Origin: a phage
Assembly (NCBI GenBank): GCA_037431425.1
Contig: GCA_037431425.1_4129.1
Reading direction: 5' to 3' (one strand)
DNA length: 64,000 nt
Shown here piece after piece: positions 1 through 64,000 of this stretch. The notes beneath the pieces were generated by a model that ran no database searches, was not told the origin of the DNA, and saw nothing but the letters and a program-made list of their open reading frames with translations. The position numbers were made by a program, and so were the translations under genes. The number at the start of each line of letters is the position of its first letter. Within the stretch, counting starts at the first letter, position 1.

Positions 1-31
1 TTATGTATTATATGCATATTGAGGACTGATT

Positions 32-862
32 ATGTCATTGGAAAAATTAATCATTTCCGAATTCCGAAAGTACATCATGGATTGTGATAGAGATATCCAG
101 CGTAAATTCAATGAGTATCTTGACAAATATCCATATTTGATGTTTAATCCATTTGAAACTCAAACCGATGTCAAACTTGGATTTTACATTGGGTTTACTC
201 AACGAATTCTACAACAATATGAGATGAAACAAGCAGAGGTTTGGGTAGAAACTGATTCGAATGAGACGAATGTTTTTTACCTGTACTCTTATTATGCGGA
301 AATTGTTAGTTCAATGACACTAGAAGGGTATCTATTCGTCAAAACATCTGATATTGAAAAAATATACATAGAACCTGTATCTTTGGATATGGTTGCCCAG
401 CTTCCAACTATCCAGCAAATGGATGCGAATGAATTAACATATTCAGTATTTGAGTACCTTAATAGAGATGATTTAACTCAAGAAATTGAGAATATGGTTG
501 CATCATATACTTCAACTCTTATATCTAATGGTTCACTTAGAATAGAACTGATTTACGACGATACTAGTACTAATGCAGTACGAGGTACTCGAATTGGAAA
601 AGTTACTATACGTGTTGTCCACAATGATGTAGTACTTGGTTATATTTCGAAACGTGGTCATGACTTGTGTATGATTAACGCATATGTTATTGACCGAAAA
701 GAATGGAACGATTTAATGCAAAAAATCGTAGACGGAAGTGGAATTCGTGATATAATGAGTAATGAAACAGTGATAATTAATCCTGATATTGACTGTGATG
801 TATATTTTCCAGTTCCTGGATTTACACTACGTAATTTTGGTAAATTAAAGGATACAAAATGA
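32..862 (+). CDS. hypothetical protein, 276 aa
   Basis: ATG preceded by GAGGA; long ORF in AT-rich DNA; stop overlaps next start (ATGA). Confidence 0.8.
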   Translation: MSLEKLIISEFRKYIMDCDRDIQRKFNEYLDKYPYLMFNPFETQTDVKLGFYIGFTQRILQQYEMKQAEVWVETDSNETNVFYLYSYYAEIVSSMTLEGYLFVKTSDIEKIYIEPVSLDMVAQLPTIQQMDANELTYSVFEYLNRDDLTQEIENMVASYTSTLISNGSLRIELIYDDTSTNAVRGTRIGKVTIRVVHNDVVLGYISKRGHDLCMINAYVIDRKEWNDLMQKIVDGSGIRDIMSNETVIINPDIDCDVYFPVPGFTLRNFGKLKDTK

Positions 863-1149
863 AAATTTTAGAAGTTTTACTTGAAAAAGATGCATCTGGT
901 ACTCTTTATGTTGGTAATGATTTCAGTCCTGATCCAATTGATATGATGCAGCGTATTCAATCACTGACCCAATCAATTTCAGTTAAACAACCTTTCCTAA
1001 AAGAATTGGAAATTCATTGCGATAAAGACATGGAGCAGCATGATAATGTTATTTCTGATATCAAAAATCTGTTGACAAAGAACGGATATGTGGAGTATAA
1101 TCCTCCTATCGTAATCGTTATCCCTGGCTTCATGAGAGGAACATTGTAA
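859..1149 (+). CDS. hypothetical protein, 96 aa
   Basis: ATGA start/stop overlap with upstream gene. Confidence 0.7.
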   Translation: MKILEVLLEKDASGTLYVGNDFSPDPIDMMQRIQSLTQSISVKQPFLKELEIHCDKDMEQHDNVISDIKNLLTKNGYVEYNPPIVIVIPGFMRGTL

Positions 1150-1418
1150 TGACGAAAGAAGAAATGAAATCTCGCTTAAGCGAACTGAAGAAAGAACGCA
1201 AACTAGTCCGTTTGGACTGGGACATTCTTAACAAAAAAGATGAGCAATCATATGCTAATTGGAGTTCTGATAAAGTTCGCAATGAACGTAGTAAAGAAGA
1301 CAACAAACAGTTTATGGCACTGTCCAAGCGTTTATCTGCATTAAATAGTGAAATTACAGGTCTACAGAAAGAAATTATTTCGATTTTACGAGATGAGATT
1401 AAATCACTATATGAATAA
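1149..1418 (+). CDS. K/E-rich coiled-coil-like protein, 89 aa
   Basis: TAATG overlap with upstream stop; highly charged heptad-like sequence. Confidence 0.7.
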   Translation: MTKEEMKSRLSELKKERKLVRLDWDILNKKDEQSYANWSSDKVRNERSKEDNKQFMALSKRLSALNSEITGLQKEIISILRDEIKSLYE

Positions 1419-1707
1419 ACATGAAGTATTAGTATTAGATAATAAATTCTATGTACCAAATAATGATAGTACTGAAACATATTATCTAATTAATAAAATT
1501 ATGACTGAAACTAATACTTGTTGTCGTCAAATCCCAGGAAAATATGAGTTCAGTCAGTCTATTGGCTATTATCGTTATAATCCATTGGAATCATTTACAA
1601 TTGACGTGTTGAAAGTTATTGACATTCTTGTACAGAATGGGTATAATGAAAAACATGTAAATAACTCAGAATTACCAGTTTCAAAAATCGTTATTTCTAA
1701 TAATTAG
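1411..1707 (+). CDS. hypothetical protein, 98 aa
   Basis: track ORF 1348 trimmed to ATG 1411, which overlaps the upstream stop (ATGAATAA). Confidence 0.65.
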   Translation: MNKHEVLVLDNKFYVPNNDSTETYYLINKIMTETNTCCRQIPGKYEFSQSIGYYRYNPLESFTIDVLKVIDILVQNGYNEKHVNNSELPVSKIVISNN

Positions 1708-1710
1708 AGT

Positions 1711-1738
1711 TGGATAATAACAGATGATGTGATATAAT
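1711..1738 (+). promoter_or_regulatory. sigma70-like promoter TGGATA-N16-TATAAT
   Basis: hexamers read directly; followed by weak hairpin CCTCA/TGAGG plus T-run at 1773-1792, then gene 1821. Confidence 0.4.
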
Positions 1739-1820
1739 GTTTTTATCGGCAGATGTTAAAATGCAAACCATTCCTCAATGATGAGGGTTTTTCATTAAAA
1801 AGAAATAAAAGGGTATTAAA

Positions 1821-2030
1821 ATGGCTAAAGAAATTCACGCACAAGTACTAGATATCACCGACTTCGACCGCACTGTGAACTACATTCAATTCCAGATTCA
1901 TCAAGCTGAAGAAGCTCTTGCTGCATTCCATGGTACTGGTGCAAGGCCAATCCGTTTTGCTCACCTAGTTGCATGGAAGAAAAGTCTACAAGAAGAACTG
2001 TCTGAAATGCGTAAAGCAAATCGTAAGTAA
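1821..2030 (+). CDS. hypothetical protein, 69 aa
   Basis: AAGGG SD; followed by clear terminator. Confidence 0.7.
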   Translation: MAKEIHAQVLDITDFDRTVNYIQFQIHQAEEALAAFHGTGARPIRFAHLVAWKKSLQEELSEMRKANRK

Positions 2031-2039
2031 TCTGTTTTC

Positions 2040-2066
2040 GCCCCATCAATTCTGGTGGGGCATTTT
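2040..2066 (+). terminator. rho-independent terminator
   Basis: GCCCCA...TGGGGC stem followed by ATTTT. Confidence 0.7.
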
Positions 2067-2093
2067 AATCACATAAATCAAGAGGATTAACAC

Positions 2094-2600
2094 ATGAGTA
2101 TCGAGTATTGGTTTTTGTTTGTGTGTATTGGAACACTTGCATTAATTACAATTGGATTAATTTTTAATACAATGATTACTGGAAGTAAGTACTTTAAAAC
2201 ATTCCAGCTTTTAATGTCAGCTATGCCATATAGTGCAGAAGCCGAAAAAACAATTTCTCTAATTTTAGATAAGTTCGATGCAAATCTGTTAGTTGCGAAA
2301 ATTTCGGATTGTGATACAAATATGGTATTTTATTCTACCGTCGATGAATCAGGTTCAAAATATGACAAATGTACATCTCCTATAGTTGCTGAAATTTTTA
2401 TTGGTTCAAAATATTATGCTTACGGGTATGTAAGAAAATATTATTCCGAAGCAAAAGCTGAGTTGACGAAGAAACGCCCATCGGTAAAAACATTAAAACG
2501 TATCATTGCGTTGGAAAATAAACTTCGTGGAGAAATTAATACAAATGAACCACCATCAGTAATTAAATCAAAAAATAATATTGTCGTGGAGTTAGAATGA
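2094..2600 (+). CDS. membrane-anchored protein, 168 aa
   Basis: AGAGGA SD; N-terminal hydrophobic helix (YWFLFVCIGTLALITIGLIF). Confidence 0.75.
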   Translation: MSIEYWFLFVCIGTLALITIGLIFNTMITGSKYFKTFQLLMSAMPYSAEAEKTISLILDKFDANLLVAKISDCDTNMVFYSTVDESGSKYDKCTSPIVAEIFIGSKYYAYGYVRKYYSEAKAELTKKRPSVKTLKRIIALENKLRGEINTNEPPSVIKSKNNIVVELE

Positions 2601-2601
2601 G

Positions 2602-2889
2602 ATGCAGCCTGAAAAATCAAAACAGATCCTTATTGATGTACAAGCTAAATTATTAGATGTTATGAAAATCATCGATGAGTTACCACAGGGTTATAAGTTC
2701 AAAGTTCGTGAGATGTTATCGTGTGCCGAAACTGTTGTTTCTATGTATGATGATGTGCAGAACGGAGTTATTCCTGATATTTTAAACGATGATGTAAATA
2801 ATACCGAAGTGGAAGAGACGATCTCAGAAACAGAAAATGTATCTAATAAAAAAGTACTTGATATTAGTGGTATAAAAATTAATATCTAA
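2602..2889 (+). CDS. acidic hypothetical protein, 95 aa
   Basis: starts 2 nt after upstream stop. Confidence 0.7.
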   Translation: MQPEKSKQILIDVQAKLLDVMKIIDELPQGYKFKVREMLSCAETVVSMYDDVQNGVIPDILNDDVNNTEVEETISETENVSNKKVLDISGIKINI

Positions 2890-2977
2890 AATATTCAATA
2901 AGAGAATTAATGAGTTATTAAATAGTTAGAGATCAAAACACATACATTCGCAGTTACGTCAAAAATCACTTTATATT

Positions 2978-3004
2978 ACCCAGTACTAGTACTGGGTATT
3001 TTTA
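2978..3004 (+). terminator. rho-independent terminator built from two AGTACT copies
   Basis: ACCCAGTACT/AGTACTGGGT perfect palindrome followed by ATTTTT. Confidence 0.75.
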
Positions 3005-3016
3005 TAAGGATATAAA

Positions 3017-3409
3017 ATGACTAAATCTGAACTATATGAAATGATAGATTTCATTTATGAAATGGTACAGGATGAAAAACACATCAATACTATTGGATCA
3101 GGTCCAAGACAAATTGGTAACCAAATGACATATTCTTTGTCCTTATGGTTACACCAACAATTCAATGTTGATTGTTTGTATTTCCGTCCTGATATTGGTG
3201 CATATTATTTTGTCAATTATGATGCACTAATGAAACAAAGCAAGCGACCAGTTGATGAATCATTTGTTACATACCCATTTTACCTTGCTGAATCAGAGGA
3301 AGATGAATTTCAAAAAGAAACCGTTTTAAGCAAAGGCGAAATTTGTATCCCTTACGCACTTAAAGATAAAATGATTTACATCACAGAAGTTATGAAAACA
3401 TGCTGGTAA
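3017..3409 (+). CDS. EE-x-FQ-x-ST motif family protein, 130 aa
   Basis: AAGGA SD; C-terminal SEEDEFQKETV motif shared with paralogues. Confidence 0.75.
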   Translation: MTKSELYEMIDFIYEMVQDEKHINTIGSGPRQIGNQMTYSLSLWLHQQFNVDCLYFRPDIGAYYFVNYDALMKQSKRPVDESFVTYPFYLAESEEDEFQKETVLSKGEICIPYALKDKMIYITEVMKTCW

Positions 3410-3456
3410 GTGCAATGAAACTCAGATATAATACTATGACTTACTAAGGAGAACAT

Positions 3457-4026
3457 ATGAACTTTATTAAATTCAACACATCTGAGTCAGAAGCATACTT
3501 TAATACAAATAATAAATTTAATATTATTCTTAAAGACGGAACGGTTGTTATCGGAGTATCATTGCTTTCATTTGATGGCGAAAAACTCGAAACTGTTTAT
3601 AAATTCACCAATCTTGATGGTGATTATTGGGATACATCAGATGTATCTAAAATTTGCACACATTATGTATTTGAATCTATTGAAGTTGGTGATGGCTGGG
3701 CATTGACCTGCAATGGTAATAAAGTATTTTCTGGTAACATATTTGGGGTAATTTCCAGTAAAGAAATAGTAGACCATCATCTTCATGTTCTCAATAATAA
3801 CGCCAACACTTATACACCTGATAATATCAAAATTCACGATATTGTAACATATATTGATTATAATGGTTTCAGACATAAAGCAATTGTAACTGAAATTAAA
3901 AAACCAAAAAATTATTTCGATCACGGTTTGATTGAAGTATATATGGTAGGTGGCGAAAAACAATACTTTGAACATTTCACTTATACTGGTTGGGATAGAT
4001 TCCTAACCGTTATTGAGGAATACTAA
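3457..4026 (+). CDS. hypothetical protein, 189 aa
   Basis: AAGGAGA SD; long ORF. Confidence 0.8.
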   Translation: MNFIKFNTSESEAYFNTNNKFNIILKDGTVVIGVSLLSFDGEKLETVYKFTNLDGDYWDTSDVSKICTHYVFESIEVGDGWALTCNGNKVFSGNIFGVISSKEIVDHHLHVLNNNANTYTPDNIKIHDIVTYIDYNGFRHKAIVTEIKKPKNYFDHGLIEVYMVGGEKQYFEHFTYTGWDRFLTVIEEY

Positions 4027-4027
4027 C

Positions 4028-4516
4028 ATGCCGATTCGTGGTGTACCAGACCCAATACGTGAAATTCTTAAGCACATTCGCATTGAAACACTAGAAGTTA
4101 ACATGCGTCGTTATAATATATATTACTTTAAAACTTCCGAAATGAGTTCTGTACAGATTGTCATTGGTACATCTATTAAGATTACTCGTGTACTTGATGG
4201 CAGTACTGACTTTGTTGAATACAACGTACTTACTAATAAAGTAACACATACATATAAATGGAGTGGATATAAAACTATTAAATATGAGTTTGACTTAGCT
4301 AGAACCGAAGAAGAACGATTCATGTTGAGTACTATAAATCCAGAAAACTATCCTGACATTGATACATTTTTGCTAATTTTAAAATTGTATAATAAAGCAA
4401 ATGAGAAAGCTAAAGAGTACAATAGAATCATGTATGAACGCAAAAAAGAACGTGTACAAAAAAGTTATGATCTGTATGATAACCCATACGTGAAATATAG
4501 TAAGGGAAAGAAATGA
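4028..4516 (+). CDS. EE-x-F-x-ST motif family protein, 162 aa
   Basis: track ORF trimmed to ATG 4028 after upstream stop, GAGGA SD; motif TEEERFMLSTI. Confidence 0.7.
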   Translation: MPIRGVPDPIREILKHIRIETLEVNMRRYNIYYFKTSEMSSVQIVIGTSIKITRVLDGSTDFVEYNVLTNKVTHTYKWSGYKTIKYEFDLARTEEERFMLSTINPENYPDIDTFLLILKLYNKANEKAKEYNRIMYERKKERVQKSYDLYDNPYVKYSKGKK

Positions 4517-4917
4517 ATAATGAAGTTCAAATTATCATTACTCCACCTATACAAAGTCTGGATGTAACCATTAGTGATTTTTTGGAAAAATACTATGAAT
4601 GGTTTAATGAAGATTCAGTCATTTATAACCATTCATTACCTGATGGTTTCGTTGAGCTTATTGAATTAAATGCCAAATCACTATACTTCTGTGTTGAATA
4701 CAATGATTATATGACAGATGAAGCATATCGTTTTCGTTGTACATTGTATCCTAACCATTTTTCCATTGGTTATAAAGACTATCAGTACTGCACCACAAAC
4801 TATAGTGTAGAGGAAGAATTTCAGTACAATTTACTTTATCCTGATTTAGATTATACGATTGCAGTACTGTTGACTAAAATCATGGATTTTTATAAAGATA
4901 AATATAATGCAGCCTAA
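4513..4917 (+). CDS. EE-x-FQ motif family protein, 134 aa
   Basis: ATGA overlap; motif VEEEFQYNLL. Confidence 0.7.
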   Translation: MNNEVQIIITPPIQSLDVTISDFLEKYYEWFNEDSVIYNHSLPDGFVELIELNAKSLYFCVEYNDYMTDEAYRFRCTLYPNHFSIGYKDYQYCTTNYSVEEEFQYNLLYPDLDYTIAVLLTKIMDFYKDKYNAA

Positions 4918-5092
4918 GACATTCGATGAGTGGTATCAAATACATTACAATATAAATGCAGCAGATATATACTATTTTAAGCTTGAATTGTATATATCAT
5001 TGCGTGACCCAGTTGAGTACTATAACAACATTATCAATTGTGATGATTTTGGTACATATTTTAGTATTGCAGTTATGGATAAAATAAGATGA
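4907..5092 (+). CDS. hypothetical protein, 61 aa
   Basis: overlaps upstream end; coupled to next gene (ATGA). Confidence 0.55.
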   Translation: MQPKTFDEWYQIHYNINAADIYYFKLELYISLRDPVEYYNNIINCDDFGTYFSIAVMDKIR

Positions 5093-5259
5093 CACACAAA
5101 GAATGGTTAGATGAACTAAAGTTCAAACATGATCATTTTGGCCTTGGTATACGCCAGAGTCATTATGATGTGTTAAAAGATAAACAACTTTTCAAATCAT
5201 TAGTACTTGATGAGGATAGTAATCACTGGTACATCTATGAGCTTGCGGTTAGAGATTAG
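5089..5259 (+). CDS. MTHxEW mini-protein family member, 56 aa
   Basis: translated by hand (MTHKEWLDELKF...); below track cut-off; N-terminus matches three paralogues at 6345-6831. Confidence 0.55.
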   Translation: MTHKEWLDELKFKHDHFGLGIRQSHYDVLKDKQLFKSLVLDEDSNHWYIYELAVRD

Positions 5260-5269
5260 AAGATATAGT

Positions 5270-5562
<293 letters not shown>

Positions 5563-5569
5563 TTTTTCA

Positions 5570-5597
5570 TTGACAACCTCAGTATATTTGCTATAAT
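5570..5597 (+). promoter_or_regulatory. sigma70-like promoter TTGACA-N16-TATAAT
   Basis: consensus hexamers read directly upstream of gene 5632. Confidence 0.6.
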
Positions 5598-5631
5598 CAC
5601 TTCAGATGAATAAATCCACGAGGTATCCAAA

Positions 5632-5832
5632 ATGACAAAAGCAGAACTTGTTGCATTATTGGAATCATACCCTGATGATGCATGTATTGAAATTGTACAT
5701 ACTACACGACATTTTGACATTGAAGATGTAGTACGTTATAATGATAAAGGTGTACTAATCATGGAACTGTGTATTGGTGAAGTGAAAACTGTACCTGAAT
5801 CAGAAAAACGTAAAAAAATTAATCAGGAGTAA
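5632..5832 (+). CDS. hypothetical protein, 66 aa
   Basis: GAGGT SD. Confidence 0.65.
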   Translation: MTKAELVALLESYPDDACIEIVHTTRHFDIEDVVRYNDKGVLIMELCIGEVKTVPESEKRKKINQE

Positions 5833-5836
5833 TATT

Positions 5837-6109
5837 ATGCATTTTGAAAAATTCAACACAAGTCGTGACACACGCATTGATGCTCTTTATGAAACCCAAG
5901 ACTCAATTAGTATTCGTACACGTAGTGGTGATGTATATCATGACTGTACTATTGGTTGGGAACAGGGAAGAACACGTAGTGCAGAATTCGATAACTATCG
6001 CTTCTACCAAGGGGACATCACAATCTGGCCTGAAGACGTAGAAGATATTGCAATTGAAGATGAACATAAAGATGAATTTATCAAATTTAATCCCGAAACC
6101 GAATCATAA
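5837..6109 (+). CDS. hypothetical protein, 90 aa
   Basis: AGGAG SD. Confidence 0.7.
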   Translation: MHFEKFNTSRDTRIDALYETQDSISIRTRSGDVYHDCTIGWEQGRTRSAEFDNYRFYQGDITIWPEDVEDIAIEDEHKDEFIKFNPETES

Positions 6110-6114
6110 ATAAC

Positions 6115-6239
<125 letters not shown>

Positions 6240-6246
6240 CAAAAGA

Positions 6247-6320
6247 CGGGGTATAGCACAATTGGATAGTGCAAGAGAATTCTAATCTCTAGGTTGGGGG
6301 TTCAAGTCCCTCTACCTCGG
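6247..6320 (+). tRNA. tRNA-Arg(UCU)
   Basis: hand-folded: acceptor CGGGGTA/TACCTCG (one G-U), D-stem GCAC/GTGC, anticodon loop ATTCTAA, T-loop TTCAAGT. Confidence 0.9.
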
Positions 6321-6344
6321 CCTACTTCAATTAAAGGTTAAACC

Positions 6345-6509
6345 ATGACGCATGAAGAATGGATGAATGACATTAATTTTAGATATGCAGGTATCGGTAA
6401 CTGGAGAAAGTATCATTGGGAAATCATATCAGACCCAGCAGAATACGATAAACTTATGAATCATGAAGTGTATCCGTGGTTCTTTATTGAAATAATGGTA
6501 CGATTATGA
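6345..6509 (+). CDS. MTHEEWM mini-protein, 54 aa
   Basis: translated by hand; ATGA coupling to next paralogue. Confidence 0.6.
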   Translation: MTHEEWMNDINFRYAGIGNWRKYHWEIISDPAEYDKLMNHEVYPWFFIEIMVRL

Positions 6510-6666
6510 CACATGAAGAATGGATGAATGACATTAATTTTAGATATTCGGGTATCGGTAAATGGCTAAAGTATCATTGGGAATTCATTTCAGAGCCACA
6601 TCTGTATGATAAACTTATCAACGATTCTGCATATAAAATGTACTTAATTGAACTACTGGTACGAAC

Positions 6667-6670
<4 letters not shown>
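6506..6670 (+). CDS. MTHEEWM mini-protein, 54 aa
   Basis: near-identical N-terminal half to 6345 copy; ATGA coupling. Confidence 0.6.
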
Positions 6671-6839
<169 letters not shown>

Positions 6840-6843
6840 AATC

Positions 6844-7284
<441 letters not shown>

Positions 7285-7312
7285 GTATCTTAACAACAGA
7301 AGGTATATTGAA

Positions 7313-7552
7313 ATGGGTAAGTATTTTGTGAGTTATAGTTATAATGTATCACGAAAGATTCCACGCGGTGACGGAATGGGATGGTCTTATGATGCATATA
7401 CTTTAAATGAGTCATGTATCATCGAATTACAAGAAAAAGACCTTGACATTTTAAAAATCAAACAATATATTCTTGATGTTGAATTGGCACATCGTACTGA
7501 TACCTATCCAGATGTAAACAACATCAGCATCTTAGTACTAACCAAAGTATAA
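7313..7552 (+). CDS. hypothetical protein, 79 aa
   Basis: track ORF trimmed to ATG 7313 with AGAAGG SD. Confidence 0.6.
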   Translation: MGKYFVSYSYNVSRKIPRGDGMGWSYDAYTLNESCIIELQEKDLDILKIKQYILDVELAHRTDTYPDVNNISILVLTKV

Positions 7553-7622
7553 GATAAAAAGAACTTTACTAAATAATTCCACTGGAGATTAATATGTTTA
7601 AAGATGAACGTCCAGATTTGTA

Positions 7623-7661
<39 letters not shown>

Positions 7662-7667
7662 GAATTC

Positions 7668-8006
7668 CACAATCAGACGTATATGGTGTAAGTTACGTCG
7701 ATGCTATCCAGAACAAGATCTCTGGTACTCTAGGAAGTGGTGAATGTTAACCTAGACGGGTTTGATAATTGGACGATAGGCAATTATTACTTGACTAGCA
7801 GGTTGAAACTAGAGGTGACAGTCCTTCACCAAACTGGAAAGCCGGATGGACTTTTATTTAAAAGGGTAAGGCGTGGAAATATGTTTACTGTAGTTGCTTT
7901 TAGTAGCCTGTACGCCCCACGTCAAGGTAGTCGAAAGGCAAGTTAAAACGGGTGGTTATAAAGCTGAATTAACAGCGGCGTTTAAAAGCGTCACCATCCA
8001 TTTTTT
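7668..8006 (+). ncRNA. candidate structured RNA of about 340 nt, class unknown
   Basis: strong promoter, no SD-led ORF, visibly higher GC than flanks, local hairpins (GGTGA-CAGTCCT-TCACC; CTAG..CTAG), ends in weak hairpin plus T7 run. Confidence 0.4.
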
Positions 8007-8023
8007 TAATTAAAGTTGGCTAT

Positions 8024-8391
<368 letters not shown>

Positions 8392-8401
<10 letters not shown>

Positions 8402-8420
8402 TATTCAGTACTGATATAAT
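8392..8420 (+). promoter_or_regulatory. promoter TGGACA-N17-TATAAT with AGTACT in spacer
   Basis: -10 ends 6 nt before tRNA-Ser(GCU) 5' end. Confidence 0.55.
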
Positions 8421-8426
8421 TAATTT

Positions 8427-8513
<87 letters not shown>

Positions 8514-8525
8514 TAAATTGTTCCA

Positions 8526-8612
<87 letters not shown>

Positions 8613-8662
8613 CTGATATTGTTATTATATGAGTTCTAACGATAATGAAACACTAGGAACAT

Positions 8663-8833
<171 letters not shown>

Positions 8834-8857
8834 ACGAAATTACAATAGGAAATTAAA

Positions 8858-9043
8858 ATGCAACTTTTAATTCTTTCAATATTGTATATTATTATAATGG
8901 TTCCGATATCAATACGTTTAATTACAGTTGAACGATTTTTATCGAAACATGGAAATAGATCTATGATATTTGTACCAATCGGGTTGATATTGTTTGGTAT
9001 ATTTTCATTTATAATGGGAATTAACGCTACATTCATTTCATAG
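8858..9043 (+). CDS. small membrane protein, 61 aa (2 TM)
   Basis: two hydrophobic helices; the antisense track ORF overlaps the tRNA and is rejected. Confidence 0.6.
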   Translation: MQLLILSILYIIIMVPISIRLITVERFLSKHGNRSMIFVPIGLILFGIFSFIMGINATFIS

Positions 9044-9052
9044 GAAACAAAT

Positions 9053-9310
<258 letters not shown>

Positions 9311-9324
9311 ATAAAAAGAACGAA

Positions 9325-9647
<323 letters not shown>

Positions 9648-9649
9648 TA

Positions 9650-9833
<184 letters not shown>

Positions 9834-9913
9834 TAAATAATACAGTAAGATGGCCTCCCCTCCATATCATGAGAGTATAGAGACTTGTTGGTTATCTTAC
9901 TTTTAAACAAACT

Positions 9914-9987
9914 GCCTCAATAGCAAAATTGGTAATGCACACGTTTTGTAAGCGTGAGATTTTTCCGTTCGAGTCGGAATTGGGGCA
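9914..9987 (+). tRNA. tRNA-Thr(UGU)
   Basis: acceptor GCCTCAA/TTGGGGC (one U-G), anticodon stem CACGT/GCGTG, loop TTTGTAA, T-arm TTCCG-TTCGAGT-CGGAA. Confidence 0.88.
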
Positions 9988-10004
9988 CAAAATAAAGGCA
10001 CACT

Positions 10005-10421
10005 ATGACATACAATATTGTTAAAATGGTGAACTATGTATTAAAAAACAACTCATGGTCACTGCATGATGTACAATTAGAAGATATTGGTGAAGTTAGA
10101 GTATTTTGCTATGATGACGATTTGAACGAAACCACTGATTTGAGTAAATGTTTTAATATTTTTCTTGGTTATGAAATCAATAATCATTTTTATTCATTTG
10201 ATGTGTATTTTGAACGAGTTAAAATCAGAATTGCTAATGTAAATAGTGATTATTATGACACTAGAATTGAATTGAATTTTGATGATATAGATACTGAAGA
10301 AAAATTCTTTCAGTACTGTCTCGTAAACGATCTAAATGGATTGACATTTGAGGACATTAAAGCTATACTTAAAGTTCAAAGATTGATACCAGAAGAGGTT
10401 CTAAATCCCTTTAATGACTAG
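10005..10421 (+). CDS. EE-x-FQ-x-ST motif family protein, 138 aa
   Basis: motif TEEKFFQYCLVNDLNGLTFEDI. Confidence 0.75.
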   Translation: MTYNIVKMVNYVLKNNSWSLHDVQLEDIGEVRVFCYDDDLNETTDLSKCFNIFLGYEINNHFYSFDVYFERVKIRIANVNSDYYDTRIELNFDDIDTEEKFFQYCLVNDLNGLTFEDIKAILKVQRLIPEEVLNPFND

Positions 10422-10779
10422 TTTAATAACTCGTATAATGCAAGATGTTCGTAAGAATCTTTATACTGGTAATTTTGATGATCCTAACATAAAAATATTA
10501 TGTTATGATGGATTCACACTGGTACATCCATCAGAATCTAATAATATATACATAGCATATACTTCTCCTAATCTTTTGTATCAATTTGATTTATATAGTA
10601 CATTAGCGAAAGTAATCTTAGATGTTTCAAAGGAGCCAATTTTTATAGCAGTACGTGATATTGAGTACACAGAAGAATCATTATTCCAGTACTCAACGAT
10701 AAATGACATTGGTGGGTTGACATTGGATGAGGTTAATGCTATAATAGCAGTCTCACGTTTGATTGATACTCACAATTAG
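10414..10779 (+). CDS. EE-x-FQ-x-ST motif family protein, 121 aa
   Basis: motif TEESLFQYSTINDIGGLTLDEV; overlaps upstream gene by 8 nt. Confidence 0.75.
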   Translation: MTSLITRIMQDVRKNLYTGNFDDPNIKILCYDGFTLVHPSESNNIYIAYTSPNLLYQFDLYSTLAKVILDVSKEPIFIAVRDIEYTEESLFQYSTINDIGGLTLDEVNAIIAVSRLIDTHN

Positions 10780-10788
10780 GAGATTCAT

Positions 10789-10980
10789 ATGTTCTGGAAT
10801 TTATTATGCTTGTTTGGTCGTACATTAGTTCTTGCAATTATTCATACACCTGGCATTCGTAATTATGTTTCTTATGAATTTAAGAAAAATTATCACAACA
10901 ATACTGAAGATCGTGCAACTAAGATGTGCAAAGACTTCAATGTAGATGTTCCACCATTCAAGAAGTACGAGGATGAATAA
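10789..10980 (+). CDS. hypothetical protein, 63 aa
   Basis: AGGAG SD; hydrophobic N-terminus. Confidence 0.6.
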   Translation: MFWNLLCLFGRTLVLAIIHTPGIRNYVSYEFKKNYHNNTEDRATKMCKDFNVDVPPFKKYEDE

Positions 10981-11264
10981 TGGAATTTATTGTTGCACCT
11001 GATGAACTAAAAACATTCACGTTCCGAGACAATAACAATTATCCTTATACAAATCATTCATTGAATTCATTACATGTTATTTCAATCATTGCATCTGAAT
11101 ACAGAGACAATCCATGTATTGATTTTAAAACCACTGATGGTGAATATACATGGGTGATCCCAAAAGATAAATATAGTTATCAAGGGGCAGTAGAAATTCG
11201 CGACTCGATTCTACAGCAAATTGAAGATGGACATACTCATCCTAAACTAAACATTCAGTACTGA
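10980..11264 (+). CDS. hypothetical protein, 94 aa
   Basis: TAATG coupling. Confidence 0.7.
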   Translation: MEFIVAPDELKTFTFRDNNNYPYTNHSLNSLHVISIIASEYRDNPCIDFKTTDGEYTWVIPKDKYSYQGAVEIRDSILQQIEDGHTHPKLNIQY

Positions 11265-11381
11265 AATCGCTTATCAGAATAACTTCTAATAATAATTATT
11301 TTTCTCTACTATCTAACAGTATTTTACAAGAATTCTGTATTTTTGAAGTTGATTTTTGAACTTCTTATATGTTATACTTAC

Positions 11382-11411
11382 GGCTGATTCAATTATGAAT
11401 CAGCCTTTTTT
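11382..11411 (+). terminator. rho-independent terminator
   Basis: GGCTGATTC..GAATCAGCC stem plus T6. Confidence 0.75.
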
Positions 11412-11429
11412 CTTATGAGGATTAATATA

Positions 11430-11846
11430 ATGAACAGAGAAGTTATTAGTTTAATGGATGAGTATATAAACCAAACGCATCGTTTGATATTTTTAAATGA
11501 ATTCGAGTCCAGAACAACGTATCATTCTGGAGAATATGAGATAACGACTGGATCATTTCTGAACGGATATATGGAGTTTTTTGAACAAAGCGATAATGTT
11601 TTTATTTCCATATCTGAAAAACATGGTGATGGTTGTGTTATTGATGTATGGCCCAATAAAGTAGAGATTGATACTTCACACAAAATTGTAATTGATGTAG
11701 ACGAATCATTATATGATTTAACTGAAGATATGTATATGCAGCTAAATTTTGTATATGACCTAACTAATATAAGTTATTGTAATTTAAGTAAATTATTTTA
11801 TATTTGTGGTGTATTACATAATAATACACAACAAAATAAAGGATAA
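11430..11846 (+). CDS. divergent member of EE-x-FQ family, 138 aa
   Basis: GAGGA SD favours ATG 11430; motif TEDMYMQLNFVYDLTNISY. Confidence 0.65.
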   Translation: MNREVISLMDEYINQTHRLIFLNEFESRTTYHSGEYEITTGSFLNGYMEFFEQSDNVFISISEKHGDGCVIDVWPNKVEIDTSHKIVIDVDESLYDLTEDMYMQLNFVYDLTNISYCNLSKLFYICGVLHNNTQQNKG

Positions 11847-11854
11847 ACATTTAA

Positions 11855-12259
11855 ATGTTGAAAATTCCACAACAGGCATTATCTATACTAATTGAAAATG
11901 GTGTAATATTTTCTGAAGGATGTAGTTCATTCTATACATGTGATGTGGACCAGTACACATTTGAATACCGTTCATTTAAAAATACATTGAGTGTTTCGTG
12001 TGAAGCTTCTGACAACATTGTACTTGTTGTTTCTTTCTATGGTGTACCAAAATTCTTCATTGATATATATTATGATTCTTTTAAGATACAAACATACGAC
12101 CATTTTCTTGGTGAAGTGCTCTTGCAAATGCCAATTGAACATGTTACTATAAATGAAGATATGTTCTTTCAGCTATCTACGGTATATGATATGTGTGGTT
12201 TGACATTTGACAACATTAATGGTATTTTTGAAATTGCCAGAACCCTACGAGGAAGATGA
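11855..12259 (+). CDS. EE-x-FQ-x-ST motif family protein, 134 aa
   Basis: motif NEDMFFQLSTVYDMCGLTFDNI. Confidence 0.75.
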   Translation: MLKIPQQALSILIENGVIFSEGCSSFYTCDVDQYTFEYRSFKNTLSVSCEASDNIVLVVSFYGVPKFFIDIYYDSFKIQTYDHFLGEVLLQMPIEHVTINEDMFFQLSTVYDMCGLTFDNINGIFEIARTLRGR

Positions 12260-12260
12260 T

Positions 12261-12668
12261 ATGGTCAAAATTTTAAGTGACAATACAGTTGATATTGTTA
12301 TTGATGTACTTGAAAACAGTAATACATTTGAGAAGAAACACAGTACTGTATACTTCGGTAAAGATTGTTGGCTGAACTATACATCTGATAGTTCATTTAT
12401 AATTCATGTTGAAAAGGGTGATATTGGATTAACGATACATGCTTCCTATAATAAAACAATCACTGTTATTGCCAACAAGCCAAGTTCTTCTGATTTCTGG
12501 GATATTATTGATGATTGTGATCATTTCATGTCAACATTCTATAAAACAGAAGAAGAACATTTCATGGATAGTACTGTTCGAGAATTACAAATTCCATTTA
12601 AATTAATGAAAGCGGCAAGGGATTTTATTTCAAAATACAAAAAAACAGGAGTATGTGATGCAATTTAA
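12261..12668 (+). CDS. EE-x-F-x-ST motif family protein, 135 aa
   Basis: track ORF trimmed to ATG 12261, 1 nt after upstream stop; motif TEEEHFMDSTV. Confidence 0.7.
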   Translation: MVKILSDNTVDIVIDVLENSNTFEKKHSTVYFGKDCWLNYTSDSSFIIHVEKGDIGLTIHASYNKTITVIANKPSSSDFWDIIDDCDHFMSTFYKTEEEHFMDSTVRELQIPFKLMKAARDFISKYKKTGVCDAI

Positions 12669-13119
12669 TGGTAATGTTTCTAAAGTTGCTTTAGTATTTG
12701 AAAATTGTGAGTGTGTGTATATTGATGTAAAGGATGTTTTATGGATGCATATTGGTGATGAGAAGACACTTTGTAGTCGTTTTTCGAATGGACTGACAAT
12801 TAGTACTGGTATTGGTGAGTTTGGAATTGCGTTACGTAGTAATACTCCAGCGGATTTTATGGACAATACCACACTGTTGGAACGTTTAAAAATGCGTGAC
12901 GTTACACATGTTTATCTATATGATAATCAAGACGTAGAACGTCATTATGTTGTTGAATGGGCTGATTATAACATGAATGGGCAATATTCCGTAAACCAGC
13001 GTGTACAAATTACACCAGGTGGTAATATTGTATTTGTTAGTACAACAGGTAAATTAATCAACGTAGATGATAAAAATATCGATCTATTTACGTCATACGA
13101 TAGTTATAATTTGAGGTGA
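12658..13119 (+). CDS. hypothetical protein, 153 aa
   Basis: AGGAG SD 6 nt upstream of ATG 12658 (track used GTG 12655). Confidence 0.75.
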   Translation: MQFNGNVSKVALVFENCECVYIDVKDVLWMHIGDEKTLCSRFSNGLTISTGIGEFGIALRSNTPADFMDNTTLLERLKMRDVTHVYLYDNQDVERHYVVEWADYNMNGQYSVNQRVQITPGGNIVFVSTTGKLINVDDKNIDLFTSYDSYNLR

Positions 13120-13123
13120 TATT

Positions 13124-13486
13124 ATGAACTTGTGGATATTTACACTTATTTGTTGTATTACTATTGTACTTTGTCGTCTAATTCATGTATACTCATATCA
13201 TAAAGCGTTACGTATTGAGCAAGAGACTTACTTAAAAAAACAGCCACCGAAGAAGTTACCATCACCGTATGGGTTGAAACGTGAAATGCACTCCAAAAGC
13301 AAAGAGTGGGGATATGCAATCACAAAAAATGGGTATATTTACACAGCGAGTAATGGTTATTTTCAAATTCACCACAAATTAGAGGTAGCAGTTAAGATTT
13401 TGTGGGAAATGGAGGATATTGGTGGTTATGAGCGTACTAAGTTTGAATACATATCAGATGATCCAGGAACTTCGCGAGAAACATGA
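13124..13486 (+). CDS. membrane-anchored protein, 120 aa
   Basis: GAGGTGA SD; N-terminal TM (LWIFTLICCITIVLC). Confidence 0.75.
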   Translation: MNLWIFTLICCITIVLCRLIHVYSYHKALRIEQETYLKKQPPKKLPSPYGLKREMHSKSKEWGYAITKNGYIYTASNGYFQIHHKLEVAVKILWEMEDIGGYERTKFEYISDDPGTSRET

Positions 13487-13520
13487 TATAATTATCGATG
13501 TTGAGAAGAAGGAAGTTGTT

Positions 13521-13631
13521 ATGAAAAAGCAAGAATATCGCATATTAGATAACTTCCGTCTAAAATCATTTATAATGAAGTTCTGTACAGATGAACATCT
13601 TACTGGACGAGCAATACGTAAGGAGTTGTAA
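13521..13631 (+). CDS. possible small protein, 36 aa
   Basis: AAGGAAG SD before ATG 13521; the longer track ORF overlaps the previous gene. Confidence 0.35.
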   Translation: MKKQEYRILDNFRLKSFIMKFCTDEHLTGRAIRKEL

Positions 13632-13632
13632 A

Positions 13633-13974
13633 ATGAACTTAAGTTCAACAATTCAGTTTTTGAGCAATAACTTTGATAGGATCATATCTCGCGGTGGGAT
13701 GATTGTACATCCAGATACAGACGAAATGTATATCATTGGATTTGATAAAAATTCTTATGATCAAGTGCTTGTAATTTCAAAGTTAGAAAGTTATAATGAA
13801 GTCGTTCAGTTTTGTTGTACCGAATTTGGTATATACATTAAAGATGCTGAAACAAATACGATTTCACATTATTTTTATCACACACTGATGGGTACTAAAG
13901 ACTTCGGATTAAAGTTTGATGATTTAGTACAATGTCATTATATGTTTAAAACCTTCCCTGTTAGTGGACACTAA
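13633..13974 (+). CDS. hypothetical protein, 113 aa (distant EE-FQ family?)
   Basis: AAGGAG SD before ATG 13633; C-terminal GLKFDDL resembles the family tail. Confidence 0.65.
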   Translation: MNLSSTIQFLSNNFDRIISRGGMIVHPDTDEMYIIGFDKNSYDQVLVISKLESYNEVVQFCCTEFGIYIKDAETNTISHYFYHTLMGTKDFGLKFDDLVQCHYMFKTFPVSGH

Positions 13975-13988
13975 GGAGTGTATCAAAT

Positions 13989-14774
13989 ATGAACAACATT
14001 TTCTTCAAAACTATTTCTTTCAAAAAAGAATCTTACTCATATTCCTATGTTGATGGTAATGTGCTTAATATTGTTCTGAATGGGGTAGATGTTCCTGTGA
14101 AATTCGACTCACATGAAGAAGCAGTCGATGGGGCAAAAGAATTGAATTCAATTCTCAATGGTGAAGATAGTCAAAAACAAAAGGTAAAATCCGATTTAGA
14201 TGCACTTTTGGAAAAAATCAAAAGTGGTGAAGTTCTTGAAATTTTAGAAAACTGTAATGAAAAACTACGTAAAGTAGTCAATGATGTTCATGACCAGATT
14301 CAAGAAAAAGCACTAGACCAAGCCTTTAAACATGTATCTAAAAAAGCTGAATCACGTATTGATAATATGGTCAAAAACATTGATGATGTACTTTCACATC
14401 TCTTTACCAAAGAATACGAATGTAACACAGACGAGCCAGTTACTGAATCTAAAAAAGAAAAACGCAACTTTGGTTCAAGTGATGATGTATTTGGTTTTTC
14501 TAATGTACGAACAAGTGCAGATGAACCAAAGGAAATCAGTGAGATGCTCATTGGTGACATGACAACAAAACAACTTCGTAATGAAATTGACAAGTTTGTT
14601 ACTACATCTATCAAATCTGAACGTGCACAAAATATGTTCAAAAGTATCAGTGCTAATTTTGGTACTGAAGCCACCGAACAAGCACTAAATGCATTTAAAG
14701 AATTGATTTATAATGTTGCCATTCGCAATCCAGAAAAAACACTCGAAGAAGTCCTACGAGAAAATTTCAAATAA
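13989..14774 (+). CDS. charged helical protein, 261 aa
   Basis: AAGGAG SD; K/E/D-rich; followed by bidirectional terminator. Confidence 0.8.
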   Translation: MNNIFFKTISFKKESYSYSYVDGNVLNIVLNGVDVPVKFDSHEEAVDGAKELNSILNGEDSQKQKVKSDLDALLEKIKSGEVLEILENCNEKLRKVVNDVHDQIQEKALDQAFKHVSKKAESRIDNMVKNIDDVLSHLFTKEYECNTDEPVTESKKEKRNFGSSDDVFGFSNVRTSADEPKEISEMLIGDMTTKQLRNEIDKFVTTSIKSERAQNMFKSISANFGTEATEQALNAFKELIYNVAIRNPEKTLEEVLRENFK

Positions 14775-14787
14775 TTAGATAAAAGTA

Positions 14788-14816
14788 AAGCCACTACTTT
14801 CGTAGTGGCTTTTTTA
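14788..14816. terminator. bidirectional rho-independent terminator between convergent genes
   Basis: AAAGCCACTAC-TTTC-GTAGTGGCTTT flanked by an A-run and a T-run. Confidence 0.8.
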
Positions 14817-15971
14817 TTATGCGTTATAACCAACAATAACGACAGTACAATCAATTGGATTTACTACTTTAACAGTTACGTTATCATCTTCATCAAACTG
14901 TATTTCGCTATGAACTACCTGTTTGGTTGAAGAATACAATTGAACTTGTGGTAATACTTTACCATGTTCAGTAACTGGAATAGATAGTGAATACATAGAG
15001 TCTTCATCTTCTACCCAATCACTCTCCACATATTCCTTATGGAATGGGGTGGTGTGTAGTGTTTTGCCCATAATACGCAAAGACACAGGCGAATTATCGC
15101 TTTGGTTCACTGTAATATCACCTTTATCATCAACAGACATATCAACACCTATTTGGTGTAAATCATCGCTATATGCTTGGAGAACTAATTTATTACCACG
15201 TTTATGAACATCATATGGTACGACCGCAGAAAAAACTCCATCACCTGATGGTTGGAATTGCGTCAATTGAACCGGAGTAACATAATCAACATCCTCGCCG
15301 TGTTCTTGAACATCAAATTCAACAACTTTAGTGTTATAATATGGGGAAGTTAATGTGGCAGTACCTTTGCCTTTTTGTTGAATAGCATCTACTTGAATCG
15401 TAAACTCATCATCAACAATTTGTTTAGTGACGTATTCTTTCCCTTCTGGTAATACAAATTTAATTTCCATGCCATTGGTATCAATTTCAGAACCAGCATT
15501 GAATAGTTTACCACTAATTGATTTATCACCAACAAATACTGGTGAAATAATAATATTATCAATATCCCTATCAATAATACTACATTCTGGGGTATACATA
15601 TTATAAAGAGATTTTGAATTTCCTAAAATAGTTTTGTGTAGTAGGAATTTATAAACAAATCCAGTATCTGCCTCTTGCTGCTCATTAGTGTGTCCACGAA
15701 CAAAGAAACTGTTTCTATTAATTTCACTTAATAGTTCATCATTAGATTTACTATAATTTAGCAGATAACCTTTATTATCTTTAGTTGTTAGTTGGACTTT
15801 ACGGTAAATTATATTAGTTCTTGGGTCAACCAAATCATATAATTTGTGACTTCTCTGACGATAGATTCTAATATTTTTAAGTTTAGTTCCGTCATTAAGT
15901 ATCGCTCCATCAACGACATAACCACATTCGCCAAACTTGTATCTACCTGCTGACGCTATAGACCTTGACAT
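14817..15971 (-). CDS. hypothetical protein, 384 aa (beta-rich, possibly structural)
   Basis: lone minus-strand gene in a plus-strand block; AAGGAAGG SD; own upstream TATAAT. Confidence 0.8.
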   Translation of the reverse strand: MSRSIASAGRYKFGECGYVVDGAILNDGTKLKNIRIYRQRSHKLYDLVDPRTNIIYRKVQLTTKDNKGYLLNYSKSNDELLSEINRNSFFVRGHTNEQQEADTGFVYKFLLHKTILGNSKSLYNMYTPECSIIDRDIDNIIISPVFVGDKSISGKLFNAGSEIDTNGMEIKFVLPEGKEYVTKQIVDDEFTIQVDAIQQKGKGTATLTSPYYNTKVVEFDVQEHGEDVDYVTPVQLTQFQPSGDGVFSAVVPYDVHKRGNKLVLQAYSDDLHQIGVDMSVDDKGDITVNQSDNSPVSLRIMGKTLHTTPFHKEYVESDWVEDEDSMYSLSIPVTEHGKVLPQVQLYSSTKQVVHSEIQFDEDDNVTVKVVNPIDCTVVIVGYNA

Positions 15972-16029
15972 TTATCCTTCCTTTGTTATAATTATTATAA
16001 CATATTTATTGTATAGATTAAAAAAATGA

Positions 16030-16058
16030 TTGACACGTGTAAGAAAAACTGATACTAT
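16030..16058 (+). promoter_or_regulatory. promoter TTGACA-N17-TACTAT
   Basis: read directly in divergent intergenic region. Confidence 0.55.
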
Positions 16059-16088
16059 AACATTTAATTATTAAGTGAGGATTTTTGT

Positions 16089-16673
16089 ATGAATGTTATT
16101 GAAGATAGATTAGTACTGAAAAATGGAAAAATGACTGTTAAGTTATATAAAGACGAAGCTGATTCATTCATGGCAAAAGCTATTGAAAAATCAGAACGAT
16201 ATAAATTATTAGCACCTGCTAGTAAATCACCGTATGGTTTTAATCATGCCCATAGTCATTTTGTAGGAATGGTTTGTGAACATGCATCTTTAGTTCTTTT
16301 TAATGAAATTGAAAATAATACTGGTATTAAACTTAATATTGATCCTGCATTTCAAAATGATGCACGCGATGGGGAGTGTGATATTAAGGTAAACAACCTT
16401 CGTATAGAAGTAAAAGGTATTAAGTATAAATCATGGACCGACTTTGGACCGTGTGTCAGCACTCGACAGTTGAAAAATATCCAAAAAAAAGCTGACGTAA
16501 TACTATGGGTATTGTATAATGAGAAAAAACAAGAGTTCACGTTTGAGGGTTTCAACTATGTGAAAGATATTAGTTCTATCCCAGTTGTGCTCACGGGTGT
16601 CCCAGGGCGACCAATGATTGAAAATCATCCAGTACTGAGTATTATCAAACCACTTCAGGAGTTACCGTTATGA
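16089..16673 (+). CDS. PD-(D/E)XK-type nuclease-like protein, 194 aa
   Basis: GECDIKVNNLRIEVKG matches the D..(D/E)xK restriction-endonuclease-fold signature; motif level only. Confidence 0.55.
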   Translation: MNVIEDRLVLKNGKMTVKLYKDEADSFMAKAIEKSERYKLLAPASKSPYGFNHAHSHFVGMVCEHASLVLFNEIENNTGIKLNIDPAFQNDARDGECDIKVNNLRIEVKGIKYKSWTDFGPCVSTRQLKNIQKKADVILWVLYNEKKQEFTFEGFNYVKDISSIPVVLTGVPGRPMIENHPVLSIIKPLQELPL

Positions 16674-16897
16674 TTACAGCCACTGTATACCAAGATATCA
16701 ATGAAGAGTTTAATTCCAAAATTGCATTTTTACAATTCCCAGTTATCCCACCAGTTGGGGCAACATTAAATCTAACCATTTGTGGGTTTGAAAAATATTA
16801 CGAAATTCTAGATATTGAGTACTGTGCTGATGTGTATTCATGTAATAGTGAATTTGCCATTCCGGTATCAATCGATATTATCGTTAAAGAGGTTTAA
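16670..16897 (+). CDS. hypothetical protein, 75 aa
   Basis: ATGA coupling. Confidence 0.65.
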   Translation: MITATVYQDINEEFNSKIAFLQFPVIPPVGATLNLTICGFEKYYEILDIEYCADVYSCNSEFAIPVSIDIIVKEV

Positions 16898-16900
16898 AAT

Positions 16901-17356
16901 ATGTTTAAAAATTTTATTGTTATTGTAGCAGTACTGTTTGGTGCATCATGTTTTATTACACCAGTACATGCAGAAGAACAACGTCAAACTATTAAAACTA
17001 TTGGTACTGGTAAAACACCACCTAAACGTACTGCGGAAGAATACATGCCGGAAATCCGTGAGCGTTATCGCCAGACATACAGGGAAAAACATGCAAATGA
17101 CAAACCAATCAAAAAGCACAAATGGGAAGTAGTTAAATCCCCTTCATTTTGTGCTGGTTATGCGAAGGTAAAGGTTGAACAACACAACAACCAGTACTAT
17201 AAGGATATGTATTACTTCTATGACTCCAGAATTTCTGACACTGATTTGATGGCAGGGAAGGTTGATAAAGAAGAATTTCTTCAAGGTTATGATATGATGG
17301 ACGATGCTAAGATCATGGAGTGTGTAGATGTGTATGAAAAATATAGAGGGTTCTAA
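16901..17356 (+). CDS. secreted protein, 151 aa
   Basis: signal-peptide-like N-terminus (FIVIVAVLFGASCFITPVHA/EE). Confidence 0.75.
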   Translation: MFKNFIVIVAVLFGASCFITPVHAEEQRQTIKTIGTGKTPPKRTAEEYMPEIRERYRQTYREKHANDKPIKKHKWEVVKSPSFCAGYAKVKVEQHNNQYYKDMYYFYDSRISDTDLMAGKVDKEEFLQGYDMMDDAKIMECVDVYEKYRGF

Positions 17357-17817
17357 TGATACTACTAGTATTATTATCAAGCCCGTTTGCTTATTTTATT
17401 CTGTATAATATTTTTAGTAATGCTCATCATTTTAAATACGCACAAACAATTGCAAAACATGAAGGATGGTGGCATTTTTTTCCAGCACTACTGTGTTCAT
17501 ATATGTTCAATGAACGCTATTTTATTTTTCCAGAATATACAAAGTACTATTATGATACTAAAATAAATGGCATAATTGAGTACTGTCTACGTAATTATCT
17601 GAACAATACAGATAATGTTAAAGTGAATTTATTAAATGGAAATTCACCAAGAATAGTCTTTACATCTTACATAGAAGACCCCATTTACTTATATCTATAT
17701 GATTATAGTATTTCGGTTCGTTGTTCTATGCGTAGTAGTTGTGAGTACTTTATCTTACTACCTACACAAATAAGATTAATAGAAAAATACTTGAAATTGA
17801 TTGACAAAAAAGATTAG
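17356..17817 (+). CDS. membrane-anchored protein, 153 aa
   Basis: TAATG coupling; N-terminal TM. Confidence 0.7.
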   Translation: MILLVLLSSPFAYFILYNIFSNAHHFKYAQTIAKHEGWWHFFPALLCSYMFNERYFIFPEYTKYYYDTKINGIIEYCLRNYLNNTDNVKVNLLNGNSPRIVFTSYIEDPIYLYLYDYSISVRCSMRSSCEYFILLPTQIRLIEKYLKLIDKKD

Positions 17818-17829
17818 TAGGGTTATAAT
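17801..17829 (+). promoter_or_regulatory. promoter TTGACA-N17-TATAAT
   Basis: consensus hexamers overlapping the end of the upstream CDS. Confidence 0.6.
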
Positions 17830-17861
17830 CATAAGACTAACCGACAAAAGAGGAACTGAAA

Positions 17862-18320
17862 ATGGACGTATTGGCTACCAATTTCAAACGTAACACAGAA
17901 GAGCGTGAAGGATACCTTAGTATTAGCGATGTAGTTGATGATAACTTCAAACAATACATTTTTAATAGTGCGATTAAGTTAAAATGCACAAAGGATGCAC
18001 CAGACCGTAGTTTTACTAAATGGATTGCATATTGGGAAGATTCACCAATTGCAATTGAAATGACAGTTATTACAACAGTTCTGGAAACGGGATATATCAA
18101 AGCTATTGTAGTTGATAAGAAAGTCAGATCTCTTGATGAAATTAACCCATATCCAGCCCGAAATTCTAAAGTTTTTGGGTTTTTGGTTGAAGGTAAGTTT
18201 ATGATTGAAAAAGATGCAAAAGAATATGTAATTAATATGCTACAAACACCAACCGAGAAAAAAAAGGTCGTTGACCAGAATGCTATTGATTCCATCAAGA
18301 AAGCATGGGGACTTAAGTAA
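17862..18320 (+). CDS. hypothetical protein, 152 aa
   Basis: AGAGGA SD; the mirror ORF on the minus strand is rejected. Confidence 0.75.
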   Translation: MDVLATNFKRNTEEREGYLSISDVVDDNFKQYIFNSAIKLKCTKDAPDRSFTKWIAYWEDSPIAIEMTVITTVLETGYIKAIVVDKKVRSLDEINPYPARNSKVFGFLVEGKFMIEKDAKEYVINMLQTPTEKKKVVDQNAIDSIKKAWGLK

Positions 18321-18321
18321 C

Positions 18322-18744
18322 ATGTTCACACTAAGTAATACAAAATATCTTTTTCTTATTAGTATTATTGGTTGGGTTATGGCTCCAGTGCTTAATGCAC
18401 TGGGGATTCCAGAGGAACACAAACTTGTCAATATTTCAGGTTTAATCCAAGCTATTTCGTGGTATTCATTAATCATATTTTTTGTGTGTATTAACACATT
18501 TGCACGCGAGTATCGACGCTTACTTTATTTTAAAGTTTTCGGAACCACATACTATAGTTTTCTTTATACATTTATTTTAGTTCCATGTGTAGTATATGCC
18601 TTTGTTTTTGATTACTATACATATATGTGGGTGTGTAGTACAATGTTTGTTATGTTAGAATATACAAGAACTATTCAAAACTCATATGCAGAAGAGTTTC
18701 ATGATCAAGAAGTCAAACGCAAATTAACGGAGCTAAACAAATGA
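18322..18744 (+). CDS. polytopic membrane protein, 140 aa
   Basis: track ORF trimmed to ATG 18322; several hydrophobic helices. Confidence 0.7.
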   Translation: MFTLSNTKYLFLISIIGWVMAPVLNALGIPEEHKLVNISGLIQAISWYSLIIFFVCINTFAREYRRLLYFKVFGTTYYSFLYTFILVPCVVYAFVFDYYTYMWVCSTMFVMLEYTRTIQNSYAEEFHDQEVKRKLTELNK

Positions 18745-19166
18745 GAGTATATAATAAAATTTGTATTTTTGTATTTTTAGTTTGTGCGTTCAATTCCTTT
18801 GGCTACTACTGCAACGAAAACAATATTTCATATGGATTAAATCCTTTGTGGTTTTCAATTTCAAATGTAGCTCAAACTGGTATTGCTATTATGTCTGCCC
18901 TTATGTTCTTTCCAATAGTTACGATGGATACTGATTATGAAAGGCTTGGATTTATCCGTGATACTGGTGACGAACCTTACAGTAGATTGATTGTGTTGTA
19001 TCCATTTATTGTTATATTAGGTACTAATATCCAACTTGGGTCTTTATCTAATAGTCTTACTTCAGCAGTCATTACCATCTTTGCATTCATATTTTTTATG
19101 GTACACAAATCAGTACTTAAATGGCACATCACTCAATTGGCAGAGAAGGGTACAGAAATCAGTTGA
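18741..19166 (+). CDS. polytopic membrane protein, 141 aa
   Basis: ATGA coupling; hydrophobic helices. Confidence 0.7.
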   Translation: MRVYNKICIFVFLVCAFNSFGYYCNENNISYGLNPLWFSISNVAQTGIAIMSALMFFPIVTMDTDYERLGFIRDTGDEPYSRLIVLYPFIVILGTNIQLGSLSNSLTSAVITIFAFIFFMVHKSVLKWHITQLAEKGTEIS

Positions 19167-19191
19167 CGTGATGTATCGAGTCATATATAAT
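19163..19191 (+). promoter_or_regulatory. promoter TTGACG-N17-TATAAT
   Basis: upstream stop TGA sits inside the -35. Confidence 0.6.
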
Positions 19192-19225
19192 TATTACATC
19201 AAAACGATCAAATGGTAAGGAACTT

Positions 19226-19477
19226 ATGAACATTGATAAGGTCAAAGAACTTAGTGCAGCACTAATTAAGAACGAAGAAGTATGTGAAGAACTTCGCAGT
19301 ACTATCAAAGTGGAGTATGCACGTCTTCAAGCTATGCTTCAGGAGTCAGAATGGGTTGTAACGAAATCTATCGAATCCATCTATAAGGATATCGAATCTC
19401 TTTTTAACAAGAAAAGTAAAATCGAATCTGATTCATATAACAAACGCAAAGAATTAAATTCAGTACTTGGAATCTAA
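19226..19477 (+). CDS. coiled-coil-like protein, 83 aa
   Basis: AAGGA SD. Confidence 0.7.
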   Translation: MNIDKVKELSAALIKNEEVCEELRSTIKVEYARLQAMLQESEWVVTKSIESIYKDIESLFNKKSKIESDSYNKRKELNSVLGI

Positions 19478-19487
19478 AAAAAAGTAT

Positions 19488-19516
19488 TTGACATAAAACA
19501 AAATATGGAGTACAGT
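19488..19516 (+). promoter_or_regulatory. promoter TTGACA-N17-TACAGT
   Basis: overlaps hairpin ATATGGAG..CTCCATAT. Confidence 0.4.
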
Positions 19517-19554
19517 GTGCTCCATATTTAATTATAAGATAAAAGGAAACCGTT

Positions 19555-19824
19555 ATGAAATCTATTCTCGTTGCAGTTAACCAGATTGCTTCTCCATCTT
19601 TCAACTTCAAACAAGCTGTTGCTGATAAATTGAAGAAAATCTGCCCCAACGCTGAATTAACGTTCTGTGTGTTTGATTCTGAAAAAGTATCAACGGTTGA
19701 TCTAAACTATATCATCAACGACATTAAAAGCATTTCAGGCGAAAGTAATTTAAACTTACTAAATGAGATTGCTGATGATTATGATCATACACTAGTAATT
19801 TCGGAGAAATATTCAATCAAATGA
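19555..19824 (+). CDS. hypothetical protein, 89 aa
   Basis: AAGGA SD. Confidence 0.7.
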   Translation: MKSILVAVNQIASPSFNFKQAVADKLKKICPNAELTFCVFDSEKVSTVDLNYIINDIKSISGESNLNLLNEIADDYDHTLVISEKYSIK

Positions 19825-20240
19825 TTAGATTACTTCAGTACTTAATCATTAAATTTTTTGGCTGTCATACAATTGAAGGAAAAGCTACACTTGCACATAA
19901 AATTTTTGTAGCATTGTGTACAGGTGATTATGACGTATTGAATAAGTACTGTAAATCTCAAGCATGTATTGATATAATGGCACTTCGTATCTATGAGTGT
20001 CAATTCAATAGATATAATTTTTACCAGTACAGATATGATAAACAAGAATTTGATAGTTTTGGAATGTTAAAAAATTTATGCAACAATAAAAAGAATATGC
20101 ATATATCTGAATTTATTGCTTTGTATTTTTATTTAAAAAGTTCATTGTTCATGAACACGAGTCAACTTTTTGATACTAGATTTAATGCATTCAAAGGTGA
20201 AGAATTTTACATATATAATAAATTCTTAGATAAGGTTTAA
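19821..20240 (+). CDS. hypothetical protein, 139 aa
   Basis: ATGA coupling. Confidence 0.7.
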   Translation: MIRLLQYLIIKFFGCHTIEGKATLAHKIFVALCTGDYDVLNKYCKSQACIDIMALRIYECQFNRYNFYQYRYDKQEFDSFGMLKNLCNNKKNMHISEFIALYFYLKSSLFMNTSQLFDTRFNAFKGEEFYIYNKFLDKV

Positions 20241-20241
20241 T

Positions 20242-20739
20242 ATGACAACAGTTTACATTGATAAACGATTAAATTTATTGATTACTGATTCTAGAGTTAC
20301 ATTAACCATACCACGAAACTTATTTGGTATTTTCCCACTAAAACCAAAATATCAATATGAAGTTGTTAATCAAAAAACTTTATATGTACATGACCGTTTA
20401 TTCAGTGCTAGTGGGACAATAAGTGAAATTGATAAAGTACTGAATTGGTTAATTAACAAAGAACCTGTTATACCGCACAAAAAACTAGGTTGTCATTGTG
20501 TTCTACTATCCAAAGATTATATCATTCACATGAATATATCTAATGGTAAGTTCACTAAGAAACTTCAATATCTTCATGAAGACTATACATTCTTTATGGG
20601 AAGTGGTGGAGAGTATATGGTAGATGCAGCAATACATGAAGACACTACGACTTTATGTAATAAAGTTTTTAGTACATTCATGGACGTTCATAACCATGAT
20701 TCTTTTACAGATAGTAATATTAATGTGTATAAATTTTAA
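20242..20739 (+). CDS. HslV/proteasome-beta-like Ntn-hydrolase (Thr protease), 165 aa
   Basis: MTT N-terminus (Thr nucleophile after Met removal); KTLYVHDRLFSASGT aligns with HslV KVRRLYNDKVIAGFAGGT; FMGSGGEYMVDAA aligns with IGSGGPYAQAAA. Confidence 0.6.
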   Translation: MTTVYIDKRLNLLITDSRVTLTIPRNLFGIFPLKPKYQYEVVNQKTLYVHDRLFSASGTISEIDKVLNWLINKEPVIPHKKLGCHCVLLSKDYIIHMNISNGKFTKKLQYLHEDYTFFMGSGGEYMVDAAIHEDTTTLCNKVFSTFMDVHNHDSFTDSNINVYKF

Positions 20740-20760
20740 TTTCGTCAATAGGAGAAGTAG

Positions 20761-21726
20761 GTGAAAAAACTTGATTTGAATACAATTGCAGATGAAGTTC
20801 TGGATGAATGCTTTGGTAATGAAGAAGTGAATACGCTGGATGCGTTAGAACCAGTTCAAGAAAAAGATAACATTGACGAGAAAAATAATGGTAATTTCAA
20901 GTTTAATATTAGTCTTAAGCGACCAGCAAATGTAACAAATGAAGATATTATTCGTGATATTCAAGCAGGTATTAACGTAAAGAAAAATACTGAACTATTA
21001 GTTCGTTATAATTACGGTTTGATTATTGATGTTGCAAGTAAATGCACGTGTTATATTCCATTTGAAGATAAGATTTCATATGGCATTGAGGGATTCATGC
21101 GAGCATTAAAAACATTTGACCTTAGTAAGAATGTAAAGTTCGCTACGTATGCATCGTCAAGTATCTATATGACTGTATACAATGAAAGCTCAGATGCTAA
21201 TCATCTGGTCCACTTCCCTCGTTACATGAGTGTTAATAAGATACAAGTGAAACGCTTCTGTCATAATTATGAGCGTCAGCATGGTTGTCGTCCTACACCT
21301 GAAATTATTTCTGAAGAGACTGGTATTGAAATCCAGCACGTTAAGAATTGTTTATTATTCCAAAGTGAATATACTTCACTGGATGCACCATTGGATGGTG
21401 TTTCTGATGGGACGATGAGTGATATTCTGCATTCATCTGAAGGTGATTATAATCTTAATGTTGACAGTATTCGTGCACCGTTGCGTTATACCATCAACGA
21501 ACTAACTAATGAGTTGAGTGCTAAGGAATGTGAGATTATTCAACGTGTTCATGGATTAGGTGAATTTAATCCTGAAACACTACGTGAAATTGCTGATAGT
21601 GGTTTTATTGATGACAATGGTAAGTGTGTAAAATCCAGATCTTCGGTTCATCGTAAATACAGTGATGCTCTTAAGAAACTCAAGAAATTAGTGCTCGCTA
21701 AAGGGTACGAATACGAAGATTTCTAA
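20761..21726 (+). CDS. sigma-70 family RNA polymerase sigma factor, 321 aa
   Basis: GTG start with GGAGA SD; region 2 (YGIEGFMRALKTFDLSKNVKFATYASSSIYMTV), region 3 and region 4 (TLREIAD..VHRKYSDALKKLK) recognisable. Confidence 0.8.
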   Translation: MKKLDLNTIADEVLDECFGNEEVNTLDALEPVQEKDNIDEKNNGNFKFNISLKRPANVTNEDIIRDIQAGINVKKNTELLVRYNYGLIIDVASKCTCYIPFEDKISYGIEGFMRALKTFDLSKNVKFATYASSSIYMTVYNESSDANHLVHFPRYMSVNKIQVKRFCHNYERQHGCRPTPEIISEETGIEIQHVKNCLLFQSEYTSLDAPLDGVSDGTMSDILHSSEGDYNLNVDSIRAPLRYTINELTNELSAKECEIIQRVHGLGEFNPETLREIADSGFIDDNGKCVKSRSSVHRKYSDALKKLKKLVLAKGYEYEDF

Positions 21727-21731
21727 ATTGT

Positions 21732-21758
21732 AAAGGTTGGCATATGCCAACCTTTTTT
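21732..21758 (+). terminator. rho-independent terminator
   Basis: GGTTGGCA-TA-TGCCAACC plus T6. Confidence 0.8.
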
Positions 21759-21761
21759 ATT

Positions 21762-21789
21762 GGGACACAGAATAAATATATGATATAAT
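21762..21789 (+). promoter_or_regulatory. promoter GGGACA-N16-TATAAT (same architecture as tRNA promoter at 6115)
   Basis: read directly; ..TGATATAAT as at 6131-6142. Confidence 0.5.
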
Positions 21790-21795
21790 AATTAT

Positions 21796-22248
21796 GTACA
21801 ATCCTGTTGAATGCAGAAATGCATATAAATTAGAACCTGATCCTATCGAAAACGTAGATGGCAGATGAGCAGTTCAGCAGTGCGATGAGCAGAAGAAACC
21901 CGTCAGAAGTGGGCATAGTTTGAACCCCTCACGGCAATGCGGCTCAATAAAGAACTCCGATAAGCATACAGAGAGTTCCTAGATAGACATATAAGGAATC
22001 ACACCTTACCAGATTTGCTAAGGGAGTCTTGAAATAAGACAGCTTGAGCTTTGATTGTATAGAGTTTCAAGTGAGTGCTGGGATGAAAAGACCAGTGACC
22101 GTTGCATATGACCGTGATAGGGAGAAACAGAGCAACCCGCTTCCGTTTGTGATTGATCATTTTAACAATATAGATCCGTCCAAAATTCACGATACAATAA
22201 TATCCGATGCCATCAGCGTCAAGAAGAGACTTAATTGTCTCTTTTTTA
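21796..22248 (+). ncRNA. candidate large structured RNA of about 450 nt, class unknown
   Basis: promoter-to-terminator unit (AGAGAC-TTAATT-GTCTCT plus T6 at 22225-22248); higher GC than flanks; only two mutually antisense, alt-start, SD-less ORFs. Confidence 0.4.
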
Positions 22249-22314
22249 TTACTTTCATTCCCCTGTGGGGGGATGAAATAGTCCTCAACAAATCCCGTCA
22301 AGTATTAAAAGTCC

Positions 22315-22343
22315 TAGACAGTTATGAAACATTCGCGTATAAT
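22315..22343 (+). promoter_or_regulatory. promoter TAGACA-N17-TATAAT
   Basis: read directly upstream of gene 22408. Confidence 0.5.
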
Positions 22344-22407
22344 ACGTAGTATTAGAAGCGAACAGACATCTCGAAGAGATGGATGATTAACTATTAAGGA
22401 ATATCCA

Positions 22408-22617
22408 ATGAATTCAATCATATTTTTAGTAGTAGCTTTCTCTGTTAATTCCGGTGTACAAATAACCCCAATGAATTCCATGAATCAATGTATAGCAGTT
22501 CGTGATAGTACATACGAACAAGTAAACAAAAATATTAGAATGACAGTTAGTAAAGAACAAATGTGGTGTTACAATAGTAATACTAACGCAAAGCTTATTG
22601 TAGGACAAACTCAATGA
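22408..22617 (+). CDS. small secreted protein, 69 aa
   Basis: AAGGA SD; signal-like N-terminus. Confidence 0.6.
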   Translation: MNSIIFLVVAFSVNSGVQITPMNSMNQCIAVRDSTYEQVNKNIRMTVSKEQMWCYNSNTNAKLIVGQTQ

Positions 22618-22844
22618 GTTATGGTGTTCGTTTTGAGATTCGCTCTATTGTTATTAATGATGATAAGAAAGCATCGTTAGATAGTGATATACGTGAAATT
22701 TATCTATCATGTATCCGTGCAAAATCTGAAGCAGATGCATTAGCACAAATGTATAGTTTTAACTTTTCAAACGGATTTAATTTGGAACGAGTTATTGAAG
22801 TGAAAAAAGTACTTATAGGTTGTAGCATAGAAGGAATCATGTAA
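22614..22844 (+). CDS. hypothetical protein, 76 aa
   Basis: ATGA coupling. Confidence 0.65.
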   Translation: MSYGVRFEIRSIVINDDKKASLDSDIREIYLSCIRAKSEADALAQMYSFNFSNGFNLERVIEVKKVLIGCSIEGIM

Positions 22845-22845
22845 A

Positions 22846-23634
22846 ATGTGCACTATAGATGAACTGATTCGACGGAATTCAAAATATTACAAACCATCAG
22901 AAATTGTAGATAACATTACTAAATCAGAGTTCGGACCAAATACACGAAAACTAATTCATGTAATGTTACGTGATGGCTTTAAATGTGATTGTTGTGGTGA
23001 ATCCAATGTGGTATTCACTTTACATAAGCACAGTACTAAAGAACGTTATAAATTCAGACCTTATGTACTTAAAGGGAAACGCCTTGTACGCATGACGTTA
23101 GACCATAATGTACTGGACTGTCTTCAGGGCGGTAATGATAAAGAAAACATGACTGCACTGTGTGAGGATTGCAATGCATTACGCCAGCATAAATTTGCTG
23201 AGTACAGCGAGTTTAAGTTCTGGTATCATAATGCAGATCGTTCTATTGAACCTGACGTTAACTACTGCTTTATCGAGTACATTAAGAATGCAAAAGATAC
23301 ATACATTCTTAAATCTATGGAACCAATTACCGTGTTTCCAATGAACCTATACACTACATTAAAGAATAGTTTTATGGTAGGTGATATTGATGCATTCAAG
23401 TATTTTGACAAAGGTGCAAAACATTTTGAAGTTCAATGTCTTAGTACTGCACTATGTGAACTTATTAAAATTTACATAAAAGATTATTTGGGTATTGACA
23501 ATGTACGCGTACCAGAGTATACTTTTTCTATTGATTTCGATTGTGAATCAATCAAAGAGTTTGGGATTCTTTTCAATAAACAAATAGAACTTGCAATTCA
23601 AAACGAAATCAAGTACTATAATACTAACATTTAA
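22846..23634 (+). CDS. HNH endonuclease domain protein, 262 aa
   Basis: CDCCGES..LDHNVLDCLQGGNDKENMTALCEDCNALRQHKF is an HNH/His-Me finger with Cys pairs. Confidence 0.7.
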   Translation: MCTIDELIRRNSKYYKPSEIVDNITKSEFGPNTRKLIHVMLRDGFKCDCCGESNVVFTLHKHSTKERYKFRPYVLKGKRLVRMTLDHNVLDCLQGGNDKENMTALCEDCNALRQHKFAEYSEFKFWYHNADRSIEPDVNYCFIEYIKNAKDTYILKSMEPITVFPMNLYTTLKNSFMVGDIDAFKYFDKGAKHFEVQCLSTALCELIKIYIKDYLGIDNVRVPEYTFSIDFDCESIKEFGILFNKQIELAIQNEIKYYNTNI

Positions 23635-23649
23635 TCAGAGGAAATTATT

Positions 23650-23832
23650 ATGCAAATCATCATTCTTATCGTAGGTATCATTCTTGGTGTATATGGTCAC
23701 TCCTGGATGAACGAGAAGTTCCCTAATACCCGTCCTGAGTATTGCAGTACGAATGTATACCAGAATGGTGAGAAACCAAAGGAAAGTATTGGTAAAAAGC
23801 TGGACAAAGTACTTGACGTTATCAACGAATAA
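23650..23832 (+). CDS. membrane-anchored small protein, 60 aa
   Basis: AGAGGA SD; N-terminal TM. Confidence 0.6.
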   Translation: MQIIILIVGIILGVYGHSWMNEKFPNTRPEYCSTNVYQNGEKPKESIGKKLDKVLDVINE

Positions 23833-23841
23833 GGGTAAAGT

Positions 23842-24042
23842 ATGTTTAAATCAAATACAAATGTTGGTAAGAAGGTTAAATTACTTGAGGATGTATCCAC
23901 CTTGAGTGGAATTTTCCCAAGAGGTCACATCATGACTATTATTGCAGAAACATCCCGTGGGTGGGATTTGGAAGATGCTGATGGTAATCGCATCCTTGAG
24001 GCTGGATTCTATGGTCATCGTGAATATAAAATCATTGATTAA
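23842..24042 (+). CDS. hypothetical protein, 66 aa
   Basis: AAGGG SD. Confidence 0.6.
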   Translation: MFKSNTNVGKKVKLLEDVSTLSGIFPRGHIMTIIAETSRGWDLEDADGNRILEAGFYGHREYKIID

Positions 24043-24051
24043 GGATGTAAC

Positions 24052-24135
24052 ATGACTTTAGAGATTGTCTTTGGTATTGTTAGCTTAGTCGTCTGTGTGG
24101 GTTGGTTTGGGTATCTGATGATTTTTGGTGATTAA
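24052..24135 (+). CDS. possible 27-aa single-TM peptide
   Basis: hand-translated MTLEIVFGIVSLVVCVGWFGYLMIFGD; AAGGA SD. Confidence 0.4.
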   Translation: MTLEIVFGIVSLVVCVGWFGYLMIFGD

Positions 24136-24138
24136 TAC

Positions 24139-24166
24139 TTGACATAAGATATCAGTACTGTATAAT
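24139..24166 (+). promoter_or_regulatory. promoter TTGACA-N16-TATAAT with AGTACT in spacer
   Basis: read directly; followed by a structured 90-nt leader. Confidence 0.7.
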
Positions 24167-24259
24167 GTTTATATCAAAGGGAATGCAGTGAAAGGAAAGA
24201 CAGCATAATCGTACTCGTCACTGTGTTCCTTTACTTTTAAATTAAATGAGGAATTAACT

Positions 24260-24568
24260 ATGTTTCAAACTAACACTCAAGGTTTTGTAATCATTGATTT
24301 GAATCAAAACAGCGGTAATTGGATGAAACCTACTGACGCATGTATGCAGTTTGATTTCTTAGGTTACAGAATTAGTGTAAGCACTGGTGCTTCTGTACTG
24401 AGGGGTGGTTGTATTGTTGAACATCTGGTAACTGATCCAGAAGGTCGTGAGTATGAAATCGCAGGTTCAGTACAAGATGCCATTATGTTTGTATGTCAGC
24501 GTGAAATGAATGGTTCGAATTCAAATGCACTGACTCATGCTCTTTCTCAAGAAGTGGAGATTCGTTAA
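24260..24568 (+). CDS. hypothetical protein, 102 aa
   Basis: GAGGA SD. Confidence 0.75.
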   Translation: MFQTNTQGFVIIDLNQNSGNWMKPTDACMQFDFLGYRISVSTGASVLRGGCIVEHLVTDPEGREYEIAGSVQDAIMFVCQREMNGSNSNALTHALSQEVEIR

Positions 24569-24819
24569 TGAAATACATTGTAGCAGTACTCGTCGCATTT
24601 TTACTCACTGCATGTGATGCTTCAACCAAAGAACGCACAAGTGATTTTATTCTCCCGACTGAATTAAAAGAAGCCGGATGTAAGATTTATCGTATGCAAA
24701 AGGACGGTGCTGATGTAACCTTGTATACAGTTTATTGCCCTAATGCAAATACCAGTACTGGATACACTAGCGGTAAAACACGAGTCAATACTTCAGTGAT
24801 TAATGGAGTACAACAATGA
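24568..24819 (+). CDS. lipoprotein, 83 aa
   Basis: signal plus lipobox LLTAC. Confidence 0.75.
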   Translation: MKYIVAVLVAFLLTACDASTKERTSDFILPTELKEAGCKIYRMQKDGADVTLYTVYCPNANTSTGYTSGKTRVNTSVINGVQQ

Positions 24820-25184
24820 GCCTTGATACAACCCGTGCAACAGATTTATTAACTCGTCTGAATGATGAAGAATATCTTGCTGAAATAAAGTACAAGCTTG
24901 ACAAACTGGTTCGAAGTGCTGAAGTAATTGAAGTTGAAGGTCACTTACCAATGGATCAATTCCATACGTTCAACGAAGAGATGGTTTATTATCCTAATGA
25001 AATTTGGATTGAGTGGCAACATTGGACTGGTAAAACACTACGTATTGAAGGGTATTGTGTGAAGTATGAACGTGATCCTGGTTATGTGACAAAAACTTTG
25101 TCAATTTGGTGTACAAAAACACATGAACTCGTTGAGGTGAATTTGAATTATATGAATGGCTTCCGTTGGGGTGATGTTAAATGA
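24816..25184 (+). CDS. hypothetical protein, 122 aa
   Basis: ATGA coupling. Confidence 0.75.
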   Translation: MSLDTTRATDLLTRLNDEEYLAEIKYKLDKLVRSAEVIEVEGHLPMDQFHTFNEEMVYYPNEIWIEWQHWTGKTLRIEGYCVKYERDPGYVTKTLSIWCTKTHELVEVNLNYMNGFRWGDVK

Positions 25185-25456
25185 TTAAAAAACTCTTGAC
25201 GGTGTTCTTTGTATTCAGTACAATGTTTCTTACAGCATGTAACGATGACGGCAGGTTAAGTGCAAAAGACTTAGCTCGATTAGATTGTGCATACACAGGT
25301 AAGTCTTTTATTAACGAGTATGAGGTATGCACACAATCAGGTCGTATCTGTGGTGGTTGGGAGAAACGTCAGGAGCGATTGTATGTATATGAATGTCCTG
25401 GACAACTCAACAAAGTACTAAGCACACAAAAACTTGTTTATGATAAGGTTGAATAA
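25181..25456 (+). CDS. lipoprotein, 91 aa
   Basis: signal plus lipobox FLTAC. Confidence 0.75.
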   Translation: MIKKLLTVFFVFSTMFLTACNDDGRLSAKDLARLDCAYTGKSFINEYEVCTQSGRICGGWEKRQERLYVYECPGQLNKVLSTQKLVYDKVE

Positions 25457-25671
25457 TGACTACTAATGAAATGATGCAGGTTATTTGGGATAAAGGTTGT
25501 GATATTAAAATCACTAGTACTGATGTTCGTGTATTCAAAACTGAATACCTGGAGTACTTGGACCTTGATACTTATAATAATATTGTATCAATTGAACATA
25601 AAGGTGCAGTACTTGAAACTATTGATGTGGTTCTGAAGAAAGCAACAGACCTATTAGGTGCGTCAGTGTGA
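25456..25671 (+). CDS. hypothetical protein, 71 aa
   Basis: TAATG coupling. Confidence 0.65.
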   Translation: MTTNEMMQVIWDKGCDIKITSTDVRVFKTEYLEYLDLDTYNNIVSIEHKGAVLETIDVVLKKATDLLGASV

Positions 25672-25814
25672 ATAATAAAGAGTGGGAAGAATACCGAAAA
25701 AAATGCCGAGAGTTTGATAAAGAACTAACTGGTACTATTAATGCAGTAATGGGTGTATCTGTTTTTATTGCAGTTGTGTCATTATTTGCTGTTATTATTA
25801 ATAAATTTTTATAG
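25668..25814 (+). CDS. possible tail-anchored membrane peptide, 48 aa
   Basis: GTG overlapping upstream stop (GTGTGA); C-terminal TM; hand-translated. Confidence 0.4.
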   Translation: MNNKEWEEYRKKCREFDKELTGTINAVMGVSVFIAVVSLFAVIINKFL

Positions 25815-25822
25815 GAACTCCC

Positions 25823-26020
25823 ATGTTTACTTTATATCTCGCAGTGGTTCTTACTAATGGTGAAATCACTCGTACTATTGGTGAAGGTGTATATAAAACG
25901 CCTGAGCAATGTTACTCTGCTACACATTGGCCTCGTGATAGTGATGATACTCGTACCGAATTTAAATGCATGAAAGTAAAAGGTGATTTTGTTAACCTTA
26001 AAGTTATTGAGGATAAATGA
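25823..26020 (+). CDS. hypothetical protein, 65 aa
   Basis: AGGAA SD. Confidence 0.6.
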   Translation: MFTLYLAVVLTNGEITRTIGEGVYKTPEQCYSATHWPRDSDDTRTEFKCMKVKGDFVNLKVIEDK

Positions 26021-26535
26021 TGAATATTAATGAGTTGTTAATATTATTGTTTAATCGTGGAAATGATGTAAGACGTACTATCTATCAAGACAAAATACAC
26101 ATTGAAACTGATAAATGTTATGGTAAAACAACTCATGAGATTTTAAAACCGAACGGTAAACGATATGCCGACGTATGTTTTCATGAAAGAAGTGATGGTA
26201 GTGACATAATCAGTACTGATATTGTGTTTTATGCTAGATCATCGGCAGAATCGTATGAAATCGAACTTGTATATTGCCCTAGTTCAAAAGCACACAATAA
26301 GCGTCAGATATTGTATGATGTTTATTCACCACCAGGTGTAGCTGAACATTTTGTTATCGATTACAGTACTGAAGAAAGTGTGTTTCAACAGAGTTTGATT
26401 CATAACTTCCAGTTGAACGATCCAAATGTACCAAAGATGTTCAAACTACTCGATGTAATTGATGTTGATTTTGAATTTGTTATGTGCATCAGAACTTCTT
26501 TAATCGATGAATTTATGGAATTACTTAATATATGA
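26017..26535 (+). CDS. EE-x-FQ motif family protein, 172 aa
   Basis: ATGA coupling; motif TEESVFQQSLI. Confidence 0.7.
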   Translation: MMNINELLILLFNRGNDVRRTIYQDKIHIETDKCYGKTTHEILKPNGKRYADVCFHERSDGSDIISTDIVFYARSSAESYEIELVYCPSSKAHNKRQILYDVYSPPGVAEHFVIDYSTEESVFQQSLIHNFQLNDPNVPKMFKLLDVIDVDFEFVMCIRTSLIDEFMELLNI

Positions 26536-26753
26536 ATCGTTACTACATTGTTTATGAGCATGTATCTGAGTTTAATAATATACGTGGATATAAGAAAGAA
26601 GTTCAGAAGATTGATGTATTTGTACATGCTTTTAATCCTACTCATGCACTAATGAAACTGTTTGATGAAGTAACTAAGTACAACACACCAAAAACACAAC
26701 GCTATGTTGGAACTGTACATAGTGTAATGCTTACTGAATATGATGGAGAATGA
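26532..26753 (+). CDS. hypothetical protein, 73 aa
   Basis: ATGA coupling. Confidence 0.65.
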   Translation: MNRYYIVYEHVSEFNNIRGYKKEVQKIDVFVHAFNPTHALMKLFDEVTKYNTPKTQRYVGTVHSVMLTEYDGE

Positions 26754-26756
26754 CAA

Positions 26757-26975
26757 ATGAATTTATATCTTGTTGAAGGGTCAGTGCAAGTGTGCACCGT
26801 AGATGGTGAAGGTTATCGCTTTTCACATGTAGAAGATTTTAAGTACGTTGTACATGCGGAAGGTCAGTATGACGCAGAAATTCAGGTTAAAGAATCATTC
26901 CGTAATAAGAATGCCATTGGAAAATTCAAATACCAGAACTTACAATTCATTGTATGGCCCAGCATTAATGACTAA
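26757..26975 (+). CDS. hypothetical protein, 72 aa
   Basis: starts 4 nt after upstream stop. Confidence 0.65.
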   Translation: MNLYLVEGSVQVCTVDGEGYRFSHVEDFKYVVHAEGQYDAEIQVKESFRNKNAIGKFKYQNLQFIVWPSIND

Positions 26976-27183
26976 GATGTGGTGGTGTCATGGTGTCTAC
27001 AATGTCTATGAATATGGTAGATTCAAAATGAGCAGTACATATGCCAGACGTGTAAATGCGAAAAACCAAGTTGATGCTGCTTGTGAGATTGTAGAGTGGT
27101 ATGCAGAGTTCAATGCAATTGAATATATGTACGAAATAGTCACAATAAATGTTGTACAAATTGACACTTCTTTGATACAATAA
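26968..27183 (+). CDS. hypothetical protein, 71 aa
   Basis: track ORF 26848 trimmed to ATG 26968, which overlaps the upstream stop. Confidence 0.55.
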   Translation: MTKMWWCHGVYNVYEYGRFKMSSTYARRVNAKNQVDAACEIVEWYAEFNAIEYMYEIVTINVVQIDTSLIQ

Positions 27184-27214
27184 CTTTATCAAAACAACTT
27201 CATCTGAGGATTTT

Positions 27215-27877
27215 ATGTTAGTAAATCTCAACTTTATCACTTCTCCTGATTGGGCATTGCGTGGTGTTTCTTTGAACTTTAAAGAAACTCATTTTGAACA
27301 CATTGGTGATTGTACTTTAGTTAATGCTACATTTGATCCACATCATCCTTTTTGGGCTAAAATTCACGATCCAAATGTAAACAATAGTACATCAGTCATG
27401 ACTATTGTTCAAACGAAACATCCTGGTATTCTTGCAGGCTACCGTCCTGAACATGCAATTGAACACTTCACTGATTACGATGTGGTTGATGAATATCCAA
27501 TGATCCATAAAGATGGAAGTTTATACACATCTGAAGACGTTCGTGCTATCTTTAATAGTACTGATGATATTCTACCAAGTGGACGAGCACGTCCTAAGTC
27601 TTATCTTATGCATTCATCTTATGGTGTAGCAGACACACTTGAGCAGATTATGAAGAAGTTCAAGAACCTAATTGAAGGTCCAGAAGAAATTGTTTTATGC
27701 TATCATCCAGTACTGAAATCTGACCAACCAGAGAGTGGTGGGTGGCGTTGGCATAAGAATGGTGAGTACATCGGAACTAAGCGTAGTAAAGAACGCTTTG
27801 AGTACTTGTATGATGAGCCAGATGTTGATGTTGTTTTGTGTTATAATTTTCTTAAGGTGAAAAAGAAATGTATCTAG
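27215..27877 (+). CDS. hypothetical protein, 220 aa
   Basis: GAGGA SD; long ORF. Confidence 0.8.
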   Translation: MLVNLNFITSPDWALRGVSLNFKETHFEHIGDCTLVNATFDPHHPFWAKIHDPNVNNSTSVMTIVQTKHPGILAGYRPEHAIEHFTDYDVVDEYPMIHKDGSLYTSEDVRAIFNSTDDILPSGRARPKSYLMHSSYGVADTLEQIMKKFKNLIEGPEEIVLCYHPVLKSDQPESGGWRWHKNGEYIGTKRSKERFEYLYDEPDVDVVLCYNFLKVKKKCI

Positions 27878-28110
27878 TATTGAATTTTGTAGTTGTGTTT
27901 TTGTTTATGTTATATCCTACACTTGTAGCATTAGCCACTAAACGAACATGGACACACATTATTACTGTTTTCTTTCTTAACGTTGTTCTTGTATTTGTGT
28001 CTATTATTATTCCAATAAGCTTTACATATACTGACATTGTATTTGTATTACTCTTTGTGTTCAGTTATCTTATGCTCATTGATGAAAATAATATTGACAA
28101 ACGTTCTTAG
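27868..28110 (+). CDS. membrane protein, 80 aa
   Basis: hydrophobic throughout. Confidence 0.65.
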   Translation: MYLVLNFVVVFLFMLYPTLVALATKRTWTHIITVFFLNVVLVFVSIIIPISFTYTDIVFVLLFVFSYLMLIDENNIDKRS

Positions 28111-28121
28111 AACTGTATAAT
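28094..28121 (+). promoter_or_regulatory. promoter TTGACA-N16-TATAAT (spacer AGAACT variant)
   Basis: read directly. Confidence 0.6.
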
Positions 28122-28164
28122 AGTTACTGTAGTTTAAAAACACTTTATTTTGAGGATATGAAAT

Positions 28165-28485
28165 ATGTTATCAGTATTGTTTTCGATTCCATCCCTAGTT
28201 CTGATTTGGCTTATTGTTTACGAATTCTTTATCACTGATGTTAATGATAAAAAAGAGTTTGTACAGTTGTTTCTGCTAGATTCACCGATTGTCCGAATTT
28301 ATTATACTATCGTTTGTGTTTCAGTACTTGTATGGATTGTGAGTTTTATTTTTCCATTGGGATCATTAGTATATACATTGAATTTTATGGAAAATGTAGT
28401 GGCTATTCTATGGCTAATTGCAGCATGGTATGCAGGTAATGTTAGTATTTGGATTGATATTTTAAAATCTAAATTCACAAAATAA
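28165..28485 (+). CDS. polytopic membrane protein, 106 aa
   Basis: GAGGA SD; 3 hydrophobic helices. Confidence 0.7.
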   Translation: MLSVLFSIPSLVLIWLIVYEFFITDVNDKKEFVQLFLLDSPIVRIYYTIVCVSVLVWIVSFIFPLGSLVYTLNFMENVVAILWLIAAWYAGNVSIWIDILKSKFTK

Positions 28486-28568
28486 TATTTAATAGTAAAA
28501 AAATACCCCTATGATATTAAATACTTGTATACTATATGTACAAATGTATTTTTCTATAGGGGTTTGTT

Positions 28569-28928
28569 ATGGGTAGATATATAAAATTAATAGCATTTGC
28601 TTGCTTATTATTTTCATGTTTTAGTTATGGTTCGTCATCTGTAACACAATGTCGTAGTTCGAATGGAACTATATATTCATTGACAAACGATCCGAATAAT
28701 GGTAAAAACATTGTTATCAATGGTGTAACTTATCGTGTTAAAGCTCAGAGTACCATCGGTAATAAAAAGATAACGACTTATGTAAATGATTCTGGAACAA
28801 TTGCGAATGTTATATTAATCGTTAACCCAATAACAGGTAATGGTGATATCTATATTGTGATTTATTTGGATACAGCATTACAACGAGAACTAAATTTGGA
28901 TGAATTAAATCTGCACTGCAAAATATAG
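28569..28928 (+). CDS. lipoprotein/secreted protein, 119 aa
   Basis: signal plus LFSC lipobox-like; paralogue of 29319. Confidence 0.7.
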   Translation: MGRYIKLIAFACLLFSCFSYGSSSVTQCRSSNGTIYSLTNDPNNGKNIVINGVTYRVKAQSTIGNKKITTYVNDSGTIANVILIVNPITGNGDIYIVIYLDTALQRELNLDELNLHCKI

Positions 28929-28938
28929 GATATAATAT

Positions 28939-29316
28939 ATGCTCAATTCTATTGTGATTTGGTTTTTAAGTATTCCAATTATTTTATCTTTTGTAATTTC
29001 TATTTGTATGATTTTATATTTTATTTTTGCTGGGGTGTATTTTATTTTTACAAACAAAGATATTTTTATTTCTAAACTTGATTCTATATTTGCTTGTGAG
29101 TCGTTAGCTTATAATTTGTGGATAATTTGTTCTTGTATCATGGGTATGGCATTCCTACTACACGAATTTAATGTCATTGATGATAATGTTGTATATATTA
29201 GTACTGGGTTAGCATTATATCCAGCTACATGGTACTTGATTTATGTTGTCGATATATGGTATAGTACTTACAAAGAATACCAGTGTAAAAAGTCATCAAA
29301 AGTTGAGAGGAAATGA
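28939..29316 (+). CDS. polytopic membrane protein, 125 aa
   Basis: hydrophobic helices. Confidence 0.7.
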   Translation: MLNSIVIWFLSIPIILSFVISICMILYFIFAGVYFIFTNKDIFISKLDSIFACESLAYNLWIICSCIMGMAFLLHEFNVIDDNVVYISTGLALYPATWYLIYVVDIWYSTYKEYQCKKSSKVERK

Positions 29317-29318
29317 TT

Positions 29319-29669
29319 ATGAAAATTATCTTGTTTTTTGTATCTATGTTAGTTTGTGGTTTAGTGTCAGCAGAACCGTTGGAAGGTGTTGTTTGTACAG
29401 ATGGAAATACCAAACACACATATCAAGGTGATAGCTATGACCGCGATATCGTTTATATTGATGGTCAACAATACAGCTTTGTTAAAGAACATACCATTGG
29501 TGACATTAGTTTTACTGAGTTCGCGAAAGATGAGAATCCGAAGGAATTGGCATTTATTGAAGTTGATTTGTATGAAGACAGTAATGGCTCTCAATATGCT
29601 AAACTTGTATTGATGCGTCGTGGTGCAAAAGAAACAAGTTTTGGTGGTTTATGTAAATACAAGGACTAA
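29319..29669 (+). CDS. lipoprotein/secreted protein, 116 aa
   Basis: signal MKIILFFVSMLVCG; shares ..(I/V)DG..Y..K..TIG.. pattern with 28569. Confidence 0.7.
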   Translation: MKIILFFVSMLVCGLVSAEPLEGVVCTDGNTKHTYQGDSYDRDIVYIDGQQYSFVKEHTIGDISFTEFAKDENPKELAFIEVDLYEDSNGSQYAKLVLMRRGAKETSFGGLCKYKD

Positions 29670-29674
29670 ATTTT

Positions 29675-29866
29675 ATGTTGATTTATCAATGTGACGGTAT
29701 TCGTGTTCTACAACATCCTTATCTTCAAATCTTTCATGTTCAGATGTTTATGGAAGGTGATAATCCGAGAACTTATGAACGCACATATGATTATTTCACG
29801 GTCAAAGAGTGCGACAACATCGATGAAGTACGACGATTAGTACATGAACTCCAAAACAAAGGTTGA
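29675..29866 (+). CDS. hypothetical protein, 63 aa
   Basis: stop TGA lies inside cassette -35. Confidence 0.6.
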   Translation: MLIYQCDGIRVLQHPYLQIFHVQMFMEGDNPRTYERTYDYFTVKECDNIDEVRRLVHELQNKG

Positions 29867-29892
29867 CTTCGGTCAGCCTTTTTTGTTATAAT
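29861..29892 (+). promoter_or_regulatory. terminator-promoter cassette copy 1
   Basis: GGTTGAC-TTCG-GTCAGCC hairpin plus T6; TTGACT in the stem acts as -35, TATAAT 18 nt downstream. Confidence 0.75.
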
Positions 29893-29920
29893 TATTTTAT
29901 ATTCTAATGGAGTTTAAATT

Positions 29921-30361
29921 ATGTTAGTATATCGTTTTGAACTTAAATTTAGTTACATTGAACCTGATTTGAAACCAGCAACAAATGTTGGTCCATTTGC
30001 ACGGTATTCTTCAAAATATAGTACTAAAAATGGTTTTGACCGTTTGTATATGTCTACGCCTACGCAGTTCCAACCTGAACCAACTGATGATGGGATCTAT
30101 TCAATCAAATATGGATGGGCATTTGGCTGTCAAAGTTTGAATGATTTGTTTCGGTTCTTTACTATGGACTTGGGTAAATTACATCGTGCTGGGTTTGCTA
30201 TTTCCGTATATGACGTACCTGATAATCACGTTGATATTGGACGAAACCAGGTTCAGTTCCATTATAGGAGTGCAACTTTGGTTCGTATTATGTCTATTAA
30301 GGAAGCAAAGGATGAGTACCGCCATAGTAAAAGAATAATACATGAGGCTGTATATGGATAA
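29921..30361 (+). CDS. hypothetical protein, 146 aa
   Basis: GGAG SD. Confidence 0.75.
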   Translation: MLVYRFELKFSYIEPDLKPATNVGPFARYSSKYSTKNGFDRLYMSTPTQFQPEPTDDGIYSIKYGWAFGCQSLNDLFRFFTMDLGKLHRAGFAISVYDVPDNHVDIGRNQVQFHYRSATLVRIMSIKEAKDEYRHSKRIIHEAVYG

Positions 30362-30698
30362 GACTCAAATAGAATTAAAAAAATTTGTATCGTTCTATCT
30401 ACCAAATGATCCACGTAATTCACAAAAAGATTTTGAATATTATAATATCCTAAGTAAACAGTTAATGAGAAAGTTTCAACAGTGTTTAAGTATATTCAAT
30501 ACTGATGGTAGACGTAGATACCGAATCATTTCAATGAATGATGAAAACGCAAACTACTTTGATTATGATGTTGTTTTTAGAGCATATAATGATGACCGAA
30601 TTAAATTAAATTATGATCAAATAATATTTGATCTAAGTGCTATATCTGTTATAATTACTCACATCGCCGAGATTAATGGTTTTAAAGAGTGGTATTGA
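30354..30698 (+). CDS. hypothetical protein, 114 aa
   Basis: trimmed to ATG 30354, which overlaps the upstream stop (ATGGATAA). Confidence 0.65.
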   Translation: MDKTQIELKKFVSFYLPNDPRNSQKDFEYYNILSKQLMRKFQQCLSIFNTDGRRRYRIISMNDENANYFDYDVVFRAYNDDRIKLNYDQIIFDLSAISVIITHIAEINGFKEWY

Positions 30699-30712
30699 AT
30701 AGAGGACAATAT

Positions 30713-30979
30713 ATGAAGCTTAAATTGCAATATAATGGATTTACTTTACGTAATGATACTGAGTTTGTCAATCGTTCACCTGGTGCTGAACTTTTTTTGC
30801 GAGAGATGAACATTCCTTTCATCATCACTACTGTAGGAGATCGTGAAGTTTTACAATACGCAGAGCATCCTATTATTGATGTTCCTTGGTACTCTGAACA
30901 TATGTACATGGATATGGCACGTCGCTACAACTGTAAGTTCATAGTAGAAGGTGATAAAATTACAGTACAATTTAAATGA
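30713..30979 (+). CDS. hypothetical protein, 88 aa
   Basis: trimmed to ATG 30713 with AGAGGA SD. Confidence 0.65.
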   Translation: MKLKLQYNGFTLRNDTEFVNRSPGAELFLREMNIPFIITTVGDREVLQYAEHPIIDVPWYSEHMYMDMARRYNCKFIVEGDKITVQFK

Positions 30980-31046
30980 TGTGAATTGAAATGATCATTT
31001 AAGCATCATTGTAAATGTAGAAATGGTGTACATGAAGTATAATATA

Positions 31047-31080
31047 AAAAGGGAAATCATATATGGTTTCCCCTTTTTCT
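31047..31080 (+). terminator. rho-independent terminator
   Basis: AAAGGGAAA..TTTCCCCTTT plus T-run. Confidence 0.75.
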
Positions 31081-31120
31081 TATTACGTACAATTAAGGAC
31101 ATATATTAATTGAGGAAATT

Positions 31121-31693
31121 ATGAATCGTAAAGGTCGTTTTAAGGTATCAAAGAAGAACAAAAGTTCTAGATTTAAGCCTATAGTTTTAACCGTTAAAGC
31201 CAAAGCGGAATTAACTGCACTTAGTAAAAAGATCATTTCATCTAAGATTAAAGTATCATACGTAAATTCGGTAAAATATCGAAAGGTTAAACCACAAGAC
31301 CTACTCATTTCACTTATATTTGAACGTAATGATTTTGAGATATCAGTGGATGATTATAGAGCCTATAATGCTGGTTTCATTAATGTTACTTGTACTACAG
31401 AACTAACTGAATTAGAACATTTGTCATGTATAGTAAATCTCGATAAAGGTGTAGTGAAATACCACTTTGTACATTTTACTAATATTAATGATGGAAAGGG
31501 TGTACAATCCAGAACTATAGTACCTACATGTGATGTGACTAAATTATCAAAGCTCAATGACGAAGAATATTTTCAAGAAAGTACTGTAACTGAATATATA
31601 GATGAAATTATAGCAACTTACAAAGAATGTATATGGGTTTTAAATGCAATGAAGCCTAAATTATGTTTGATGAATATTGTACGTGATTTATGA
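31121..31693 (+). CDS. long-form EE-x-FQ-x-ST family protein, 190 aa
   Basis: basic N-terminus; motif NDEEYFQESTV. Confidence 0.75.
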   Translation: MNRKGRFKVSKKNKSSRFKPIVLTVKAKAELTALSKKIISSKIKVSYVNSVKYRKVKPQDLLISLIFERNDFEISVDDYRAYNAGFINVTCTTELTELEHLSCIVNLDKGVVKYHFVHFTNINDGKGVQSRTIVPTCDVTKLSKLNDEEYFQESTVTEYIDEIIATYKECIWVLNAMKPKLCLMNIVRDL

Positions 31694-31706
31694 ATAAGGA
31701 ATTGAA

Positions 31707-32150
31707 ATGTGTTGGGTAAATGTAAACAGTATTGAGCTTAATGAAAAAGATATTTTTGCATTTGTAAATTTAACAAATAATACAGTTCTAAAAGGTCGAT
31801 TGTTCAGTTCCAGCACTGGTGAAAAATGGATTTCATTGATGAATGATTGTGGTGAGATTTATAATGTGATGTCGTTACCACAATGGGTCTATAGTAACAC
31901 TGCGGATGATGTTCTTGCAGCAGTTATGCGTGAGTTTGAAAAACTTCCCGGTGGTGATATCAAAAACAAAGTTTTTAATGCCGAGCGTAAAAATTATACA
32001 GCACAGCAATTAGAATCACTCGCTATTGCTGCATATCAAGCTGCTATTAAGAAGCCAGAATGTGTTATTCTTAAGTATATTCCAGACTTAAAACTCACAT
32101 TGGAAGATATGGATGCATTCATTTTTACATCTGAACTTGAACAGTACTGA
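31707..32150 (+). CDS. hypothetical protein, 147 aa
   Basis: AAGGA SD. Confidence 0.75.
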   Translation: MCWVNVNSIELNEKDIFAFVNLTNNTVLKGRLFSSSTGEKWISLMNDCGEIYNVMSLPQWVYSNTADDVLAAVMREFEKLPGGDIKNKVFNAERKNYTAQQLESLAIAAYQAAIKKPECVILKYIPDLKLTLEDMDAFIFTSELEQY

Positions 32151-32263
32151 TTTAACTTTGGGACAAACCTTCCTATAATGATATAATTTTTTTGTCAGTT
32201 TATTTAAATGACATATGAAATATAAATATTATTGTAAAGTTTATCTCTTATAGGAGTTATAAA

Positions 32264-32647
32264 ATGGTTGATAAATGGAATAAGAAAGAACCATCTCATG
32301 ATGTGGATATTTCTGACCTAGATAATGAACATAAACACAAGTACCTAGATTCACTAGGACTACTAAAGCCGGACCAAAGTATTGCACATGATCGTCCTTC
32401 ACGTGAAAAAGCATTCAGTCTGGAATCTCTAGGTCATGAGCTAAATCGTGTGTTTGAAGAACACCCAATCTATGTACGTGATATTATTGAGAAACTTAAA
32501 GTAACTCCTAAAGAGCACTTTAAAGCAACTGTACACTCTGCATTCAATGCATTACATGAAGCACTTAAGAAAACTCACAACCTTCGTAAGATTCATGATG
32601 ATATTGTAAATGCAATTGAAAGTGAAAAGCATAAGTTCAAAAAGTAA
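32264..32647 (+). CDS. charged helical protein, 127 aa
   Basis: AGGAG SD; shares YLDSLGLL and VPKE modules with 32736 gene. Confidence 0.75.
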   Translation: MVDKWNKKEPSHDVDISDLDNEHKHKYLDSLGLLKPDQSIAHDRPSREKAFSLESLGHELNRVFEEHPIYVRDIIEKLKVTPKEHFKATVHSAFNALHEALKKTHNLRKIHDDIVNAIESEKHKFKK

Positions 32648-32654
32648 TAGAAAG

Positions 32655-32698
32655 GGTTGACTTCGGTCAGCCTTTTTTTATATACTATAAATATAATC
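32655..32698 (+). promoter_or_regulatory. terminator-promoter cassette copy 2
   Basis: GGTTGAC-TTCG-GTCAGCC plus T7; TATACT/TATAAT downstream. Confidence 0.7.
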
Positions 32699-32735
32699 AT
32701 AGAGAAAAAACATGAAATCTATGGAGAGAAATCAA

Positions 32736-33983
32736 ATGCCAAGTAATTTTACTGATAAAAATGGTGGTAACATGGCAGGTCACTCGGATAAATGGAGTGA
32801 ACGCAACCGCCGCCCAAATAGTTACCAAGCAGGCCAAGGTTCCCGTGGCTCCAGAAACCAAGGAACGGGACTTGCTGGCAAGGCAAACGCAGAAGCAGGT
32901 GAAGTTAAGAGTACTGAGAACATGACTGAGCTAGAAAAGCTACGTTATGTTAATTCATTAGGACTTCTTAATGCTACACAAAAACAACGTCTAGCTGATA
33001 TGGAACGCGAAGAAAAAGAAAAAACAACTACTAAAGAAGAATCAAAACAGGAAGCACCGAAGCCGTCTAACCCTGTCAAAGAACTGTCTGATAAGTTAGG
33101 TAAGATCTTTGCAAATAAACCCCAACTTATTCAAGGTATTGTCAAAGAATTACAATCTGTACCTAAAGAAGAATTAAAAGTCAAAGCACAAGCTGTTCTG
33201 GATGCAATGAAAGGAAATACCAGTACTGAACCAACTGAAGTGTTCAGTACTATTATGCGTGCACTGGAAGGTAAACAACAAGGTGAAGAACGTGGTGATG
33301 AAGTAAGTCTTGAACGTATTCTTAAAACATTTGATAGTATTGGGAAAGAAGATCGTGTTAATGCACAACAGGTTAAAAATGTTCTAGCAAAATTGGAAAA
33401 CCGTCTAGAAGGTAAAGATGATAAGATTAAATTGGTATCTGATGTAGTTGACAATGCACTTAAATCTTATGTACAAGGTGAAAAGAGTCGTTTTGTGACC
33501 GCGATGGATGCAGCATTCAATACTATGAAAAAGTACGAAGCTGACCATGGTGAGAAGGTTACACCTGATGGTTATCTGATGCGTGATGATGAAGAAGGTG
33601 CAGTAGAACAGAATGATGTTCATTCTGACGAAGATATTGATGACATGGAAGCTGAACTGTCACAAGATCGCCAAATGACTGAAAAATCACACAACGAACT
33701 AAAGAAATTAATGCAGTGGGTCGCTGATGTTGGAGAAAAAGCGGGTGCTGATAAGAAAAGTATAAACCGAAATCTTAGTTGGATTAAAGATAAAGTAGGT
33801 AACAACGCTCGCAAACTACAAAAAGCATGGACTGATGTAGTGAATGGTGCAGTAGATATTGACGTTGAATCTGGTGAAGCATATGATTATGCATTGACTA
33901 CACTTGATGATTCTTTTCGTGACTACGAAAAAGGAAACGTGACTCCTTGGGAAAAGGACATAATGAGCAAATACGGCAAATGA
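32736..33983 (+). CDS. large charged, low-complexity protein, about 415 aa
   Basis: GGAGA SD favours ATG 32736 over the track start 32712; paralogous modules with 32264. Confidence 0.75.
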   Translation: MPSNFTDKNGGNMAGHSDKWSERNRRPNSYQAGQGSRGSRNQGTGLAGKANAEAGEVKSTENMTELEKLRYVNSLGLLNATQKQRLADMEREEKEKTTTKEESKQEAPKPSNPVKELSDKLGKIFANKPQLIQGIVKELQSVPKEELKVKAQAVLDAMKGNTSTEPTEVFSTIMRALEGKQQGEERGDEVSLERILKTFDSIGKEDRVNAQQVKNVLAKLENRLEGKDDKIKLVSDVVDNALKSYVQGEKSRFVTAMDAAFNTMKKYEADHGEKVTPDGYLMRDDEEGAVEQNDVHSDEDIDDMEAELSQDRQMTEKSHNELKKLMQWVADVGEKAGADKKSINRNLSWIKDKVGNNARKLQKAWTDVVNGAVDIDVESGEAYDYALTTLDDSFRDYEKGNVTPWEKDIMSKYGK

Positions 33984-33992
33984 TAACAAAAA

Positions 33993-34024
33993 GGTTGACT
34001 TCGGTCAGCCTTTTTTGTTATGAT
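33993..34024 (+). promoter_or_regulatory. terminator-promoter cassette copy 3
   Basis: GGTTGAC-TTCG-GTCAGCC plus T6; -10 TATGAT. Confidence 0.7.
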
Positions 34025-34052
34025 AGTGCTATCCACTATTGAGGCCAGAGAG

Positions 34053-34694
34053 ATGACAAAGCAAGAAATATTCAAAACTTTAATTGACATATTACGTCCA
34101 TCTAAATTACGGTGTGCAATGGAGTTTGATATTCCTTATGCTGAACAGGTAATCTTTCCACAAGTGAAATCGGCAGGACTTACGTTACTTGGTATGGGAA
34201 TGTACTCTGTAGTAGTTGAACATAAAAACTATCCAGGTCGTGCATTTAAAGTAACCACGTCACGATGGGATGGTTTTCGTGCTTATGCAAAGTACTGCAT
34301 TGAAAACGCAGGAACTAAATTTCTTCCTGTTATATACAGTGCAAATGAGCAAGGAAACTTCGGCTGGTATGAGATGGATAAGTATTACCCTATAATTAAA
34401 CAAAAAAATAATTACGATGATTTTGTGAGTACTAAAATTGGTGATTTATATTCGTATGCACATGCTGGACAATATGCTTCATCAATATCTAATATGCGTG
34501 GTAGTCCAGAAGAAATTGCTATTGCAACAGTTGTTGCGAACATAATGAAAGAGTTTCATGGTCGTTTTGTACCAGACATTCATTCCAGAAATGTAATGAT
34601 GGACAAAGATGGTAACGTATATATCACAGATCCTATTTCATGTGATGTACGGAGAGAAATACCAATCACACAAGAAGACCCAGTTTTTTATTGA
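34053..34694 (+). CDS. protein-kinase-like (PKL fold) protein, 213 aa
   Basis: GMGMYSVV (Gly loop), RAFKV (AxK), PDIHSRNVMMDKDGNVYITDP (HxD/N catalytic loop plus metal-binding D); start moved off the cassette -10. Confidence 0.6.
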   Translation: MTKQEIFKTLIDILRPSKLRCAMEFDIPYAEQVIFPQVKSAGLTLLGMGMYSVVVEHKNYPGRAFKVTTSRWDGFRAYAKYCIENAGTKFLPVIYSANEQGNFGWYEMDKYYPIIKQKNNYDDFVSTKIGDLYSYAHAGQYASSISNMRGSPEEIAIATVVANIMKEFHGRFVPDIHSRNVMMDKDGNVYITDPISCDVRREIPITQEDPVFY

Positions 34695-34719
34695 CAGAAC
34701 TTTAATACTGTTATATTAT
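34691..34719 (+). promoter_or_regulatory. possible promoter TTGACA..TATATT
   Basis: -35 overlaps upstream stop; spacer 15-17 depending on -10 choice. Confidence 0.4.
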
Positions 34720-34757
34720 TTAAAAATGATAAACGAATTGCATCTAAGGGTAAAATC

Positions 34758-35039
34758 ATGCGTTCATTTGAAAACTTAATCGGAAAAAACCGTTTAGCAG
34801 AAATTGAAGCAGATGTAAAAGAATTGTCACAATCAAAAAGTTATATCCACTTAGATGAACTTTTTATTAAGTACGGTGAAATTGGATTTAAGACACTATT
34901 TGTTTTTACTTTGAAAGTACACAGTTTAAAGTACTTCGATTTAAGTTATAAAAATGGTCAACCGAATCTATATCATATGTATTATCTCAAGAATATAGAA
35001 GAAGCTCATTCCTTATTTTCTGAATATCTGAAGGTATAA
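34758..35039 (+). CDS. hypothetical protein, 93 aa
   Basis: AAGGG SD. Confidence 0.7.
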   Translation: MRSFENLIGKNRLAEIEADVKELSQSKSYIHLDELFIKYGEIGFKTLFVFTLKVHSLKYFDLSYKNGQPNLYHMYYLKNIEEAHSLFSEYLKV

Positions 35040-35040
35040 A

Positions 35041-35379
35041 ATGGAACAATATTTTGAATTAATTAATAAAGTGTCATTCTATGTAGTGTCATTGACGTGG
35101 GTTTATTTCATGTTTTGCTACATTATTGCATTCTTCCGATATACTACTTTATATGAACGTATCTATTATGATGCACCAATTTCATTCTTGGTGTTCTGTG
35201 CATGTACGTGGGGAATATTAGAAGTACTGATATGTGGATATAGAACTGATGAATTAAATCTGGTATCGGTATTGACTGGGTTATCACTTGGTGTTATGAT
35301 ATCTTTCTTTCCAGTATGGTTGTTCTTTGAACTGATCCATCGCATTGATGTATGGCGTTCTAATATCCCTGAAAAATAA
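35041..35379 (+). CDS. small polytopic membrane protein family, 112 aa
   Basis: 3 TM; C-terminal RSNIPEK tail shared with paralogues. Confidence 0.75.
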   Translation: MEQYFELINKVSFYVVSLTWVYFMFCYIIAFFRYTTLYERIYYDAPISFLVFCACTWGILEVLICGYRTDELNLVSVLTGLSLGVMISFFPVWLFFELIHRIDVWRSNIPEK

Positions 35380-35388
35380 GGATTGATA

Positions 35389-35730
35389 ATGATTTTCTAT
35401 ACTAATGCGTTTGCTTATGCTATTGCATCAATCTACATTGTGTACTTCTTATTTGGTGGAGTACTGTACTTCTTTAAGTACAAAACATTGTTTAACCGAA
35501 TGTATCCAAATCACCCAATTGTAGTAGTACTTTTGATAATTTCTGTTGCTCATATCATTGTAGAAACAATAATGGGTATCAGTGCAGTACATTACAGTCT
35601 AGGTACTATTGTAATTATTACTATGATCATAGCATACATTTTAGTAATGGGTTCTGGTTTATTTGGGAATGTAGCAATGAAAATGTATAATCGAATCAAA
35701 ACATTACGTGATAATCTACCGGAGCGTTGA
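35389..35730 (+). CDS. small polytopic membrane protein family, 113 aa
   Basis: ATG 35389 with AAGGA SD (track used TTG 35383); tail RDNLPER. Confidence 0.75.
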   Translation: MIFYTNAFAYAIASIYIVYFLFGGVLYFFKYKTLFNRMYPNHPIVVVLLIISVAHIIVETIMGISAVHYSLGTIVIITMIIAYILVMGSGLFGNVAMKMYNRIKTLRDNLPER

Positions 35731-35731
35731 G

Positions 35732-36076
35732 TTGTATAATTTAAATTTAATATCATATATCATAACAACAATGTTTACTTTCTATGCCTTTGTTGGTATA
35801 ATCCTACTGTACTTTAAATTTTATAAAGTCTTTGACCGTTTATTTCCATCATTGGAACATGAATTCTTAGTGGTGATGTACATATGTTTAACGTGTATGT
35901 CTACATTTTTCACTGTATTTGATGGTATCATCGGTATTAAAGCTGAAGATCCAAATGGAAGTACACTTGTTGCCTTTATCCTGGTAGGATTCTTCGGCAC
36001 TTATATCACTTTCATTTCAACATGGTCTGTGGTTGATTATCTCATTAGATTACGAGATAAAATGCCAAATCGATAG
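35732..36076 (+). CDS. small polytopic membrane protein family, about 114 aa
   Basis: start uncertain (TTG 35732 after GGAG, or GTG 35708); tail RDKMPNR. Confidence 0.65.
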   Translation: MYNLNLISYIITTMFTFYAFVGIILLYFKFYKVFDRLFPSLEHEFLVVMYICLTCMSTFFTVFDGIIGIKAEDPNGSTLVAFILVGFFGTYITFISTWSVVDYLIRLRDKMPNR

Positions 36077-36085
36077 GGGATTGCT

Positions 36086-36343
36086 ATGTTTGCATTGCGT
36101 AATAAAAATACAAAAGAGATTCTATGTATCTCAGCAGTATGGGATTGTGCAGGAAGTGAAATGATCCTCGAAGAAGGTTCAGGTGATTGTGTTTATGTTG
36201 TTCAGGATCGTCGTGAACTTGAATCATTACTTGATGAATTTAATGCTGGTGGTAATCCTAAAAGTACTGAATTCCCTGTGATTATTAATCCAGCACCACC
36301 TGGTTCTTATGAAATTCTACAACTGTGGGAGATGGATAAGTAA
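36086..36343 (+). CDS. hypothetical protein, 85 aa
   Basis: paralogue of 38215 (MFALRNK/MYALYNK; ..LESLLDEF/..LQRLLEN). Confidence 0.7.
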   Translation: MFALRNKNTKEILCISAVWDCAGSEMILEEGSGDCVYVVQDRRELESLLDEFNAGGNPKSTEFPVIINPAPPGSYEILQLWEMDK

Positions 36344-36723
36344 TGCGTCAAATGTACAAAGTAACCGAGCTAAACAAGCGTCTGATTAAACAATCAATGT
36401 TCGAGGACAAAGAGTCTTATTATAACTTTAAACGTGCTGTAGAGGCTGCTATCCATATCCAGAAGCTTAAAGATAGTGGTTGTATTATTCTCGAAAATGG
36501 TTCTGATGTTGTAACGGATGACTTTAGTGTAGCGTTTGATGTTTCACCAGATGGTATACTATCAATGCCACGATTAGGAACTGGAAACATGACTGTTTGG
36601 GTCGGCTTCACTATGGGTAATGTACCAGACACGGTGTATGTAGATGATATTGAGTTGAAAGAAAGCTTCAAAAACTTATCTTATCTTGAACCACAATACG
36701 CACATGAAATGAATTTATTTTGA
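36343..36723 (+). CDS. hypothetical protein, 126 aa
   Basis: TAATG coupling. Confidence 0.75.
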   Translation: MRQMYKVTELNKRLIKQSMFEDKESYYNFKRAVEAAIHIQKLKDSGCIILENGSDVVTDDFSVAFDVSPDGILSMPRLGTGNMTVWVGFTMGNVPDTVYVDDIELKESFKNLSYLEPQYAHEMNLF

Positions 36724-36724
36724 G

Positions 36725-36752
36725 TTGACAAACAGATTTAGTACTGTATAAT
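36725..36752 (+). promoter_or_regulatory. promoter TTGACA-N16-TATAAT with AGTACT in spacer
   Basis: read directly; leader hairpin GGGATG..CATCCC. Confidence 0.7.
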
Positions 36753-36799
36753 GTTTACCAACGGGATGAATTTCCCATCCCTACTATCGAGGAATTACC

Positions 36800-37354
36800 A
36801 TGATTACTTTTAAGAAAACAGCTAACCATATCCATGAAATTTACATTAACGGTCATAAAGCTGGGCTTCTTCGCTTACTGGCACATCATCCTAATGTAGA
36901 CGTATCTGATAATGAACCTAAAGATTGGCGTGTCTTTTTCTTTGGAAAGTACAGTGATTTTCAAGTATCAAATCTGAAGAAGATTCGTTCAGTATGCACG
37001 TTAACTGAAATTAAAGAAAAGTTAGCAGAAGCACTGAAAACCAATCCAGATGGAATCCTTCCTCCTGATAACTTTGTAGATAAAGGTTATGCTTTAGCTC
37101 ATTTCAAAGATGGTACTATTCAATCTATTAGTACTGAATATGAATATCAATGGACTGAGTACTTCACTTATGGCTCACCTAATACATTGATGGCTTCACG
37201 TAGTAAATTGGAAGAAGTACTGACACGTATTAATGAACGCGAGCGTCAGTTCTATGACAAACCAGAAATGTGGAGTTCAACTCACATTGACCGTATTGAC
37301 TATGTTATTATGACTCCAATCTTTAACACTGCTTACTATGATTCTTTGAAATAA
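36800..37354 (+). CDS. hypothetical protein, 184 aa
   Basis: GAGGA SD. Confidence 0.8.
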   Translation: MITFKKTANHIHEIYINGHKAGLLRLLAHHPNVDVSDNEPKDWRVFFFGKYSDFQVSNLKKIRSVCTLTEIKEKLAEALKTNPDGILPPDNFVDKGYALAHFKDGTIQSISTEYEYQWTEYFTYGSPNTLMASRSKLEEVLTRINERERQFYDKPEMWSSTHIDRIDYVIMTPIFNTAYYDSLK

Positions 37355-37365
37355 GGATAACTTAT

Positions 37366-37542
37366 ATGAAACTACGTACTCGTAATCGCCTGATGGATGC
37401 ACTGTACCATGAACAGTATTCATTAAATGAAGTAAAGAGACAGTTAATGTATACATATCAGTTACCTGCCCGTGCTGCGAAACAACGTGCTAAAGAATTA
37501 CTGAAAGAAGCTATCGAGTACTGGGAGTCTGATTCGTATTAA
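37366..37542 (+). CDS. small basic helical protein, 58 aa
   Basis: hand-translated MKLRTRNRLMDALYHEQ...; AAGGA SD; below track cut-off. Confidence 0.55.
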   Translation: MKLRTRNRLMDALYHEQYSLNEVKRQLMYTYQLPARAAKQRAKELLKEAIEYWESDSY

Positions 37543-37581
37543 TATTACGTGATATGTCACATTAATTAAGTGAGACGATAA

Positions 37582-37833
37582 ATGAAAATTTTATTAGTTC
37601 TAATACTACTAATTGTTTTACCATTTACTTTAGTATCTCCTGAACTTGCATGGAATGTGTTTGTGTACTTGGTATGTACTATTGCGGTAAATGGTATCTT
37701 GTTCTTAGTTCTATTCATAAATGGAATAGGACACGGTGGTGGATGGACCAGTACTGCTAATATTGTACATAAAACCACTATGTCTTTATTTGTAGTGTGG
37801 AATTTATTCTGGACTTGGTTTGTGTTCTTCTAA
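37582..37833 (+). CDS. membrane protein, 83 aa
   Basis: 3 hydrophobic helices. Confidence 0.7.
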   Translation: MKILLVLILLIVLPFTLVSPELAWNVFVYLVCTIAVNGILFLVLFINGIGHGGGWTSTANIVHKTTMSLFVVWNLFWTWFVFF

Positions 37834-37841
37834 TTAAAAAT

Positions 37842-38213
37842 ATGAATATAGATTTGAAAGGTTCAACACGAACTGTTATCCTTATTGGTGATTATGCTAT
37901 TAAGATTCCAACCTTTAAAAGTTGGAAGTTATTCCTAACTGGAATGATAGCGAACCTCAATGAACGTTCATGGATGCAGTACTCCAATCGTAGTGATAGT
38001 GGAATATCCCCTACGCTGTGGTCCTCTCGTACTGGTTTAATAACAATACAGAAACGTTGTAAACCTGTACAACATAGGGGTTTATTTTGGGTTGAGTTGT
38101 GTGCGTTGGCATCAAAATCAGAGTTGAATACTGACTTCTTCTATTCAGATGCGAAGCCAGAAAACTTTGGGTATCTGTGTGGTAAGTTGGTTAAACTTGA
38201 TTATGGAGATTAA
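37842..38213 (+). CDS. minimal protein-kinase-like protein, 123 aa
   Basis: YAIKIP (VAIK-like), SDAKPENFG (catalytic-loop-like), KLDYG (DFG-like); unusually short. Confidence 0.5.
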   Translation: MNIDLKGSTRTVILIGDYAIKIPTFKSWKLFLTGMIANLNERSWMQYSNRSDSGISPTLWSSRTGLITIQKRCKPVQHRGLFWVELCALASKSELNTDFFYSDAKPENFGYLCGKLVKLDYGD

Positions 38214-38214
38214 T

Positions 38215-38484
38215 ATGTACGCATTGTATAATAAAGAAAAGAAACGATTTGCTAAGGTTGAAATTTCGATTGATACATTTGACATGTTGGAGTACTGTAT
38301 TGTAACGGATTTATATGCTAACTTGTATTACGTTCTTGATGACGTATCAGTACTGCAACGATTGCTTGAGAATTCCAAAAGTCAATGCCAGGGCATCTAT
38401 GATGGTTCATCTTATGAAACACCTGAGTGTTCCTACGGCTATCTGGACGGGTATGAGATTGTGAAGTTGGGGATTGTTGAATAA
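38215..38484 (+). CDS. hypothetical protein, 89 aa
   Basis: trimmed to ATG 38215 with GGAGA SD. Confidence 0.65.
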   Translation: MYALYNKEKKRFAKVEISIDTFDMLEYCIVTDLYANLYYVLDDVSVLQRLLENSKSQCQGIYDGSSYETPECSYGYLDGYEIVKLGIVE

Positions 38485-38496
38485 ATGGATTAAACA

Positions 38497-38910
38497 ATGA
38501 AGAAGTGTATCACGTGTAATATTGAAAAAGACATTAGTGAATTTGGTATAAGAAAAGATACTGGGAAACATAGAAATACATGCAAAGGTTGTAGTAATAT
38601 TACCAGTAAGAAAACCAGAAATAAAAAAACTGATGTCAAAAAACTTGAAGAAATCAAAAGAAAAAATAAAGATTTCATGTCCAGAGTTAAATCATTTTAT
38701 GGTTGTAGTATTTGTATGATGAAGTATCCAGAATGTTTAGACTTTCATCATCTTGATCCGAATATCAAAGAACATACACCAAGTTCTATGTTCAGTAAAA
38801 GTCGAGATGCTATCAAAGATGAAATTCGAAAGTGTATGATTCTTTGTTCTAATCATCATCGCATGGTCCATTCTGGAAGACTATGCTTAATTGAAAGAAA
38901 AAAGGGTTGA
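38497..38910 (+). CDS. HNH homing-type endonuclease, 137 aa
   Basis: CxxC..CxxC zinc motifs; CLDFHHLDP...LCSNHHRMVH. Confidence 0.75.
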   Translation: MKKCITCNIEKDISEFGIRKDTGKHRNTCKGCSNITSKKTRNKKTDVKKLEEIKRKNKDFMSRVKSFYGCSICMMKYPECLDFHHLDPNIKEHTPSSMFSKSRDAIKDEIRKCMILCSNHHRMVHSGRLCLIERKKG

Positions 38911-38936
38911 CTTCTGTCAGCCCTTTTTGCTATAAT
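38904..38936 (+). promoter_or_regulatory. terminator-promoter cassette copy 4
   Basis: GGGTTGAC-TTCT-GTCAGCCC plus T-run; TATAAT 18 nt after -35. Confidence 0.75.
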
Positions 38937-38966
38937 CATTTCATCGAAGCTTGAGGATATTAAAAA

Positions 38967-39449
38967 ATGAACTACTTAGATTTGATTAACTCATATGTAA
39001 TTAGCCCATATATTAACGATGAAAGTATTAAATGTGTAGTATCAGTTGAGGATCACCCAACTGGTGCATTAAAACTATTTGGTGCAGGTCAAATTAACAA
39101 CCGCAACGGGTATACATTTGAATATTTACCATCAAGTGATAAGTTTGGATGTTATGACCACGAAACAAATAAGGGATATATTTGGGGAACACACTTAAGT
39201 ATTGCACAATCTTCGCTTTTCGAAGACCATAATGGGTATATGTGGCGATATTTAGGTGCAGTACTGCTTGATATCGCCCGTAGGTATAAGAAGTGTATAA
39301 CATTAACTTATACTCATACAAATGAATATAAAAACGAAGTTCAAGTTATTGATGAGGATTTTTTTAAAAATATTCCTTATATTGATTTTAACTGTCAAAA
39401 TGGTTATGCTACATACCCAGCAAGTTTTGAAGGTGAAAGATACTTTTAA
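38967..39449 (+). CDS. hypothetical protein, 160 aa
   Basis: GAGGA SD. Confidence 0.75.
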   Translation: MNYLDLINSYVISPYINDESIKCVVSVEDHPTGALKLFGAGQINNRNGYTFEYLPSSDKFGCYDHETNKGYIWGTHLSIAQSSLFEDHNGYMWRYLGAVLLDIARRYKKCITLTYTHTNEYKNEVQVIDEDFFKNIPYIDFNCQNGYATYPASFEGERYF

Positions 39450-39455
39450 AAAGAG

Positions 39456-39483
39456 TTGATTTAAAATGTATAAGTGATATACT
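39456..39483 (+). promoter_or_regulatory. possible promoter TTGATT-N16-TATACT
   Basis: read directly. Confidence 0.4.
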
Positions 39484-39541
39484 TATCATATCAAGACGAA
39501 ACAACAACCAACATGTAAACGCTACTAATTAGGAGACACAC

Positions 39542-39952
39542 ATGATCAACAAACATTTCGCAGTTTCCAAAACTGTAACCATCGATAATGAATGGGAAAT
39601 TACCATTCTAAATGATACGGCTCGTGGACTACTGGCAGAGAATATTCTCCAGAAGTATATTGACTGTGAATCTGAGTTGATCATTCATGAACGCACTAAA
39701 TTTCTTCTAATTGGTGGAAAGAAATGTAAAGTTCTGGTATTCACCGACAAAATGACTCGTGCAGATATCATTACTAAATTGGTTAGTTCTTCACGTCATC
39801 GTCCGGGTGTTAATAGATCAATTGATGAGATTAAAGAAATGAAGCCAGGTGATTTATTCATTGTTGCAGGGTTTGATTCAAAAACAAGAAAAATGAGTAT
39901 TTCAGAAATGTATACTAATGCTGAAATGCGTAACAAATTCTTTTCTAACTAA
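39542..39952 (+). CDS. hypothetical protein, 136 aa
   Basis: AGGAG SD. Confidence 0.75.
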   Translation: MINKHFAVSKTVTIDNEWEITILNDTARGLLAENILQKYIDCESELIIHERTKFLLIGGKKCKVLVFTDKMTRADIITKLVSSSRHRPGVNRSIDEIKEMKPGDLFIVAGFDSKTRKMSISEMYTNAEMRNKFFSN

Positions 39953-39987
39953 TCAACCCATGTAGTGTAATCTTATACACATTTTAG

Positions 39988-41205
39988 ATGGATAAAAATA
40001 TGATCTTCGAAACTGAAAAAACATTACTTGAAACTTACACTTTGGATAATCTAGTTAAACTTAACCTTGAACGACCAGATATCCAACGCAATTGGCAATG
40101 GAAAAATAATAACCAAAACAATCTTATTATTTCCATTCTAAAGAATTCTCCAATTGGTCAATTTTTAGTATGGAATGAAACTAGTTCAAATACGATGTAC
40201 ATCACTGATGGTCGTCATCGCTATACAGTAATTTCAAACTTCATGAACAATAAATTCCCAGTCACTGTTAGAACTGAAGATGGGACTAAGGATTATTATT
40301 ATGGTTCTGATGATCCAGTAGAAGAAGAAAGCATTTCACTGAAACTTGGTGGAAAGCGTAAAACATGGGATTTTTTATCTAAAGAAGAGCGTGATGCTTT
40401 TCGTGCAAAGGAAGTATCAGTAACATTCGTTCATACAGACGATGCTGAAAAGATTTCAGATATGTTTATTGCAATTAATACTGCATCATCTAATCTATGT
40501 AAAGTTGATTTGTTAGTATGTAAGCACCACACAAATACATATATGAAACGTATTGATAAGCTATTTTCAATTGAGTTTGGCAAAGATGAACCCATGGCAG
40601 CATTAGTGAGTGATTTTTACCGTGCAATCGGTCATTGTTGTGTTAATGGTAATCATGAGAAACACTTATCGAAGCTTAAAGCTAACCCTAAAGTACAGAA
40701 GCGTGAATTTTTTGAAATGTTCTTTATGGTCAAAGCGTTCGCGAAATTATGTGCTAGTGCACTAGATGGTAAGCTAAACTCATACCGTATGCCAAAGATG
40801 AACCAACAAATTGAAGAAGCAATTATTAGTACTGAATCTCTTAGTGAGAAACATGCTGATGCTGATTTTGTTCAGTTTGTTAATGCAGTTCGTGAGATGA
40901 ATTTGGTATCACCTGTAAAATCTGCACAAAAATTTCAATTTATCCATGAAGATATGAAGAATACCTTTAATAAGAGACTCTTTTGTATTTTGATGGGATT
41001 GTTTTATGCTTATGGTACAAGATTGCCATTACATTTTCGTGATGTATGGGGTGACATTTATAATGAAATGTCAGAAAAAAGTTCAGAACTACCTACTAAT
41101 GGAACCGATAGTCCTTCCGCAATTTTAGCTGGCATTGAAATGATTGAACCATACTTTAGTTCAGCATTTAATAATATTCCATTGAGTGCTTACGTGGGAA
41201 AGTGA
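39988..41205 (+). CDS. DUF262 / ParB-like nuclease superfamily protein (GmrS-like), 405 aa
   Basis: N-terminal DIQRNWQW...ITDGRHRYTVIS matches the DUF262 (F/Y)QRxYxW ... DGQQR signature. Confidence 0.65.
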   Translation: MDKNMIFETEKTLLETYTLDNLVKLNLERPDIQRNWQWKNNNQNNLIISILKNSPIGQFLVWNETSSNTMYITDGRHRYTVISNFMNNKFPVTVRTEDGTKDYYYGSDDPVEEESISLKLGGKRKTWDFLSKEERDAFRAKEVSVTFVHTDDAEKISDMFIAINTASSNLCKVDLLVCKHHTNTYMKRIDKLFSIEFGKDEPMAALVSDFYRAIGHCCVNGNHEKHLSKLKANPKVQKREFFEMFFMVKAFAKLCASALDGKLNSYRMPKMNQQIEEAIISTESLSEKHADADFVQFVNAVREMNLVSPVKSAQKFQFIHEDMKNTFNKRLFCILMGLFYAYGTRLPLHFRDVWGDIYNEMSEKSSELPTNGTDSPSAILAGIEMIEPYFSSAFNNIPLSAYVGK

Positions 41206-41414
41206 AAAAACGTGGTGTACTAAATACACCACAAAAACAATATCTTTTGAAAAGATATTCTTTGTGTTATCTTTGTGGACAGAAGATATCGGATTCAGAT
41301 ATACTACATTTTGACCATGTTCAATCATTAAAAGATGGTGGTAGTAATGAATTAAGTAATATACGACCAACGCACTCCATTTGTAATTTACGTAAAGGTG
41401 CTAAGAGTATGTAA
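41202..41414 (+). CDS. small HNH endonuclease (GmrD-like partner), 70 aa
   Basis: GTGA overlap with DUF262 stop; HFDHVQSLKDGGSNELSNIRPTHSICNLRKG is a classic H-N-H. Confidence 0.7.
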   Translation: MKKRGVLNTPQKQYLLKRYSLCYLCGQKISDSDILHFDHVQSLKDGGSNELSNIRPTHSICNLRKGAKSM

Positions 41415-41463
41415 AGCTAATACTCCCCAAAGATGGGGAGTATATATAATTAAAGGGATTTAT

Positions 41464-42300
41464 ATGAGTATTAAAAATAAATTAGATCAGTATTATACAA
41501 ATCCAGAGTATGCTAAAAAATGTTATACTAAATCATTAGAGTTTATTTCGTCTCGAATGGACATTAATTCATCTTATTATATGGAGCCTTGTGTTGGGAC
41601 TGGTTCGTTTTATCTACAGTTTCCTGAATCCCGTCGATTTGGGTGTGACATTGATCCGGTACATCTTGATGAAAATGTTATCCATTCCGATTTTTTACTT
41701 GAATTTGGTATCAATGCAAGAAGTAAAGGTGAACCAATACTTGTTATAAGTAATCCACCTTTTGGGAAAATTTCTTCTTTAGCCATTAAGTTTTTTAATA
41801 AATGTGCATCAATGCCTGAAGTGAAATATATTTGTTTTATTGTCCCTATGACATTTCGAAAAGCAGCAACACAAAATAAACTCAATGAGATGTTTCACCT
41901 GGTATTAGATGAAGATTCACCAAATGACGCTTTTATACTGCACGGAGAACCACATCATGTACCATGCGTATTTCAGATATGGGAACGTAGGGATACAGTT
42001 CGTGAGAAACATGAGATTAAGAACAAATCAGACTATTTCGACTATTGTACTAAGGAAGAGGCTGATGTTTTTATAAAACGTGTAGGAACCAAAGCAGGTG
42101 AGTATGCCGAGCCAGGGAAAGAACACAAAGATGCAAGTATGTACTACATTAAAACTAAGTATGTTGATGAAATCATTAAGGTTTTGAAAAGTAAAGATTA
42201 CCTTGATGAGATAAAACGTATACGTAAAACCACAGCAGGGGTATACTGTGTGTCCAAATCTGAAATCGTTCTTAATATTGAAAAACGTTTGAATCTTTGA
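41464..42300 (+). CDS. DNA methyltransferase, NPPF (N6-A or N4-C) gamma-type, 278 aa
   Basis: motif I EPCVGTGSF, then motif IV SNPPFGK; start moved to ATG 41464 after hairpin ACTCCCC..GGGGAGT and AAGGGA SD. Confidence 0.75.
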   Translation: MSIKNKLDQYYTNPEYAKKCYTKSLEFISSRMDINSSYYMEPCVGTGSFYLQFPESRRFGCDIDPVHLDENVIHSDFLLEFGINARSKGEPILVISNPPFGKISSLAIKFFNKCASMPEVKYICFIVPMTFRKAATQNKLNEMFHLVLDEDSPNDAFILHGEPHHVPCVFQIWERRDTVREKHEIKNKSDYFDYCTKEEADVFIKRVGTKAGEYAEPGKEHKDASMYYIKTKYVDEIIKVLKSKDYLDEIKRIRKTTAGVYCVSKSEIVLNIEKRLNL

Positions 42301-42308
42301 AAATTATA

Positions 42309-42340
42309 GGTTGACTTCGGTCAGCCTTTATTGTTATAAT
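42309..42340 (+). promoter_or_regulatory. terminator-promoter cassette copy 5
   Basis: GGTTGAC-TTCG-GTCAGCC; TATAAT 18 nt after -35. Confidence 0.75.
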
Positions 42341-42368
42341 CATTTTATATAACCAAGAGGATGATTAC

Positions 42369-42872
42369 ATGACACGCATTAATTTAGTACACGTTAAAGA
42401 ACTTGCTGACCAACATTTGATGGCTGAATATCGTGAACTTCCACGGGTGTTCGGTGCTGTACAAAAACACGTTCAAGCACGTAAGCGTGTCCGTGATTTT
42501 AAAATTAACAGTACTTATCTGTTAGGTTCAGGCCATGTGACATTCTTCTACGACAAGTTACTGTACTTACAAAAGCGTCATGTTGAGATTGTTAACGAAT
42601 GTTTGCGTCGTGGTATGAAGATTCAAAACACGGAAGTAAACGACATCAGCGGCTTCCCTGATGAGTTTTGTAATGACTACGTACCATCGGAGTCAGAGAT
42701 TAAAATGTCTCGTGACCGTTTGATTGAGAAGCTCCAGATGAAGCCTAAGTGGTATAAGTTTACTGCTGTTGAAATTCCACAGTACGTTAAAGATATGCAG
42801 AACGTAAAATCTAGTACTGATATGTTCGAAGAAATTGAAGAGCAAATCAAAGATGAAATGAATAATTATTAA
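42369..42872 (+). CDS. denV: pyrimidine-dimer DNA glycosylase (T4 endonuclease V family), 167 aa
   Basis: [41 protein letters not shown] is near-identical in pattern to T4 EndoV; C-terminal extension of about 30 aa. Confidence 0.9.
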
Positions 42873-42878
42873 AGGTAA

Positions 42879-42911
42879 GGGTTGACTTCGGTCAACCCTT
42901 TTTGCTATAAT
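42879..42911 (+). promoter_or_regulatory. terminator-promoter cassette copy 6
   Basis: GGGTTGAC-TTCG-GTCAACCC plus T-run; TATAAT 18 nt after -35. Confidence 0.75.
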
Positions 42912-42939
42912 CATTTCATCAACTACAGAGGGTAACGAA

Positions 42940-43713
42940 ATGAACCGTACAGAAAAAGCACTTCAAATCGAAAAAAACTTCAACTCCATGATGGCAGCAC
43001 TGGAATGTCTTCTGGATACGCAAACTAACTCCATCAATTCTTTGATTGTATCAGGAAAAGGTGGTGTTGGTAAAACTTACAACGTTGACCAGCGTTTACG
43101 GAAAGCGGATGATAACTTTGAAATTGACTACAAAAAAATCAGTGGTAAAGTAACTACTGTGGGTCTGTACGAAGCACTGTATCGTTCACGTCATGCTGCT
43201 TCTGTACTGTTGCTGGATGATGTTGATATCTTCTCTGATGAGACTAACATTGACTTACTCAAAGCTGTATTGGATACATCTGAAAAGCGTGTAGTATCAT
43301 ATGCAACATCTGCTAAGTACCTTGAACAGCAGGGTATTCCTAAGCAGTTTGAATTCCGTGGTAAGGTTATTTTCCTGACGAACAAAAACCTGTCACAGAT
43401 TGCTAAAGGTAAAAGTAGTTTAGCACCACACATCGATGCACTGATTACTCGTAGCATCTTTGTTGATCTGCAACTGTTTACAAATGAAGAAGTAATGATT
43501 CACATTGAAAATATTATGAACAAAACAAACATCCTTGAAAACAATGGTGTTAACAAAAATGGTTGCAAAGCAATTCTGAATTGGATGCTGAACAATGAAG
43601 ATCGTCTGCGTAGCCCATCACTGCGTATGCCAGTACTGATCGCTGGTTTGTATAATAAATTTCCATACGACTGGGAGTCTATGGCAGAGAATATGTTCCT
43701 TGAGAAAATTTAA
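42940..43713 (+). CDS. P-loop (AAA-like) ATPase, 257 aa
   Basis: Walker A SGKGGVGKT; Walker B VLLLDDVD. Confidence 0.7.
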   Translation: MNRTEKALQIEKNFNSMMAALECLLDTQTNSINSLIVSGKGGVGKTYNVDQRLRKADDNFEIDYKKISGKVTTVGLYEALYRSRHAASVLLLDDVDIFSDETNIDLLKAVLDTSEKRVVSYATSAKYLEQQGIPKQFEFRGKVIFLTNKNLSQIAKGKSSLAPHIDALITRSIFVDLQLFTNEEVMIHIENIMNKTNILENNGVNKNGCKAILNWMLNNEDRLRSPSLRMPVLIAGLYNKFPYDWESMAENMFLEKI

Positions 43714-43775
43714 TTATATGTGTTGACGATTCTACTATAGTGTAGTTCTATAATACTTCATACTGGAGATACGAT

Positions 43776-44117
43776 ATGCTTGAGTTTTTTAATTCAAATA
43801 CAATGCTTGGTATTACTTTAATTTACATGTTTGTATTTTTGTTTTATCATTCAATTGTAATTAGTCTGTGGTATTTTAAAAGGAAAGTTGTTTTTAAATT
43901 GTATTCGTATGATAATGTATTCTTAGTTGTATATAGTATTGTACAAGGTGGGTTTATTTTATTTGGTATTATGACTTATTTCATTTATCGATTGGAAATT
44001 GATAATACACCACACATTACACAATATGTTGTGTTTTCGGGACTAATCGTGTGGTTGTTGACATGTGTCGTGTACTTTATTATTAAAGCTCGTGACAAAA
44101 TTAAAGGGGAATTCTAA
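43776..44117 (+). CDS. small polytopic membrane protein family, 113 aa
   Basis: GGAGA SD; 3 TM; tail RDKIKGEF. Confidence 0.75.
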   Translation: MLEFFNSNTMLGITLIYMFVFLFYHSIVISLWYFKRKVVFKLYSYDNVFLVVYSIVQGGFILFGIMTYFIYRLEIDNTPHITQYVVFSGLIVWLLTCVVYFIIKARDKIKGEF

Positions 44118-44455
44118 TGTTAACATTTTTTCAGTCAGATACAATGATTAGTATTACGTTGATTTATCTGTTTGGATTTTTCTTTTATCATGCACTAGTT
44201 GTAGTACTATGGTATTTTAAAAAGAATATAGTTTTCAAACTGTATCCTAAAGGAAACGTTTCATTACTTCTTTTCACTATTATCCAAGGTATCTTTGCAA
44301 TTTTTGGTATTACTGCACATTTAATTTATTGTGCTAATCCACATTTGAACTCAATATCACAATACATTGTATTTTTTGGATTACTAATTTGGGTACTAAT
44401 ATACGTAACTAATCTCATCATTAATGGTAGAGCTAAAATTCACGGGGACTTTTAA
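44117..44455 (+). CDS. small polytopic membrane protein family, 112 aa
   Basis: TAATG coupling; close paralogue of 43776. Confidence 0.75.
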   Translation: MLTFFQSDTMISITLIYLFGFFFYHALVVVLWYFKKNIVFKLYPKGNVSLLLFTIIQGIFAIFGITAHLIYCANPHLNSISQYIVFFGLLIWVLIYVTNLIINGRAKIHGDF

Positions 44456-44802
44456 TGTTTGAATCTTATCTTGACTTTTTAAGGAATAGTCCAGTAGCAC
44501 ACTCACTTGCTGGGATTGTTCTATCAGGCTATATCACATTTTGGGTAGTTATGTTTCTAGGATGGTATTTTAAACGACAATTCTATAAGCGTAACGGTGA
44601 AGATTTTATGAATTCTGCTATTAATCAATCGTTGTTTGCATCAACATTGATAGCATCAATTGTAGCAACACTCACTGGTGCAGTTCTACCAGCATTCGCC
44701 GCAGTTTACGGCACACTTGGAGTGGTATGTTTATCTTTTATATTGATCATTAAACTTTGTTGTGTTATGATTGAACTTCGAAATAAGATACCGGAGGAAT
44801 GA
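44455..44802 (+). CDS. small polytopic membrane protein family, 115 aa
   Basis: TAATG coupling; tail RNKIPEE. Confidence 0.75.
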   Translation: MFESYLDFLRNSPVAHSLAGIVLSGYITFWVVMFLGWYFKRQFYKRNGEDFMNSAINQSLFASTLIASIVATLTGAVLPAFAAVYGTLGVVCLSFILIIKLCCVMIELRNKIPEE

Positions 44803-45137
44803 TGGAGTATTTTATTGATTTACTGCCGTGGTATATGAAAGTGAGTATTTTATACTATATTATTAGTACTGGATTCTACTTCCTGATGTGGTTTTTTAAA
44901 CGACCAATTTCAGTGTACATCGCTGATAACATGCTGCAATTAAAATTACAAGCATGGTTTTATATGGCGATGTTTATGCCTATTATTCACTACTCAATGA
45001 TTAGTCTAGGTTTACGTTCTAATGGTGAACCAATTGTATTAGTATTCTATTGGGCTTCAACTCTAGTATATGTCGGTTTGTTGTTATACCCAATCGTTCA
45101 TATATTACGTGCTAAAGTTCCTGATGCGAGGTACTAA
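44799..45137 (+). CDS. small polytopic membrane protein family, 112 aa
   Basis: ATGA coupling; tail RAKVPDARY. Confidence 0.75.
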   Translation: MMEYFIDLLPWYMKVSILYYIISTGFYFLMWFFKRPISVYIADNMLQLKLQAWFYMAMFMPIIHYSMISLGLRSNGEPIVLVFYWASTLVYVGLLLYPIVHILRAKVPDARY

Positions 45138-45451
45138 TGGATATAGTAACATTGATTTACACGTTGTATTCATTCTATTTTATTATGTGTTGGATTGGAT
45201 TTTTATTTGTACTGAAGACGTTTGATTATGTTGAAAGACAGATAAAAGAATTTTGTATTCCTTTTATTGGGTCAACCATAATTAGTATTACTTGTTTGTA
45301 TTATTTGGTATGTGATCCACCAGATAACACTGCAATGATTGACTTTATGTTAGCACCAACTACTGTTATTTTTTTATGTAGTCTGCTGCCACCTATTAGT
45401 CGTGGGTTAGCAGAATTTAGACGCAAACAAAAGCTTAAACGAGGGATGTAA
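45137..45451 (+). CDS. small polytopic membrane protein family, 104 aa
   Basis: TAATG coupling. Confidence 0.7.
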   Translation: MDIVTLIYTLYSFYFIMCWIGFLFVLKTFDYVERQIKEFCIPFIGSTIISITCLYYLVCDPPDNTAMIDFMLAPTTVIFLCSLLPPISRGLAEFRRKQKLKRGM

Positions 45452-45819
45452 TGGAAATCACACTTATTATATTAACTTCTATGTTGTTTATTAGTACAGT
45501 TGTTATTATTGGCAAGTTCTTCTGTGTATCCTTCTTGGAAACCGTATATGATGAAATTGCAGATGATTATGAATTAGAAGCAGGATTTTTTATTACGTAT
45601 TGGGTTAGTTTATTACTGCTTATCACAGTATGGGTTTTGCATATATTCCAATGGGGTATGGTTGGTGATGATCCATTACTGGGAATTATTTGTGCGACAT
45701 TTGGGCTACTGACTGGTGCTGCCCACAATCTGATAGTAATTGTGCAAACTATAAAATGCGTATTAGTTCCACATTTTCAGAGAATGCACCAAAACATTAA
45801 ACGCCGCAAACGAGGTTAA
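45451..45819 (+). CDS. small polytopic membrane protein family, 122 aa
   Basis: TAATG coupling. Confidence 0.7.
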   Translation: MEITLIILTSMLFISTVVIIGKFFCVSFLETVYDEIADDYELEAGFFITYWVSLLLLITVWVLHIFQWGMVGDDPLLGIICATFGLLTGAAHNLIVIVQTIKCVLVPHFQRMHQNIKRRKRG

Positions 45820-45820
45820 T

Positions 45821-46183
45821 ATGAACGGGATAGAGTTATCTGTGTTTGGTCAATCGCTAATAATTATTAATACTTTCTTTTTCTCACTTAATGCATTTAT
45901 GTGTATTGGGAAGTATTTTCATAAACGACCATTATCAAATATATATGATGTAATTCAAACGAGATATAGTCCAGCATATACTATAGTTATTAGCAGTTTC
46001 AATTTTGGTTTTGTTTTATTAGTAATTGGAATGTTAACATCAACGTTGAATATCATCACATTCGGTCTTATGATATGTTCATTGGCATTAACATTAGTTA
46101 TATGTTGTTTAGTACTACACCTTATGGTTCTATTATATTTAAAGATATATGCAATTCACCACCGCTTAGGTACGAGGAAATGA
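45821..46183 (+). CDS. small polytopic membrane protein family, 120 aa
   Basis: adjacent start; 3 TM; basic tail. Confidence 0.7.
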   Translation: MNGIELSVFGQSLIIINTFFFSLNAFMCIGKYFHKRPLSNIYDVIQTRYSPAYTIVISSFNFGFVLLVIGMLTSTLNIITFGLMICSLALTLVICCLVLHLMVLLYLKIYAIHHRLGTRK

Positions 46184-46184
46184 T

Positions 46185-46556
46185 ATGAGTTATCGTGAAG
46201 TATTTTCTATAATTTCAATTATTATGTTCAGTGCTGGGACATTGATTTGGTTATTATACTTTTTCTGTATTAATCCAGTGTATAATATGTTATGCAATAT
46301 TAAATCAAGTACTGGCTATATGACCTTTATGATCTTTATGGGATATTATTGTCTAAGCATTTTAGGTGTTTTTTTGGTTGTTATATTTGATCTAGGACCA
46401 AACAGGGACGGTCTGCAAATGTATGAGTTAATAACTATGTTTGGGTGTATGATACCAACTGCACTAATGTTTGTAGCTATTGGTGCTGGATGTATAAAGT
46501 TATACAATTATTTAAAATCCATTCATCATTACATTCATAATAAACGTATGTCCTAA
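46185..46556 (+). CDS. small polytopic membrane protein family, 123 aa
   Basis: adjacent start; 3 TM; basic tail. Confidence 0.7.
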   Translation: MSYREVFSIISIIMFSAGTLIWLLYFFCINPVYNMLCNIKSSTGYMTFMIFMGYYCLSILGVFLVVIFDLGPNRDGLQMYELITMFGCMIPTALMFVAIGAGCIKLYNYLKSIHHYIHNKRMS

Positions 46557-46560
46557 TAAA

Positions 46561-46590
46561 AATCCAGTACTATTAAGTACTGGATTATTT
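46561..46590 (+). terminator. terminator hairpin built from two AGTACT copies
   Basis: AATCCAGTACT-ATTA-AGTACTGGATT then ATTT. Confidence 0.6.
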
Positions 46591-46601
46591 GAGGTAGAGC
46601 A

Positions 46602-47249
46602 ATGAAATCGAAATTAGGTTTGTTTTACAGTAATTATTTTGTTAAGCAGCGTAAATTTATAAAGAAATACTTCTCTACAGAGAAGTCCGGTCCTATAATT
46701 TTTAAAAGATCAAAATATTATACTTACTTAGCTGGTGTTAAACAGTCTAAAAAATTTATTGCTCTATTAAATAAAAATAAAGTGAAAGCTTCTTATGTTG
46801 AAACCAGAAAAAATTCCCCTATAACTCCTAGTGATTTTATTGAGTACGGGTGTTTTTATATTGAGAATAATGGTAACACCTATTTTATGGATATTGATTG
46901 TAATACATCGAATCTTTTTAACATTGTAATAAAACCATCAAAACAATATAATGTTTATGGTGATGCTAATATAAAATTGATCAAAAACAAAGATTGGTTT
47001 GATTTTGAAATAAATGTTTTAGATGAAAATTTTGATGAAGTGCCCAGTAAACCTGAAATATGTGATATTCTAAATAGTTTAAAAGGTAGTAGCTACAATA
47101 TACCATCTGATTTAATGTTTCAGTACTCTTTAATAGATAAAGATATTGAAGATTATATTGCGTGTGCTAAAATCTTGAATTATCTGTATGATGAATTTAA
47201 AAAGAGTTCTAAAATCACAGCATTCACACTTTATAATATTTCTATATAA
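46602..47249 (+). CDS. long-form EE-x-FQ family protein, 215 aa
   Basis: basic N-terminus; motif SDLMFQYSLIDKDIEDY. Confidence 0.7.
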   Translation: MKSKLGLFYSNYFVKQRKFIKKYFSTEKSGPIIFKRSKYYTYLAGVKQSKKFIALLNKNKVKASYVETRKNSPITPSDFIEYGCFYIENNGNTYFMDIDCNTSNLFNIVIKPSKQYNVYGDANIKLIKNKDWFDFEINVLDENFDEVPSKPEICDILNSLKGSSYNIPSDLMFQYSLIDKDIEDYIACAKILNYLYDEFKKSSKITAFTLYNISI

Positions 47250-47260
47250 TTTAAAATATT

Positions 47261-47287
47261 AAAGCCAGTTCTCTCGTACTGGCTTTA
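47261..47287. terminator. bidirectional terminator between convergent genes
   Basis: AAAGCCAGT..TACTGGCTTT. Confidence 0.7.
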
Positions 47288-47290
47288 ATA

Positions 47291-48436
47291 TTATTTTTTC
47301 CAAGGAAGTAACGAAGTTGGTATTTTGATAGGTATATTTGATGAAACAACATCAGGAAAATTTGCATCCCCACAAACATACAAATTATCGTCTTCGTCTA
47401 TCAATAATATATAGTTGTAACTTCTACAAAACCCATTTAAACCTCTTCCCTCTAATGCAGATAAATTTATTTCAGTGAATTGTGTTATATATGTTTCATT
47501 TGAACCAACACCACATTGACCATTAGCATTTATACCACAAGTAAGCAATTTATTATTGTTTTGAATTATACATGATGGTCCAGCAAGGTTTGTACCTAGT
47601 TCACCTACAACGTTGACCTCACCTTGTAATGATAAATTTGGAATCACTGTACTCATTGGGACACGAGATGTATTTCCAACACCTGCTTGTCCTGAACCAT
47701 TAGTGGATGCTACTTTAACAGTACCGTCATTAAGAAAAATATAAGATGTTTCGATTGTATTAACTGCTTGAGTAGCTGATGTTATTGACGTATCCTGTTT
47801 GAATTTGAGTACATTTGTTGTTGTCGAACCAGAGATATATGTAGCACCTGCGTACCAATATGTTCCATCCTGGAGTACTAAACCAGTACTTCTAATTGAA
47901 CACCCAGCACTTCGAACATTTTCTATATGACTATATGTAAAGGTTGATACAATTGAAGATTCACCATTACCAAATACCCCACCAGTACCTGCACCACAGA
48001 AAAACCATTTACCGTTTTTCAAAAATACACGCATACAAGCAGAAATAACCACACTATCAATATCACTTGCAGTTACACCAAAATCGGTAAAGAAATGAGT
48101 TATATCAATCCAATTGCCACCAGTATTTGATGGGAGATGTGGAATTACAACTCTAGTCCCTGTGTACCAGATTGTATCATCATCTTTAATAACAAGCGTA
48201 CCTTGAACACCCCCCCAATACCTGGTTACATTAGTATTAACAAGTGTCCACTCATTAGATGATTCCGTTGAGCCATTACCACCTTGACCATATGATGATG
48301 AACCGCACCAGTATAAATTGCCATTTTTATTTAAATAAAATTTTGCATCAGCCGAACATTGTAATCTGTATTTGAATACAGTTTTTGGTGCTGGTGCAAT
48401 ATTTGCATACTTAATCATTCTTCCAAAAGGTAACAT
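47291..48436 (-). CDS. RCC1-like repeat beta-propeller protein, 381 aa
   Basis: MLPFGRMIKYANIAP N-terminus; repeats such as LYWCGSSSYGQGGNG, LLTCGINANGQCGVG. Confidence 0.8.
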   Translation of the reverse strand: MLPFGRMIKYANIAPAPKTVFKYRLQCSADAKFYLNKNGNLYWCGSSSYGQGGNGSTESSNEWTLVNTNVTRYWGGVQGTLVIKDDDTIWYTGTRVVIPHLPSNTGGNWIDITHFFTDFGVTASDIDSVVISACMRVFLKNGKWFFCGAGTGGVFGNGESSIVSTFTYSHIENVRSAGCSIRSTGLVLQDGTYWYAGATYISGSTTTNVLKFKQDTSITSATQAVNTIETSYIFLNDGTVKVASTNGSGQAGVGNTSRVPMSTVIPNLSLQGEVNVVGELGTNLAGPSCIIQNNNKLLTCGINANGQCGVGSNETYITQFTEINLSALEGRGLNGFCRSYNYILLIDEDDNLYVCGDANFPDVVSSNIPIKIPTSLLPWKK

Positions 48437-48478
48437 AATTTCTCTCCCTCATTCATTATACTGTATTTAACCCAATTA
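48437..48478 (-). promoter_or_regulatory. conserved leader/promoter box of RCC1-like genes
   Basis: minus strand reads ..AAATACAGTATAATGAATGAGGGAGAGAAATTATG. Confidence 0.5.
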
Positions 48479-48480
48479 AG

Positions 48481-48503
48481 AAAAGCCAGTATCAAGTACT
48501 GGT
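48481..48503 (-). terminator. rho-independent terminator
   Basis: minus strand ACCAGTACTTGATACTGGC plus TTTT. Confidence 0.7.
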
Positions 48504-48509
48504 ATTTTA

Positions 48510-49859
48510 TTATTGTAATGGAATTTCAGTGAGTGTTTTATATGTACTTCCGTTATACACCCCTCTCCAATATACTTTACCATCAGTACTAACCACTAAT
48601 AATCCATATGTTGTAAACCCAAGAGTACCACCAACATACATAGCATCTTTGATTCTAATACCAATGTCTTCATATGTAAATGACGCGACTGCACCCGCTT
48701 GCCATGAAGGACTAGCGTAGTAATCACTATAAACACCATGTGCTTTATATATTGATGTTGTTCCTGGTTCAAAAATGACAGTTCCACAGTAGTTCATTCG
48801 TATTTTAGTACTGGATGAAGTTGGTACATTTATACCTACATCATCTTTTATCCCTGTGGTTAGGACGTTAAAACCACCCGCCACACGGTTGACGTCATTC
48901 GCACCGATTAAATACATACCAACGTTGTAGCCCATATAAAACACACTAGAGCTTCCATTCCAGAAAGAAAAACCACCACCATTCCCACAGCGATATAGTT
49001 GTGAATTTGAGCAGTACATCATACCTTCGTTTGTCGCATCAAATTCATCTGCTTTTCCTATTGTAGCTACAGTAGTCCAAGTTTTAATTACTTGGTTTGT
49101 ACTAGCTGGTGTTTGTATACCATATCGTATATTATACCCTTTACCGACTATTGTACCATCTTCTAATTTGGCATAAAGTACAGGTCTATTACCAACAAAA
49201 TACATATTATTGTGTGACATGTCTATTGTGCATCTTAATGAAACTACTTTTTGTTTCAATTGATTATCTTTAGTAAAAGAAGTAAAGTAGTAATCTGATG
49301 TTGAGTTGTTTATTAAACCTTGTATTGACAACCCCATATACCAGATTTCTCCCTTACTATTCAAAGCTGCCAAAATACAACTATATTTTGAAGTGTATGT
49401 TGGGTTTACTGAAGTTGCTGGTCCTTTGTCATATCCACCACAGAATACCATCTCCACAACTTCACCTACGTTAGCAAAATAAGAAGATACATTGATAAAA
49501 CCATTTGTTATAAAAGGTGCTGTATTTATACTTGAATGTGTGAATATCCCATTTGCATATACACCACAAAAATGATATGAACCATCATTATCTTGGACTA
49601 TTATTCCATTTGATAGTAACCAAAAATTGTTTACATTTTTTCTTACTAATTCGATTCCTGCCCCATTAGTTGGCGTTATACCAAAAGAAACATATTTTGT
49701 TTGACCAATTCCATATAAATTTCCATTTGATGCTAATATTGCACCAAACCAATTACCACCACCATTCTTGTTATGACCCATACCTATAGAATCAAATTTC
49801 TTAACAGTAGGAGCTTGTACTTTGTTCCCATAATTCACCATTCTTCCAAAAGGTAACAT
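48510..49859 (-). CDS. divergent RCC1-like repeat protein, 449 aa
   Basis: same MLPFGRMVNYGN N-terminus; degenerate G-rich blade repeats. Confidence 0.75.
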   Translation of the reverse strand: MLPFGRMVNYGNKVQAPTVKKFDSIGMGHNKNGGGNWFGAILASNGNLYGIGQTKYVSFGITPTNGAGIELVRKNVNNFWLLSNGIIVQDNDGSYHFCGVYANGIFTHSSINTAPFITNGFINVSSYFANVGEVVEMVFCGGYDKGPATSVNPTYTSKYSCILAALNSKGEIWYMGLSIQGLINNSTSDYYFTSFTKDNQLKQKVVSLRCTIDMSHNNMYFVGNRPVLYAKLEDGTIVGKGYNIRYGIQTPASTNQVIKTWTTVATIGKADEFDATNEGMMYCSNSQLYRCGNGGGFSFWNGSSSVFYMGYNVGMYLIGANDVNRVAGGFNVLTTGIKDDVGINVPTSSSTKIRMNYCGTVIFEPGTTSIYKAHGVYSDYYASPSWQAGAVASFTYEDIGIRIKDAMYVGGTLGFTTYGLLVVSTDGKVYWRGVYNGSTYKTLTEIPLQ

Positions 49860-49900
49860 ATTTCCCTCCTTTATTCATTATACTATATTTAATACTAAAA
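49860..49900 (-). promoter_or_regulatory. conserved leader/promoter box
   Basis: minus strand GTATTAAATATAGTATAATGAATAAAGGAGGGAAATATG; TATAAT at 49877-49882; no -35. Confidence 0.55.
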
Positions 49901-49925
49901 GAAAAAGCCAGTACAGAGTACTGGC
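49901..49925 (-). terminator. rho-independent terminator
   Basis: GCCAGTAC..AGTACTGGC plus T-run on minus strand. Confidence 0.75.
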
Positions 49926-49931
49926 ATTATT

Positions 49932-51083
49932 TTAAATTGGTGAATCTTCAACAAATATAGTACTAGCAGTACCACCTGATACTGGGTTAGTACCACTTGA
50001 ATATATTTTGTTTCCATCTGTCATATATGTTTTACCATAGCAACTTTGGATTTTAACATCTTTGAAATTCAAATCAGGAGTAATAGATTTAGTGTAAGTT
50101 AATACGTTAGTAGTTGAACCTGTACTTAATTGTCCATAGTATGAAGTTGCAGAGTTATTACCAGCAACGTATACGCCAGTATCAGTAATAACAAAGTTCG
50201 AGTAATATCCGTACCCATATCCTATATCTAATATATTTCCTTGTGGTTGATTTACCACTGCTGTTGTCAATATTTGGGTTGTAGCCCCAGTACCAGTCGC
50301 TGCCTGACCATATGTTTGGTCACCACCTGTGTACACTGAAACAACTGACGTGCTTTTGTTTCTTGCAATACCTTGCACCATTCCATTAATTGTACTTATA
50401 AATGCAATAGTGTTAACAGTTGCTGGTAATCTGGATGACAATGTGAAGAATTTATAAGAAGTAGGACCGTCAGTGTTCCCATAAACTTCACCTGTGTAAT
50501 ATAATCTACCACTTTCAGCAATAAATGAACACATGTTTATACCTGCAATAATCCTTTTCGGTATCGCACCAGTTGGTATAATTGATTGTACTAAAGTAGA
50601 AAAACTACTAGTATAAGAATAATTACCAAGCTGTCCTCTTGTGTTATAACCACCACACCAAATGGTCCCATTACTCATAAGTATTGAAATGAAGTTATTT
50701 CCTAGTGATATTTCTGTAATTGTTCCTTGTGATTTGACTTGGTTAATAACGGTTTGCATAGAAGTCCATGCATTAACAGATGACGTACCCATACACACAT
50801 TGTATTGTTGTCCTGTGTATTGATATGTCCCATCTGACTTGTGAATCATTGTAGCATACTGACCACACCATACATCAGTGACATCAGATGCAGTTACAGT
50901 CCATGATGATCTGGCTATATTGTCACCTAAACCCAACTGACCATTTGAATTGTTACCACGGGTGTATAACTTACCATTACTACCCAATACCATAACCCAG
51001 TTATACCCTGCAACTAATTTTTTAATGGCAGCAGGGGATGGTGCAACATTCCCATAATCAAACATTCTAACAAAAGGTAACAT
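49932..51083 (-). CDS. RCC1-like repeat beta-propeller protein, 383 aa
   Basis: LYTRGNNSNGQLGLGDN and IWCGGYNTRGQLGN are canonical RCC1 blade motifs. Confidence 0.85.
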   Translation of the reverse strand: MLPFVRMFDYGNVAPSPAAIKKLVAGYNWVMVLGSNGKLYTRGNNSNGQLGLGDNIARSSWTVTASDVTDVWCGQYATMIHKSDGTYQYTGQQYNVCMGTSSVNAWTSMQTVINQVKSQGTITEISLGNNFISILMSNGTIWCGGYNTRGQLGNYSYTSSFSTLVQSIIPTGAIPKRIIAGINMCSFIAESGRLYYTGEVYGNTDGPTSYKFFTLSSRLPATVNTIAFISTINGMVQGIARNKSTSVVSVYTGGDQTYGQAATGTGATTQILTTAVVNQPQGNILDIGYGYGYYSNFVITDTGVYVAGNNSATSYYGQLSTGSTTNVLTYTKSITPDLNFKDVKIQSCYGKTYMTDGNKIYSSGTNPVSGGTASTIFVEDSPI

Positions 51084-51124
51084 ATTTCCCTCCTTTATTC
51101 ATTATACTATATTTAATACTAAAA
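51084..51124 (-). promoter_or_regulatory. conserved leader/promoter box
   Basis: identical to the 49860 copy. Confidence 0.55.
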
Positions 51125-51125
51125 G

Positions 51126-51150
51126 AAAAAGCCAGTACTTGAGTACTGGC
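51126..51150 (-). terminator. rho-independent terminator
   Basis: GCCAGTACTTGAGTACTGGC (two AGTACT) with flanking A and T runs. Confidence 0.75.
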
Positions 51151-51157
51151 TTTCTTA

Positions 51158-52348
51158 TTACAATTTTCTAGGTGTATCCAGAACATATCTATTTGTTTTA
51201 GGGCCACCATCATCATAAGTTCCGGTTGAATATATATTTTTCATATCAGCAGTTAGGAAAGTACGCAACGAACCGCGATATATTTTTATTTTATCATACA
51301 TAGAATATGTTATTTCTGACGGCAATGGACATGCAGTAAATTTACCAATGGTAGCATCATAACCAACACCCAATGTACCAGCATAACTACTCGCATTTAA
51401 ACCAGTTGCATATACACCTGCACTCGTAACTAGTATACTAGATTGTGCTGGGTATCCAGTATGGATTGAATAATAAGTACCAGGTGGCAATGTGGCACTA
51501 TTATTTCCTAAAACTCCATTAACATTGCTAGATGTAGTTTTATTTCCCCATGCTCCATTATTAGCTAATCCACCAACTAGAAACTGACGTGCTCCTGTAC
51601 TTGGATTCTCTACTAAAGCACTGACAGCACCAAATGAACAAACAGTATATTGTAATGTTTTTGTATATGTGGTACTTGGCTGATATAAAGTATATTCATT
51701 AAATGGTGTCCATGTGGTACTAGTACTTATGCCAGATGTAATACCACCAATATATAAATTATTTTGTTTATCAAACAACATTACACAGTTATATGTTGAC
51801 ATTATTTGTGCAATATCAACATCTGGTGTTACAGCTTTAACAAATGAGCCATCGGTTATTTGTTGAGTTTTTCCAGTACCATCTGCGAATTGTCTAGCAC
51901 TATTCCACCCTGTACTCCATATTGTATTATTATCCATTAAGAAAGTAAACCACGTAGTACCTGCATACATTTGTTTAATTGAAGTACTTGAACTTTGTTT
52001 GTACAAATTTTCAATATATTGGTTATAACTTAAAAACGTAGTAGTACTAGTTTCTAAACCAATATGACTACCATATCCACAATAAAAATAATTTAAGTCA
52101 TTATCTTGAACTAACAAAGTTCCTTGTGTCATCCAGCAATCTTTGATATTTTCTCTAATTAATGTCCACGACCTTACTGCATTATTATTTCCTCTACCAA
52201 ACTTCCCCCAACTATTACTGCCTCGTGCGTATAGTTGACCGTCGGTATAAAGTACAACAACCTCAGTATCAGTTGGTATTATTTTCTTAATTTGAAGTGG
52301 GACGGGTACAATATTCCCGTACTTAACTATTCTTCCAAAAGGTAACAT
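51158..52348 (-). CDS. RCC1-like repeat beta-propeller protein, 396 aa
   Basis: MLPFGRIVKYGNIVP; LYARGSNSWGKFGRGNN. Confidence 0.8.
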   Translation of the reverse strand: MLPFGRIVKYGNIVPVPLQIKKIIPTDTEVVVLYTDGQLYARGSNSWGKFGRGNNNAVRSWTLIRENIKDCWMTQGTLLVQDNDLNYFYCGYGSHIGLETSTTTFLSYNQYIENLYKQSSSTSIKQMYAGTTWFTFLMDNNTIWSTGWNSARQFADGTGKTQQITDGSFVKAVTPDVDIAQIMSTYNCVMLFDKQNNLYIGGITSGISTSTTWTPFNEYTLYQPSTTYTKTLQYTVCSFGAVSALVENPSTGARQFLVGGLANNGAWGNKTTSSNVNGVLGNNSATLPPGTYYSIHTGYPAQSSILVTSAGVYATGLNASSYAGTLGVGYDATIGKFTACPLPSEITYSMYDKIKIYRGSLRTFLTADMKNIYSTGTYDDGGPKTNRYVLDTPRKL

Positions 52349-52386
52349 ATCCCCTCCTTATTCATTATACTATATTTAATCAAAAA
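52349..52386 (-). promoter_or_regulatory. conserved leader/promoter box
   Basis: minus strand ..AAATATAGTATAATGAATAAGGAGGGGATATG. Confidence 0.55.
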
Positions 52387-52387
52387 T

Positions 52388-52410
52388 AAAAGCCAGTATC
52401 AAGTACTGGC
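52388..52410 (-). terminator. rho-independent terminator
   Basis: GCCAGTATCAAGTACTGGC. Confidence 0.7.
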
Positions 52411-52424
52411 ATAGTTTTATAATA

Positions 52425-53531
52425 TTATTTCGGCATCGTAATTGCAGACCATGAATTTGTAGTAATTGGACCTGGTATGTACACTAAAGAACCACATGCA
52501 TAAATTTGTCTATTCCCATCATACACAACACTAAAGTTAGTACAAGTAAACAATGACGAATTTAATGGATTGTAAGTATCTAATGTTAGTGTATTCACCC
52601 ACTTATTTGAACCTAGACCACCTGACCTACCAAATGCACCAGTACTGTATATCTTACCTTCAGTTGTTGCATATATATTAACATATGAAGTTGAACTGGA
52701 TTTAGCTATTTTATGTATCTTACTATCAATAGCACTGGAGTTAAATGTAAAAGGATATATTTCTACGTTAGTTGATGAACCATTACCGAGTTGACCAGAA
52801 TACTGCAAGCCAGCGACGTATGTACCACCACCTGAATATGCTATAGTACTAGTACTGTTACCTCCCATTATTTTAACACTAGTTAAACGACTTACTAAAG
52901 TAGTGTACTGACCTTTACTAACACCTAGTGAACCATAACTACTAGTACCACATCCAATAAGGTTACCGTTGGATGTTAAGATTAATGTGTTGTTTTGTGT
53001 ACCATATATATCAGCAACTTCATTTGTACCAGTATTCAGTACTAACACAAAAGCACTCTGTGAATTAGGATATCCACCACCGAGTGAATAGTTACTGTTC
53101 ATGCCTCTTCCATAAACCTTTGTACCACTAGCATCTACGTAGTGCATCGTATCTGAACCAATTGATATCATTTTAATATTAGATATGTGTGGAAATGAAG
53201 AAGTAACATCTAAACCACCCAAGGGGATTGCAGTATTACCCGTACCTAACTGAGAAGTAACTCCGTGCATTCTGAACTCTTCTCCTTTGAGATACAGAAG
53301 ATTGTACCCACCAGCCCATGCATCAGAAACACCCTCTGCAACTAATATCCAATTATTTTTTTCCGCTGTACCAACGGCATTCAACTGCCAATATGAATTA
53401 TCTCCACATCCATATAATGTACCATCACTATATAGTACGTACAAATTATTGGTTCCACAAAATACTTTCTTGATCGTTATACCTTCTGGAGCTATATTTC
53501 CATAGGTCATTATTCTTGCAAAAGGTAACAT
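52425..53531 (-). CDS. RCC1-like repeat beta-propeller protein, 368 aa
   Basis: MLPFARIMTYGNIAP; LYGCGDNSYWQLN, LIGCGTSSYGSLGV. Confidence 0.8.
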   Translation of the reverse strand: MLPFARIMTYGNIAPEGITIKKVFCGTNNLYVLYSDGTLYGCGDNSYWQLNAVGTAEKNNWILVAEGVSDAWAGGYNLLYLKGEEFRMHGVTSQLGTGNTAIPLGGLDVTSSFPHISNIKMISIGSDTMHYVDASGTKVYGRGMNSNYSLGGGYPNSQSAFVLVLNTGTNEVADIYGTQNNTLILTSNGNLIGCGTSSYGSLGVSKGQYTTLVSRLTSVKIMGGNSTSTIAYSGGGTYVAGLQYSGQLGNGSSTNVEIYPFTFNSSAIDSKIHKIAKSSSTSYVNIYATTEGKIYSTGAFGRSGGLGSNKWVNTLTLDTYNPLNSSLFTCTNFSVVYDGNRQIYACGSLVYIPGPITTNSWSAITMPK

Positions 53532-53570
53532 ATCCCCTCCTTATTCATTATACTATATTTAATACAAATA
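53532..53570 (-). promoter_or_regulatory. conserved leader/promoter box
   Basis: same box as other copies. Confidence 0.55.
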
Positions 53571-53572
53571 AG

Positions 53573-53595
53573 AAAAGCCAGTATCAAGTACTGGC
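53573..53595 (-). terminator. rho-independent terminator
   Basis: GCCAGTATCAAGTACTGGC. Confidence 0.7.
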
Positions 53596-53601
53596 CTATA
53601 T

Positions 53602-54771
53602 TTAAACTGGCGAATCTAATATAAATTCTAAACTACTAATGCCACCATATGTGACATCTGTTCCCGTGCTATATACAAAATTACCATCAGTTATATAAGT
53701 TCGGTTATAACTACCTGCCATCTGTGACTTACTATAATCAAACCCATCAGGTACGATTGCTTTGGTATATACTAATGCATTAGTAGATGTACCAATACCT
53801 AACATACCAGCTTGTGTAGATTGATTGTAGCCGCAACAATATATACCATCTGTTGTAGCAATAACTTGGTTATAATATGAAGTATTGTTAGCAATGCTTA
53901 CTACATCACCAGGTGGCATTAGTGATGCTGTTTGTACCTCAAATGCTCTATAATCTTTGAGAGAACCATCTTTCCCATCTGCTTGTGCACCAAATATTCT
54001 TGAACCACCATTTGCGATGATAGTTTTACCAGTAGGATCAGTGCCTATTGCCATTGCCATTGAAGTACCATTATTCACATAGTACTTTATATTAATTGTA
54101 TTACTTAAGCTGGTAGGAGCACCATAATATATATTATATAACTTACTTCCTGAACTTGTAACTGCATTGACTCTTCCTGTATAAAATAACCATCCTTGGT
54201 TTGTAACATAACCGTGCATTAAATTACTTGCAAACAATTTAACAGGTAATTGATTTGCTACGGTAGGAACAGTACTTTTGACGAATCTACCAGAAACATA
54301 GTTAATTGTTGTTCCATCACCCAACTGACCATCCGACCCTACTCCAGTACTCCATATTGTTTGGTCTGATAGTAACACACTTGTAGTCTGATAACTAATG
54401 GCTATATCTAATATTGGTAATGTTAATGTATTGAATATAGGCATAGCAGATGTCCATATTGATACTCCTGACCCTTTCATACCAACAGTTGTTGAACTTC
54501 CACTGTACCATATTTCATTATTGCTTTTCTTAACAACTATCGACGTGGCTCCCATCCAAAAATCTTCAACACCAGAAGTACTAAAAGTCCATGTAGTAAC
54601 AGTATTTTTGTGACCTAAACCCAAAATACCATATGCATTATCACCACGCACATATAAATCACCACTGTTTGTTAAAACAGCAACATTATCGTTGTTAGCA
54701 AGTATTTTTTTAATATTTGGTTTAGCAGGTGCAATATTCCCGTACTTAACCATCCTCGCAAAAGGTAACAA
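53602..54771 (-). CDS. RCC1-like repeat beta-propeller protein, 389 aa
   Basis: TTG start with GGAGA SD and non-conserved leader; LYVRGDNAYGILGLGHK, IWSTGVGSDGQLGDG. Confidence 0.8.
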   Translation of the reverse strand: MLPFARMVKYGNIAPAKPNIKKILANNDNVAVLTNSGDLYVRGDNAYGILGLGHKNTVTTWTFSTSGVEDFWMGATSIVVKKSNNEIWYSGSSTTVGMKGSGVSIWTSAMPIFNTLTLPILDIAISYQTTSVLLSDQTIWSTGVGSDGQLGDGTTINYVSGRFVKSTVPTVANQLPVKLFASNLMHGYVTNQGWLFYTGRVNAVTSSGSKLYNIYYGAPTSLSNTINIKYYVNNGTSMAMAIGTDPTGKTIIANGGSRIFGAQADGKDGSLKDYRAFEVQTASLMPPGDVVSIANNTSYYNQVIATTDGIYCCGYNQSTQAGMLGIGTSTNALVYTKAIVPDGFDYSKSQMAGSYNRTYITDGNFVYSTGTDVTYGGISSLEFILDSPV

Positions 54772-54810
54772 AATTAAATCTCCAAAATTAAAATAATTAT
54801 ATAGTATTTA

Positions 54811-54843
54811 CAAAAATACCAGTACATATTTCAGTACTGGTAT
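54811..54843 (-). terminator. rho-independent terminator
   Basis: ACCAGTAC-ATATTTCA-GTACTGGT. Confidence 0.65.
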
Positions 54844-54847
54844 ATTA

Positions 54848-55969
54848 TTAAAAGGGCAACGGTAACTCAGTAAAAGAACTTACGTCCGGTAAACCATACA
54901 TTGAATTAGCATCACCACAGTAATACCACTTCGTAGAATCATGTACCACCGATAAACGCAGTGCACATAACACTTCCTGTATGTCATTAAACACCATCGG
55001 GACTAACTCATATGTATCTGCAAATGAAGATACACCACCACTCGCATGAAAAGTATTTGTCCCAGCATAAAATAACTGATTAGTGTTCTTACCCACAGCA
55101 AATGTAATCAAATTCCCATCATTCTCCCATAAAGAAGAAAACTTATCAACACTACCAGAAAGCTCTGTGTAAGTACTCGTAATGGCATTAACCGCCGCCG
55201 CATTACCCATCTGTTTATTCAAGTTCTGCCCAGCAATAAAATATCTCGTTCGTGCACTAGAATCAGTATATAATAACCCAGTGTTCGTGGTCATCATTCC
55301 AATGTCCTTAATCGTCATACCAGGCTGTGAATAACTTAGATACGAAGTTAAATTAACATTATTACCCAACGAACCGTTAGAACTCATGCCACAACGATGT
55401 AATATACCACTTGTATCAACGTAGATAGTACTAACACCACTCGTATACAACTCTTGTACATTATTCGCAATAAACACAGCAGTCGCCTTATTACTAACCC
55501 CACCAAATGATAGGTTATTATCAAATCCCTTAGCGTATAATTGATTATTAGTAGTCAATAATCCAATCGTGTAATAAGACATTTTCATATCCCTTACTGT
55601 ACTCAAATCTACTGCCCCAAATTGATACGTAACATCTGTCCATTTGAAAATCTGTGCACTACCAACACCACCCGTTTCAAACCATTTGTCACCACAGTAC
55701 AATATGCGATTATCCTTAGTAAAGATAACTGTTAACGCTCCACTACCACACGCAAACTTTACATCACTTCTAACCTTCGTCCAATCACGTACATAGGTAG
55801 TGGTGTTATTACCTATACCTAACTTGCCATAACGGTTATAACCACGCACCCATAAATCACCACTCTTAGTAATTAATAGTAATGCGTCTCCTGTACTTAT
55901 TATTCGAAATCCCGATCTAGGATCAGGTACAATATTCCCGTACTTAACCATTCTCCCAAAAGGTAACAT
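54848..55969 (-). CDS. RCC1-like repeat beta-propeller protein, 373 aa
   Basis: MLPFGRMVKYGNIVP; LWVRGYNRYGKLGIGNN. Confidence 0.8.
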   Translation of the reverse strand: MLPFGRMVKYGNIVPDPRSGFRIISTGDALLLITKSGDLWVRGYNRYGKLGIGNNTTTYVRDWTKVRSDVKFACGSGALTVIFTKDNRILYCGDKWFETGGVGSAQIFKWTDVTYQFGAVDLSTVRDMKMSYYTIGLLTTNNQLYAKGFDNNLSFGGVSNKATAVFIANNVQELYTSGVSTIYVDTSGILHRCGMSSNGSLGNNVNLTSYLSYSQPGMTIKDIGMMTTNTGLLYTDSSARTRYFIAGQNLNKQMGNAAAVNAITSTYTELSGSVDKFSSLWENDGNLITFAVGKNTNQLFYAGTNTFHASGGVSSFADTYELVPMVFNDIQEVLCALRLSVVHDSTKWYYCGDANSMYGLPDVSSFTELPLPF

Positions 55970-56008
55970 AATTCCCTCCTTTATTCATTATATCATATTT
56001 ACCCAAAA
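55970..56008 (-). promoter_or_regulatory. conserved leader/promoter box (first gene of array)
   Basis: minus strand ..AAATATGATATAATGAATAAAGGAGGGAATTATG. Confidence 0.55.
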
Positions 56009-56013
56009 AACAC

Positions 56014-56042
56014 TTGACACCCTTTCAGTACTGTTGTACGAT
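56014..56042 (+). promoter_or_regulatory. promoter TTGACA-N17-TACGAT with AGTACT in spacer
   Basis: divergent from the RCC1 array; drives the small-gene array. Confidence 0.6.
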
Positions 56043-56067
56043 AGAAGGAATATTAGGAGAACTACAC

Positions 56068-56295
56068 ATGACAAATACCCTTAAGTACTACCTCAATACT
56101 CTGCCCGACCTAGAGTACGGGAAGTTTCTCGCAGATAGTTCGTGGCTGATTGAGCTAAAAACACATAACAGCCCTGGATGCACCCTTATGATGAACAATG
56201 CTATTGATACCCTTATAGTGAGTATTTTACATAGCAATATCTACAAGGATAACAATAAACAATTAACAAAAATATTAGTACTGCTATCTCTATGA
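56068..56295 (+). CDS. small tandem-array protein, 75 aa
   Basis: trimmed to ATG 56068 with AGGAGA SD; KYYLNTLP N-terminal pattern. Confidence 0.65.
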   Translation: MTNTLKYYLNTLPDLEYGKFLADSSWLIELKTHNSPGCTLMMNNAIDTLIVSILHSNIYKDNNKQLTKILVLLSL

Positions 56296-56495
56296 ATATC
56301 GAACAGTTCTACATCAATGCACTACCAACTAAAAGTCTTCAAGAAAGCCTACTGTATACACAAAAGAATTTTAAAAACTTCAAACGTTGCCCTAAACTAC
56401 TGAACTCGTACATGAATAATATCATAAGAAATGTTTTACAAGGAGAAGAAAGTATGCAATACTATCACATCATTATCCTTATATTGGAGTACTAA
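56292..56495 (+). CDS. small tandem-array protein, 67 aa
   Basis: ATGA coupling; EQFYINALP; ends ..ILILEY. Confidence 0.65.
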   Translation: MNIEQFYINALPTKSLQESLLYTQKNFKNFKRCPKLLNSYMNNIIRNVLQGEESMQYYHIIILILEY

Positions 56496-56496
56496 T

Positions 56497-56706
56497 ATGA
56501 ATACCGAACATAAAGAATTCTACACCAAATACCTCAGCAACGAAGAACAATTGTTTCTAAGAAGTGTATCACCTTTACGTATAGATACACCACACGCCAG
56601 AGAATGCTTTAATAATTGTATACGTAGTACCCTAGAAGCAATCGAATATAATAACAAAAATATTATGTACTCCAGTTTAATCGGACTAATATACTTCTAT
56701 GAATAA
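56497..56706 (+). CDS. small tandem-array protein, 69 aa
   Basis: GTACTAATATG junction; HKEFYTKYLS; paralogue of 59716. Confidence 0.65.
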   Translation: MNTEHKEFYTKYLSNEEQLFLRSVSPLRIDTPHARECFNNCIRSTLEAIEYNNKNIMYSSLIGLIYFYE

Positions 56707-56890
56707 TCATAAAGATTTCTATTGCAGTAAACTACACAAACAATACAGAGATTCATTTCCCAATGAACCTATGGATATGAATAGTCCCTTTTATAACTTT
56801 GACTTCAGACTGGAGACACGTTATGCAATAGAACATCAATTTCCTGAAACTAAGTACTTATCTATCATGAACCTCATCTTTAAGTTCTAA
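56699..56890 (+). CDS. small tandem-array protein, 63 aa
   Basis: HKDFYCSKL; paralogue of 59918. Confidence 0.6.
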   Translation: MNNHKDFYCSKLHKQYRDSFPNEPMDMNSPFYNFDFRLETRYAIEHQFPETKYLSIMNLIFKF

Positions 56891-56942
56891 AAGGTGCACC
56901 AAGGACAGAGTATTTTAATATAGTAAGGCTAATTACACTACC

Positions 56943-57128
56943 ATGAATCACATAAGCTACTACTACCAACAACTATCCGACAGAGACAAGTACAGTCACA
57001 ACTCCCATGTGTGGTACTACAAACGCGGCAGTATAAGAGACAAACATCATTACTTCAGTGCTGCTATAACAGAAGTACTAACAACTAAGTACACGTACAG
57101 AGCAGTACTGAAACTTATCTCTATATAA
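56943..57128 (+). CDS. small tandem-array protein (LKLISI subtype), 61 aa
   Basis: ends AVLKLISI. Confidence 0.65.
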   Translation: MNHISYYYQQLSDRDKYSHNSHVWYYKRGSIRDKHHYFSAAITEVLTTKYTYRAVLKLISI

Positions 57129-57136
57129 GGTACTAT

Positions 57137-57322
57137 ATGAATACATTTGAGTACTATACCAATAAACTATCTATGCCTGAAAGATCTCATCTCTATGTGT
57201 GGAGAAATGCGTATAAAAACGGAAATAAACTTATACAAAGAAATTCCCTTACAGTGTGTACCAATTTAATTAACGCAGAGTACCGCACATATATTGAAGT
57301 ACTGAAACTCATCTCTATCTAA
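57137..57322 (+). CDS. small tandem-array protein (LKLISI subtype), 61 aa
   Basis: MNTFEYYTNKL..EVLKLISI. Confidence 0.65.
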   Translation: MNTFEYYTNKLSMPERSHLYVWRNAYKNGNKLIQRNSLTVCTNLINAEYRTYIEVLKLISI

Positions 57323-57330
57323 GGTACTCT

Positions 57331-57510
57331 ATGCAAGAATTCTATATCTATAATCTCCAGCACAAAGATAGATACAACTATAATCAATTCCAAAGGTACT
57401 ACACCGTCGGGAACATCAAAGATAAAAAACGATACCTACTATCATGTACTGTAGATGCACAAAACAAAAAGTACACGTACAGAGAAGTACTGAAACTAAT
57501 TTCTATTTGA
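57331..57510 (+). CDS. small tandem-array protein (LKLISI subtype), 59 aa
   Basis: hand-translated MQEFYIYNLQ..EVLKLISI; below track cut-off. Confidence 0.6.
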   Translation: MQEFYIYNLQHKDRYNYNQFQRYYTVGNIKDKKRYLLSCTVDAQNKKYTYREVLKLISI

Positions 57511-57518
57511 GGTAATAT

Positions 57519-57707
57519 ATGAATACTTTTGAGTACTACTTCAATAAACTAAATTCCATAGAACAAAATATGTACAATTCATATATTAAGTACTATCAAT
57601 CATCTGCACCTGGAATTAAAAATATATCAATAAAGATTATCACTAACCGTGTACTGACATCTGAACGTTATATGTATATGGATGCACTGAAACTCATCTC
57701 TATGTAA
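57519..57707 (+). CDS. small tandem-array protein (LKLISI subtype), 62 aa
   Basis: MNTFEYYFNKL..DALKLISM. Confidence 0.65.
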   Translation: MNTFEYYFNKLNSIEQNMYNSYIKYYQSSAPGIKNISIKIITNRVLTSERYMYMDALKLISM

Positions 57708-57717
57708 GGAATAAACT

Positions 57718-57897
57718 ATGAACAATTTCTATATAGAACACATAACCATAAAAGACCGTTTCATGTACGACACCTTCGTGAAGTACTACAACCTCGCAAC
57801 TAACAGTACTAAAAATATCAATCTCAATAGCTGCATACACCAAGCACTAACAAAAGAAAATCCCTTCAGGGAAATCCTTGCACTTGCATCTGTATAA
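57718..57897 (+). CDS. small tandem-array protein (LKLISI subtype), 59 aa
   Basis: hand-translated MNNFYIEHIT..EILALASV; below track cut-off. Confidence 0.55.
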   Translation: MNNFYIEHITIKDRFMYDTFVKYYNLATNSTKNINLNSCIHQALTKENPFREILALASV

Positions 57898-57907
57898 AGG
57901 AATTCAA

Positions 57908-58573
57908 ATGAAACTTAATCCACAAAGTAAACAATACCTTAAGCACTTTAAGTACCTCAACAGTATTCAAGCAGAATCTATTACATCTTCTTATACTTAT
58001 CACCCGAATATACTAAAGAAACGAAATAAAAAGAATAAATCCAGTACAGATCTAGTATCAAAGAACCTCAAATCGTACTTGAAGAAAAATAATATCTCTA
58101 TTCATTGTGCGAATATCTATAATACTGATTTAAAAGCATTGAGTACTAATACCAGCACAAAAACACTAAAGAATACATCTATCTATATCTATATGCACCT
58201 GGATAATATCCCGTGCACTATAATTCTATCTTTCGGGAATGTATACTTCTTCGGGAATTGTAATACCACCCATGATATCCGTACAGCACAATTCCAAATC
58301 GGAGATATGTACTGCATGGGTTCAGAAAAAATACACGATAACATGCATTTCTTCCAACAGCAACGTACAGAAGAAACTAATACAGTACTAGAATTCCTCA
58401 AAGAACTTCAAAACAAAGAATTATCTCAAGAAGAACTATTCATGTACAGCACCGTAATCAATAATCCAGAACTCTACAAAAACGCGTACAATCTAACAAA
58501 ACATGTGCAGGAACTTATTAGTACTAATAAGAAAATTCATCACCTCATGACATATATTGCAAACTATGCATAA
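57908..58573 (+). CDS. long-form EE-x-F-x-ST family protein, 221 aa
   Basis: trimmed to ATG 57908 with AAGGA SD; basic N-terminus; motif SQEELFMYSTV. Confidence 0.7.
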   Translation: MKLNPQSKQYLKHFKYLNSIQAESITSSYTYHPNILKKRNKKNKSSTDLVSKNLKSYLKKNNISIHCANIYNTDLKALSTNTSTKTLKNTSIYIYMHLDNIPCTIILSFGNVYFFGNCNTTHDIRTAQFQIGDMYCMGSEKIHDNMHFFQQQRTEETNTVLEFLKELQNKELSQEELFMYSTVINNPELYKNAYNLTKHVQELISTNKKIHHLMTYIANYA

Positions 58574-58751
58574 AGAATACTACCAAAATAAACTCCCAAT
58601 GCATCTACAACACCTTGTACCAACAGAACCATTGGGTATAGAAAAAGACTACGAAAAAGACTACTTCATTAAGTGCACCAAATCCTCAATAGATATTGAG
58701 GACTATAATCGAGTACTGTATCACATCCTTTTACTAATATATAAGTACTAA
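58566..58751 (+). CDS. small tandem-array protein (IYRY subtype), 61 aa
   Basis: MHKEYYQNKLPMHLQHL..LLLIYKY. Confidence 0.65.
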   Translation: MHKEYYQNKLPMHLQHLVPTEPLGIEKDYEKDYFIKCTKSSIDIEDYNRVLYHILLLIYKY

Positions 58752-58752
58752 T

Positions 58753-58947
58753 ATGAATAATGAATACTATAAAGAATACTACCAAAATAAACTCCCTATG
58801 TATCTACAACACCTTATACCAACAAAACCTATTGGCATAAAAGATCATGAAAAAATAATGTTCCAACAATGTTCTAAGTACATCCTAATAGACGATCACA
58901 ATCCATATATGCTGTACTATATAATAATGCTAACATTCAGGTACTAA
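58753..58947 (+). CDS. small tandem-array protein (IYRY subtype), 64 aa
   Basis: KEYYQNKLPMYLQHL..IMLTFRY. Confidence 0.65.
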   Translation: MNNEYYKEYYQNKLPMYLQHLIPTKPIGIKDHEKIMFQQCSKYILIDDHNPYMLYYIIMLTFRY

Positions 58948-58948
58948 T

Positions 58949-59131
58949 ATGCACAAAGAATACTACACACAATTTCTCCCCAGTATATTTGAACACTACG
59001 CCAGATATAAAGTCCCACTGGATAACGATTTGGCAGTACTCGGATTCAATAACTGCATAGAACGCAGTATAGAAAATAGTAGTTCATATGACCAACTATA
59101 TAACACTATCCTACTTATATTCAGGTACTAA
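58949..59131 (+). CDS. small tandem-array protein (IYRY subtype), 60 aa
   Basis: MHKEYYTQFLP..ILLIFRY. Confidence 0.65.
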   Translation: MHKEYYTQFLPSIFEHYARYKVPLDNDLAVLGFNNCIERSIENSSSYDQLYNTILLIFRY

Positions 59132-59132
59132 T

Positions 59133-59321
59133 ATGTTTAAAGAATACTACGCAAAATATTTCCCAATGTATCTCAGAACTAATCTATTAGATAAACCTCG
59201 CGATATCAATGCTCAAAACGATAAAGTGTACTTTATTATGTGCACTAAAGCATGTATACTAGATCATGACAGCTACCATCGAGTACTCTATCATACACTG
59301 TACCTAACATTCGTGTACTAA
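59133..59321 (+). CDS. small tandem-array protein (IYRY subtype), 62 aa
   Basis: trimmed to ATG 59133; MFKEYYAKYFPMYL..LYLTFVY. Confidence 0.65.
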   Translation: MFKEYYAKYFPMYLRTNLLDKPRDINAQNDKVYFIMCTKACILDHDSYHRVLYHTLYLTFVY

Positions 59322-59331
59322 AGAGAACATT

Positions 59332-59526
59332 ATGCAACACAAGTTCAAAGAATTCTACTTAAGCCGCCTGGAACTAAACTCCCAAATGCTTATACCACTA
59401 AAACCAATAGATATCAAGGATAAGAAAAATACCCAACAATTCATCTACCATACACAGTGTGCTATCTCCCCAGATTATAATACATATAAATTGTACTATA
59501 TCATCGCCCTAATACTCAGGTACTAA
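59332..59526 (+). CDS. small tandem-array protein (IYRY subtype), 64 aa
   Basis: FKEFYLSRL..IALILRY. Confidence 0.65.
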   Translation: MQHKFKEFYLSRLELNSQMLIPLKPIDIKDKKNTQQFIYHTQCAISPDYNTYKLYYIIALILRY

Positions 59527-59528
59527 TC

Positions 59529-59714
59529 ATGTATAAAGAATACTACACACAATTTGTTAAAGAAAACTACAAATATGCCGTCCCCATAAAACCCTTAAAT
59601 GCTAATGACCCAAATACTATATTCCTGTTTAATGACGCAATACGTACAGTACTCAATACTAAAGATGAACAAGTGCAGTACGTATTCTTACTTTTACTTA
59701 TATACAGACACTAA
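59529..59714 (+). CDS. small tandem-array protein (IYRY subtype), 61 aa
   Basis: MYKEYYTQFV..LLLLIYRH. Confidence 0.65.
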   Translation: MYKEYYTQFVKENYKYAVPIKPLNANDPNTIFLFNDAIRTVLNTKDEQVQYVFLLLLIYRH

Positions 59715-59715
59715 T

Positions 59716-59925
59716 ATGAATAAAGTACATAAAGAATTCTATTCCAGATACCTCAGCCTATCAGAACAAATGTTTATAAGATCTACACCACCATTAAGTA
59801 CTGATACTTACTTCGGTAGAGTATGCTACAATAAATGTGTACAAATGACTTTAAACGCAAACGACAATAATAACAGTACTAACCTGTACTCAGGCATCAT
59901 AGGTATACTATTTCTATATGATTAA
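59716..59925 (+). CDS. small tandem-array protein, 69 aa
   Basis: trimmed to ATG 59716; HKEFYSRYLS; paralogue of 56497. Confidence 0.65.
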   Translation: MNKVHKEFYSRYLSLSEQMFIRSTPPLSTDTYFGRVCYNKCVQMTLNANDNNNSTNLYSGIIGILFLYD

Positions 59926-60100
59926 AGAATATAAAGACTTCTACATAAGAAAACTAACATTCGTCCCCGTAAGAATATACAAAGAATGCGACCCAAGATT
60001 ATACCTATGGCACTTCAATGAGTGCATAAAAGATTCTATATACCCTAAGAACTATAAAGAACAATTGTGCTCAGTACTAACACTAGTACTATCATATTAA
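59918..60100 (+). CDS. small tandem-array protein, 60 aa
   Basis: YKDFYIRKL; paralogue of 56699. Confidence 0.6.
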   Translation: MIKEYKDFYIRKLTFVPVRIYKECDPRLYLWHFNECIKDSIYPKNYKEQLCSVLTLVLSY

Positions 60101-60113
60101 TAGAGATAATACT

Positions 60114-60326
60114 ATGAATAAAGAACATAAAAACTTCTATATAAGTAAACTAAAAGAAAATGAACAAGTATGGATTAGATCTATAATAGAACTGGCATTT
60201 AATAGATACGCACTGAATAGATGTACACAGATTGCTATAGACCCTTATCCCATTGAAGAGGATGAAAAGGATGTACAGTACAATCAGTACTACTATATCT
60301 TAATGCTTATATATAGACCTATATAG
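60114..60326 (+). CDS. small tandem-array protein, 70 aa
   Basis: HKNFYISKL..LMLIYRPI; last gene before the noncoding region. Confidence 0.65.
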   Translation: MNKEHKNFYISKLKENEQVWIRSIIELAFNRYALNRCTQIAIDPYPIEEDEKDVQYNQYYYILMLIYRPI

Positions 60327-60340
60327 GAAACTACACAGGC

Positions 60341-60423
60341 GAATTGCTAAAATTCAGCCTGCTATACGTCTGAATTGTTAAAATTCAGCCTGCTATACGT
60401 CTGAATTGTTAAAATTCAGCCTG
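60341..60423. repeat. 31-bp direct tandem repeat, 2.7 copies
   Basis: GAATTG(C/T)TAAAATTCAGCCTGCTATACGTCT at 60341, 60372, and partial at 60403; each unit contains the inverted repeat TGAATT..AATTCA. Confidence 0.9.
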
Positions 60424-60467
60424 GACAAATGCGATCACCAGGATTCTCTCCAGGCTAAACACCGTAG

Positions 60468-60534
60468 TCATAAGTAATCATAAGTAATCATATATAAACA
60501 TTTATATGAGCATTTATAAGCATTTATAAGCACC
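60468..60534. repeat. short tandem decamers
   Basis: CATAAGTAAT x2.5, then GCATTTATAA x2, each block flanked by ACCGTAG. Confidence 0.75.
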
Positions 60535-61027
60535 GTAGAATCACAGAATGATTATATATGATTCAGTACTGCCCCAAAAGTATTCAGTACTGAAGAATTA
60601 CCCCTGAATGATTCAGTACTGATATGCCACTAAGTAGGCAGAGGAAGTCTGCCGTACTTTGTAGTTTCCAAGCTCCTTTTCCATTTTGCAAATTACATCA
60701 AATGTAATCAAAAGTAATCACGTAATGATTAGTACTGAAATATTAGTTTCATCTTTTTTCAAATACCTTTTTACCCTTCGGGGTAAATGTATTTTTACCC
60801 ATTTACCTTTGGGGTAAAATCCCATTACCCCTTGAGGCTCCAGCAAAAAGTTGGAAAGTACTCCATCCTAAATCTCGATCCTAAAAATTTTGGAGTACCT
60901 ATGAAATAAAAGTTGGATCTTCGAAAGTTGAAATTTACGTTGGGACGTTTATGATTTGTGGGATATAATGATGTTTGTAGTCGGGTAGTTCTCAAGAATA
61001 TCAGTACTGAATGGTGAAAGAAAGTTA

Positions 61028-61055
61028 TTGACATTATGATTCAGTACTGTATAAT
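61028..61055 (+). promoter_or_regulatory. promoter TTGACA-N16-TATAAT with AGTACT in spacer, inside ORF-free region
   Basis: read directly; downstream has GNRA hairpin CTGTC-GTGA-GACAG and no ORF. Confidence 0.6.
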
Positions 61056-61435
61056 GTTCTACATAGAGAGATGAGTTGCTGCGAACAATTCATTTACTCT
61101 ACCTCCTGTCGTGAGACAGTACAGAAAAGATAGTTCCTCCTGTGGTGGTACATCTTTTTGAACCTCATATGAAAATCGTAATAACAGTACTGGTATTAAC
61201 AGAATGGTATCAGTACTGACTTTAATCTAATACATTATACCACCAGCTTGTGCTGGTGGATTCCCTCTAACAGTATTCAGTACTACATGATAGTCTTCAT
61301 CCTCCTAGGGTAACATAGTGAGGGCTATTGTGGGAGTACTGAATACTCCTTTCAAAAGATAGAATAATGGTATAGTACCGACGGATTTTGGGCGTAGTTA
61401 CCCTGGGTGTATTTTGGACGTAGATATGTCTAGCC

Positions 61436-61578
61436 CTCCAGAAGTCTGGAAGTAAAGATGGCTATCTATCTAGACGGCTAAACGGCTAGATTTCTAGATG
61501 GCTGTATGGCTAGACGTTTGGATGGCTAAACGGCTAAACGGCTAGATGGTTACACGTCTGGAAGTATAGACGGCTAAA
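61436..61578. repeat. iteron block: 8 GGCTA cores bracketed by direct repeats GTCTGGAAGTA
   Basis: GGCTA at 61460, 61476, 61484, 61508, 61524, 61532, 61540, 61572 (consensus ACGGCTAAA/ACGGCTAGA); GTCTGGAAGTA at 61444-61454 and 61556-61566. Confidence 0.85.
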
Positions 61579-61927
61579 TCAAAATTTTTATTTTGTTTTT
61601 CCAATAGTTCCCCTACCGCGTGAGGATATTTTTTCCCCGCAGTATCTGGAGTTAGATTTTTCTGAATCTGGAATCATTATCTAATAAACTGGGGGCAATG
61701 TCAACCGCCTGGATGAATATTTTTAAAAAATAATCTAGTACTAAATTTTGGGCGTAACTATGCACCCGGTGGGCTTGAGTCTTTCTCGACTTGATGAAAT
61801 AATTATATCAGTACTGAAAAAATAAAGCAATACCCTAAACGCAAAAAAAATTTAATTAATTTGCTTGCTATTCTGGGCCGTACTATGGTACTATTAATTC
61901 AGTACTGAGAAAGTGCTTTTACCTGCT

Positions 61928-61999
61928 AGGGTGCGGGAGTGTATCCTTTTTAAATTTTATGAATTTTGGGCAGATCTCCGCACCCTGTGGGTTAGTGCC
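61928..61999. repeat. GC-rich dyad element (long hairpin), copy A
   Basis: AGGGTGCGGGAG ... CTCCGCACCCT arms around an AT-rich 45-nt core; shares the 16-mer GGTGCGGGAGTGTATC with the 63898 copy. Confidence 0.7.
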
Positions 62000-62210
62000 T
62001 TGTGTCCGGCTTATGTAGTAATTATACGCTTTTTCAGTACTGAGTCAATACCTAAAAACAAAATAATTGAAAATAATTTAACGCGTTTAAACGGCCCGTA
62101 AAGCCCTGGAATGATTAGAATGGTGCAAATGTATAGCTTAGGTGTAATATCTCGTTAGAATGCGACTGAGGCCGTTTTACGGGGTATAGGGATGATTTAG
62201 TGGATTGATT

Positions 62211-62298
62211 CAGTACTGAATAATAGTACTCCTATATAGAAAGATAGTTCCCCTGGATGGTTGCAGTACTGAATAATAGTACTCCTATATAGAAAGAA
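62211..62298. repeat. 35-bp direct repeat x2
   Basis: CAGTACTGAATAATAGTACTCCTATATAGAAAGA at 62211 and 62264. Confidence 0.85.
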
Positions 62299-62329
62299 AA
62301 CTATTTTAAAAAGTATTTGTAGAAAGTAC

Positions 62330-62388
62330 TTGCACCGTACTGATAAAAGCGTATAATGTTTTACATCGAGAGCGGGAGCACTTCCCGC
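62330..62388 (+). promoter_or_regulatory. conserved promoter plus 5' hairpin cassette, copy 1
   Basis: TTGCAC-N16-TATAAT, then TTTTACATCGAGAGCGGGAGCACTTCCCGC (stem GCGGGA/TCCCGC). Confidence 0.7.
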
Positions 62389-62412
62389 TACACATTAAGA
62401 GAGATTAAAACG

Positions 62413-62775
62413 ATGGCGACTCAAATCAATAAAATTATTGCTAACCTGGTTAACTTCCGTGAAGAGATGAAAGGTCTTCCGGCTGAAACGGTAAAAATTC
62501 ACATTTCAGCTTATCGGGAACTTATTGCAATGTTACCGCTTAAGCGTGAACAATACGCCGCTACCGTGATGCTTGATGCGATGATCAATAAGATGATCGC
62601 CAGTGATTTAACGATGGTTTATCAGTACATGGGCGAAAATTTCGCGGTGTCTGGTAAGCCAGTACCAGGGATGGCAACTACTGAGGAATTGCACGGTTTA
62701 AATTTAAAACAAGATGCATGGGATAATATGCCTCGTTTCCTGGTATGGGCTGACAGTGGCAAAATTTACAAATAA
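62413..62775 (+). CDS. hypothetical protein, 120 aa
   Basis: trimmed to ATG 62413 (MATQINK) downstream of the cassette; higher GC than the rest of the window. Confidence 0.75.
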   Translation: MATQINKIIANLVNFREEMKGLPAETVKIHISAYRELIAMLPLKREQYAATVMLDAMINKMIASDLTMVYQYMGENFAVSGKPVPGMATTEELHGLNLKQDAWDNMPRFLVWADSGKIYK

Positions 62776-62789
62776 GTTTAATAAAGTAC

Positions 62790-62875
62790 TTGCCAACTAA
62801 GTTTAAAAGCGTATAATACTTTACATCAGGTGCAACGGGAAGTTTAAAAACTTCCCTATAGGGGAATAGTTCCCC
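62790..62875 (+). promoter_or_regulatory. promoter plus 5' hairpin cassette, copy 2 (variant)
   Basis: TTGCCA-N16-TATAAT; hairpins GGGAAG..CTTCCC and GGGGA-ATAGT-TCCCC. Confidence 0.65.
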
Positions 62876-62896
62876 ACTATATAAGAGGATTAAAAA

Positions 62897-63136
62897 ATGG
62901 CTAAATCAAAAATGTTCTTAGGTCACAAAAACAAAACTCATTGGAATGTAAGCCTTTGGATTAATAACGATGAATCATTATACCGGTTGGCCCTGGACTT
63001 TATTGCCGCTAATACTAATCGCAATGATGCGGCCCGTCATATGATGTTATTTTTAGAACAGACTGGACAAGATAAAACACCGGACGGATTCAAATATAGC
63101 ACTACTGCGATCCGTGCGGCGATGGTTGGAATGTAA
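62897..63136 (+). CDS. hypothetical protein, 79 aa
   Basis: AGAGGA SD. Confidence 0.75.
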   Translation: MAKSKMFLGHKNKTHWNVSLWINNDESLYRLALDFIAANTNRNDAARHMMLFLEQTGQDKTPDGFKYSTTAIRAAMVGM

Positions 63137-63149
63137 TAGAATTTATTTA

Positions 63150-63184
63150 AAGTACTATCGCAAAAAATGATAGTACTTTATAAT
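63150..63184 (+). promoter_or_regulatory. AGTACT-based hairpin abutting TATAAT
   Basis: AAGTACTATC..GATAGTACTT stem followed directly by TATAAT. Confidence 0.5.
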
Positions 63185-63221
63185 AGTGTTTTATTCATAC
63201 ACCAACGATAAGGGCAATAGC

Positions 63222-63488
63222 ATGAATATTAAGTATTTTGCGACGCGTGAACAAGCTCGGAAGGCGGCGAAAGTGGAAGGTGCAACGTTTAAAGATATGG
63301 GCATACAATCGGAACGTGGTAAACGTTGGGCCATTGTAAAGCGTAGTACAGCCAGATCATTACAGTACTGGTTAGCGGCTTTAAAAAGTCCTGCTAGTGT
63401 ATCGCGTCGAGTGGTAGAAATAAAGCTCGACCGTAAGGGGAATCGTGTTACCGTGTACCGTACTAAAAAGATAGCAGTACTTGAATAA
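63222..63488 (+). CDS. basic hypothetical protein, 88 aa
   Basis: trimmed to ATG 63222 with AAGGG SD. Confidence 0.7.
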   Translation: MNIKYFATREQARKAAKVEGATFKDMGIQSERGKRWAIVKRSTARSLQYWLAALKSPASVSRRVVEIKLDRKGNRVTVYRTKKIAVLE

Positions 63489-63495
63489 AAAGAAC

Positions 63496-63554
63496 TTGCA
63501 AACTATGTTTAATGGCGTATAATGTTTTACATCGAGAGCGGGAACACTTCCCGC
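63496..63554 (+). promoter_or_regulatory. conserved promoter plus 5' hairpin cassette, copy 3
   Basis: TTGCAA-N16-TATAAT, then TTTTACATCGAGAGCGGGAACACTTCCCGC; near-identical to copy 1. Confidence 0.7.
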
Positions 63555-63575
63555 CTATAAACTGGAGTAATAAAA

Positions 63576-63806
63576 ATGACTAATATGTATATGACTGAAG
63601 TTAAAACCGTAAAAGATACTACCACGAATAAAACTACTTACTTACAGCGGATCTGCGGTGTATGGCAACGTATCAGCAAATCAAAGTACTATAAATTAAC
63701 ATCATATGCCAATCGTTCGGATTCATTCAGTACTGAAATAAAAGGTAATAAAGTACACCAATACGGCACTTATTATTATTATAGCCTGGACGCGATTGCA
63801 GTATAA
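63576..63806 (+). CDS. hypothetical protein, 76 aa
   Basis: GGAG SD. Confidence 0.7.
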   Translation: MTNMYMTEVKTVKDTTTNKTTYLQRICGVWQRISKSKYYKLTSYANRSDSFSTEIKGNKVHQYGTYYYYSLDAIAV

Positions 63807-63836
63807 GTAGTTTACAAATCTTTACAATTGCCGGTA

Positions 63837-63865
63837 TTGACTTAAAATGTCAGTACTGGCATAAT
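63837..63865 (+). promoter_or_regulatory. promoter TTGACT-N17-CATAAT with AGTACT in spacer
   Basis: read directly; transcribes GC-rich dyad copy B. Confidence 0.55.
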
Positions 63866-63885
63866 GTATCTATTGAAACGAACAA

Positions 63886-63966
63886 TTTGGCCCACGGGGT
63901 GCGGGAGTGTATCTATAGCAAAATTAGTTTAGTATAATTACAATTGTGCACCCGGTGGGTTAGCTG
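63886..63966. repeat. GC-rich dyad element, copy B
   Basis: CCCACGGGGTGC (63891-63902) pairs with GCACCCGGTGGG (63948-63959), 11/12; same 16-mer as copy A. Confidence 0.7.
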
Positions 63967-64000
63967 TTGTCATGGGGTATATTATGCCAGTACTTGATAA

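What the first reader, a model, noticed from the sequence alone, without database searches (positions are those of the whole stretch)
43776..46556. Eight translationally coupled paralogous 3-TM mini-membrane proteins
Eight consecutive genes of 104-123 aa are joined by TAATG or ATGA overlaps. Each has three hydrophobic helices and a short basic C-terminal tail (..RDKIKGEF, ..RAKIHGDF, ..RNKIPEE, ..RAKVPDARY, ..RRKQKLKRGM, ..IKRRKRG, ..HHRLGTRK, ..HNKRMS). The first two are close duplicates and the others are strongly diverged. Three more members form a second cluster at 35041-36076.

Eleven copies of one small inner-membrane protein family in 64 kb is unusual. Candidate roles are superinfection exclusion or immunity, decoys against membrane-acting defence systems, or transporter or holin-like functions.
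Basis: seen in the sequence. Interest (0 to 1): 0.6.

Follow-up and report, generated by a model that had tools for sequence, protein, structure and literature searches.

The report
Jumbo-phage array of small membrane proteins
A giant E. coli phage carries eleven related three-helix inner-membrane mini-proteins in two operons. The family is confined to its phage group, appears to be made early, and has no known function.

Summary
The window is an Asteriusvirus jumbo coliphage, 99% identical to phage ph0011 over the cluster. Positions 43776-46556 hold eight tightly packed genes of 104-123 aa. Each has three hydrophobic helices and a strong positive-inside bias, which implies an N-out, C-in topology.

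Only M1/M2 (51% identical) and the three genes at 35041-36076 are related pairwise. Profile comparisons nonetheless join all eleven into one superfamily with two subfamilies:
- S1 comprises M1-M4 and N1-N3. Its motifs are W-F-F-K-R after TM1 and L-R-x-K-I-P-E at the C-terminus.
- S2 comprises M5-M8. Its motifs are G-K-F-F-C after TM1 and H-x-x-I-x-K-R at the C-terminus.

The array keeps the same subtype order, after an NrdC.10-like ATPase gene, in Klebsiella RaK2 phages, an Erwinia jumbo phage and metagenomic relatives. The genes are under purifying selection. The family has about 40 cluster representatives among 1.8 billion proteins and no Pfam, NCBIfam or PADLOC match.

A conserved sigma-70-type promoter, the lack of a late-promoter motif and absence from the phAPEC6 virion proteome point to early, non-structural expression. 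Function remains inferred. My best guess is host-envelope takeover or exclusion. A hetero-oligomeric membrane complex is the main rival. A lysis holin is unlikely.

The parts
43723..43752 (+). Sigma-70-type promoter-like site heading the eight-gene operon. It reads TTGACG-17-TTCTAT here and TTGACA-17-TAC(T/A)AT in relatives. The spacer holds a CTAC-N6-GTAG inverted repeat.
   Evidence: The site is conserved in G17, BF17, JNE01 and Turkey5. It is the only match in the window to the combined pattern. No TATAAATA or ATAAATA late motif lies upstream.
43776..44117 (+). M1, 113 aa, 3-TM. Subfamily S1, orthogroup A, extra copy found only in some lineages.
   Evidence: S1 HMM E = 6e-25. It is 51% identical to M2. 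The copy is absent from BF17, phAPEC6 and PBECO4-type genomes.
44117..44455 (+). M2, 112 aa, 3-TM. Subfamily S1, orthogroup A.
   Evidence: It cross-hits the S2 HMM at E = 4.5e-5.
44455..44802 (+). M3, 115 aa, 3-TM. Subfamily S1, orthogroup B.
   Evidence: The AlphaFold2 model has pLDDT 83.6 and shows TM1, a short cytoplasmic helix, TM2 and TM3.
44802..45137 (+). M4, 111 aa (112 aa if it starts at 44799), 3-TM. Subfamily S1, orthogroup C. This is the best-conserved S1 member, with the motif MWFFKRPIS.
   Evidence: B-C hhalign probability is 95%.
45137..45451 (+). M5, 104 aa, 3-TM. Subfamily S2, orthogroup D.
   Evidence: S2 HMM E = 1e-28. D versus EFG hhalign probability is 95%.
45451..45819 (+). 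M6, 122 aa, 3-TM. Subfamily S2, orthogroup E, with the motif IGKFFCV.
   Evidence: The AlphaFold2 model has pLDDT 82.8 and the same helix layout as M3.
45821..46183 (+). M7, 120 aa, 3-TM. Subfamily S2, orthogroup F.
   Evidence: E-F hhalign probability is 96%.
46185..46556 (+). M8, 123 aa, 3-TM. Subfamily S2, orthogroup G. This is the member best conserved between genera, at 38% identity to RaK2 ORF315.
   Evidence: It cross-hits the S1 HMM at E = 3e-4.
46561..46586 (.). Conserved hairpin closing the operon (AATCCAGTACT-loop-AGTACTGGATT). It resembles a terminator mainly on the - strand.
   Evidence: G17 annotates a terminator at the same place.
34691..34719 (+). Sigma-70-type promoter-like site (TTGACA-17-TATTAT, 11 of 12 matches) heading the operon that holds the second array.
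   Evidence: It lies just after the T7 gp0.7-like kinase gene.
35041..35379 (+). N1, 112 aa, 3-TM. Subfamily S1, orthogroup N.
   Evidence: S1 HMM E = 4e-25.
35389..35730 (+). N2, 113 aa (or 115 aa from the TTG at 35383), 3-TM. Subfamily S1, orthogroup N.
35732..36076 (+). N3, 114 aa, TTG start, 3-TM. Subfamily S1, orthogroup N.
42940..43713 (+). NrdC.10-like P-loop ATPase. It is the conserved upstream neighbour of the array. This is context only; no functional link has been shown.
   Evidence: It is 41% identical to T4-type NrdC.10. It precedes the array in Asteriusvirus, RaK2, Hallingskeid and metagenomic contigs. It also occurs without any array in T4-like phages and in XaC1. A recombination breakpoint separates it from the array.

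Best explanation
**Shown.** The eleven genes encode one phage-specific superfamily of inner-membrane proteins about 100-125 aa long. Each has three transmembrane helices, with the N-terminus in the periplasm and the C-terminus in the cytoplasm.
- The conserved residues all lie at the cytoplasmic face. One is an invariant Phe with a basic residue just after TM1. The other is an Arg (S1) or His (S2) about 7-10 residues from the C-terminus.
- The family arose by old tandem duplications into about seven subtypes. These are kept, in order, across Rak2-like jumbo phages of Enterobacterales. They evolve under purifying selection, with occasional recent duplications and allele swaps.

**Inferred.**
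- Both arrays are transcribed by host RNA polymerase early in infection.
- The proteins insert into the host cytoplasmic membrane and are not packaged into virions.
- They act there as non-redundant host-envelope takeover or guard factors. The likely tasks are blocking DNA entry by superinfecting phages, or neutralising membrane-acting host responses.
- The variable TM2-loop-TM3 part would give each paralogue its own target. The conserved cytoplasmic-face motifs would serve a shared role such as insertion, packing or partner docking.
For: **The genes are real.**
- dN/dS is 0.13-0.5 against four relatives.
- Orthologues occur in 36 Asteriusvirus and 9 Klebsiella-phage records.

**Topology.** Three hydrophobic segments and a strong positive-inside bias. 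AlphaFold2 models have pLDDT of 83-84.

**One superfamily.** hhalign gives 92-96% between subtypes and 92-93% between S1 and S2, with reversed controls at or below 16%. The HMMs cross-hit only within the arrays.

**Old, ordered array.**
- RaK2 ORF309-316.
- Erwinia phage Hallingskeid.
- Metagenomic contigs L010 and L020.

**Early and non-structural.**
- A sigma-70-type promoter is conserved before the main array, and another promoter-like site heads the second array.
- The T4-type late motif is depleted in the window and absent upstream of both arrays. It is present before the annotated structural genes at 32.2-32.7 kb.
- The neighbours are early-type genes: a gp0.7-like kinase, denV, a methylase and NrdC.10.
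- The orthologues gp012c-017c are absent from the phAPEC6 virion proteome, while the adjacent RCC1-like proteins are present (PMC7247149).

**Accessory, host-linked character.**
- The array is absent at the syntenic site of Xanthomonas phage XaC1.
- Lineages carry their own duplications of subtypes A, B, D and E.
- Alleles are mosaic gene by gene.
- There are no cellular homologues among 1.84 billion representatives.
Against: - No experiment or expression data exist for any member (literature).
- Exclusion and anti-defence genes usually show patchy distribution and fast turnover. Here the same subtypes are retained in the same order across genera, which fits an obligate multi-subunit assembly better.
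- The conserved positions are cytoplasmic. For a protein that blocks incoming DNA, periplasm-facing conservation would be more expected.
- Promoter assignment rests on consensus matches only.
- Absence from a virion proteome is weak evidence for small hydrophobic proteins.
Confidence: 0.35

Rival explanations
1. The subtypes are subunits of one hetero-oligomeric inner-membrane complex, such as a ring, channel or scaffold. It would be built from paralogous three-helix modules made in fixed ratios from one operon.
For: - Seven subtypes are conserved one-to-one and in the same order from Escherichia to Klebsiella and Erwinia phages.
- The genes are tightly packed, and each Shine-Dalgarno site lies inside the upstream gene.
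- All members share cytoplasmic-face motifs.
- TM2 and TM3 of some members are rich in small residues.
Against: - Copy number varies from 7 to about 12, through lineage-specific duplications.
- Alleles only 60-70% identical are swapped gene by gene between phages.
- A Salmonella phage lacks subtype B.
- A second array of S1-only genes sits 8 kb away in another operon.
- Gene overlaps are common throughout this genome.
- No multimer prediction could be run.
Confidence: 0.25
2. Each paralogue binds and modulates a different host inner-membrane protein, such as a transporter, sensor kinase, divisome or protease component. Together they would reprogramme host physiology during takeover, as cellular small membrane proteins do.
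For: - The size, topology and apparent early context.
- The subtypes are conserved across phages of related hosts (Enterobacterales).
- The array is absent from the Xanthomonas relative.
- The genes are under purifying selection.
Against: - No similarity to any known regulator.
- No target can be named.
- The most conserved residues are shared by all paralogues rather than being subtype-specific.
Confidence: 0.2
3. They are holin or antiholin-like proteins that set lysis timing or permeabilise the membrane.
For: The architecture is that of class I holins such as lambda S105: about 105-125 aa, three TM helices, N-out and C-in, and a charged C-terminal tail. That description of class I holins is from my own knowledge.
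Against: - No Pfam or PHROG holin family match.
- A sigma-70-type promoter and no late motif.
- The neighbours are early-type genes, not an endolysin or spanins.
- The endolysin homologue of 121Q is gp532, while the array is genes 224-232 (PMC5259590).
- Eleven copies is far more than any known lysis cassette holds.
Confidence: 0.08
4. They are non-functional or mis-called hydrophobic ORFs produced by AT-rich sequence.
For: The genome has 34% G+C, so Phe, Ile and Leu-rich ORFs arise easily.
Against: - dN/dS is well below 1.
- Orthologues at 30-40% identity keep their length, topology and motifs in other genera.
- Every start has a Shine-Dalgarno motif.
- The HMM hits are specific to the arrays.
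Confidence: 0.02

Closest known systems
Class I holins (lambda S105, P2 Y type)
   Same: They share the size of about 100-125 aa, three transmembrane helices, N-out/C-in topology and a short charged cytoplasmic C-tail.
   Different: - No sequence-family match.
- The genes sit in an early-type region behind a sigma-70-like promoter, not in a lysis cassette.
- There are eleven copies in ordered subtypes, not one or two.
- No dual-start motif.
- Hole formation has not been tested.
T4 Imm and Sp superinfection-exclusion proteins
   Same: These are small inner-membrane proteins of a large lytic myovirus. They are made early and act on the infected cell's envelope. This is the kind of role I think most likely here.
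   Different: - No homology (no Pfam hit).
- A different number of membrane helices.
- They are single genes, not a conserved multi-subtype array.
- The exclusion phenotype has not been tested here.
'Putative membrane proteins' of Rak2-like jumbo phages (PHROGs 19454, 19046, 27396, 33258, 26405, 27618, 19285; RaK2 ORF309-316; 121Q genes 224-232)
   Same: These are the same genes or their orthologues. Databases already hold them as hypothetical or putative membrane proteins.
   Different: PHROGs split them into separate families of unknown function. I found no published description of them as one superfamily, of the two subfamilies, of the motifs, or of the conserved array order.
FrdC/SdhC three-helix membrane anchors of fumarate reductase and succinate dehydrogenase
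   Different: - Sequence identity is only 9-14%.
- The M6 model instead matches generic soluble three-helix bundles, so the similarity is generic.
- There is no respiratory context.

Membership tests
Class I holin | About 95-130 aa with three transmembrane helices, N-out/C-in, and a charged C-terminal tail | tested here: met
   Hydropathy and positive-inside counts. AlphaFold2 helix layout.
Class I holin | Sequence membership in a described holin family | tested here: not met
   No holin family in Pfam at E up to 1, nor in PHROGs. Nothing in NCBIfam.
Class I holin | Gene lies in a lysis cassette next to endolysin or spanin genes | tested here: not met
   The neighbours are an NrdC.10-like ATPase, denV, a hypothetical protein and RCC1-like genes. 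The 121Q endolysin homologue is gp532, while the array is genes 224-232 (PMC5259590).
Class I holin | Late expression | tested here: inconclusive
   A conserved sigma-70-type promoter and no TATAAATA or ATAAATA motif upstream. No expression data exist.
Class I holin | Forms lethal membrane holes that release endolysin | not testable with these tools
   This needs induction and lysis assays.
T4 Imm/Sp-type superinfection exclusion | Sequence homology to Imm or Sp | tested here: not met
   No Pfam, PHROG or NCBIfam match to such families.
T4 Imm/Sp-type superinfection exclusion | Small inner-membrane protein made early by a lytic phage | tested here: inconclusive
   Membrane topology is supported. 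Early timing is inferred only from promoter type and gene neighbourhood.
T4 Imm/Sp-type superinfection exclusion | Blocks DNA entry of superinfecting phage | not testable with these tools
   This needs phage-challenge assays.
Known anti-phage defence or candidate defence proteins (PADLOC) | Match to a PADLOC model | tested here: not met
   Only chance-level hits, with E of 0.016 or higher.
Rak2-like phage 3-TM mini-protein superfamily (defined here) | 100-130 aa with three TM helices, an invariant Phe plus basic residue after TM1, and Arg (S1) or His (S2) 7-10 residues from the C-terminus | tested here: met
   Alignments A5, A7 and A9. All eleven window genes hit the S1 or S2 HMM at E of 1e-18 or better.
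Rak2-like phage 3-TM mini-protein superfamily (defined here) | Tandem array with the S1 block before the S2 block, downstream of the NrdC.10-like ATPase gene | tested here: met
   Found in the window and in A4, JNE01, Turkey5, G17, BF17, RaK2, Hallingskeid, L010 and L020.
FrdC/SdhC membrane anchors | Specific fold and sequence relationship, in a respiratory-complex context | tested here: not met

The most novel reading that the evidence does not exclude
The seven conserved subtypes, plus lineage-specific extras, assemble into a single hetero-oligomeric inner-membrane machine built from paralogous three-helix subunits. This would be a phage-made membrane complex specific to Rak2-like jumbo phages, for example a pore or scaffold used during genome entry, replication-site anchoring or envelope control. 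No known counterpart exists.
Probability: 0.2. Interest if true: 0.7.

Novelty: new variant of a known kind. Interest (0 to 1): 0.45.

Why it matters
Jumbo phages of the Rak2 group are used in phage-therapy work on E. coli and Klebsiella, yet more than 80% of their genes have no assigned function. This analysis turns about ten 'hypothetical proteins' per genome into one defined family. The family has clear motifs, a predicted topology, a conserved operon structure and a short list of testable roles. If the proteins mediate exclusion or counter membrane-acting defences, they bear on cocktail design and host range. If they form a complex, it would be a new kind of phage-built membrane assembly.

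Tried and rejected
**Database scans that found nothing**
- Pfam, NCBIfam and PADLOC scans gave nothing above chance.
- PHROGs only returned the genes' own unannotated families, plus one weak hit to a 'membrane protein' family.

**Fold searches**
- M6 gave generic three-helix bundles.
- BFVD gave only non-significant hits to GAP32 and CBB 'putative membrane proteins'.
- I treat all of these as generic. The afdb50 library was unavailable.

**The 'Phi92_gp231/gp233' notes in the ph0011 record**
- They suggested a link to phage phi92.
- phi92 gp231 and gp233 are unrelated soluble proteins of 121 and 75 aa, and no phi92 ORF hits the family HMMs.
- The notes are spurious.

**A functional link to the upstream NrdC.10-like ATPase**
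- I considered this because the synteny is conserved.
- The ATPase occurs without any array in T4-like phages and in XaC1.
- The array has its own promoter, and a recombination breakpoint lies between the two.

**Other searches and checks**
- The IMG/VR scan recovered only 121Q and RaK2. A first attempt with the broad alignment failed for lack of a conserved stretch.
- Literature searches found no description of these genes.
- Other small membrane ORFs of the window are not members. These are 18271-19166, 27868-28110, 28165-28485, 28939-29316 and 37582-37833.
- I did not fetch the rest of the phage genome, so the family count outside the window and the first 50 kb of ph0011 is not established.
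Full report
**Source and observation**

Megablast places the region in the genus Asteriusvirus, the jumbo coliphages of about 350 kb in the 121Q/PBECO4 group. It is 99.1% identical to Escherichia phage ph0011 and 83-86% identical to 32 other records. In all of them the genes are annotated as hypothetical.

The ORF list shows eight consecutive + strand genes at exactly the stated coordinates. The sequence shows four TAATG junctions, one ATGA/TGATG junction and two junctions with a single spacer base. Each start is preceded by a GGAG/GAGG-type Shine-Dalgarno motif lying in the last codons of the upstream gene. The G-E-F, P-E-E and R-G endings of the C-terminal tails are therefore partly constrained by the next gene's ribosome-binding site.

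M4 probably starts at 44802, because the orthologues begin MEYF and the spacing to GGAGG is better. Overlapping starts and stops are common elsewhere in this genome. Translational coupling is plausible but not distinctive.

**Topology**

A Kyte-Doolittle scan finds three hydrophobic segments in each of the eleven proteins. The middle segment of M4 is weaker.

| Subfamily | Members scored | K+R per sequence, loop 1 + C-tail | K+R per sequence, N-terminus + loop 2 |
|---|---|---|---|
| S1 | 39 | 7.1 | 1.05 |
| S2 | 16 | 8.7 | 0.75 |

These counts give a consistent N-out, C-in orientation. AlphaFold2 models of M3 (pLDDT 83.6) and M6 (pLDDT 82.8) share one layout: TM1, a short cytoplasmic helix, TM2, then TM3 continuing into a cytoplasmic helix.

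**Are they paralogues?**

Pairwise, only M1/M2 and N1/N2/N3 are clearly related. M1/M2 are 51% identical with shuffle z = 34, and the N genes give z = 6.5-13.7. All other pairs have z of 5.4 or less. PHROGs likewise puts the proteins in separate families.

I built orthologue sets from diverged Asteriusvirus genomes (A4, JNE01, Turkey5, G17, BF17, SD-1_S14), RaK2 and a metagenomic contig. The gene-for-gene correspondence defines seven orthogroups A-G plus N. Profile-profile comparison then links them.

| Comparison | hhalign probability |
|---|---|
| B-C | 95% |
| E-F | 96% |
| F-G | 94% |
| E-G | 92% |
| D-EFG | 95% |
| S1 (A, B, C, N) vs S2 (D, E, F, G) | 92-93% (E = 4e-7 to 8e-7) |

The S1-S2 alignment spans 95-100 columns aligned end to end. 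Reversed-sequence controls never exceeded 16%.

The in-register alignment pairs the S1 motifs with the S2 motifs. LWFFKR after TM1 aligns with GKFFC, and LR-x-K-I-P at the C-terminus aligns with H-x-x-I-x-K.

As a specificity test, HMMs of S1 and S2 were run against three ORF sets:
- all 256 ORFs of the window;
- 1,001 ORFs of nineteen loci, which include 50 kb more of ph0011, a T4-like phage and Xanthomonas phage XaC1;
- the ORFs of two further relatives.

Only array genes were hit. Many hit both models, for example RaK2 ORF310 at 2.6e-7 and 6.7e-8. The other small membrane ORFs of the window are not members. 'Eleven copies of one family' is therefore supported at superfamily level, with two subfamilies.

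**Distribution and evolution**

An exhaustive HMMER search of 1.84 billion cluster representatives with the S1 profile found 39 proteins at E of 0.001 or better. All are 89-119 aa apart from one 56-aa fragment, and nearly all matched over their full length. Word-indexed searches of 5.8 billion proteins found 25 clusters for S1 and 16 for S2. None is cellular apart from likely phage contamination in E. coli assemblies.

Where genomic context is available, the array follows the gene for an NrdC.10-like ATPase and precedes an opposite-strand block of RCC1-like genes:
- all Asteriusvirus genomes examined;
- Klebsiella phage RaK2 (ORF309-316);
- Erwinia phage Hallingskeid;
- metagenomic contigs carrying 8 to about 12 members.

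In every case S1-type genes come first, then a D-like gene, then the other S2-type genes.

Xanthomonas phage XaC1 has the ATPase and the RCC1-like genes but no array between them. T4-like phages have NrdC.10 without any array.

dN/dS is 0.13-0.5 for the array genes against 0.04-0.16 for the ATPase. This indicates purifying but somewhat relaxed selection. Copy number changes through recent duplications: A in the 121Q lineage and this window, D in JNE01, B in RaK2 and E in L010.

Divergence is mosaic:
- The window's ATPase is 96% identical to JNE01's and 59% to G17's. The array shows the reverse pattern.
- Within the array, E is closer to BF17, while F and G are closer to G17.

**Expression class (inferred)**

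The intergenic region before M1 holds a sigma-70-type promoter that is conserved in relatives as TTGACA-17-TAC(T/A)AT. Its spacer carries an inverted repeat. A conserved hairpin follows M8. The second array lies in an operon headed by TTGACA-17-TATTAT, just after a T7 gp0.7-like kinase gene.

The T4-type late motif is strongly depleted in the window. TATAAATA occurs 3 times against 15.9 expected, and ATAAATA 10 times against 48.6. Its + strand copies at 32.2 and 32.7 kb sit before genes annotated as structural, and none precedes either array. In the related phage CBB, RpoD-like promoters mark the presumed early region of short genes, and ATAAATA marks late genes (PMC5259590).

In phAPEC6 the array orthologues gp012c-017c are absent from the 62-protein virion proteome, whereas the neighbouring RCC1-like proteins are present (PMC7247149). 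The Rak2-group endolysin homologue is 121Q gp532, far from genes 224-232.

**Interpretation**

What is shown is a real, old, phage-restricted family of N-out/C-in three-helix inner-membrane proteins. It has cytoplasmic-face signature residues and is organised as an ordered tandem array. The genes are probably early and non-structural. Function is not shown.

The accessory, host-clade-linked distribution, the duplications and the allele mosaicism favour a host-interaction role at the envelope. Candidates are exclusion of superinfecting phages or protection against membrane-acting responses. I rank this first, at about 0.35.

Retention of the same subtypes in the same order across genera is the strongest argument for the main rival, a hetero-oligomeric membrane complex (about 0.25). 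The two readings are not mutually exclusive. Modulation of host membrane proteins is a further option (about 0.2).

A lysis-holin role shares only the architecture and fails three of four testable criteria (about 0.08).

**Novelty**

The genes are already in databases as hypothetical or putative membrane proteins. I found no paper that treats them as a family. This analysis adds:
- the unification into one superfamily;
- the two subfamilies and their motifs;
- the conserved array order;
- the probable timing of expression.

It is an uncharacterised variant of a familiar kind of gene, the small phage-encoded inner-membrane protein. It is of moderate interest until a phenotype or a complex is demonstrated.

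Noticed in passing
window 47291-55969, - strand: Seven tandem paralogous genes of 368-449 aa carry RCC1-like beta-propeller repeats, immediately downstream of the array on the opposite strand. Their phAPEC6 orthologues (gp003-gp010) were detected in purified virions. The block follows the mini-membrane array in every relative examined.
   Followed up: partly
window 32221-32228 and 32686-32693 (+); whole window: The T4-type late-promoter word is strongly depleted. TATAAATA occurs 3 times against 15.9 expected, and ATAAATA 10 times against 48.6. Two + strand copies sit just before ORFs 32264-32647 and 32712-33983, which ph0011 annotates as structural proteins. This suggests the motif is a working late promoter kept out of other sequence.
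   Followed up: partly
window 42940-43775 versus 43776-46556: There is a recombination mosaic. The NrdC.10-like ATPase is 96% identical (protein) to that of phage JNE01 but 59% to G17 and BF17. The array genes are 73-90% identical to G17 and 31-50% to JNE01. Further breakpoints lie inside the array: E is closer to BF17, while F and G are closer to G17.
   Followed up: partly
window 43723-43752; L006 about 3020-3060: In G17, BF17, JNE01 and Turkey5 the promoter spacer holds a perfect inverted repeat, AGTACTAC-N6-GTAGTACT, between the -35 and -10 boxes. In the window it is degenerate (CTAC-N6-GTAG). The hairpin after M8 also has an AGTACT core. This could be an operator or an RNA structure.
   Followed up: no
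window 34020-34694: A T7 gp0.7-like protein kinase gene, a classic early host-takeover function, lies directly upstream of the operon holding the second array. Metagenomic relative L020 carries two such kinase genes near its arrays.
   Followed up: no
window 39988-41205, 41398-42300, 42369-42872: Upstream of the ATPase lie three genes. The first encodes a protein with a GmrSD N-terminal (DUF262-type) domain and a weak DndB match. The second is a gene that ph0011 annotates as a putative N6-adenine methyltransferase. The third is a denV-type pyrimidine-dimer glycosylase.
   Followed up: no
window 18271-19166, 27868-28110, 28165-28485, 28939-29316, 37582-37833: Several other small predicted multi-pass membrane ORFs lie in the window. 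None matches the S1 or S2 family models, so the phage carries further unrelated small membrane proteins.
   Followed up: partly
L001 (ph0011 record OP557969), notes on several CDS: The notes 'Phi92_gp227/231/233/234' in the ph0011 annotation are misleading. phi92 gp231 and gp233 are unrelated soluble proteins of 121 and 75 aa.
   Followed up: yes
L017 6339-6654 (phage 121Q): The 121Q orthologue of M5 (subtype D) is split into two ORFs by a one-base insertion in a run of T. This is either a homopolymer sequencing error or a genuine pseudogene.
   Followed up: partly
L019 24757-31258 (ph0011, outside the window): About thirty consecutive genes of roughly 65-85 aa have four-base start/stop overlaps. 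This may be another large tandem family in the early region.
   Followed up: no

Follow-up and report, generated by a model that had tools for sequence, protein, structure and literature searches.

Why should a jumbo phage carry, side by side, seven genes whose products begin almost identically and then diverge? The window analysed here, a 64,000-nt stretch of DNA, derives from an Asteriusvirus (a 121Q/phAPEC6-like, Rak2-like jumbo coliphage). On its minus strand, at 47291-55969 (8.7 kb), an ORF scan placed seven consecutive reading frames of 368-449 aa, R1-R7, exactly where the original prediction had them (Table 1). Few unexplained features of Asteriusvirus and other Rak2-like jumbo phages are as conspicuous as their RCC1 genes. 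Such arrays have already been described in phAPEC6 (gp001-010, 'eleven RCC1-like proteins'), 121Q (121Q_234-248), PBECO4 (multicopy sets) and GAP32 (GAP32_001); in the Asteriusvirus group they are annotated as "DNA condensation proteins", and published accounts treat them as candidates for that role, a label that we consider mistaken. The window array is a direct member of this known set, which forms phrog_4219, so that its earlier presentation as a candidate novel host-recognition system was overstated. Within the literature searched, the published accounts made no mention of the shared N-terminal peptide (hereafter the tag), of its occurrence on other folds or of the cassette structure of the array, and we found no description of the tag itself. 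We propose, with a probability of about one half, that the array encodes exchangeable binding modules displayed by a retained virion-incorporation tag and supplied from autonomous, probably late cassettes.

Table 1. Genes, terminator-like hairpins, promoter-like boxes and example tag segment of the array, in window coordinates
Feature	Position	Strand	Remarks
R1	47291..48436	-	381 aa, tagged RCC1-like; Pfam RCC1_2/WD40_RLD; phrog_4219 E 4e-96
R2	48510..49859	-	449 aa, tagged, divergent; phrog_4219 E 1.6e-13
R3	49932..51083	-	383 aa, tagged, predicted 7-bladed RCC1-like propeller; missing from ph0011 (closest relative)
R4	51158..52348	-	396 aa, tagged RCC1-like; Pfam match
R5	52425..53531	-	368 aa, tagged RCC1-like; Pfam match; missing from ph0011
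R6	53602..54771	-	389 aa, tagged RCC1-like, TTG start; Pfam match
R7	54848..55969	-	373 aa, tagged RCC1-like; Pfam WD40_RLD below curated cut-off; phrog_4219 E 1e-56
Tag-coding segment, R3 example	51039..51083	-	first 15 codons, MLPFVRMFDYGNVAP; codon table, invariant columns
Terminator hairpin after R1, bidirectional	47255..47292	.	also serves convergent + gene ending 47249
Terminator hairpin after R2	48486..48502	-	CCAGTAC..loop..GTACTGG then T run
Terminator hairpin after R3	49907..49925	-	terminator scan
Terminator hairpin after R4	51126..51155	-	terminator scan
Terminator hairpin after R5	52392..52410	-	terminator scan
Terminator hairpin after R6	53575..53597	-	terminator scan
Terminator hairpin after R7	54816..54843	-	terminator scan
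Promoter-like box R1	48455..48469	-	TAAATACAGTATAAT, then SD
Promoter-like box R2	49877..49891	-	TAAATATAGTATAAT
Promoter-like box R3	51101..51115	-	shared box
Promoter-like box R4	52364..52378	-	shared box
Promoter-like box R5	53547..53561	-	shared box
Promoter-like box R6, variant	54796..54810	-	TAAATACTATATAAT
Promoter-like box R7	55987..56001	-	TAAATATGATATAAT

The bodies of the seven proteins are indeed highly diverged, with measured pairwise identities of only 24-40%. RCC1-type Pfam matches were obtained for six of them, with RCC1_2 or RCC1 above the gathering score in R1, R3, R4, R5 and R6 and a match below it in R7; R2 had no match to Pfam. The phrog_4219 profile matched R1, R3, R5 and R7 with E-values of 1e-56 to 4e-96 and R2 with 1.6e-13 over residues 1-444, and residues 1-215 of R2 matched the family profile (hhalign, 98.4%). 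The claim that every protein carries RCC1 blade motifs therefore stands by Pfam for six, and for R2 as a profile-level match in which recognition is limited to the first ~215 aa and the last blade. Structure prediction returned the anticipated fold for R3: its AF2 model (pLDDT 90.4, pTM 0.88) has 28 strands in seven groups of four, and in Foldseek it matched UVR8 (E 3.5e-24, TM 0.82) and, at TM 0.67-0.71, RCC1, RPGR and HERC2. On this model R3 is, with high confidence, a 7-bladed RCC1/UVR8-like propeller, and homology suggests a propeller for R1 and R4-R7 as well; the R2 model (pLDDT 54.5, residues 266-399 left unmodelled) did not confirm a seven-bladed fold. The array shares the seven-bladed architecture and the Pfam RCC1/RCC1_2 repeats with the RLD propellers (RCC1, UVR8, RPGR, HERC2) but differs from them in its 14-24% sequence identity, its added N-terminal tag, its virion association (through homologues) and its bacterial host context without Ran or chromatin. 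By sequence, R1-R7 belong to the phrog_4219/Rak2-like RCC1 paralogue family, and six of the seven genes have orthologues in ph0011, phAPEC6 or 121Q (59-98% identical). R4 is the best-conserved member across Asteriusvirus (86-97% in all three phages), R3 orthologues in other genomes are 85-88% identical, and R1 is 70% identical to one 121Q array member and 59% to phAPEC6 gp001; R7 has an orthologue in ph0011 only among the three phages compared. R5 and R6 are 75% and 79% identical to phAPEC6 gp009 and gp003, respectively, both of which have been detected in virions.

All seven proteins open with MLPFxR(M/I)xxY(G/A)N, and 7 of the 17 columns that are invariant over the whole R1-R7 alignment fall within residues 1-12, which bears out the near-invariant shared N-terminus. 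The 45 nt that begin each gene, and so close its interval in + coordinates, are 74-89% identical among paralogues versus 29-46% further in. Because conserved tag residues are encoded with synonymous differences (AGA/AGG, TAT/TAC, GGG/GGA, AAT/AAC, CCA/CCC/CCT), selection acts on the tag peptide. The common beginning is no artefact of wrong start choice: Shine-Dalgarno (SD) sequences lie 5-8 nt upstream of the starts, and tryptic peptides covering the tag have been recovered from homologues in CBB virions. In the R3 model residues 1-11 form a low-confidence helix and residues 12-19 a linker, and the first propeller strand begins at residue 20; the tag is thus placed outside the propeller, as befits a real, separable module. 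The broader consensus is MLPF-x-(R/Q/I)-hydrophobic-x-x-Y-G-N over 12-15 residues, with K, N, D or T at residue 9 in the window, Q in XbC2 and Glu, in an (L/I)-x-E context, in many CBB-type tags.

The tag is also present on unrelated bodies in CBB, XbC2, BF and metagenomic Rak2-like genomes. [quoted passage not shown] A 667-aa RCC1+Kelch fusion and three families of unrecognised fold (phrog_6011, phrog_4474 and phrog_6409) carry it as well. There are 5-15 tagged places per genome; CBB_144 sits between nrdD and nrdG, and CBB_247 between a recombination-endonuclease subunit and endonuclease VII. Judged from these sequences, the tag is independent of fold and class-wide in Rak2-like jumbo phages, and the swappable-module architecture that had been predicted from the array alone recurs on unrelated binding folds in sister genera. 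RCC1, Kelch and LamG are all typical ligand-binding modules.

Do tagged proteins reach the particle? Published virion proteomes of phAPEC6, CBB and GAP32, obtained by mass spectrometry (MS), detect homologues of the array proteins, and through these the expected virion presence was found. Virion membership of the array proteins is read from gp003 and gp009, the orthologues of R6 and R5, from four further tagged RCC1 proteins among the six in the phAPEC6 proteome (gp005, 006, 007 and 010), from the tagged RCC1 protein GAP32_001 and from nine CBB proteins. The RCC1 members in phAPEC6 gave few peptides each (1-4), and late proteins made in abundance can contaminate purified virions. In CBB we found at least 11 tagged ORFs (CBB_144, 247, 536, 537 and 548-554). 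Of the 554 CBB ORFs, 55 encode virion proteins detected by MS, and these include nine of the 11, CBB_144 and CBB_247 among them (hypergeometric P = 2.4e-8). As the scan covered the fetched loci, the count of tagged ORFs is a minimum, and further tagged ORFs without MS detection would weaken the enrichment. The two tagged proteins missing from the CBB virion proteome are CBB_550 and CBB_554. Four of the virion-detected tagged proteins are encoded scattered among metabolic and recombination genes. The six proteins singled out by the CBB authors as candidates for hair, whisker or capsid fibres are all tagged (6/6); equating the tag with hairs is unsupported, since GAP32, which is not reported as hairy, also has tagged proteins.

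In T4, the prohead protease cleaves capsid-targeting sequences (CTSs) off their proteins after (L/I)-x-E. Published CBB virion peptides, by comparison, lie over the tag, LLQYGNK at residues 7-13 of CBB_553 and LFEYANVIIPPNYK at residues 7-20 of CBB_536, so that, unlike a T4 CTS, the tag is retained on the mature protein. This observation counts against an alternative that we regard as unlikely, in which the tag would be a T4-style CTS that loads the proteins into the prohead core; carried inside the head, they would enter the host on ejection and act there as effectors, for instance on host defences or other host targets. In its favour, virion MS cannot separate the inside from the outside of the particle, the phAPEC6 inner body has no assigned composition, and the lineage encodes both a T4-like prohead protease/scaffold and a gp55-like late sigma factor. 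Moreover, a short conserved N-terminal CTS is the sole common feature of the diverse, fast-evolving T-even internal proteins (IPI, IPII, IPIII and others; PMC3012670), the same logic as seen here: a short N-terminal peptide on otherwise diverse virion proteins, in a lineage with T4-like head-assembly genes. The Glu at residue 9 of many CBB-type tags, in its (L/I)-x-E context, would also suit such a role, but LFEYANVIIPPNYK spans an uncleaved L-F-E|Y site in mature CBB virions and, because residue 9 is K/N/D/T in the window and Q in XbC2, no cleavage site is conserved. The bodies, too, are 40-kDa propellers, lectins and Kelch domains, which elsewhere belong to tail fibres and cell surfaces, and the tag is not known to resemble the T4 CTS in sequence. 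A location of the tagged proteins inside the head seems less likely. A T4-type CTS removed by the protease was rejected, as both peptides span the tag and Glu9 is not conserved.

A different internal role, that of DNA-condensation or inner-body proteins, is suggested by the database names and by the phAPEC6 authors, and strikes us as very improbable. Virion association, the derivation of the RCC1 name from a chromatin-binding protein and the phAPEC6 inner body of 91 x 18 nm would accord with it. The predicted pI, however, lies at 5.95-8.7, and just ~5-8% of residues (20-32 per protein) are Lys or Arg, with a roughly equal number of Asp+Glu, a composition untypical of DNA-condensing proteins that gives no hint of DNA binding. 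Lectin and Kelch bodies bear the tag as well, and the set is hypervariable: even near-identical phages have different copy numbers, which would not be expected of a conserved packaging scaffold. The name itself was transferred in annotation from eukaryotic RCC1, and bacteria have no Ran, the partner of that protein.

How is such a set organised and varied? A terminator-like hairpin was found on the minus strand after each of the seven genes, as the claim of individual terminators required, and both strands together hold 13 terminator-like sites against 4.1 +/- 2.0 in shuffles. The upstream box that six genes were said to share is TATAGTATAATGAATAA-AGGAGG; the leader of R6 differs, yet keeps TAAATA then TATAAT. 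Terminator hairpin, promoter box, SD and tag codons make up ~100-110 nt, the sole DNA conserved between units. In comparison with ph0011, the closest relative (97% nucleotide identity), R3 and R5 are whole-unit indels whose junctions fall within 103- and 111-nt alignment overlaps, that is, within the shared cassette. This alignment indicates that whole gene units are gained and lost by recombination inside the ~100-nt block. Array repertoires differ among four Asteriusvirus genomes, and two such proteins have been reported to be <50% identical in amino acids between phages with 97% ANI. The PeSL composite promoter/terminator cassettes of T4-type phages (Arbiol 2010 PMC2839356; Comeau 2014 PMC4122927) are similar in that small conserved terminator and promoter motifs flank each variable gene and act as points of homologous exchange, with whole-gene indels between close relatives, as for R3 and R5; in the array, seven hairpins with T runs are each followed by TAAATA..TATAAT and an SD (predicted promoters). 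The array's cassette differs in sequence, its promoter core is late-like (TAAATA) whereas PeSL promoters are early, its shared block runs on into the coding region as the tag, and the flanked genes are all of one functional class.

This continuity of the conserved block with the intergenic cassette, indel junctions included, could mean that the 5' end is conserved chiefly as nucleic acid, serving for recombination or gene conversion or for translation initiation. In that case the peptide would have no function, and virion association would come from the bodies or from co-purification. Codons 1-4 are nucleotide-invariant in 33/33 Asteriusvirus copies examined. We nonetheless hold this to be quite improbable: the peptide is kept across genera with other codons (for Pro3, CCT in Asteriusvirus but mostly CCA in other genera, with variation also at Tyr, Gly and Asn), in operon-type arrays without the Asteriusvirus intergenic cassette and on isolated genes in unrelated genomic contexts, and each unrelated body would need its own route into the virion.

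TAAATA lies at -30 to -39 in all seven cassettes. This core also precedes 14 of the 26 phAPEC6 structural-block genes versus 5 of the 73 + strand ORFs of the window, heads tagged arrays of other genera (GGTAAATAC) and lies upstream of CBB_144 and CBB_537. This late-type core suggests that the array is probably expressed late; because the box also holds a perfect sigma-70 -10 hexamer (TATAAT), timing cannot be read from the sequence alone.

In related phages the peptide also heads lectin and Kelch proteins and marks virion components, and its probable role is therefore to attach exchangeable binding modules to the particle. In the model that we favour, each cassette would encode a globular binding module, here an RCC1-like propeller, behind a 12-15-residue N-terminal tag that would bring the protein into the virion and stay on the mature protein. 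Most likely, the flexible tag docks at a common site on an exposed virion structure, for which the hair-/whisker-like fibres or capsid-hexamer fibres seen on phAPEC6 and CBB are candidates. A mixture of accessory adhesins would in this way be presented on the particle, and homologous recombination in the ~100-110-nt block would add, delete and swap whole units to give a strain-specific repertoire. The original prediction of interchangeable modules thus gains from the separable tag, the unrelated folds, the virion homologues and the late-type TAAATA core; host recognition, an exterior location and a common adaptor are its more conjectural parts. More tentatively, at somewhat less than even odds, MLPFxRxxxYGN may be a general, fold-independent 'plug' by which any late-expressed carrier is mounted uncleaved on a common exposed virion socket (hair/whisker or capsid-hexamer fibres), a natural display system whose modules (RCC1, Kelch, LamG, others) would be swapped as cassettes or dropped anywhere as morons. 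A role for the tag in recognition by an assembly chaperone or in oligomerisation, in place of docking, we deem a long shot; the tag is short, partly hydrophobic and a predicted weak helix, and phAPEC6 capsid fibres look dimeric or trimeric, but its persistence in the mature particle is no less compatible with a structural contact than with a transient chaperone signal.

What would a docking tag imply? If the account is true, dozens of genes in each genome would be re-annotated as encoding virion accessory proteins, the hair/whisker and capsid fibre proteins of phAPEC6 and CBB would become approachable, cassette exchange would explain strain-to-strain variation, and a minimal 12-residue peptide would become available for foreign-protein display on jumbo phages. 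Modular receptor-binding proteins, the tailspikes and tail fibres of many phages, likewise combine a conserved N-terminal anchor with a variable distal domain. The array resembles them in its conserved N-terminal attachment element, its exchangeable ligand-binding part and the several modules per virion. Their anchor, however, is a folded domain of roughly 100 aa, whereas the tag has only ~12-15 residues; they form trimeric fibres, whereas the array bodies are probably monomeric propellers or lectins, for which attachment to the baseplate is only putative. The view that RCC1 is not a standard phage receptor-binding fold went too far, as some annotated tail-fibre proteins already contain RCC1-like domains (Pseudomonas phages Littlefix and PollyC, PVP-SE1 gp40 and the 'tail protein' PHROG 11922). 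In metagenomic RCC1-like proteins, the N-termini look tail-fibre-like by eye.

The seven consecutive minus-strand genes of the original prediction (R1–R7, 368–449 aa) are found in an ORF listing between 47291 and 55969, and Pfam RCC1, RCC1_2 or WD40_RLD matches in six of the seven proteins bear out the RCC1-type motifs that had been read from the sequence. R2 has no Pfam match; its residues 1–215 match the family profile (hhalign, 98.4%) and residues 1–444 match phrog_4219. The array is thereby confirmed, with R2 as a divergent member. What the members share is a short N-terminal peptide, the tag. The motif.LPF.R...Y.N occurs seven times in a six-frame search of the 64-kb window, solely at the starts of R1–R7, and seven of the 17 invariant columns of their alignment lie here (M1, L2, P3, F4, R6, Y10 and N12). 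The bodies are 24–40% identical. The paralogues share 74–89% DNA identity over the first 45 nt and 29–46% beyond, and varied synonymous codons at conserved tag residues point to constraint on the peptide. Wrong start codons were ruled out by SD spacing, by retention of codons 2–6 even in R6, which starts with TTG, and by MS peptides. A signal peptide or lipobox was rejected on inspection, since the tag lacks the length and hydrophobicity for either; bacterial RCC1 homologues devoid of the tag bear real lipoprotein signals. BLAST matches between paralogues are often limited to the first ~85–95 residues (37–42% identity), so that conservation is higher in the tag and the initial one or two blades than in the remainder, a pattern that a docking interface or a recombination tract might explain.

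The AF2 model of R3 (30 aligned sequences; pLDDT 90.4, pTM 0.88) consists of seven four-stranded groups, 28 strands in all. Foldseek matches it to UVR8 (TM 0.82), RPGR, the HERC2 RLDs and RCC1 and, among viral models, to Rak2-like paralogues, giant-virus RCC1 proteins and annotated tail-fibre proteins (Pseudomonas phages Littlefix and PollyC, PVP-SE1 gp40); PHROG 11922, ‘tail protein’, also matches R3. In the model, residues 1–11 form a low-confidence helix (pLDDT 57), residues 12–19 a linker, and residue 20 opens the propeller, which places the tag outside the blade strands. A role as closure (velcro) strand was rejected on this position of the first AF2 strand and because LamG, Kelch and other bodies bear the tag too. 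The R2 model is poor (pLDDT 54.5, residues 266–399 unmodelled), which concerns the fold of its C-terminal half.

How far does the tag extend beyond this array? Word-indexed protein searches returned few relatives; far more was learned from tblastn with the tag and from scanning for DNA patterns. A 23-residue tag query gave 61 phage records which, bar a few weak partial matches (E ~1), are 310–386-kb jumbo phages of the Rak2-related group. Asteriusvirus genomes carry 5–15 tagged places each; other bearers are the Munch-like Salmonella phages, GAP32, Yersinia fHe-Yen9, Serratia BF, the Erwinia pEa_SNUABM phages, Pectobacterium CBB, Xanthomonas XbC2 and Klebsiella fENko-Kae01. Every gene of the syntenic array of CBB, BF and XbC2 begins with MLPF..., and the bodies are Kelch propellers, Laminin_G_3 lectins, RCC1 propellers and 200–250-aa proteins of unknown fold. 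The DNA-pattern scan of viral contigs added tagged ORFs in uncultured contigs of 355–371 kb; ~25 of its 43 matches in viral contigs are due to chance and fall in short ORFs or in a 352-aa protein family of no relation to the tagged proteins. Scan and previously retrieved loci together give 93 distinct MLPF-ORFs, among which there are a 667-aa RCC1+Kelch fusion and a second tag flavour, MLPFPIISNT. At least six unrelated body families stand behind the tag (Pfam and PHROGs). Tagged proteins of 667–676 aa occur in three uncultured Rak2-like contigs (L028, L020 and L045), of which L028 was run against Pfam (Table). The tag is a separable element, present on several folds.

The RCC1-like gene family itself is already known, as phrog_4219. 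A sequence search with the region gave 37 phage records. Each belongs to an Asteriusvirus-type jumbo phage of E. coli or Salmonella, with ph0011 the best at 97%, and in relatives the array genes are named ‘regulator of chromosome condensation’, ‘DNA condensation protein’, ‘HERC1’ or ‘RPGR’. Multicopy RCC1 sets have been noted in 121Q and PBECO4, and the RCC1 protein GAP32_001 is present in GAP32 virions (PMC5259590). Eleven RCC1-like proteins were reported for phAPEC6, whose virion proteome includes gp003, 005, 006, 007, 009 and 010 as ‘DNA condensation protein’ or hypothetical; its authors speculated that RCC1-like proteins organise DNA in an inner body (PMC7247149). According to the phAPEC6 record these six entries are array genes, gp003 being 79% identical to R6 and gp009 75% identical to R5. 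There is little to support a DNA-condensation role: predicted pI values of the array proteins are 5.95–8.7, with Lys and Arg roughly balanced by Asp and Glu. In the same record (1–16000) several tagged ORFs are unannotated or have wrong starts, which placed them beyond reach of the published MS search.

In CBB, the 55 virion proteins detected from 554 ORFs include 9 of the 11 or more tagged ones (hypergeometric P = 2.4e-8). All four tagged ORFs outside the array (CBB_144, 247, 536 and 537) are in the published virion proteome. Together with CBB_551 and 552 they form a set of six MS-detected proteins which, being absent from GAP32, were proposed by the CBB authors as candidates for the tail ‘hairs’ (PMC5259590); all six are tagged. 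Tagged genes placed singly among unrelated genes are moron-like in behaviour: CBB_537 has its own TAAATA-type box, and CBB_536 follows closely behind the preceding gene. Association of the tag with virion proteomes is strong across three phages, the P value being that for CBB.

Table. Coordinates of tagged genes and neighbouring features
Feature	Location	Strand	Remarks
R1	window 47291-48436	-	first gene of the seven-ORF array
R7	window 54848-55969	-	last gene of the array
CBB_144	L052:1621-2385		between nrdD and nrdG; tagged, MS-detected; own TAAATA-type box
CBB_247	L050:1633-2367		between recombination-endonuclease subunit and endonuclease VII; tagged, MS-detected; closely behind preceding gene
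CBB_536/537	L051:1869-3190		tagged, MS-detected
RCC1+Kelch fusion, 667 aa	L028:6416-8416	-	Pfam; single tag ahead of both propellers
phAPEC6 example tagged ORFs	L002, starts 2434, 6063, 7325		unannotated or wrong start
phAPEC6 gp002	L002, tagged start 3614		annotated from 3506
Small membrane-protein genes	window 43776-46556	+	eight tandem paralogues
Small-ORF array	window 56014-60326	+	~20 tandem paralogues
tRNA genes	window 6153-9988	+	six: Ser-TGA, Arg-TCT, Ser-GCT, Met-CAT, Asn-GTT, Thr-TGT
Lone 384-aa ORF	window 14817-15971	-	amid long + strand gene run; without MLPF tag

The tag is retained in mature virions. Peptides from it appear in the supplementary table for CBB: LLQYGNK of CBB_553 (tag residues 7–13, preceded by Arg) and LFEYANVIIPPNYK of CBB_536 (residues 7–20), the latter spanning an uncut L-F-E/Y. 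Sites of this type are cut by T4-type prohead proteases, and these phages encode such a protease. The uncut site argues against a cleaved T4-like capsid-targeting sequence, and position 9 is variable (K, N, D or T in the window, Q in XbC2), so the tag holds no conserved cleavage site. By inference, the uncut site also speaks against a stay of the tagged proteins in the maturing prohead. A role as internal, ejected effectors, by analogy with T4 internal proteins, is possible but less likely. An external location is favoured: the tag is left uncut by the prohead protease, tail fibres too carry binding modules with these body folds, and phAPEC6 and CBB bear prominent unassigned external fibres. 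We propose that the tag brings about virion incorporation by docking to a common site, and that the modules behind it would be exposed on the virion and may act as accessory adhesins. Full-text searches found no paper linking ‘MLPF’ to phage in the sense of a tag, a literature search for Asteriusvirus cryo-EM gave no relevant match, and the UE-S1 paper does not discuss the array genes. The tag concept and the cassette architecture described below appear to be undescribed and are directly testable.

Each array gene is followed by a conserved hairpin, CCAGTAC-loop-GTACTGG, with a T run. Over both strands the scan gives 13 terminator-like sites, where shuffled sequence gives 4.1 ± 2.0; the minus strand accounts for seven, one behind each gene, as predicted. 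The leader box held in common also stands, as TATAGTATAATGAATAA-AGGAGG upstream of the array genes with a variant at R6. A sigma-70 promoter scan did not list these boxes because their -35 is poor. TAAATA lies at -30 to -39 in every one of the seven cassettes, and T4-late-like (A)TAAATA precedes phAPEC6 head, baseplate and other structural genes: it lies at -60 to -16 of 14/26 genes in the phAPEC6 structural block versus 5/73 plus-strand window ORFs and an expected 0.02 per 45 nt. Tagged arrays of other genera have a terminator and then GGTAAATAC at the array head, and TTAAATA and CTAAATA precede CBB_144 and CBB_537, respectively. These motifs fit late expression of the tagged genes but do not prove it, since the Asteriusvirus box also holds a perfect TATAAT. 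A separate terminator/promoter unit per gene is an Asteriusvirus feature; the majority of tagged genes in Mimasvirus and Eneladusvirus are coupled operon-style (TAAGGAG-ATG).

Alignment with ph0011 breaks into window blocks 43001–49928, 51048–52419 and 53494–56503, consecutive blocks overlapping in ph0011 by 103 and 111 nt. These overlaps identify R3 and R5 as whole-unit indels with junctions in the shared cassette, which comprises terminator, promoter, SD and tag codons, as expected for unequal homologous recombination and parallel to the PeSL cassettes of T4-type phages (PMC2839356, PMC4122927). The repertoire varies between the window, phAPEC6, 121Q and ph0011: R4 keeps 86–97% identity in this comparison, and R3 has no orthologue above 36% in the three relatives and orthologues of 85–88% elsewhere. 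Two such proteins are <50% identical between phages with 97% ANI (fEgEco12 paper). The alignments show gene exchange at the level of the cassette.

Adjoining the array are eight genes for hydrophobic proteins of 104–123 aa that resemble multi-pass membrane proteins. This neighbourhood recurs in ph0011 and CBB (CBB_539–546, ‘putative membrane proteins’, beside the tagged array), and the arrays of BF and XbC2 likewise adjoin a run of small membrane-protein genes; a functional link to the tagged genes is possible. Directly past the divergent R7 promoter region, the proteins of the small-ORF array (59–77 aa) have M..EYY..KL at the start and LKLISI- or LIFRY-like sequences at the end.

What the first reader, a model, noticed from the sequence alone, without database searches (positions are those of the whole stretch)
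48437..56008. Conserved -35-less promoter and short-leader box upstream of RCC1-like genes, possibly read by the phage sigma factor
Six of the seven genes are preceded on the minus strand by (G)TATTAAATATAGTATAATGAATAAAGGAGGGAAATATG. This is a TATAAT-like element embedded in a TAAATATAG context reminiscent of T4 late TATAAATA. There is no TTGACA at -35, because the upstream sequence is the previous terminator. The leader is only about 10 nt, and the AAGGAGGG SD is unusually strong.

This differs clearly from the TTGACA-N16-TATAAT promoters of the plus-strand genes, which suggests a distinct temporal class. That class could depend on the phage-encoded sigma factor at 20761 or on an activator. 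The sixth gene (53602-54771) lacks the box and uses TTG.
Basis: partly seen in the sequence, partly recalled or inferred. Interest (0 to 1): 0.55.

Follow-up and report, generated by a model that had tools for sequence, protein, structure and literature searches.

The report
Late-promoter junctions between RCC1-like gene cassettes
The repeated box in front of each RCC1-like gene of this jumbo coliphage is real, but it is most likely an ordinary T4-style late promoter (core TAAATA) fused to the previous gene's terminator, and whole gene cassettes are gained and lost at this ~105-bp junction.

Summary
The window comes from an Asteriusvirus-type jumbo coliphage (121Q/phAPEC6 group). The box is real and non-random. 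It also precedes the only other minus-strand gene, 14817-15971, which is an unrelated virion protein.

The evidence points instead to TAAATA, the core of the T4-type late promoter TATAAATA:
- TAAATA is intact in 43 of 43 junctions across six phages, while TATAAT is mutated in four.
- TAAATA is the only element conserved upstream of gp077 orthologues in four phage lineages.
- It lies 13-70 nt upstream of 29 of 54 non-RCC1 virion genes of phAPEC6.
- It is the most avoided A4T2 hexamer in the genome.

These phages encode a gp55-like late sigma outside the window. The sigma at 20761 is a full sigma-70 type with region 4, so it is an unlikely reader of a promoter with no -35 element. The leader would then be about 19-28 nt, not 10.

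The junction runs from the terminator through the promoter and SD to the first 13 codons. It behaves like the T4 PeSL elements: two cassette indels relative to phage ph0011 break inside it. No transcription start sites have been mapped.

The parts
54848..55969 (-). RCC1-like gene A (373 aa), first cassette of the array
   Evidence: ORF. Pfam RCC1-like domain WD40_RLD, E = 1e-16.
55987..56001 (-). Core TAAATAtgaTATAAT upstream of A. TAAATA is at 55996-56001. There is no terminator upstream, because this region is shared with a divergent plus-strand early promoter (TTGACA at 56014).
53602..54771 (-). RCC1-like gene B (389 aa, TTG start)
   Evidence: The TTG aligns with the ATG of the paralogues.
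54796..54810 (-). Core TAAATActaTATAAT upstream of B, with a different leader and a GGAG SD at 54780-54783
54816..54843 (-). Terminator hairpin after gene A
   Evidence: dG -15.2 kcal/mol, z = -5.4.
52425..53531 (-). RCC1-like gene C (368 aa). This cassette is absent from phage ph0011.
53532..53597 (-). Junction B/C: hairpin 53575-53597, core 53547-53561 (TAAATA at 53556-53561), SD AAGGAGGGG 53534-53542
51158..52348 (-). RCC1-like gene D (396 aa)
52349..52410 (-). Junction C/D: hairpin 52392-52410, core 52364-52378, SD 52351-52359
49932..51083 (-). RCC1-like gene E (383 aa). This cassette is absent from phage ph0011.
51084..51155 (-). Junction D/E: hairpin 51126-51155 (dG -18 kcal/mol), core 51101-51115, SD AAGGAGGG 51088-51095
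48510..49859 (-). RCC1-array gene F (449 aa). It has no Pfam hit but shares the conserved N-terminus.
49860..49925 (-). Junction E/F: hairpin 49907-49925, core 49877-49891, SD 49864-49871
47291..48436 (-). RCC1-like gene G (381 aa), last cassette of the array
48437..48503 (-). Junction F/G: hairpin 48485-48503, core TAAATAcagTATAAT 48455-48469, SD GGAG 48444-48447
47255..47292 (.). Bidirectional terminator hairpin that closes the array against the convergent plus-strand genes
   Evidence: dG -19.1 kcal/mol, z = -8.5.
15994..16008 (-). Eighth copy of the core, TAAATAtgtTATAAT, upstream of an unrelated gene
14817..15971 (-). Virion structural protein gene, homologue of phAPEC6 gp077. It is not RCC1-like.
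   Evidence: phrog_10468, E = 3e-162. hhalign probability 0.1% against the RCC1 paralogues. gp077 was found in the phAPEC6 virion by mass spectrometry.
32221..32228 (+). TATAAATA, 35 nt upstream of ORF 32264-32647 (homologue of the virion protein gp037c). Same promoter class, on the plus strand.
32686..32693 (+). TATAAATA upstream of ORF 32712-33983 (homologue of the virion protein gp035c)
20761..21726 (+). Sigma-70-family sigma factor with regions 2, 3 and 4.

Best explanation
Each RCC1-like gene is a self-contained late-expression cassette. The junction in front of it contains, in order:
1. the intrinsic terminator of the preceding cassette;
2. a T4-type late promoter whose recognition element is TAAATA, the -11 to -6 part of T4's TATAAATA, with no -35 element;
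3. an AT-rich initiation region that happens to read TATAAT and probably contains the start site;
4. a leader of about 20 nt with a strong Shine-Dalgarno sequence;
5. the first 13 codons, encoding the conserved N-terminus MLPFGRMVKYGNI.

The promoter is most likely read by host core RNA polymerase carrying the phage's gp55-family late sigma, which is encoded outside this window. It is unlikely to be read by the sigma-70-family factor at 20761. This would place the RCC1-like virion proteins in the late class together with capsid and tail genes.

The roughly 105-nt junction is repeated 4-16 times per genome. It therefore also serves as a substrate for homologous recombination, through which whole cassettes are inserted, deleted and swapped between related phages.

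Shown here: the motif statistics, the conservation pattern, the link to virion genes, the presence of a gp55-like gene in relatives, and the indel breakpoints. Inferred: the start site, the sigma that reads the promoter, and late timing.
For: 1. The core TAAATA-N3-TATAAT has 8 hits in the window against 0.12 expected. All lie in sense orientation upstream of the 8 minus-strand genes, one of which is not a paralogue. In the 352.6-kb phAPEC6 genome it has 15 hits: 13 at RCC1 genes, plus gp077 and gp274c. gp077, gp274c and 8 RCC1-array proteins (6 of them directly behind a core copy) were found in the virion by mass spectrometry.
2. (TA)TAAATA lies upstream of the genes for the major capsid protein, scaffold, sheath, neck, baseplate and fibres. 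It is found 13-70 nt upstream of 29 of 54 non-RCC1 virion genes, against 1.7% of random windows (p about 3e-37).
3. TAAATA is the rarest of the 15 hexamers of composition A4T2. The window has 54 copies (next rarest 115) and phAPEC6 has 230 (next rarest 598). TATAAT is not depleted.
4. Phylogenetic footprints. Upstream of gp077 orthologues in Asteriusvirus, Munch, GAP32, CBB, XbC2 and fHe-Yen9-04, TAAATA is conserved in 9 of 9 and TATAAT in only 4 of 9. Across 43 RCC1 junctions, TAAATA is intact in 43 and TATAAT in 39, one of them at N5 spacing. The variants include TATAAC.
5. In Munch and fENko-Kae01 the core is kept while the leader and SD differ in both sequence and length.
6. phAPEC6 gp237c matches the late-sigma families phrog_12791 and phrog_234. 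It has distant tblastn hits to gp55 of cyanophages, lies next to gp46/47-like genes, and is present in all 33 Escherichia records of the group.
7. T4 late promoters are defined as an 8-bp TATA box about one helical turn upstream of the start site, with AT-rich sequence downstream and no -35 element. Positions -13/-12 vary in phage Aeh1 (PMC2988020). An ATAAATA late motif was predicted for the related phages CBB and GAP32 (PMC5259590).
8. A [CT]ATA element lies 2-5 nt downstream of TAAATA in 36% of putative late promoters, against 8% of control TAAATA sites (p = 5e-6). TATAAT fits that initiation region.
9. Recombination. Cassettes C and E are absent from ph0011, which is 97% identical overall. 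The alignment blocks overlap by 111 and 103 nt, which places the breakpoints inside the junction repeat. The array holds 5, 7, at least 9 and 13 or more genes in four phages.
Against: - No transcription start site or RNA-seq data exist for any Asteriusvirus.
- TATAAT is far better conserved in the RCC1 junctions (39 of 43, including the Munch lineage) than a mere AT-rich initiation region would require, so it may have a function of its own.
- The base before TAAATA is T or G in the RCC1 boxes. It is A in 53% of the other putative late promoters and T in only 9%.
- TAAATA ends 24-27 nt before the ATG in six of the seven boxes (33 nt at gene B), which is at the short end of the 29-50 nt usual for other late genes.
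- No gp33 or gp45 homologues were found in the related phage CBB by its authors. I did not test for them here.
- The late sigma gene is not in the window. Its presence in this phage is inferred from relatives.
- Junction copies are related by descent or gene conversion, so the copy counts overstate the number of independent observations.
Confidence: 0.62

Rival explanations
1. TATAAT is the -10 element of a promoter with no -35 element, read by the phage sigma-70-family factor at 20761 (or with an activator). The leader would be about 10 nt and begin at the SD.
For: - TATAAT is a perfect -10 hexamer, intact in 39 of 43 junctions and kept at fixed N3 spacing from TAAATA across two phage lineages.
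- The sigma gene lies in the same early region of the genome.
- No experimental data exclude this model.
Against: - Natural variants include TATAAC, which loses the T at the last position of the hexamer, and GATGAT, in otherwise intact cassettes.
- TATAAT is absent from 5 of 9 orthologous gp077 promoters.
- There is no TGn extended -10 element, except in one non-conserved copy: TGT in the window but CGT in phAPEC6.
- The 20761 protein aligns along the full length of RpoD_Cterm and RpoS, including region 4, which implies use of a -35 element.
- A separate class with a -35 element, GGGACA-N16-17-TGATATAAT, is a better candidate for this sigma. It precedes the SSB gene and the late-sigma gene.
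Confidence: 0.12
2. An overlapping dual promoter. TAAATA would be read by the gp55-like sigma late in infection, and TATAAT by a sigma-70-type holoenzyme (host or phage) to give weak earlier or basal expression. The 15-mer would be conserved as a unit for that reason.
For: Both hexamers and their spacing are nearly invariant, while the N3 spacer and the flanks vary. The 15-mer recurs at gp077 and gp274c.
Against: A -10 hexamer alone, with no -35 element and no TG extension, is expected to be very weak (established knowledge of sigma-70 promoters). TATAAT is lost in several functional-looking copies and orthologues.
Confidence: 0.15
3. The box has no promoter function. It would be conserved only because the junction is homogenised by duplication or gene conversion, and the array would be transcribed by read-through from one upstream promoter.
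For: - The whole junction, including synonymous sites, is conserved. Codon pairs that encode the same amino acid use the same codon in 77% of cases in codons 1-13, against 48% in the rest of the genes.
- Some array genes in phAPEC6 (gp003, gp009) and in Munch lack a box and are translationally coupled or operonic.
Against: - Every internal junction begins with a terminator-like hairpin and T-run, so downstream genes need re-initiation.
- The core occurs upstream of non-paralogous genes.
- TAAATA is conserved in orthologous promoters whose flanks have fully diverged.
- Among 24 distinct junction variants, substitutions hit the N3 spacer and the flanks but not TAAATA.
Confidence: 0.06

Closest known systems
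T4-type late promoters (TATAAATA, read by gp55 with gp33 and the gp45 clamp)
   Same: - A short A/T box at about -10, no -35 element, and AT-rich sequence downstream.
- They precede virion genes.
- A gp55-family sigma is encoded by the phage group.
- The two 5' positions of the box vary in relatives such as Aeh1.
   Different: - Only the 6-nt TAAATA core is constant here (7 nt, ATAAATA, in about half of the sites).
- The RCC1 copies have T or G before the core and an unusually fixed TATAAT 3 nt downstream.
- Neither start sites nor dependence on a gp33/clamp system is known for this group.
Predicted late motif ATAAATA of the Rak2-like phages CBB and GAP32 (PMC5259590)
   Same: Same motif, the same association with structural genes, and the same broad phage group.
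   Different: That prediction was made for Mimasvirus phages. It was not linked to RCC1 arrays, terminator fusions, motif avoidance or cassette recombination. I found no published promoter analysis for Asteriusvirus.
PeSL elements (promoter-early stem-loops) of T4-like phages (PMC2839356, PMC4122927)
   Same: A short composite of a terminator stem-loop and a promoter, repeated between small expression cassettes. Insertions, deletions and replacements between closely related phages have their breakpoints in the repeat.
   Different: - PeSLs carry strong sigma-70 early promoters and flank unrelated ORFans in hyperplastic regions.
- Here the promoter is of the late type.
- The repeat continues through the SD and 13 codons.
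- The cassettes are paralogous virion-protein genes.
- Mini-circle formation was not tested.
- True PeSL-like early elements (GGTTGACTTCGGTCAGCC-Tn-TATAAT) also occur on the plus strand of this window.
Sigma-70 extended -10 promoters, which lack a -35 element
   Same: Recognition is confined to the -10 region.
   Different: The defining TGn motif upstream of TATAAT is absent from the RCC1 boxes, which have TAG, CAG, CTA or TGA in that position.

Membership tests
T4-type late promoter | TATAAATA-like box about one helical turn upstream of the start site | tested here: inconclusive
   TAAATA (6 of the 8 positions) is invariant in all copies. The two 5' positions differ (AT, GG, TG, GT). The distance to the start site is unknown because no TSS data exist.
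T4-type late promoter | No conserved -35 element | tested here: met
   The upstream sequence is the terminator T-run, with only 2-3 of 6 matches to TTGACA. The flanks are not conserved in the gp077 orthologues.
T4-type late promoter | AT-rich segment immediately downstream of the box | tested here: met
   The segment reads TAGTATAATGAATAA. [CT]ATA is enriched 2-5 nt downstream of TAAATA in putative late promoters (36% against 8%).
T4-type late promoter | Precedes late (virion) genes across the genome | tested here: met
   29 of 54 non-RCC1 virion genes identified by mass spectrometry in phAPEC6 carry it (p about 3e-37). In the window it occurs only at homologues of virion proteins, plus one doubtful site.
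T4-type late promoter | A gp55-family sigma encoded by the phage | tested here: met
   phAPEC6 gp237c matches phrog_12791 and phrog_234 and has tblastn hits to cyanophage gp55. It is present in all Asteriusvirus records. It is not in this window, so its presence in this phage is inferred.
T4-type late promoter | Activation by gp33 and the sliding clamp, coupled to replication | not tested
   The CBB authors reported no gp33 or gp45 homologues. I did not search for them.
T4-type late promoter | Late timing and initiation at the box | not testable with these tools
   This needs a time-course of RNA 5'-end mapping. No published data were found.
PeSL (promoter-early stem-loop) cassette | Composite of a terminator stem-loop and a promoter, repeated between genes | tested here: met
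   Hairpin, T-run and promoter core are present at six internal junctions. The junction occurs at 402 places in 42 phage records.
PeSL (promoter-early stem-loop) cassette | The promoter is a strong sigma-70 early promoter (-35, -10 and an AT-rich upstream region) | tested here: not met
   There is no -35 element, and the core matches the late class.
PeSL (promoter-early stem-loop) cassette | Indels and replacements between close relatives have breakpoints in the repeat | tested here: met
   Comparing the window with ph0011, two single-cassette indels show 111-nt and 103-nt block overlaps at the junction. Homology with UE-S1 ends 35 nt into gene B and resumes at the hairpin before gene D.
PeSL (promoter-early stem-loop) cassette | Formation of excised mini-circles during infection | not testable with these tools
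   This requires inverse PCR on infected cells.
Sigma-70 -35/-10 promoter | TTGACA-like hexamer 16-18 nt upstream of TATAAT | tested here: not met
   The consensus scan does not report the boxes as promoter-like. Manual inspection gives 2-3 of 6 matches.
Extended -10 promoter | TGn immediately upstream of TATAAT | tested here: not met
   The spacer triplets are TAG, CAG, CTA, TGA, TAT and TAA. TGT occurs only at 15994-16008, and it is CGT in phAPEC6.

The most novel reading that the evidence does not exclude
The ~105-nt junction is not just a promoter that happens to be repeated. It would be a selected 'late PeSL': a portable module made of terminator, late promoter, SD and the codons for a conserved N-terminal anchor. 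This module would let jumbo phages of the 121Q and Munch groups shuffle, amplify and exchange hypervariable beta-propeller virion proteins by homologous recombination. It would act as a cassette system for diversifying virion-surface (possibly 'hair' or adhesin) proteins. The invariant TAAATA-N3-TATAAT would form a specialised subclass of late promoter.
Probability: 0.3. Interest if true: 0.55.

Novelty: new variant of a known kind. Interest (0 to 1): 0.36.

Why it matters
- It gives the first explicit, testable promoter map for the Asteriusvirus jumbo coliphages. Three classes are proposed: early (TTGACA/TATAAT), a candidate middle class (GGGACA-N17-TGATATAAT), and late (TAAATA).
- It corrects which element and which sigma probably drive the RCC1-like virion genes.
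- It shows that the copy number and content of this hypervariable virion-protein array change by recombination at a defined junction. This matters for annotation, for engineering phages of this group that are candidates for therapy, and for understanding how jumbo phages diversify virion components.
- The mechanism itself, T4-style late transcription with PeSL-like shuffling, is an extension of known biology and not a new principle.

Tried and rejected
- I searched phAPEC6 and the window for the 'middle' motif reported for CBB and GAP32 (TGAAACG -35 with a TATA -10). Only 4 and 1 chance-like hits were found, so the motif is not used here in that form.
- I scanned IMG/VR for TTAAATANNNTATAATGAATAA. 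Only the 121Q genome holds multiple copies. The other 26 are single hits in unrelated AT-rich contigs, including giant-virus bins, and I treat them as chance.
- I tested whether gene 14817-15971 is a hidden RCC1 paralogue, which would have made its box non-independent. hhalign gave a probability of 0.1%, so it is not.
- I looked for published TSS, RNA-seq or promoter data on Asteriusvirus and Rak2-like phages (phAPEC6, Sharanji, fEgEco12, RaK2, PA5oct). Only the in-silico predictions for CBB and the sigma-70-type promoters of PA5oct turned up.
- Rfam at gathering thresholds found only the six tRNAs and nothing at the junctions.
- Pfam and NCBIfam gave no hit for the late sigma gp237c. It was identified through PHROGs and tblastn.
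- I considered the terminator T-run as an UP element. It lies at about -20 to -35 relative to TATAAT, not at -40 to -60, so I rejected this.

Full report
**Source and setting**

The window is 33% G+C. Its closest relative is Escherichia phage ph0011, at 97% identity, and it also matches the 121Q, PBECO4 and phAPEC6 group, genus Asteriusvirus, jumbo myoviruses of about 350 kb. Almost all genes are small and lie on the plus strand. Only eight genes lie on the minus strand. Seven are RCC1-like paralogues at 47291-55969, here called A to G, and the eighth is at 14817-15971. Six of the seven paralogues hit the Pfam RCC1 or RCC1-like domain families, and PDB sequence matches are to the RPGR, RCC1 and UVR8 propellers.

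**Checking the observation**

The 21-mer TAAATATAGTATAATGAATAA has four exact copies and two copies with two mismatches. All six lie upstream of array genes, against 0.03 expected, and there are no others in the 64 kb. An alignment of the seven upstream regions shows a conserved block. It starts at a hairpin (CCAGTAC-loop-GTACTGG followed by a T-run; dG -6.6 to -18 kcal/mol), runs through the box and an AAGGAGGG Shine-Dalgarno sequence, and continues into the coding sequence.

The proteins are only 20-25% identical overall, yet all begin MLPF(G/A)RM.KYGN. Nucleotide identity is 81% in codons 1-13 and about 40% afterwards. Codon pairs that encode the same amino acid use the same codon in 77% of cases in codons 1-13, against 48% elsewhere.
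- The 'sixth gene' keeps a 15-nt core, TAAATActaTATAAT, and differs only in its leader.
- The pattern TAAATA-N3-TATAAT has eight exact hits in the window against 0.12 expected. The eighth lies upstream of the unrelated minus-strand gene 14817-15971.
- The conserved unit extends about 40 nt into each gene.

The plus strand carries many perfect TTGACA-N16-18-TATAAT promoters.

**Which genes carry the element**

I assembled the complete phAPEC6 genome from eight fetched pieces. It has 15 exact copies of the 15-mer, all in sense orientation upstream of genes. Thirteen are in the RCC1 array, one is at gp077 (the homologue of window gene 14817-15971) and one is at gp274c. The published virion proteome of phAPEC6 (PMC7247149, Table 1) lists gp003, 005, 006, 007, 009, 010, 549 and 551, which are RCC1-like, and also gp077 and gp274c. 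PHROGs classes the window's 14817-15971 product as a virion structural protein.

**Which part of the box matters**

The 110 nt upstream of all 62 virion genes show (TA)TAAATA upstream of most genes that have their own intergenic region. These include the genes for the major capsid protein, scaffold, sheath, neck, baseplate wedge and fibres. Five lines of evidence point to TAAATA as the constrained element:
- **Association with virion genes.** 29 of 54 non-RCC1 virion genes have TAAATA 13-70 nt upstream, against 1.7% of random windows of equal length (p about 3e-37).
- **Avoidance elsewhere.** TAAATA is the rarest of the 15 hexamers of composition A4T2. The window has 54 copies against 115 or more for the others, and phAPEC6 has 230 against 598 or more. 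This is about half the Markov expectation. TATAAT is not depleted. A minimal promoter signal is expected to be avoided in this way.
- **Distribution in the window.** Intergenic TAAATA in promoter configuration occurs only at the eight minus-strand genes, at the plus-strand homologues of the virion proteins gp037c and gp035c (as TATAAATA), and at one doubtful site.
- **Orthologue footprint.** Upstream of gp077 orthologues in nine phages from four lineages, TAAATA is the only conserved block (9 of 9, 20-31 nt before the ATG). TATAAT is present in four and replaced by GATATA, GAAATA, TACAAT or TATAAG in the rest.
- **Natural variants of the junction.** Among 43 RCC1 junctions from six phages, TAAATA is intact in all. 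TATAAT is changed to GATGAT, TATGAT, TACAAT or TATAAC in four, and sits at N5 instead of N3 in one. In the more distant Salmonella phage Munch and Klebsiella phage fENko-Kae01, the core is kept but the leader and SD differ in sequence and length.

**Mechanism**

T4 late promoters are an 8-bp TATA box about one helical turn upstream of the start site. They have an AT-rich segment downstream and no -35 element, and are read by gp55. In phage Aeh1 the first two positions of the box differ (PMC2988020). An ATAAATA late motif was already predicted for the related phages CBB and GAP32, which also encode a gp55-like sigma (PMC5259590). phAPEC6 gp237c is such a protein. It matches phrog_12791 and phrog_234, has tblastn hits to cyanophage gp55, lies next to gp46/47-like genes, and is present in all 33 Escherichia records of the group.

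The sigma at 20761 aligns along the full length of RpoD_Cterm and RpoS, including region 4. Such a sigma is expected to use a -35 element. A third promoter family with a distinct -35 element, GGGACA-N16-17-TGATATAAT, is a more natural target for it. It has 3 copies in the window against 0.06 expected and about 17 in phAPEC6, including upstream of the SSB gene and of the late-sigma gene itself. Assigning that family to this sigma is inference.

If TAAATA occupies -11 to -6, the start site falls inside 'TATAAT' and the leaders are 19-28 nt. This removes the apparent oddity of a 10-nt leader. A [CT]ATA element 2-5 nt downstream of TAAATA is enriched in putative late promoters (36% against 8%, p = 5e-6), so TATAAT fits the initiation region.

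TATAAT is nevertheless more uniform in the RCC1 junctions than this model requires. An overlapping weak sigma-70-type promoter therefore remains possible.

**The junction as a recombination module**

ph0011 has five cassettes where the window has seven, and C and E are the ones missing. The three collinear alignment blocks overlap by 111 and 103 nt in ph0011, so both breakpoints lie inside the junction repeat. Homology with UE-S1 ends 35 nt into gene B and resumes at the hairpin before gene D, with different cassettes in between. The junction occurs at 402 places in 42 phage records, 1-16 per genome. A published comparison of the close relatives fEgEco12 and Ecwhy_1 also singles out 'chromosome condensation regulators' among their most divergent proteins.

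This is the behaviour described for the PeSL elements of T4-like phages (PMC2839356, PMC4122927). There are three differences: the promoter here is of the late type, the repeat includes the SD and 13 codons, and the cassettes are paralogous virion genes.

**Limits**

No start sites or expression kinetics are available for this phage group. The late sigma is outside the window. Junction copies are not independent observations. I did not search for gp33 or sliding-clamp homologues. The assignment of sigma factors to promoter classes is inference from family knowledge and motif distribution.

**Verdict**

It is probably wrong on the -10 element, the leader length and the sigma. The feature is best described as a T4-type late promoter embedded in a PeSL-like junction repeat. 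It is a variant of known kinds and of moderate interest.

Noticed in passing
window, 43 sites (e.g. 7267, 7647, 8406, 24153, 56026, 61042); cluster at 60564-62271: The 8-bp palindrome CAGTACTG (extended consensus ttCAGTACTGa) occurs 43 times against 0.72 expected. It sits in the spacer of a family of early promoters (TTGAC[AT]-N8-9-ttCAGTACTG-(a)TATAAT) and inside coding regions. About a dozen copies lie in an ORF-poor stretch at 60.5-62.3 kb. The RCC1 terminator stems (CCAGTAC/GTACTGG) look like split versions of it. Its function is unknown.
   Followed up: partly
window 6115-6142, 21762-21789, 32160-32187 (+); phAPEC6 (L003-L009), about 17 sites: A third promoter-like family, GGGACA-N16-17-(TG)ATATAAT, has 3 copies in the window against 0.06 expected. 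In phAPEC6 it precedes the genes for SSB, gp205c and the gp55-like late sigma, among others. It is a candidate middle class and a plausible target of the sigma-70-family factor at 20761.
   Followed up: partly
window 29863, 32657, 33995, 38907, 42311, 42882 (+): Repeated element GGTTGACTTCGGTCAGCC-T-run-TATAAT. It is a terminator hairpin whose 5' arm carries the -35 hexamer of a sigma-70 promoter, which is a PeSL-like early promoter/terminator composite on the plus strand.
   Followed up: no
window and phAPEC6, genome-wide: TAAATA is the most avoided A4T2 hexamer: 54 copies against 115-175 for the other fourteen in the window, and 230 against 598-790 in phAPEC6. TATAAT is not depleted.
   Followed up: yes
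window 6153-9988 (+): A cluster of six tRNA genes (Ser-tga, Arg-tct, Ser-gct, Met-cat, Asn-gtt, Thr-tgt), interleaved with consensus promoters that contain CAGTACTG and with a GGGACA-type promoter.
   Followed up: no
window 47291-55969; L011 (Munch), L012 (fENko-Kae01): All array proteins share a conserved N-terminal peptide, MLPF(G/A)RM.KYGN in Asteriusvirus and MIPF(A/T)RIL.YGN in Munch-like phages, ahead of propellers that are only 20-25% identical. This suggests a common anchoring or assembly function for otherwise hypervariable virion proteins. One paralogue also hits a PHROG 'tail protein' family.
   Followed up: no
L011 (Munch) 109-11739; phAPEC6 gp003, gp009: Not all RCC1-like genes have the junction. 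In Munch several are translationally coupled, with overlapping stop and start codons. phAPEC6 gp003 and gp009 also lack the box, yet both were detected in the virion, so box-less members are expressed from an upstream cassette's promoter.
   Followed up: partly
window 55970-56060: The first cassette has no upstream terminator. Its late-type core sits back to back with a divergent plus-strand early promoter (TTGACAccctttCAGTACTGttgTACGAT at 56014), forming a compact bidirectional control region.
   Followed up: no
window 60327-61912: A stretch of about 1.6 kb with no plus-strand ORF of 60 aa or more and slightly higher G+C (0.36-0.38). It is dense in CAGTACTG copies and contains a perfect sigma-70 promoter at 61028. 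No Rfam family matches it.
   Followed up: no
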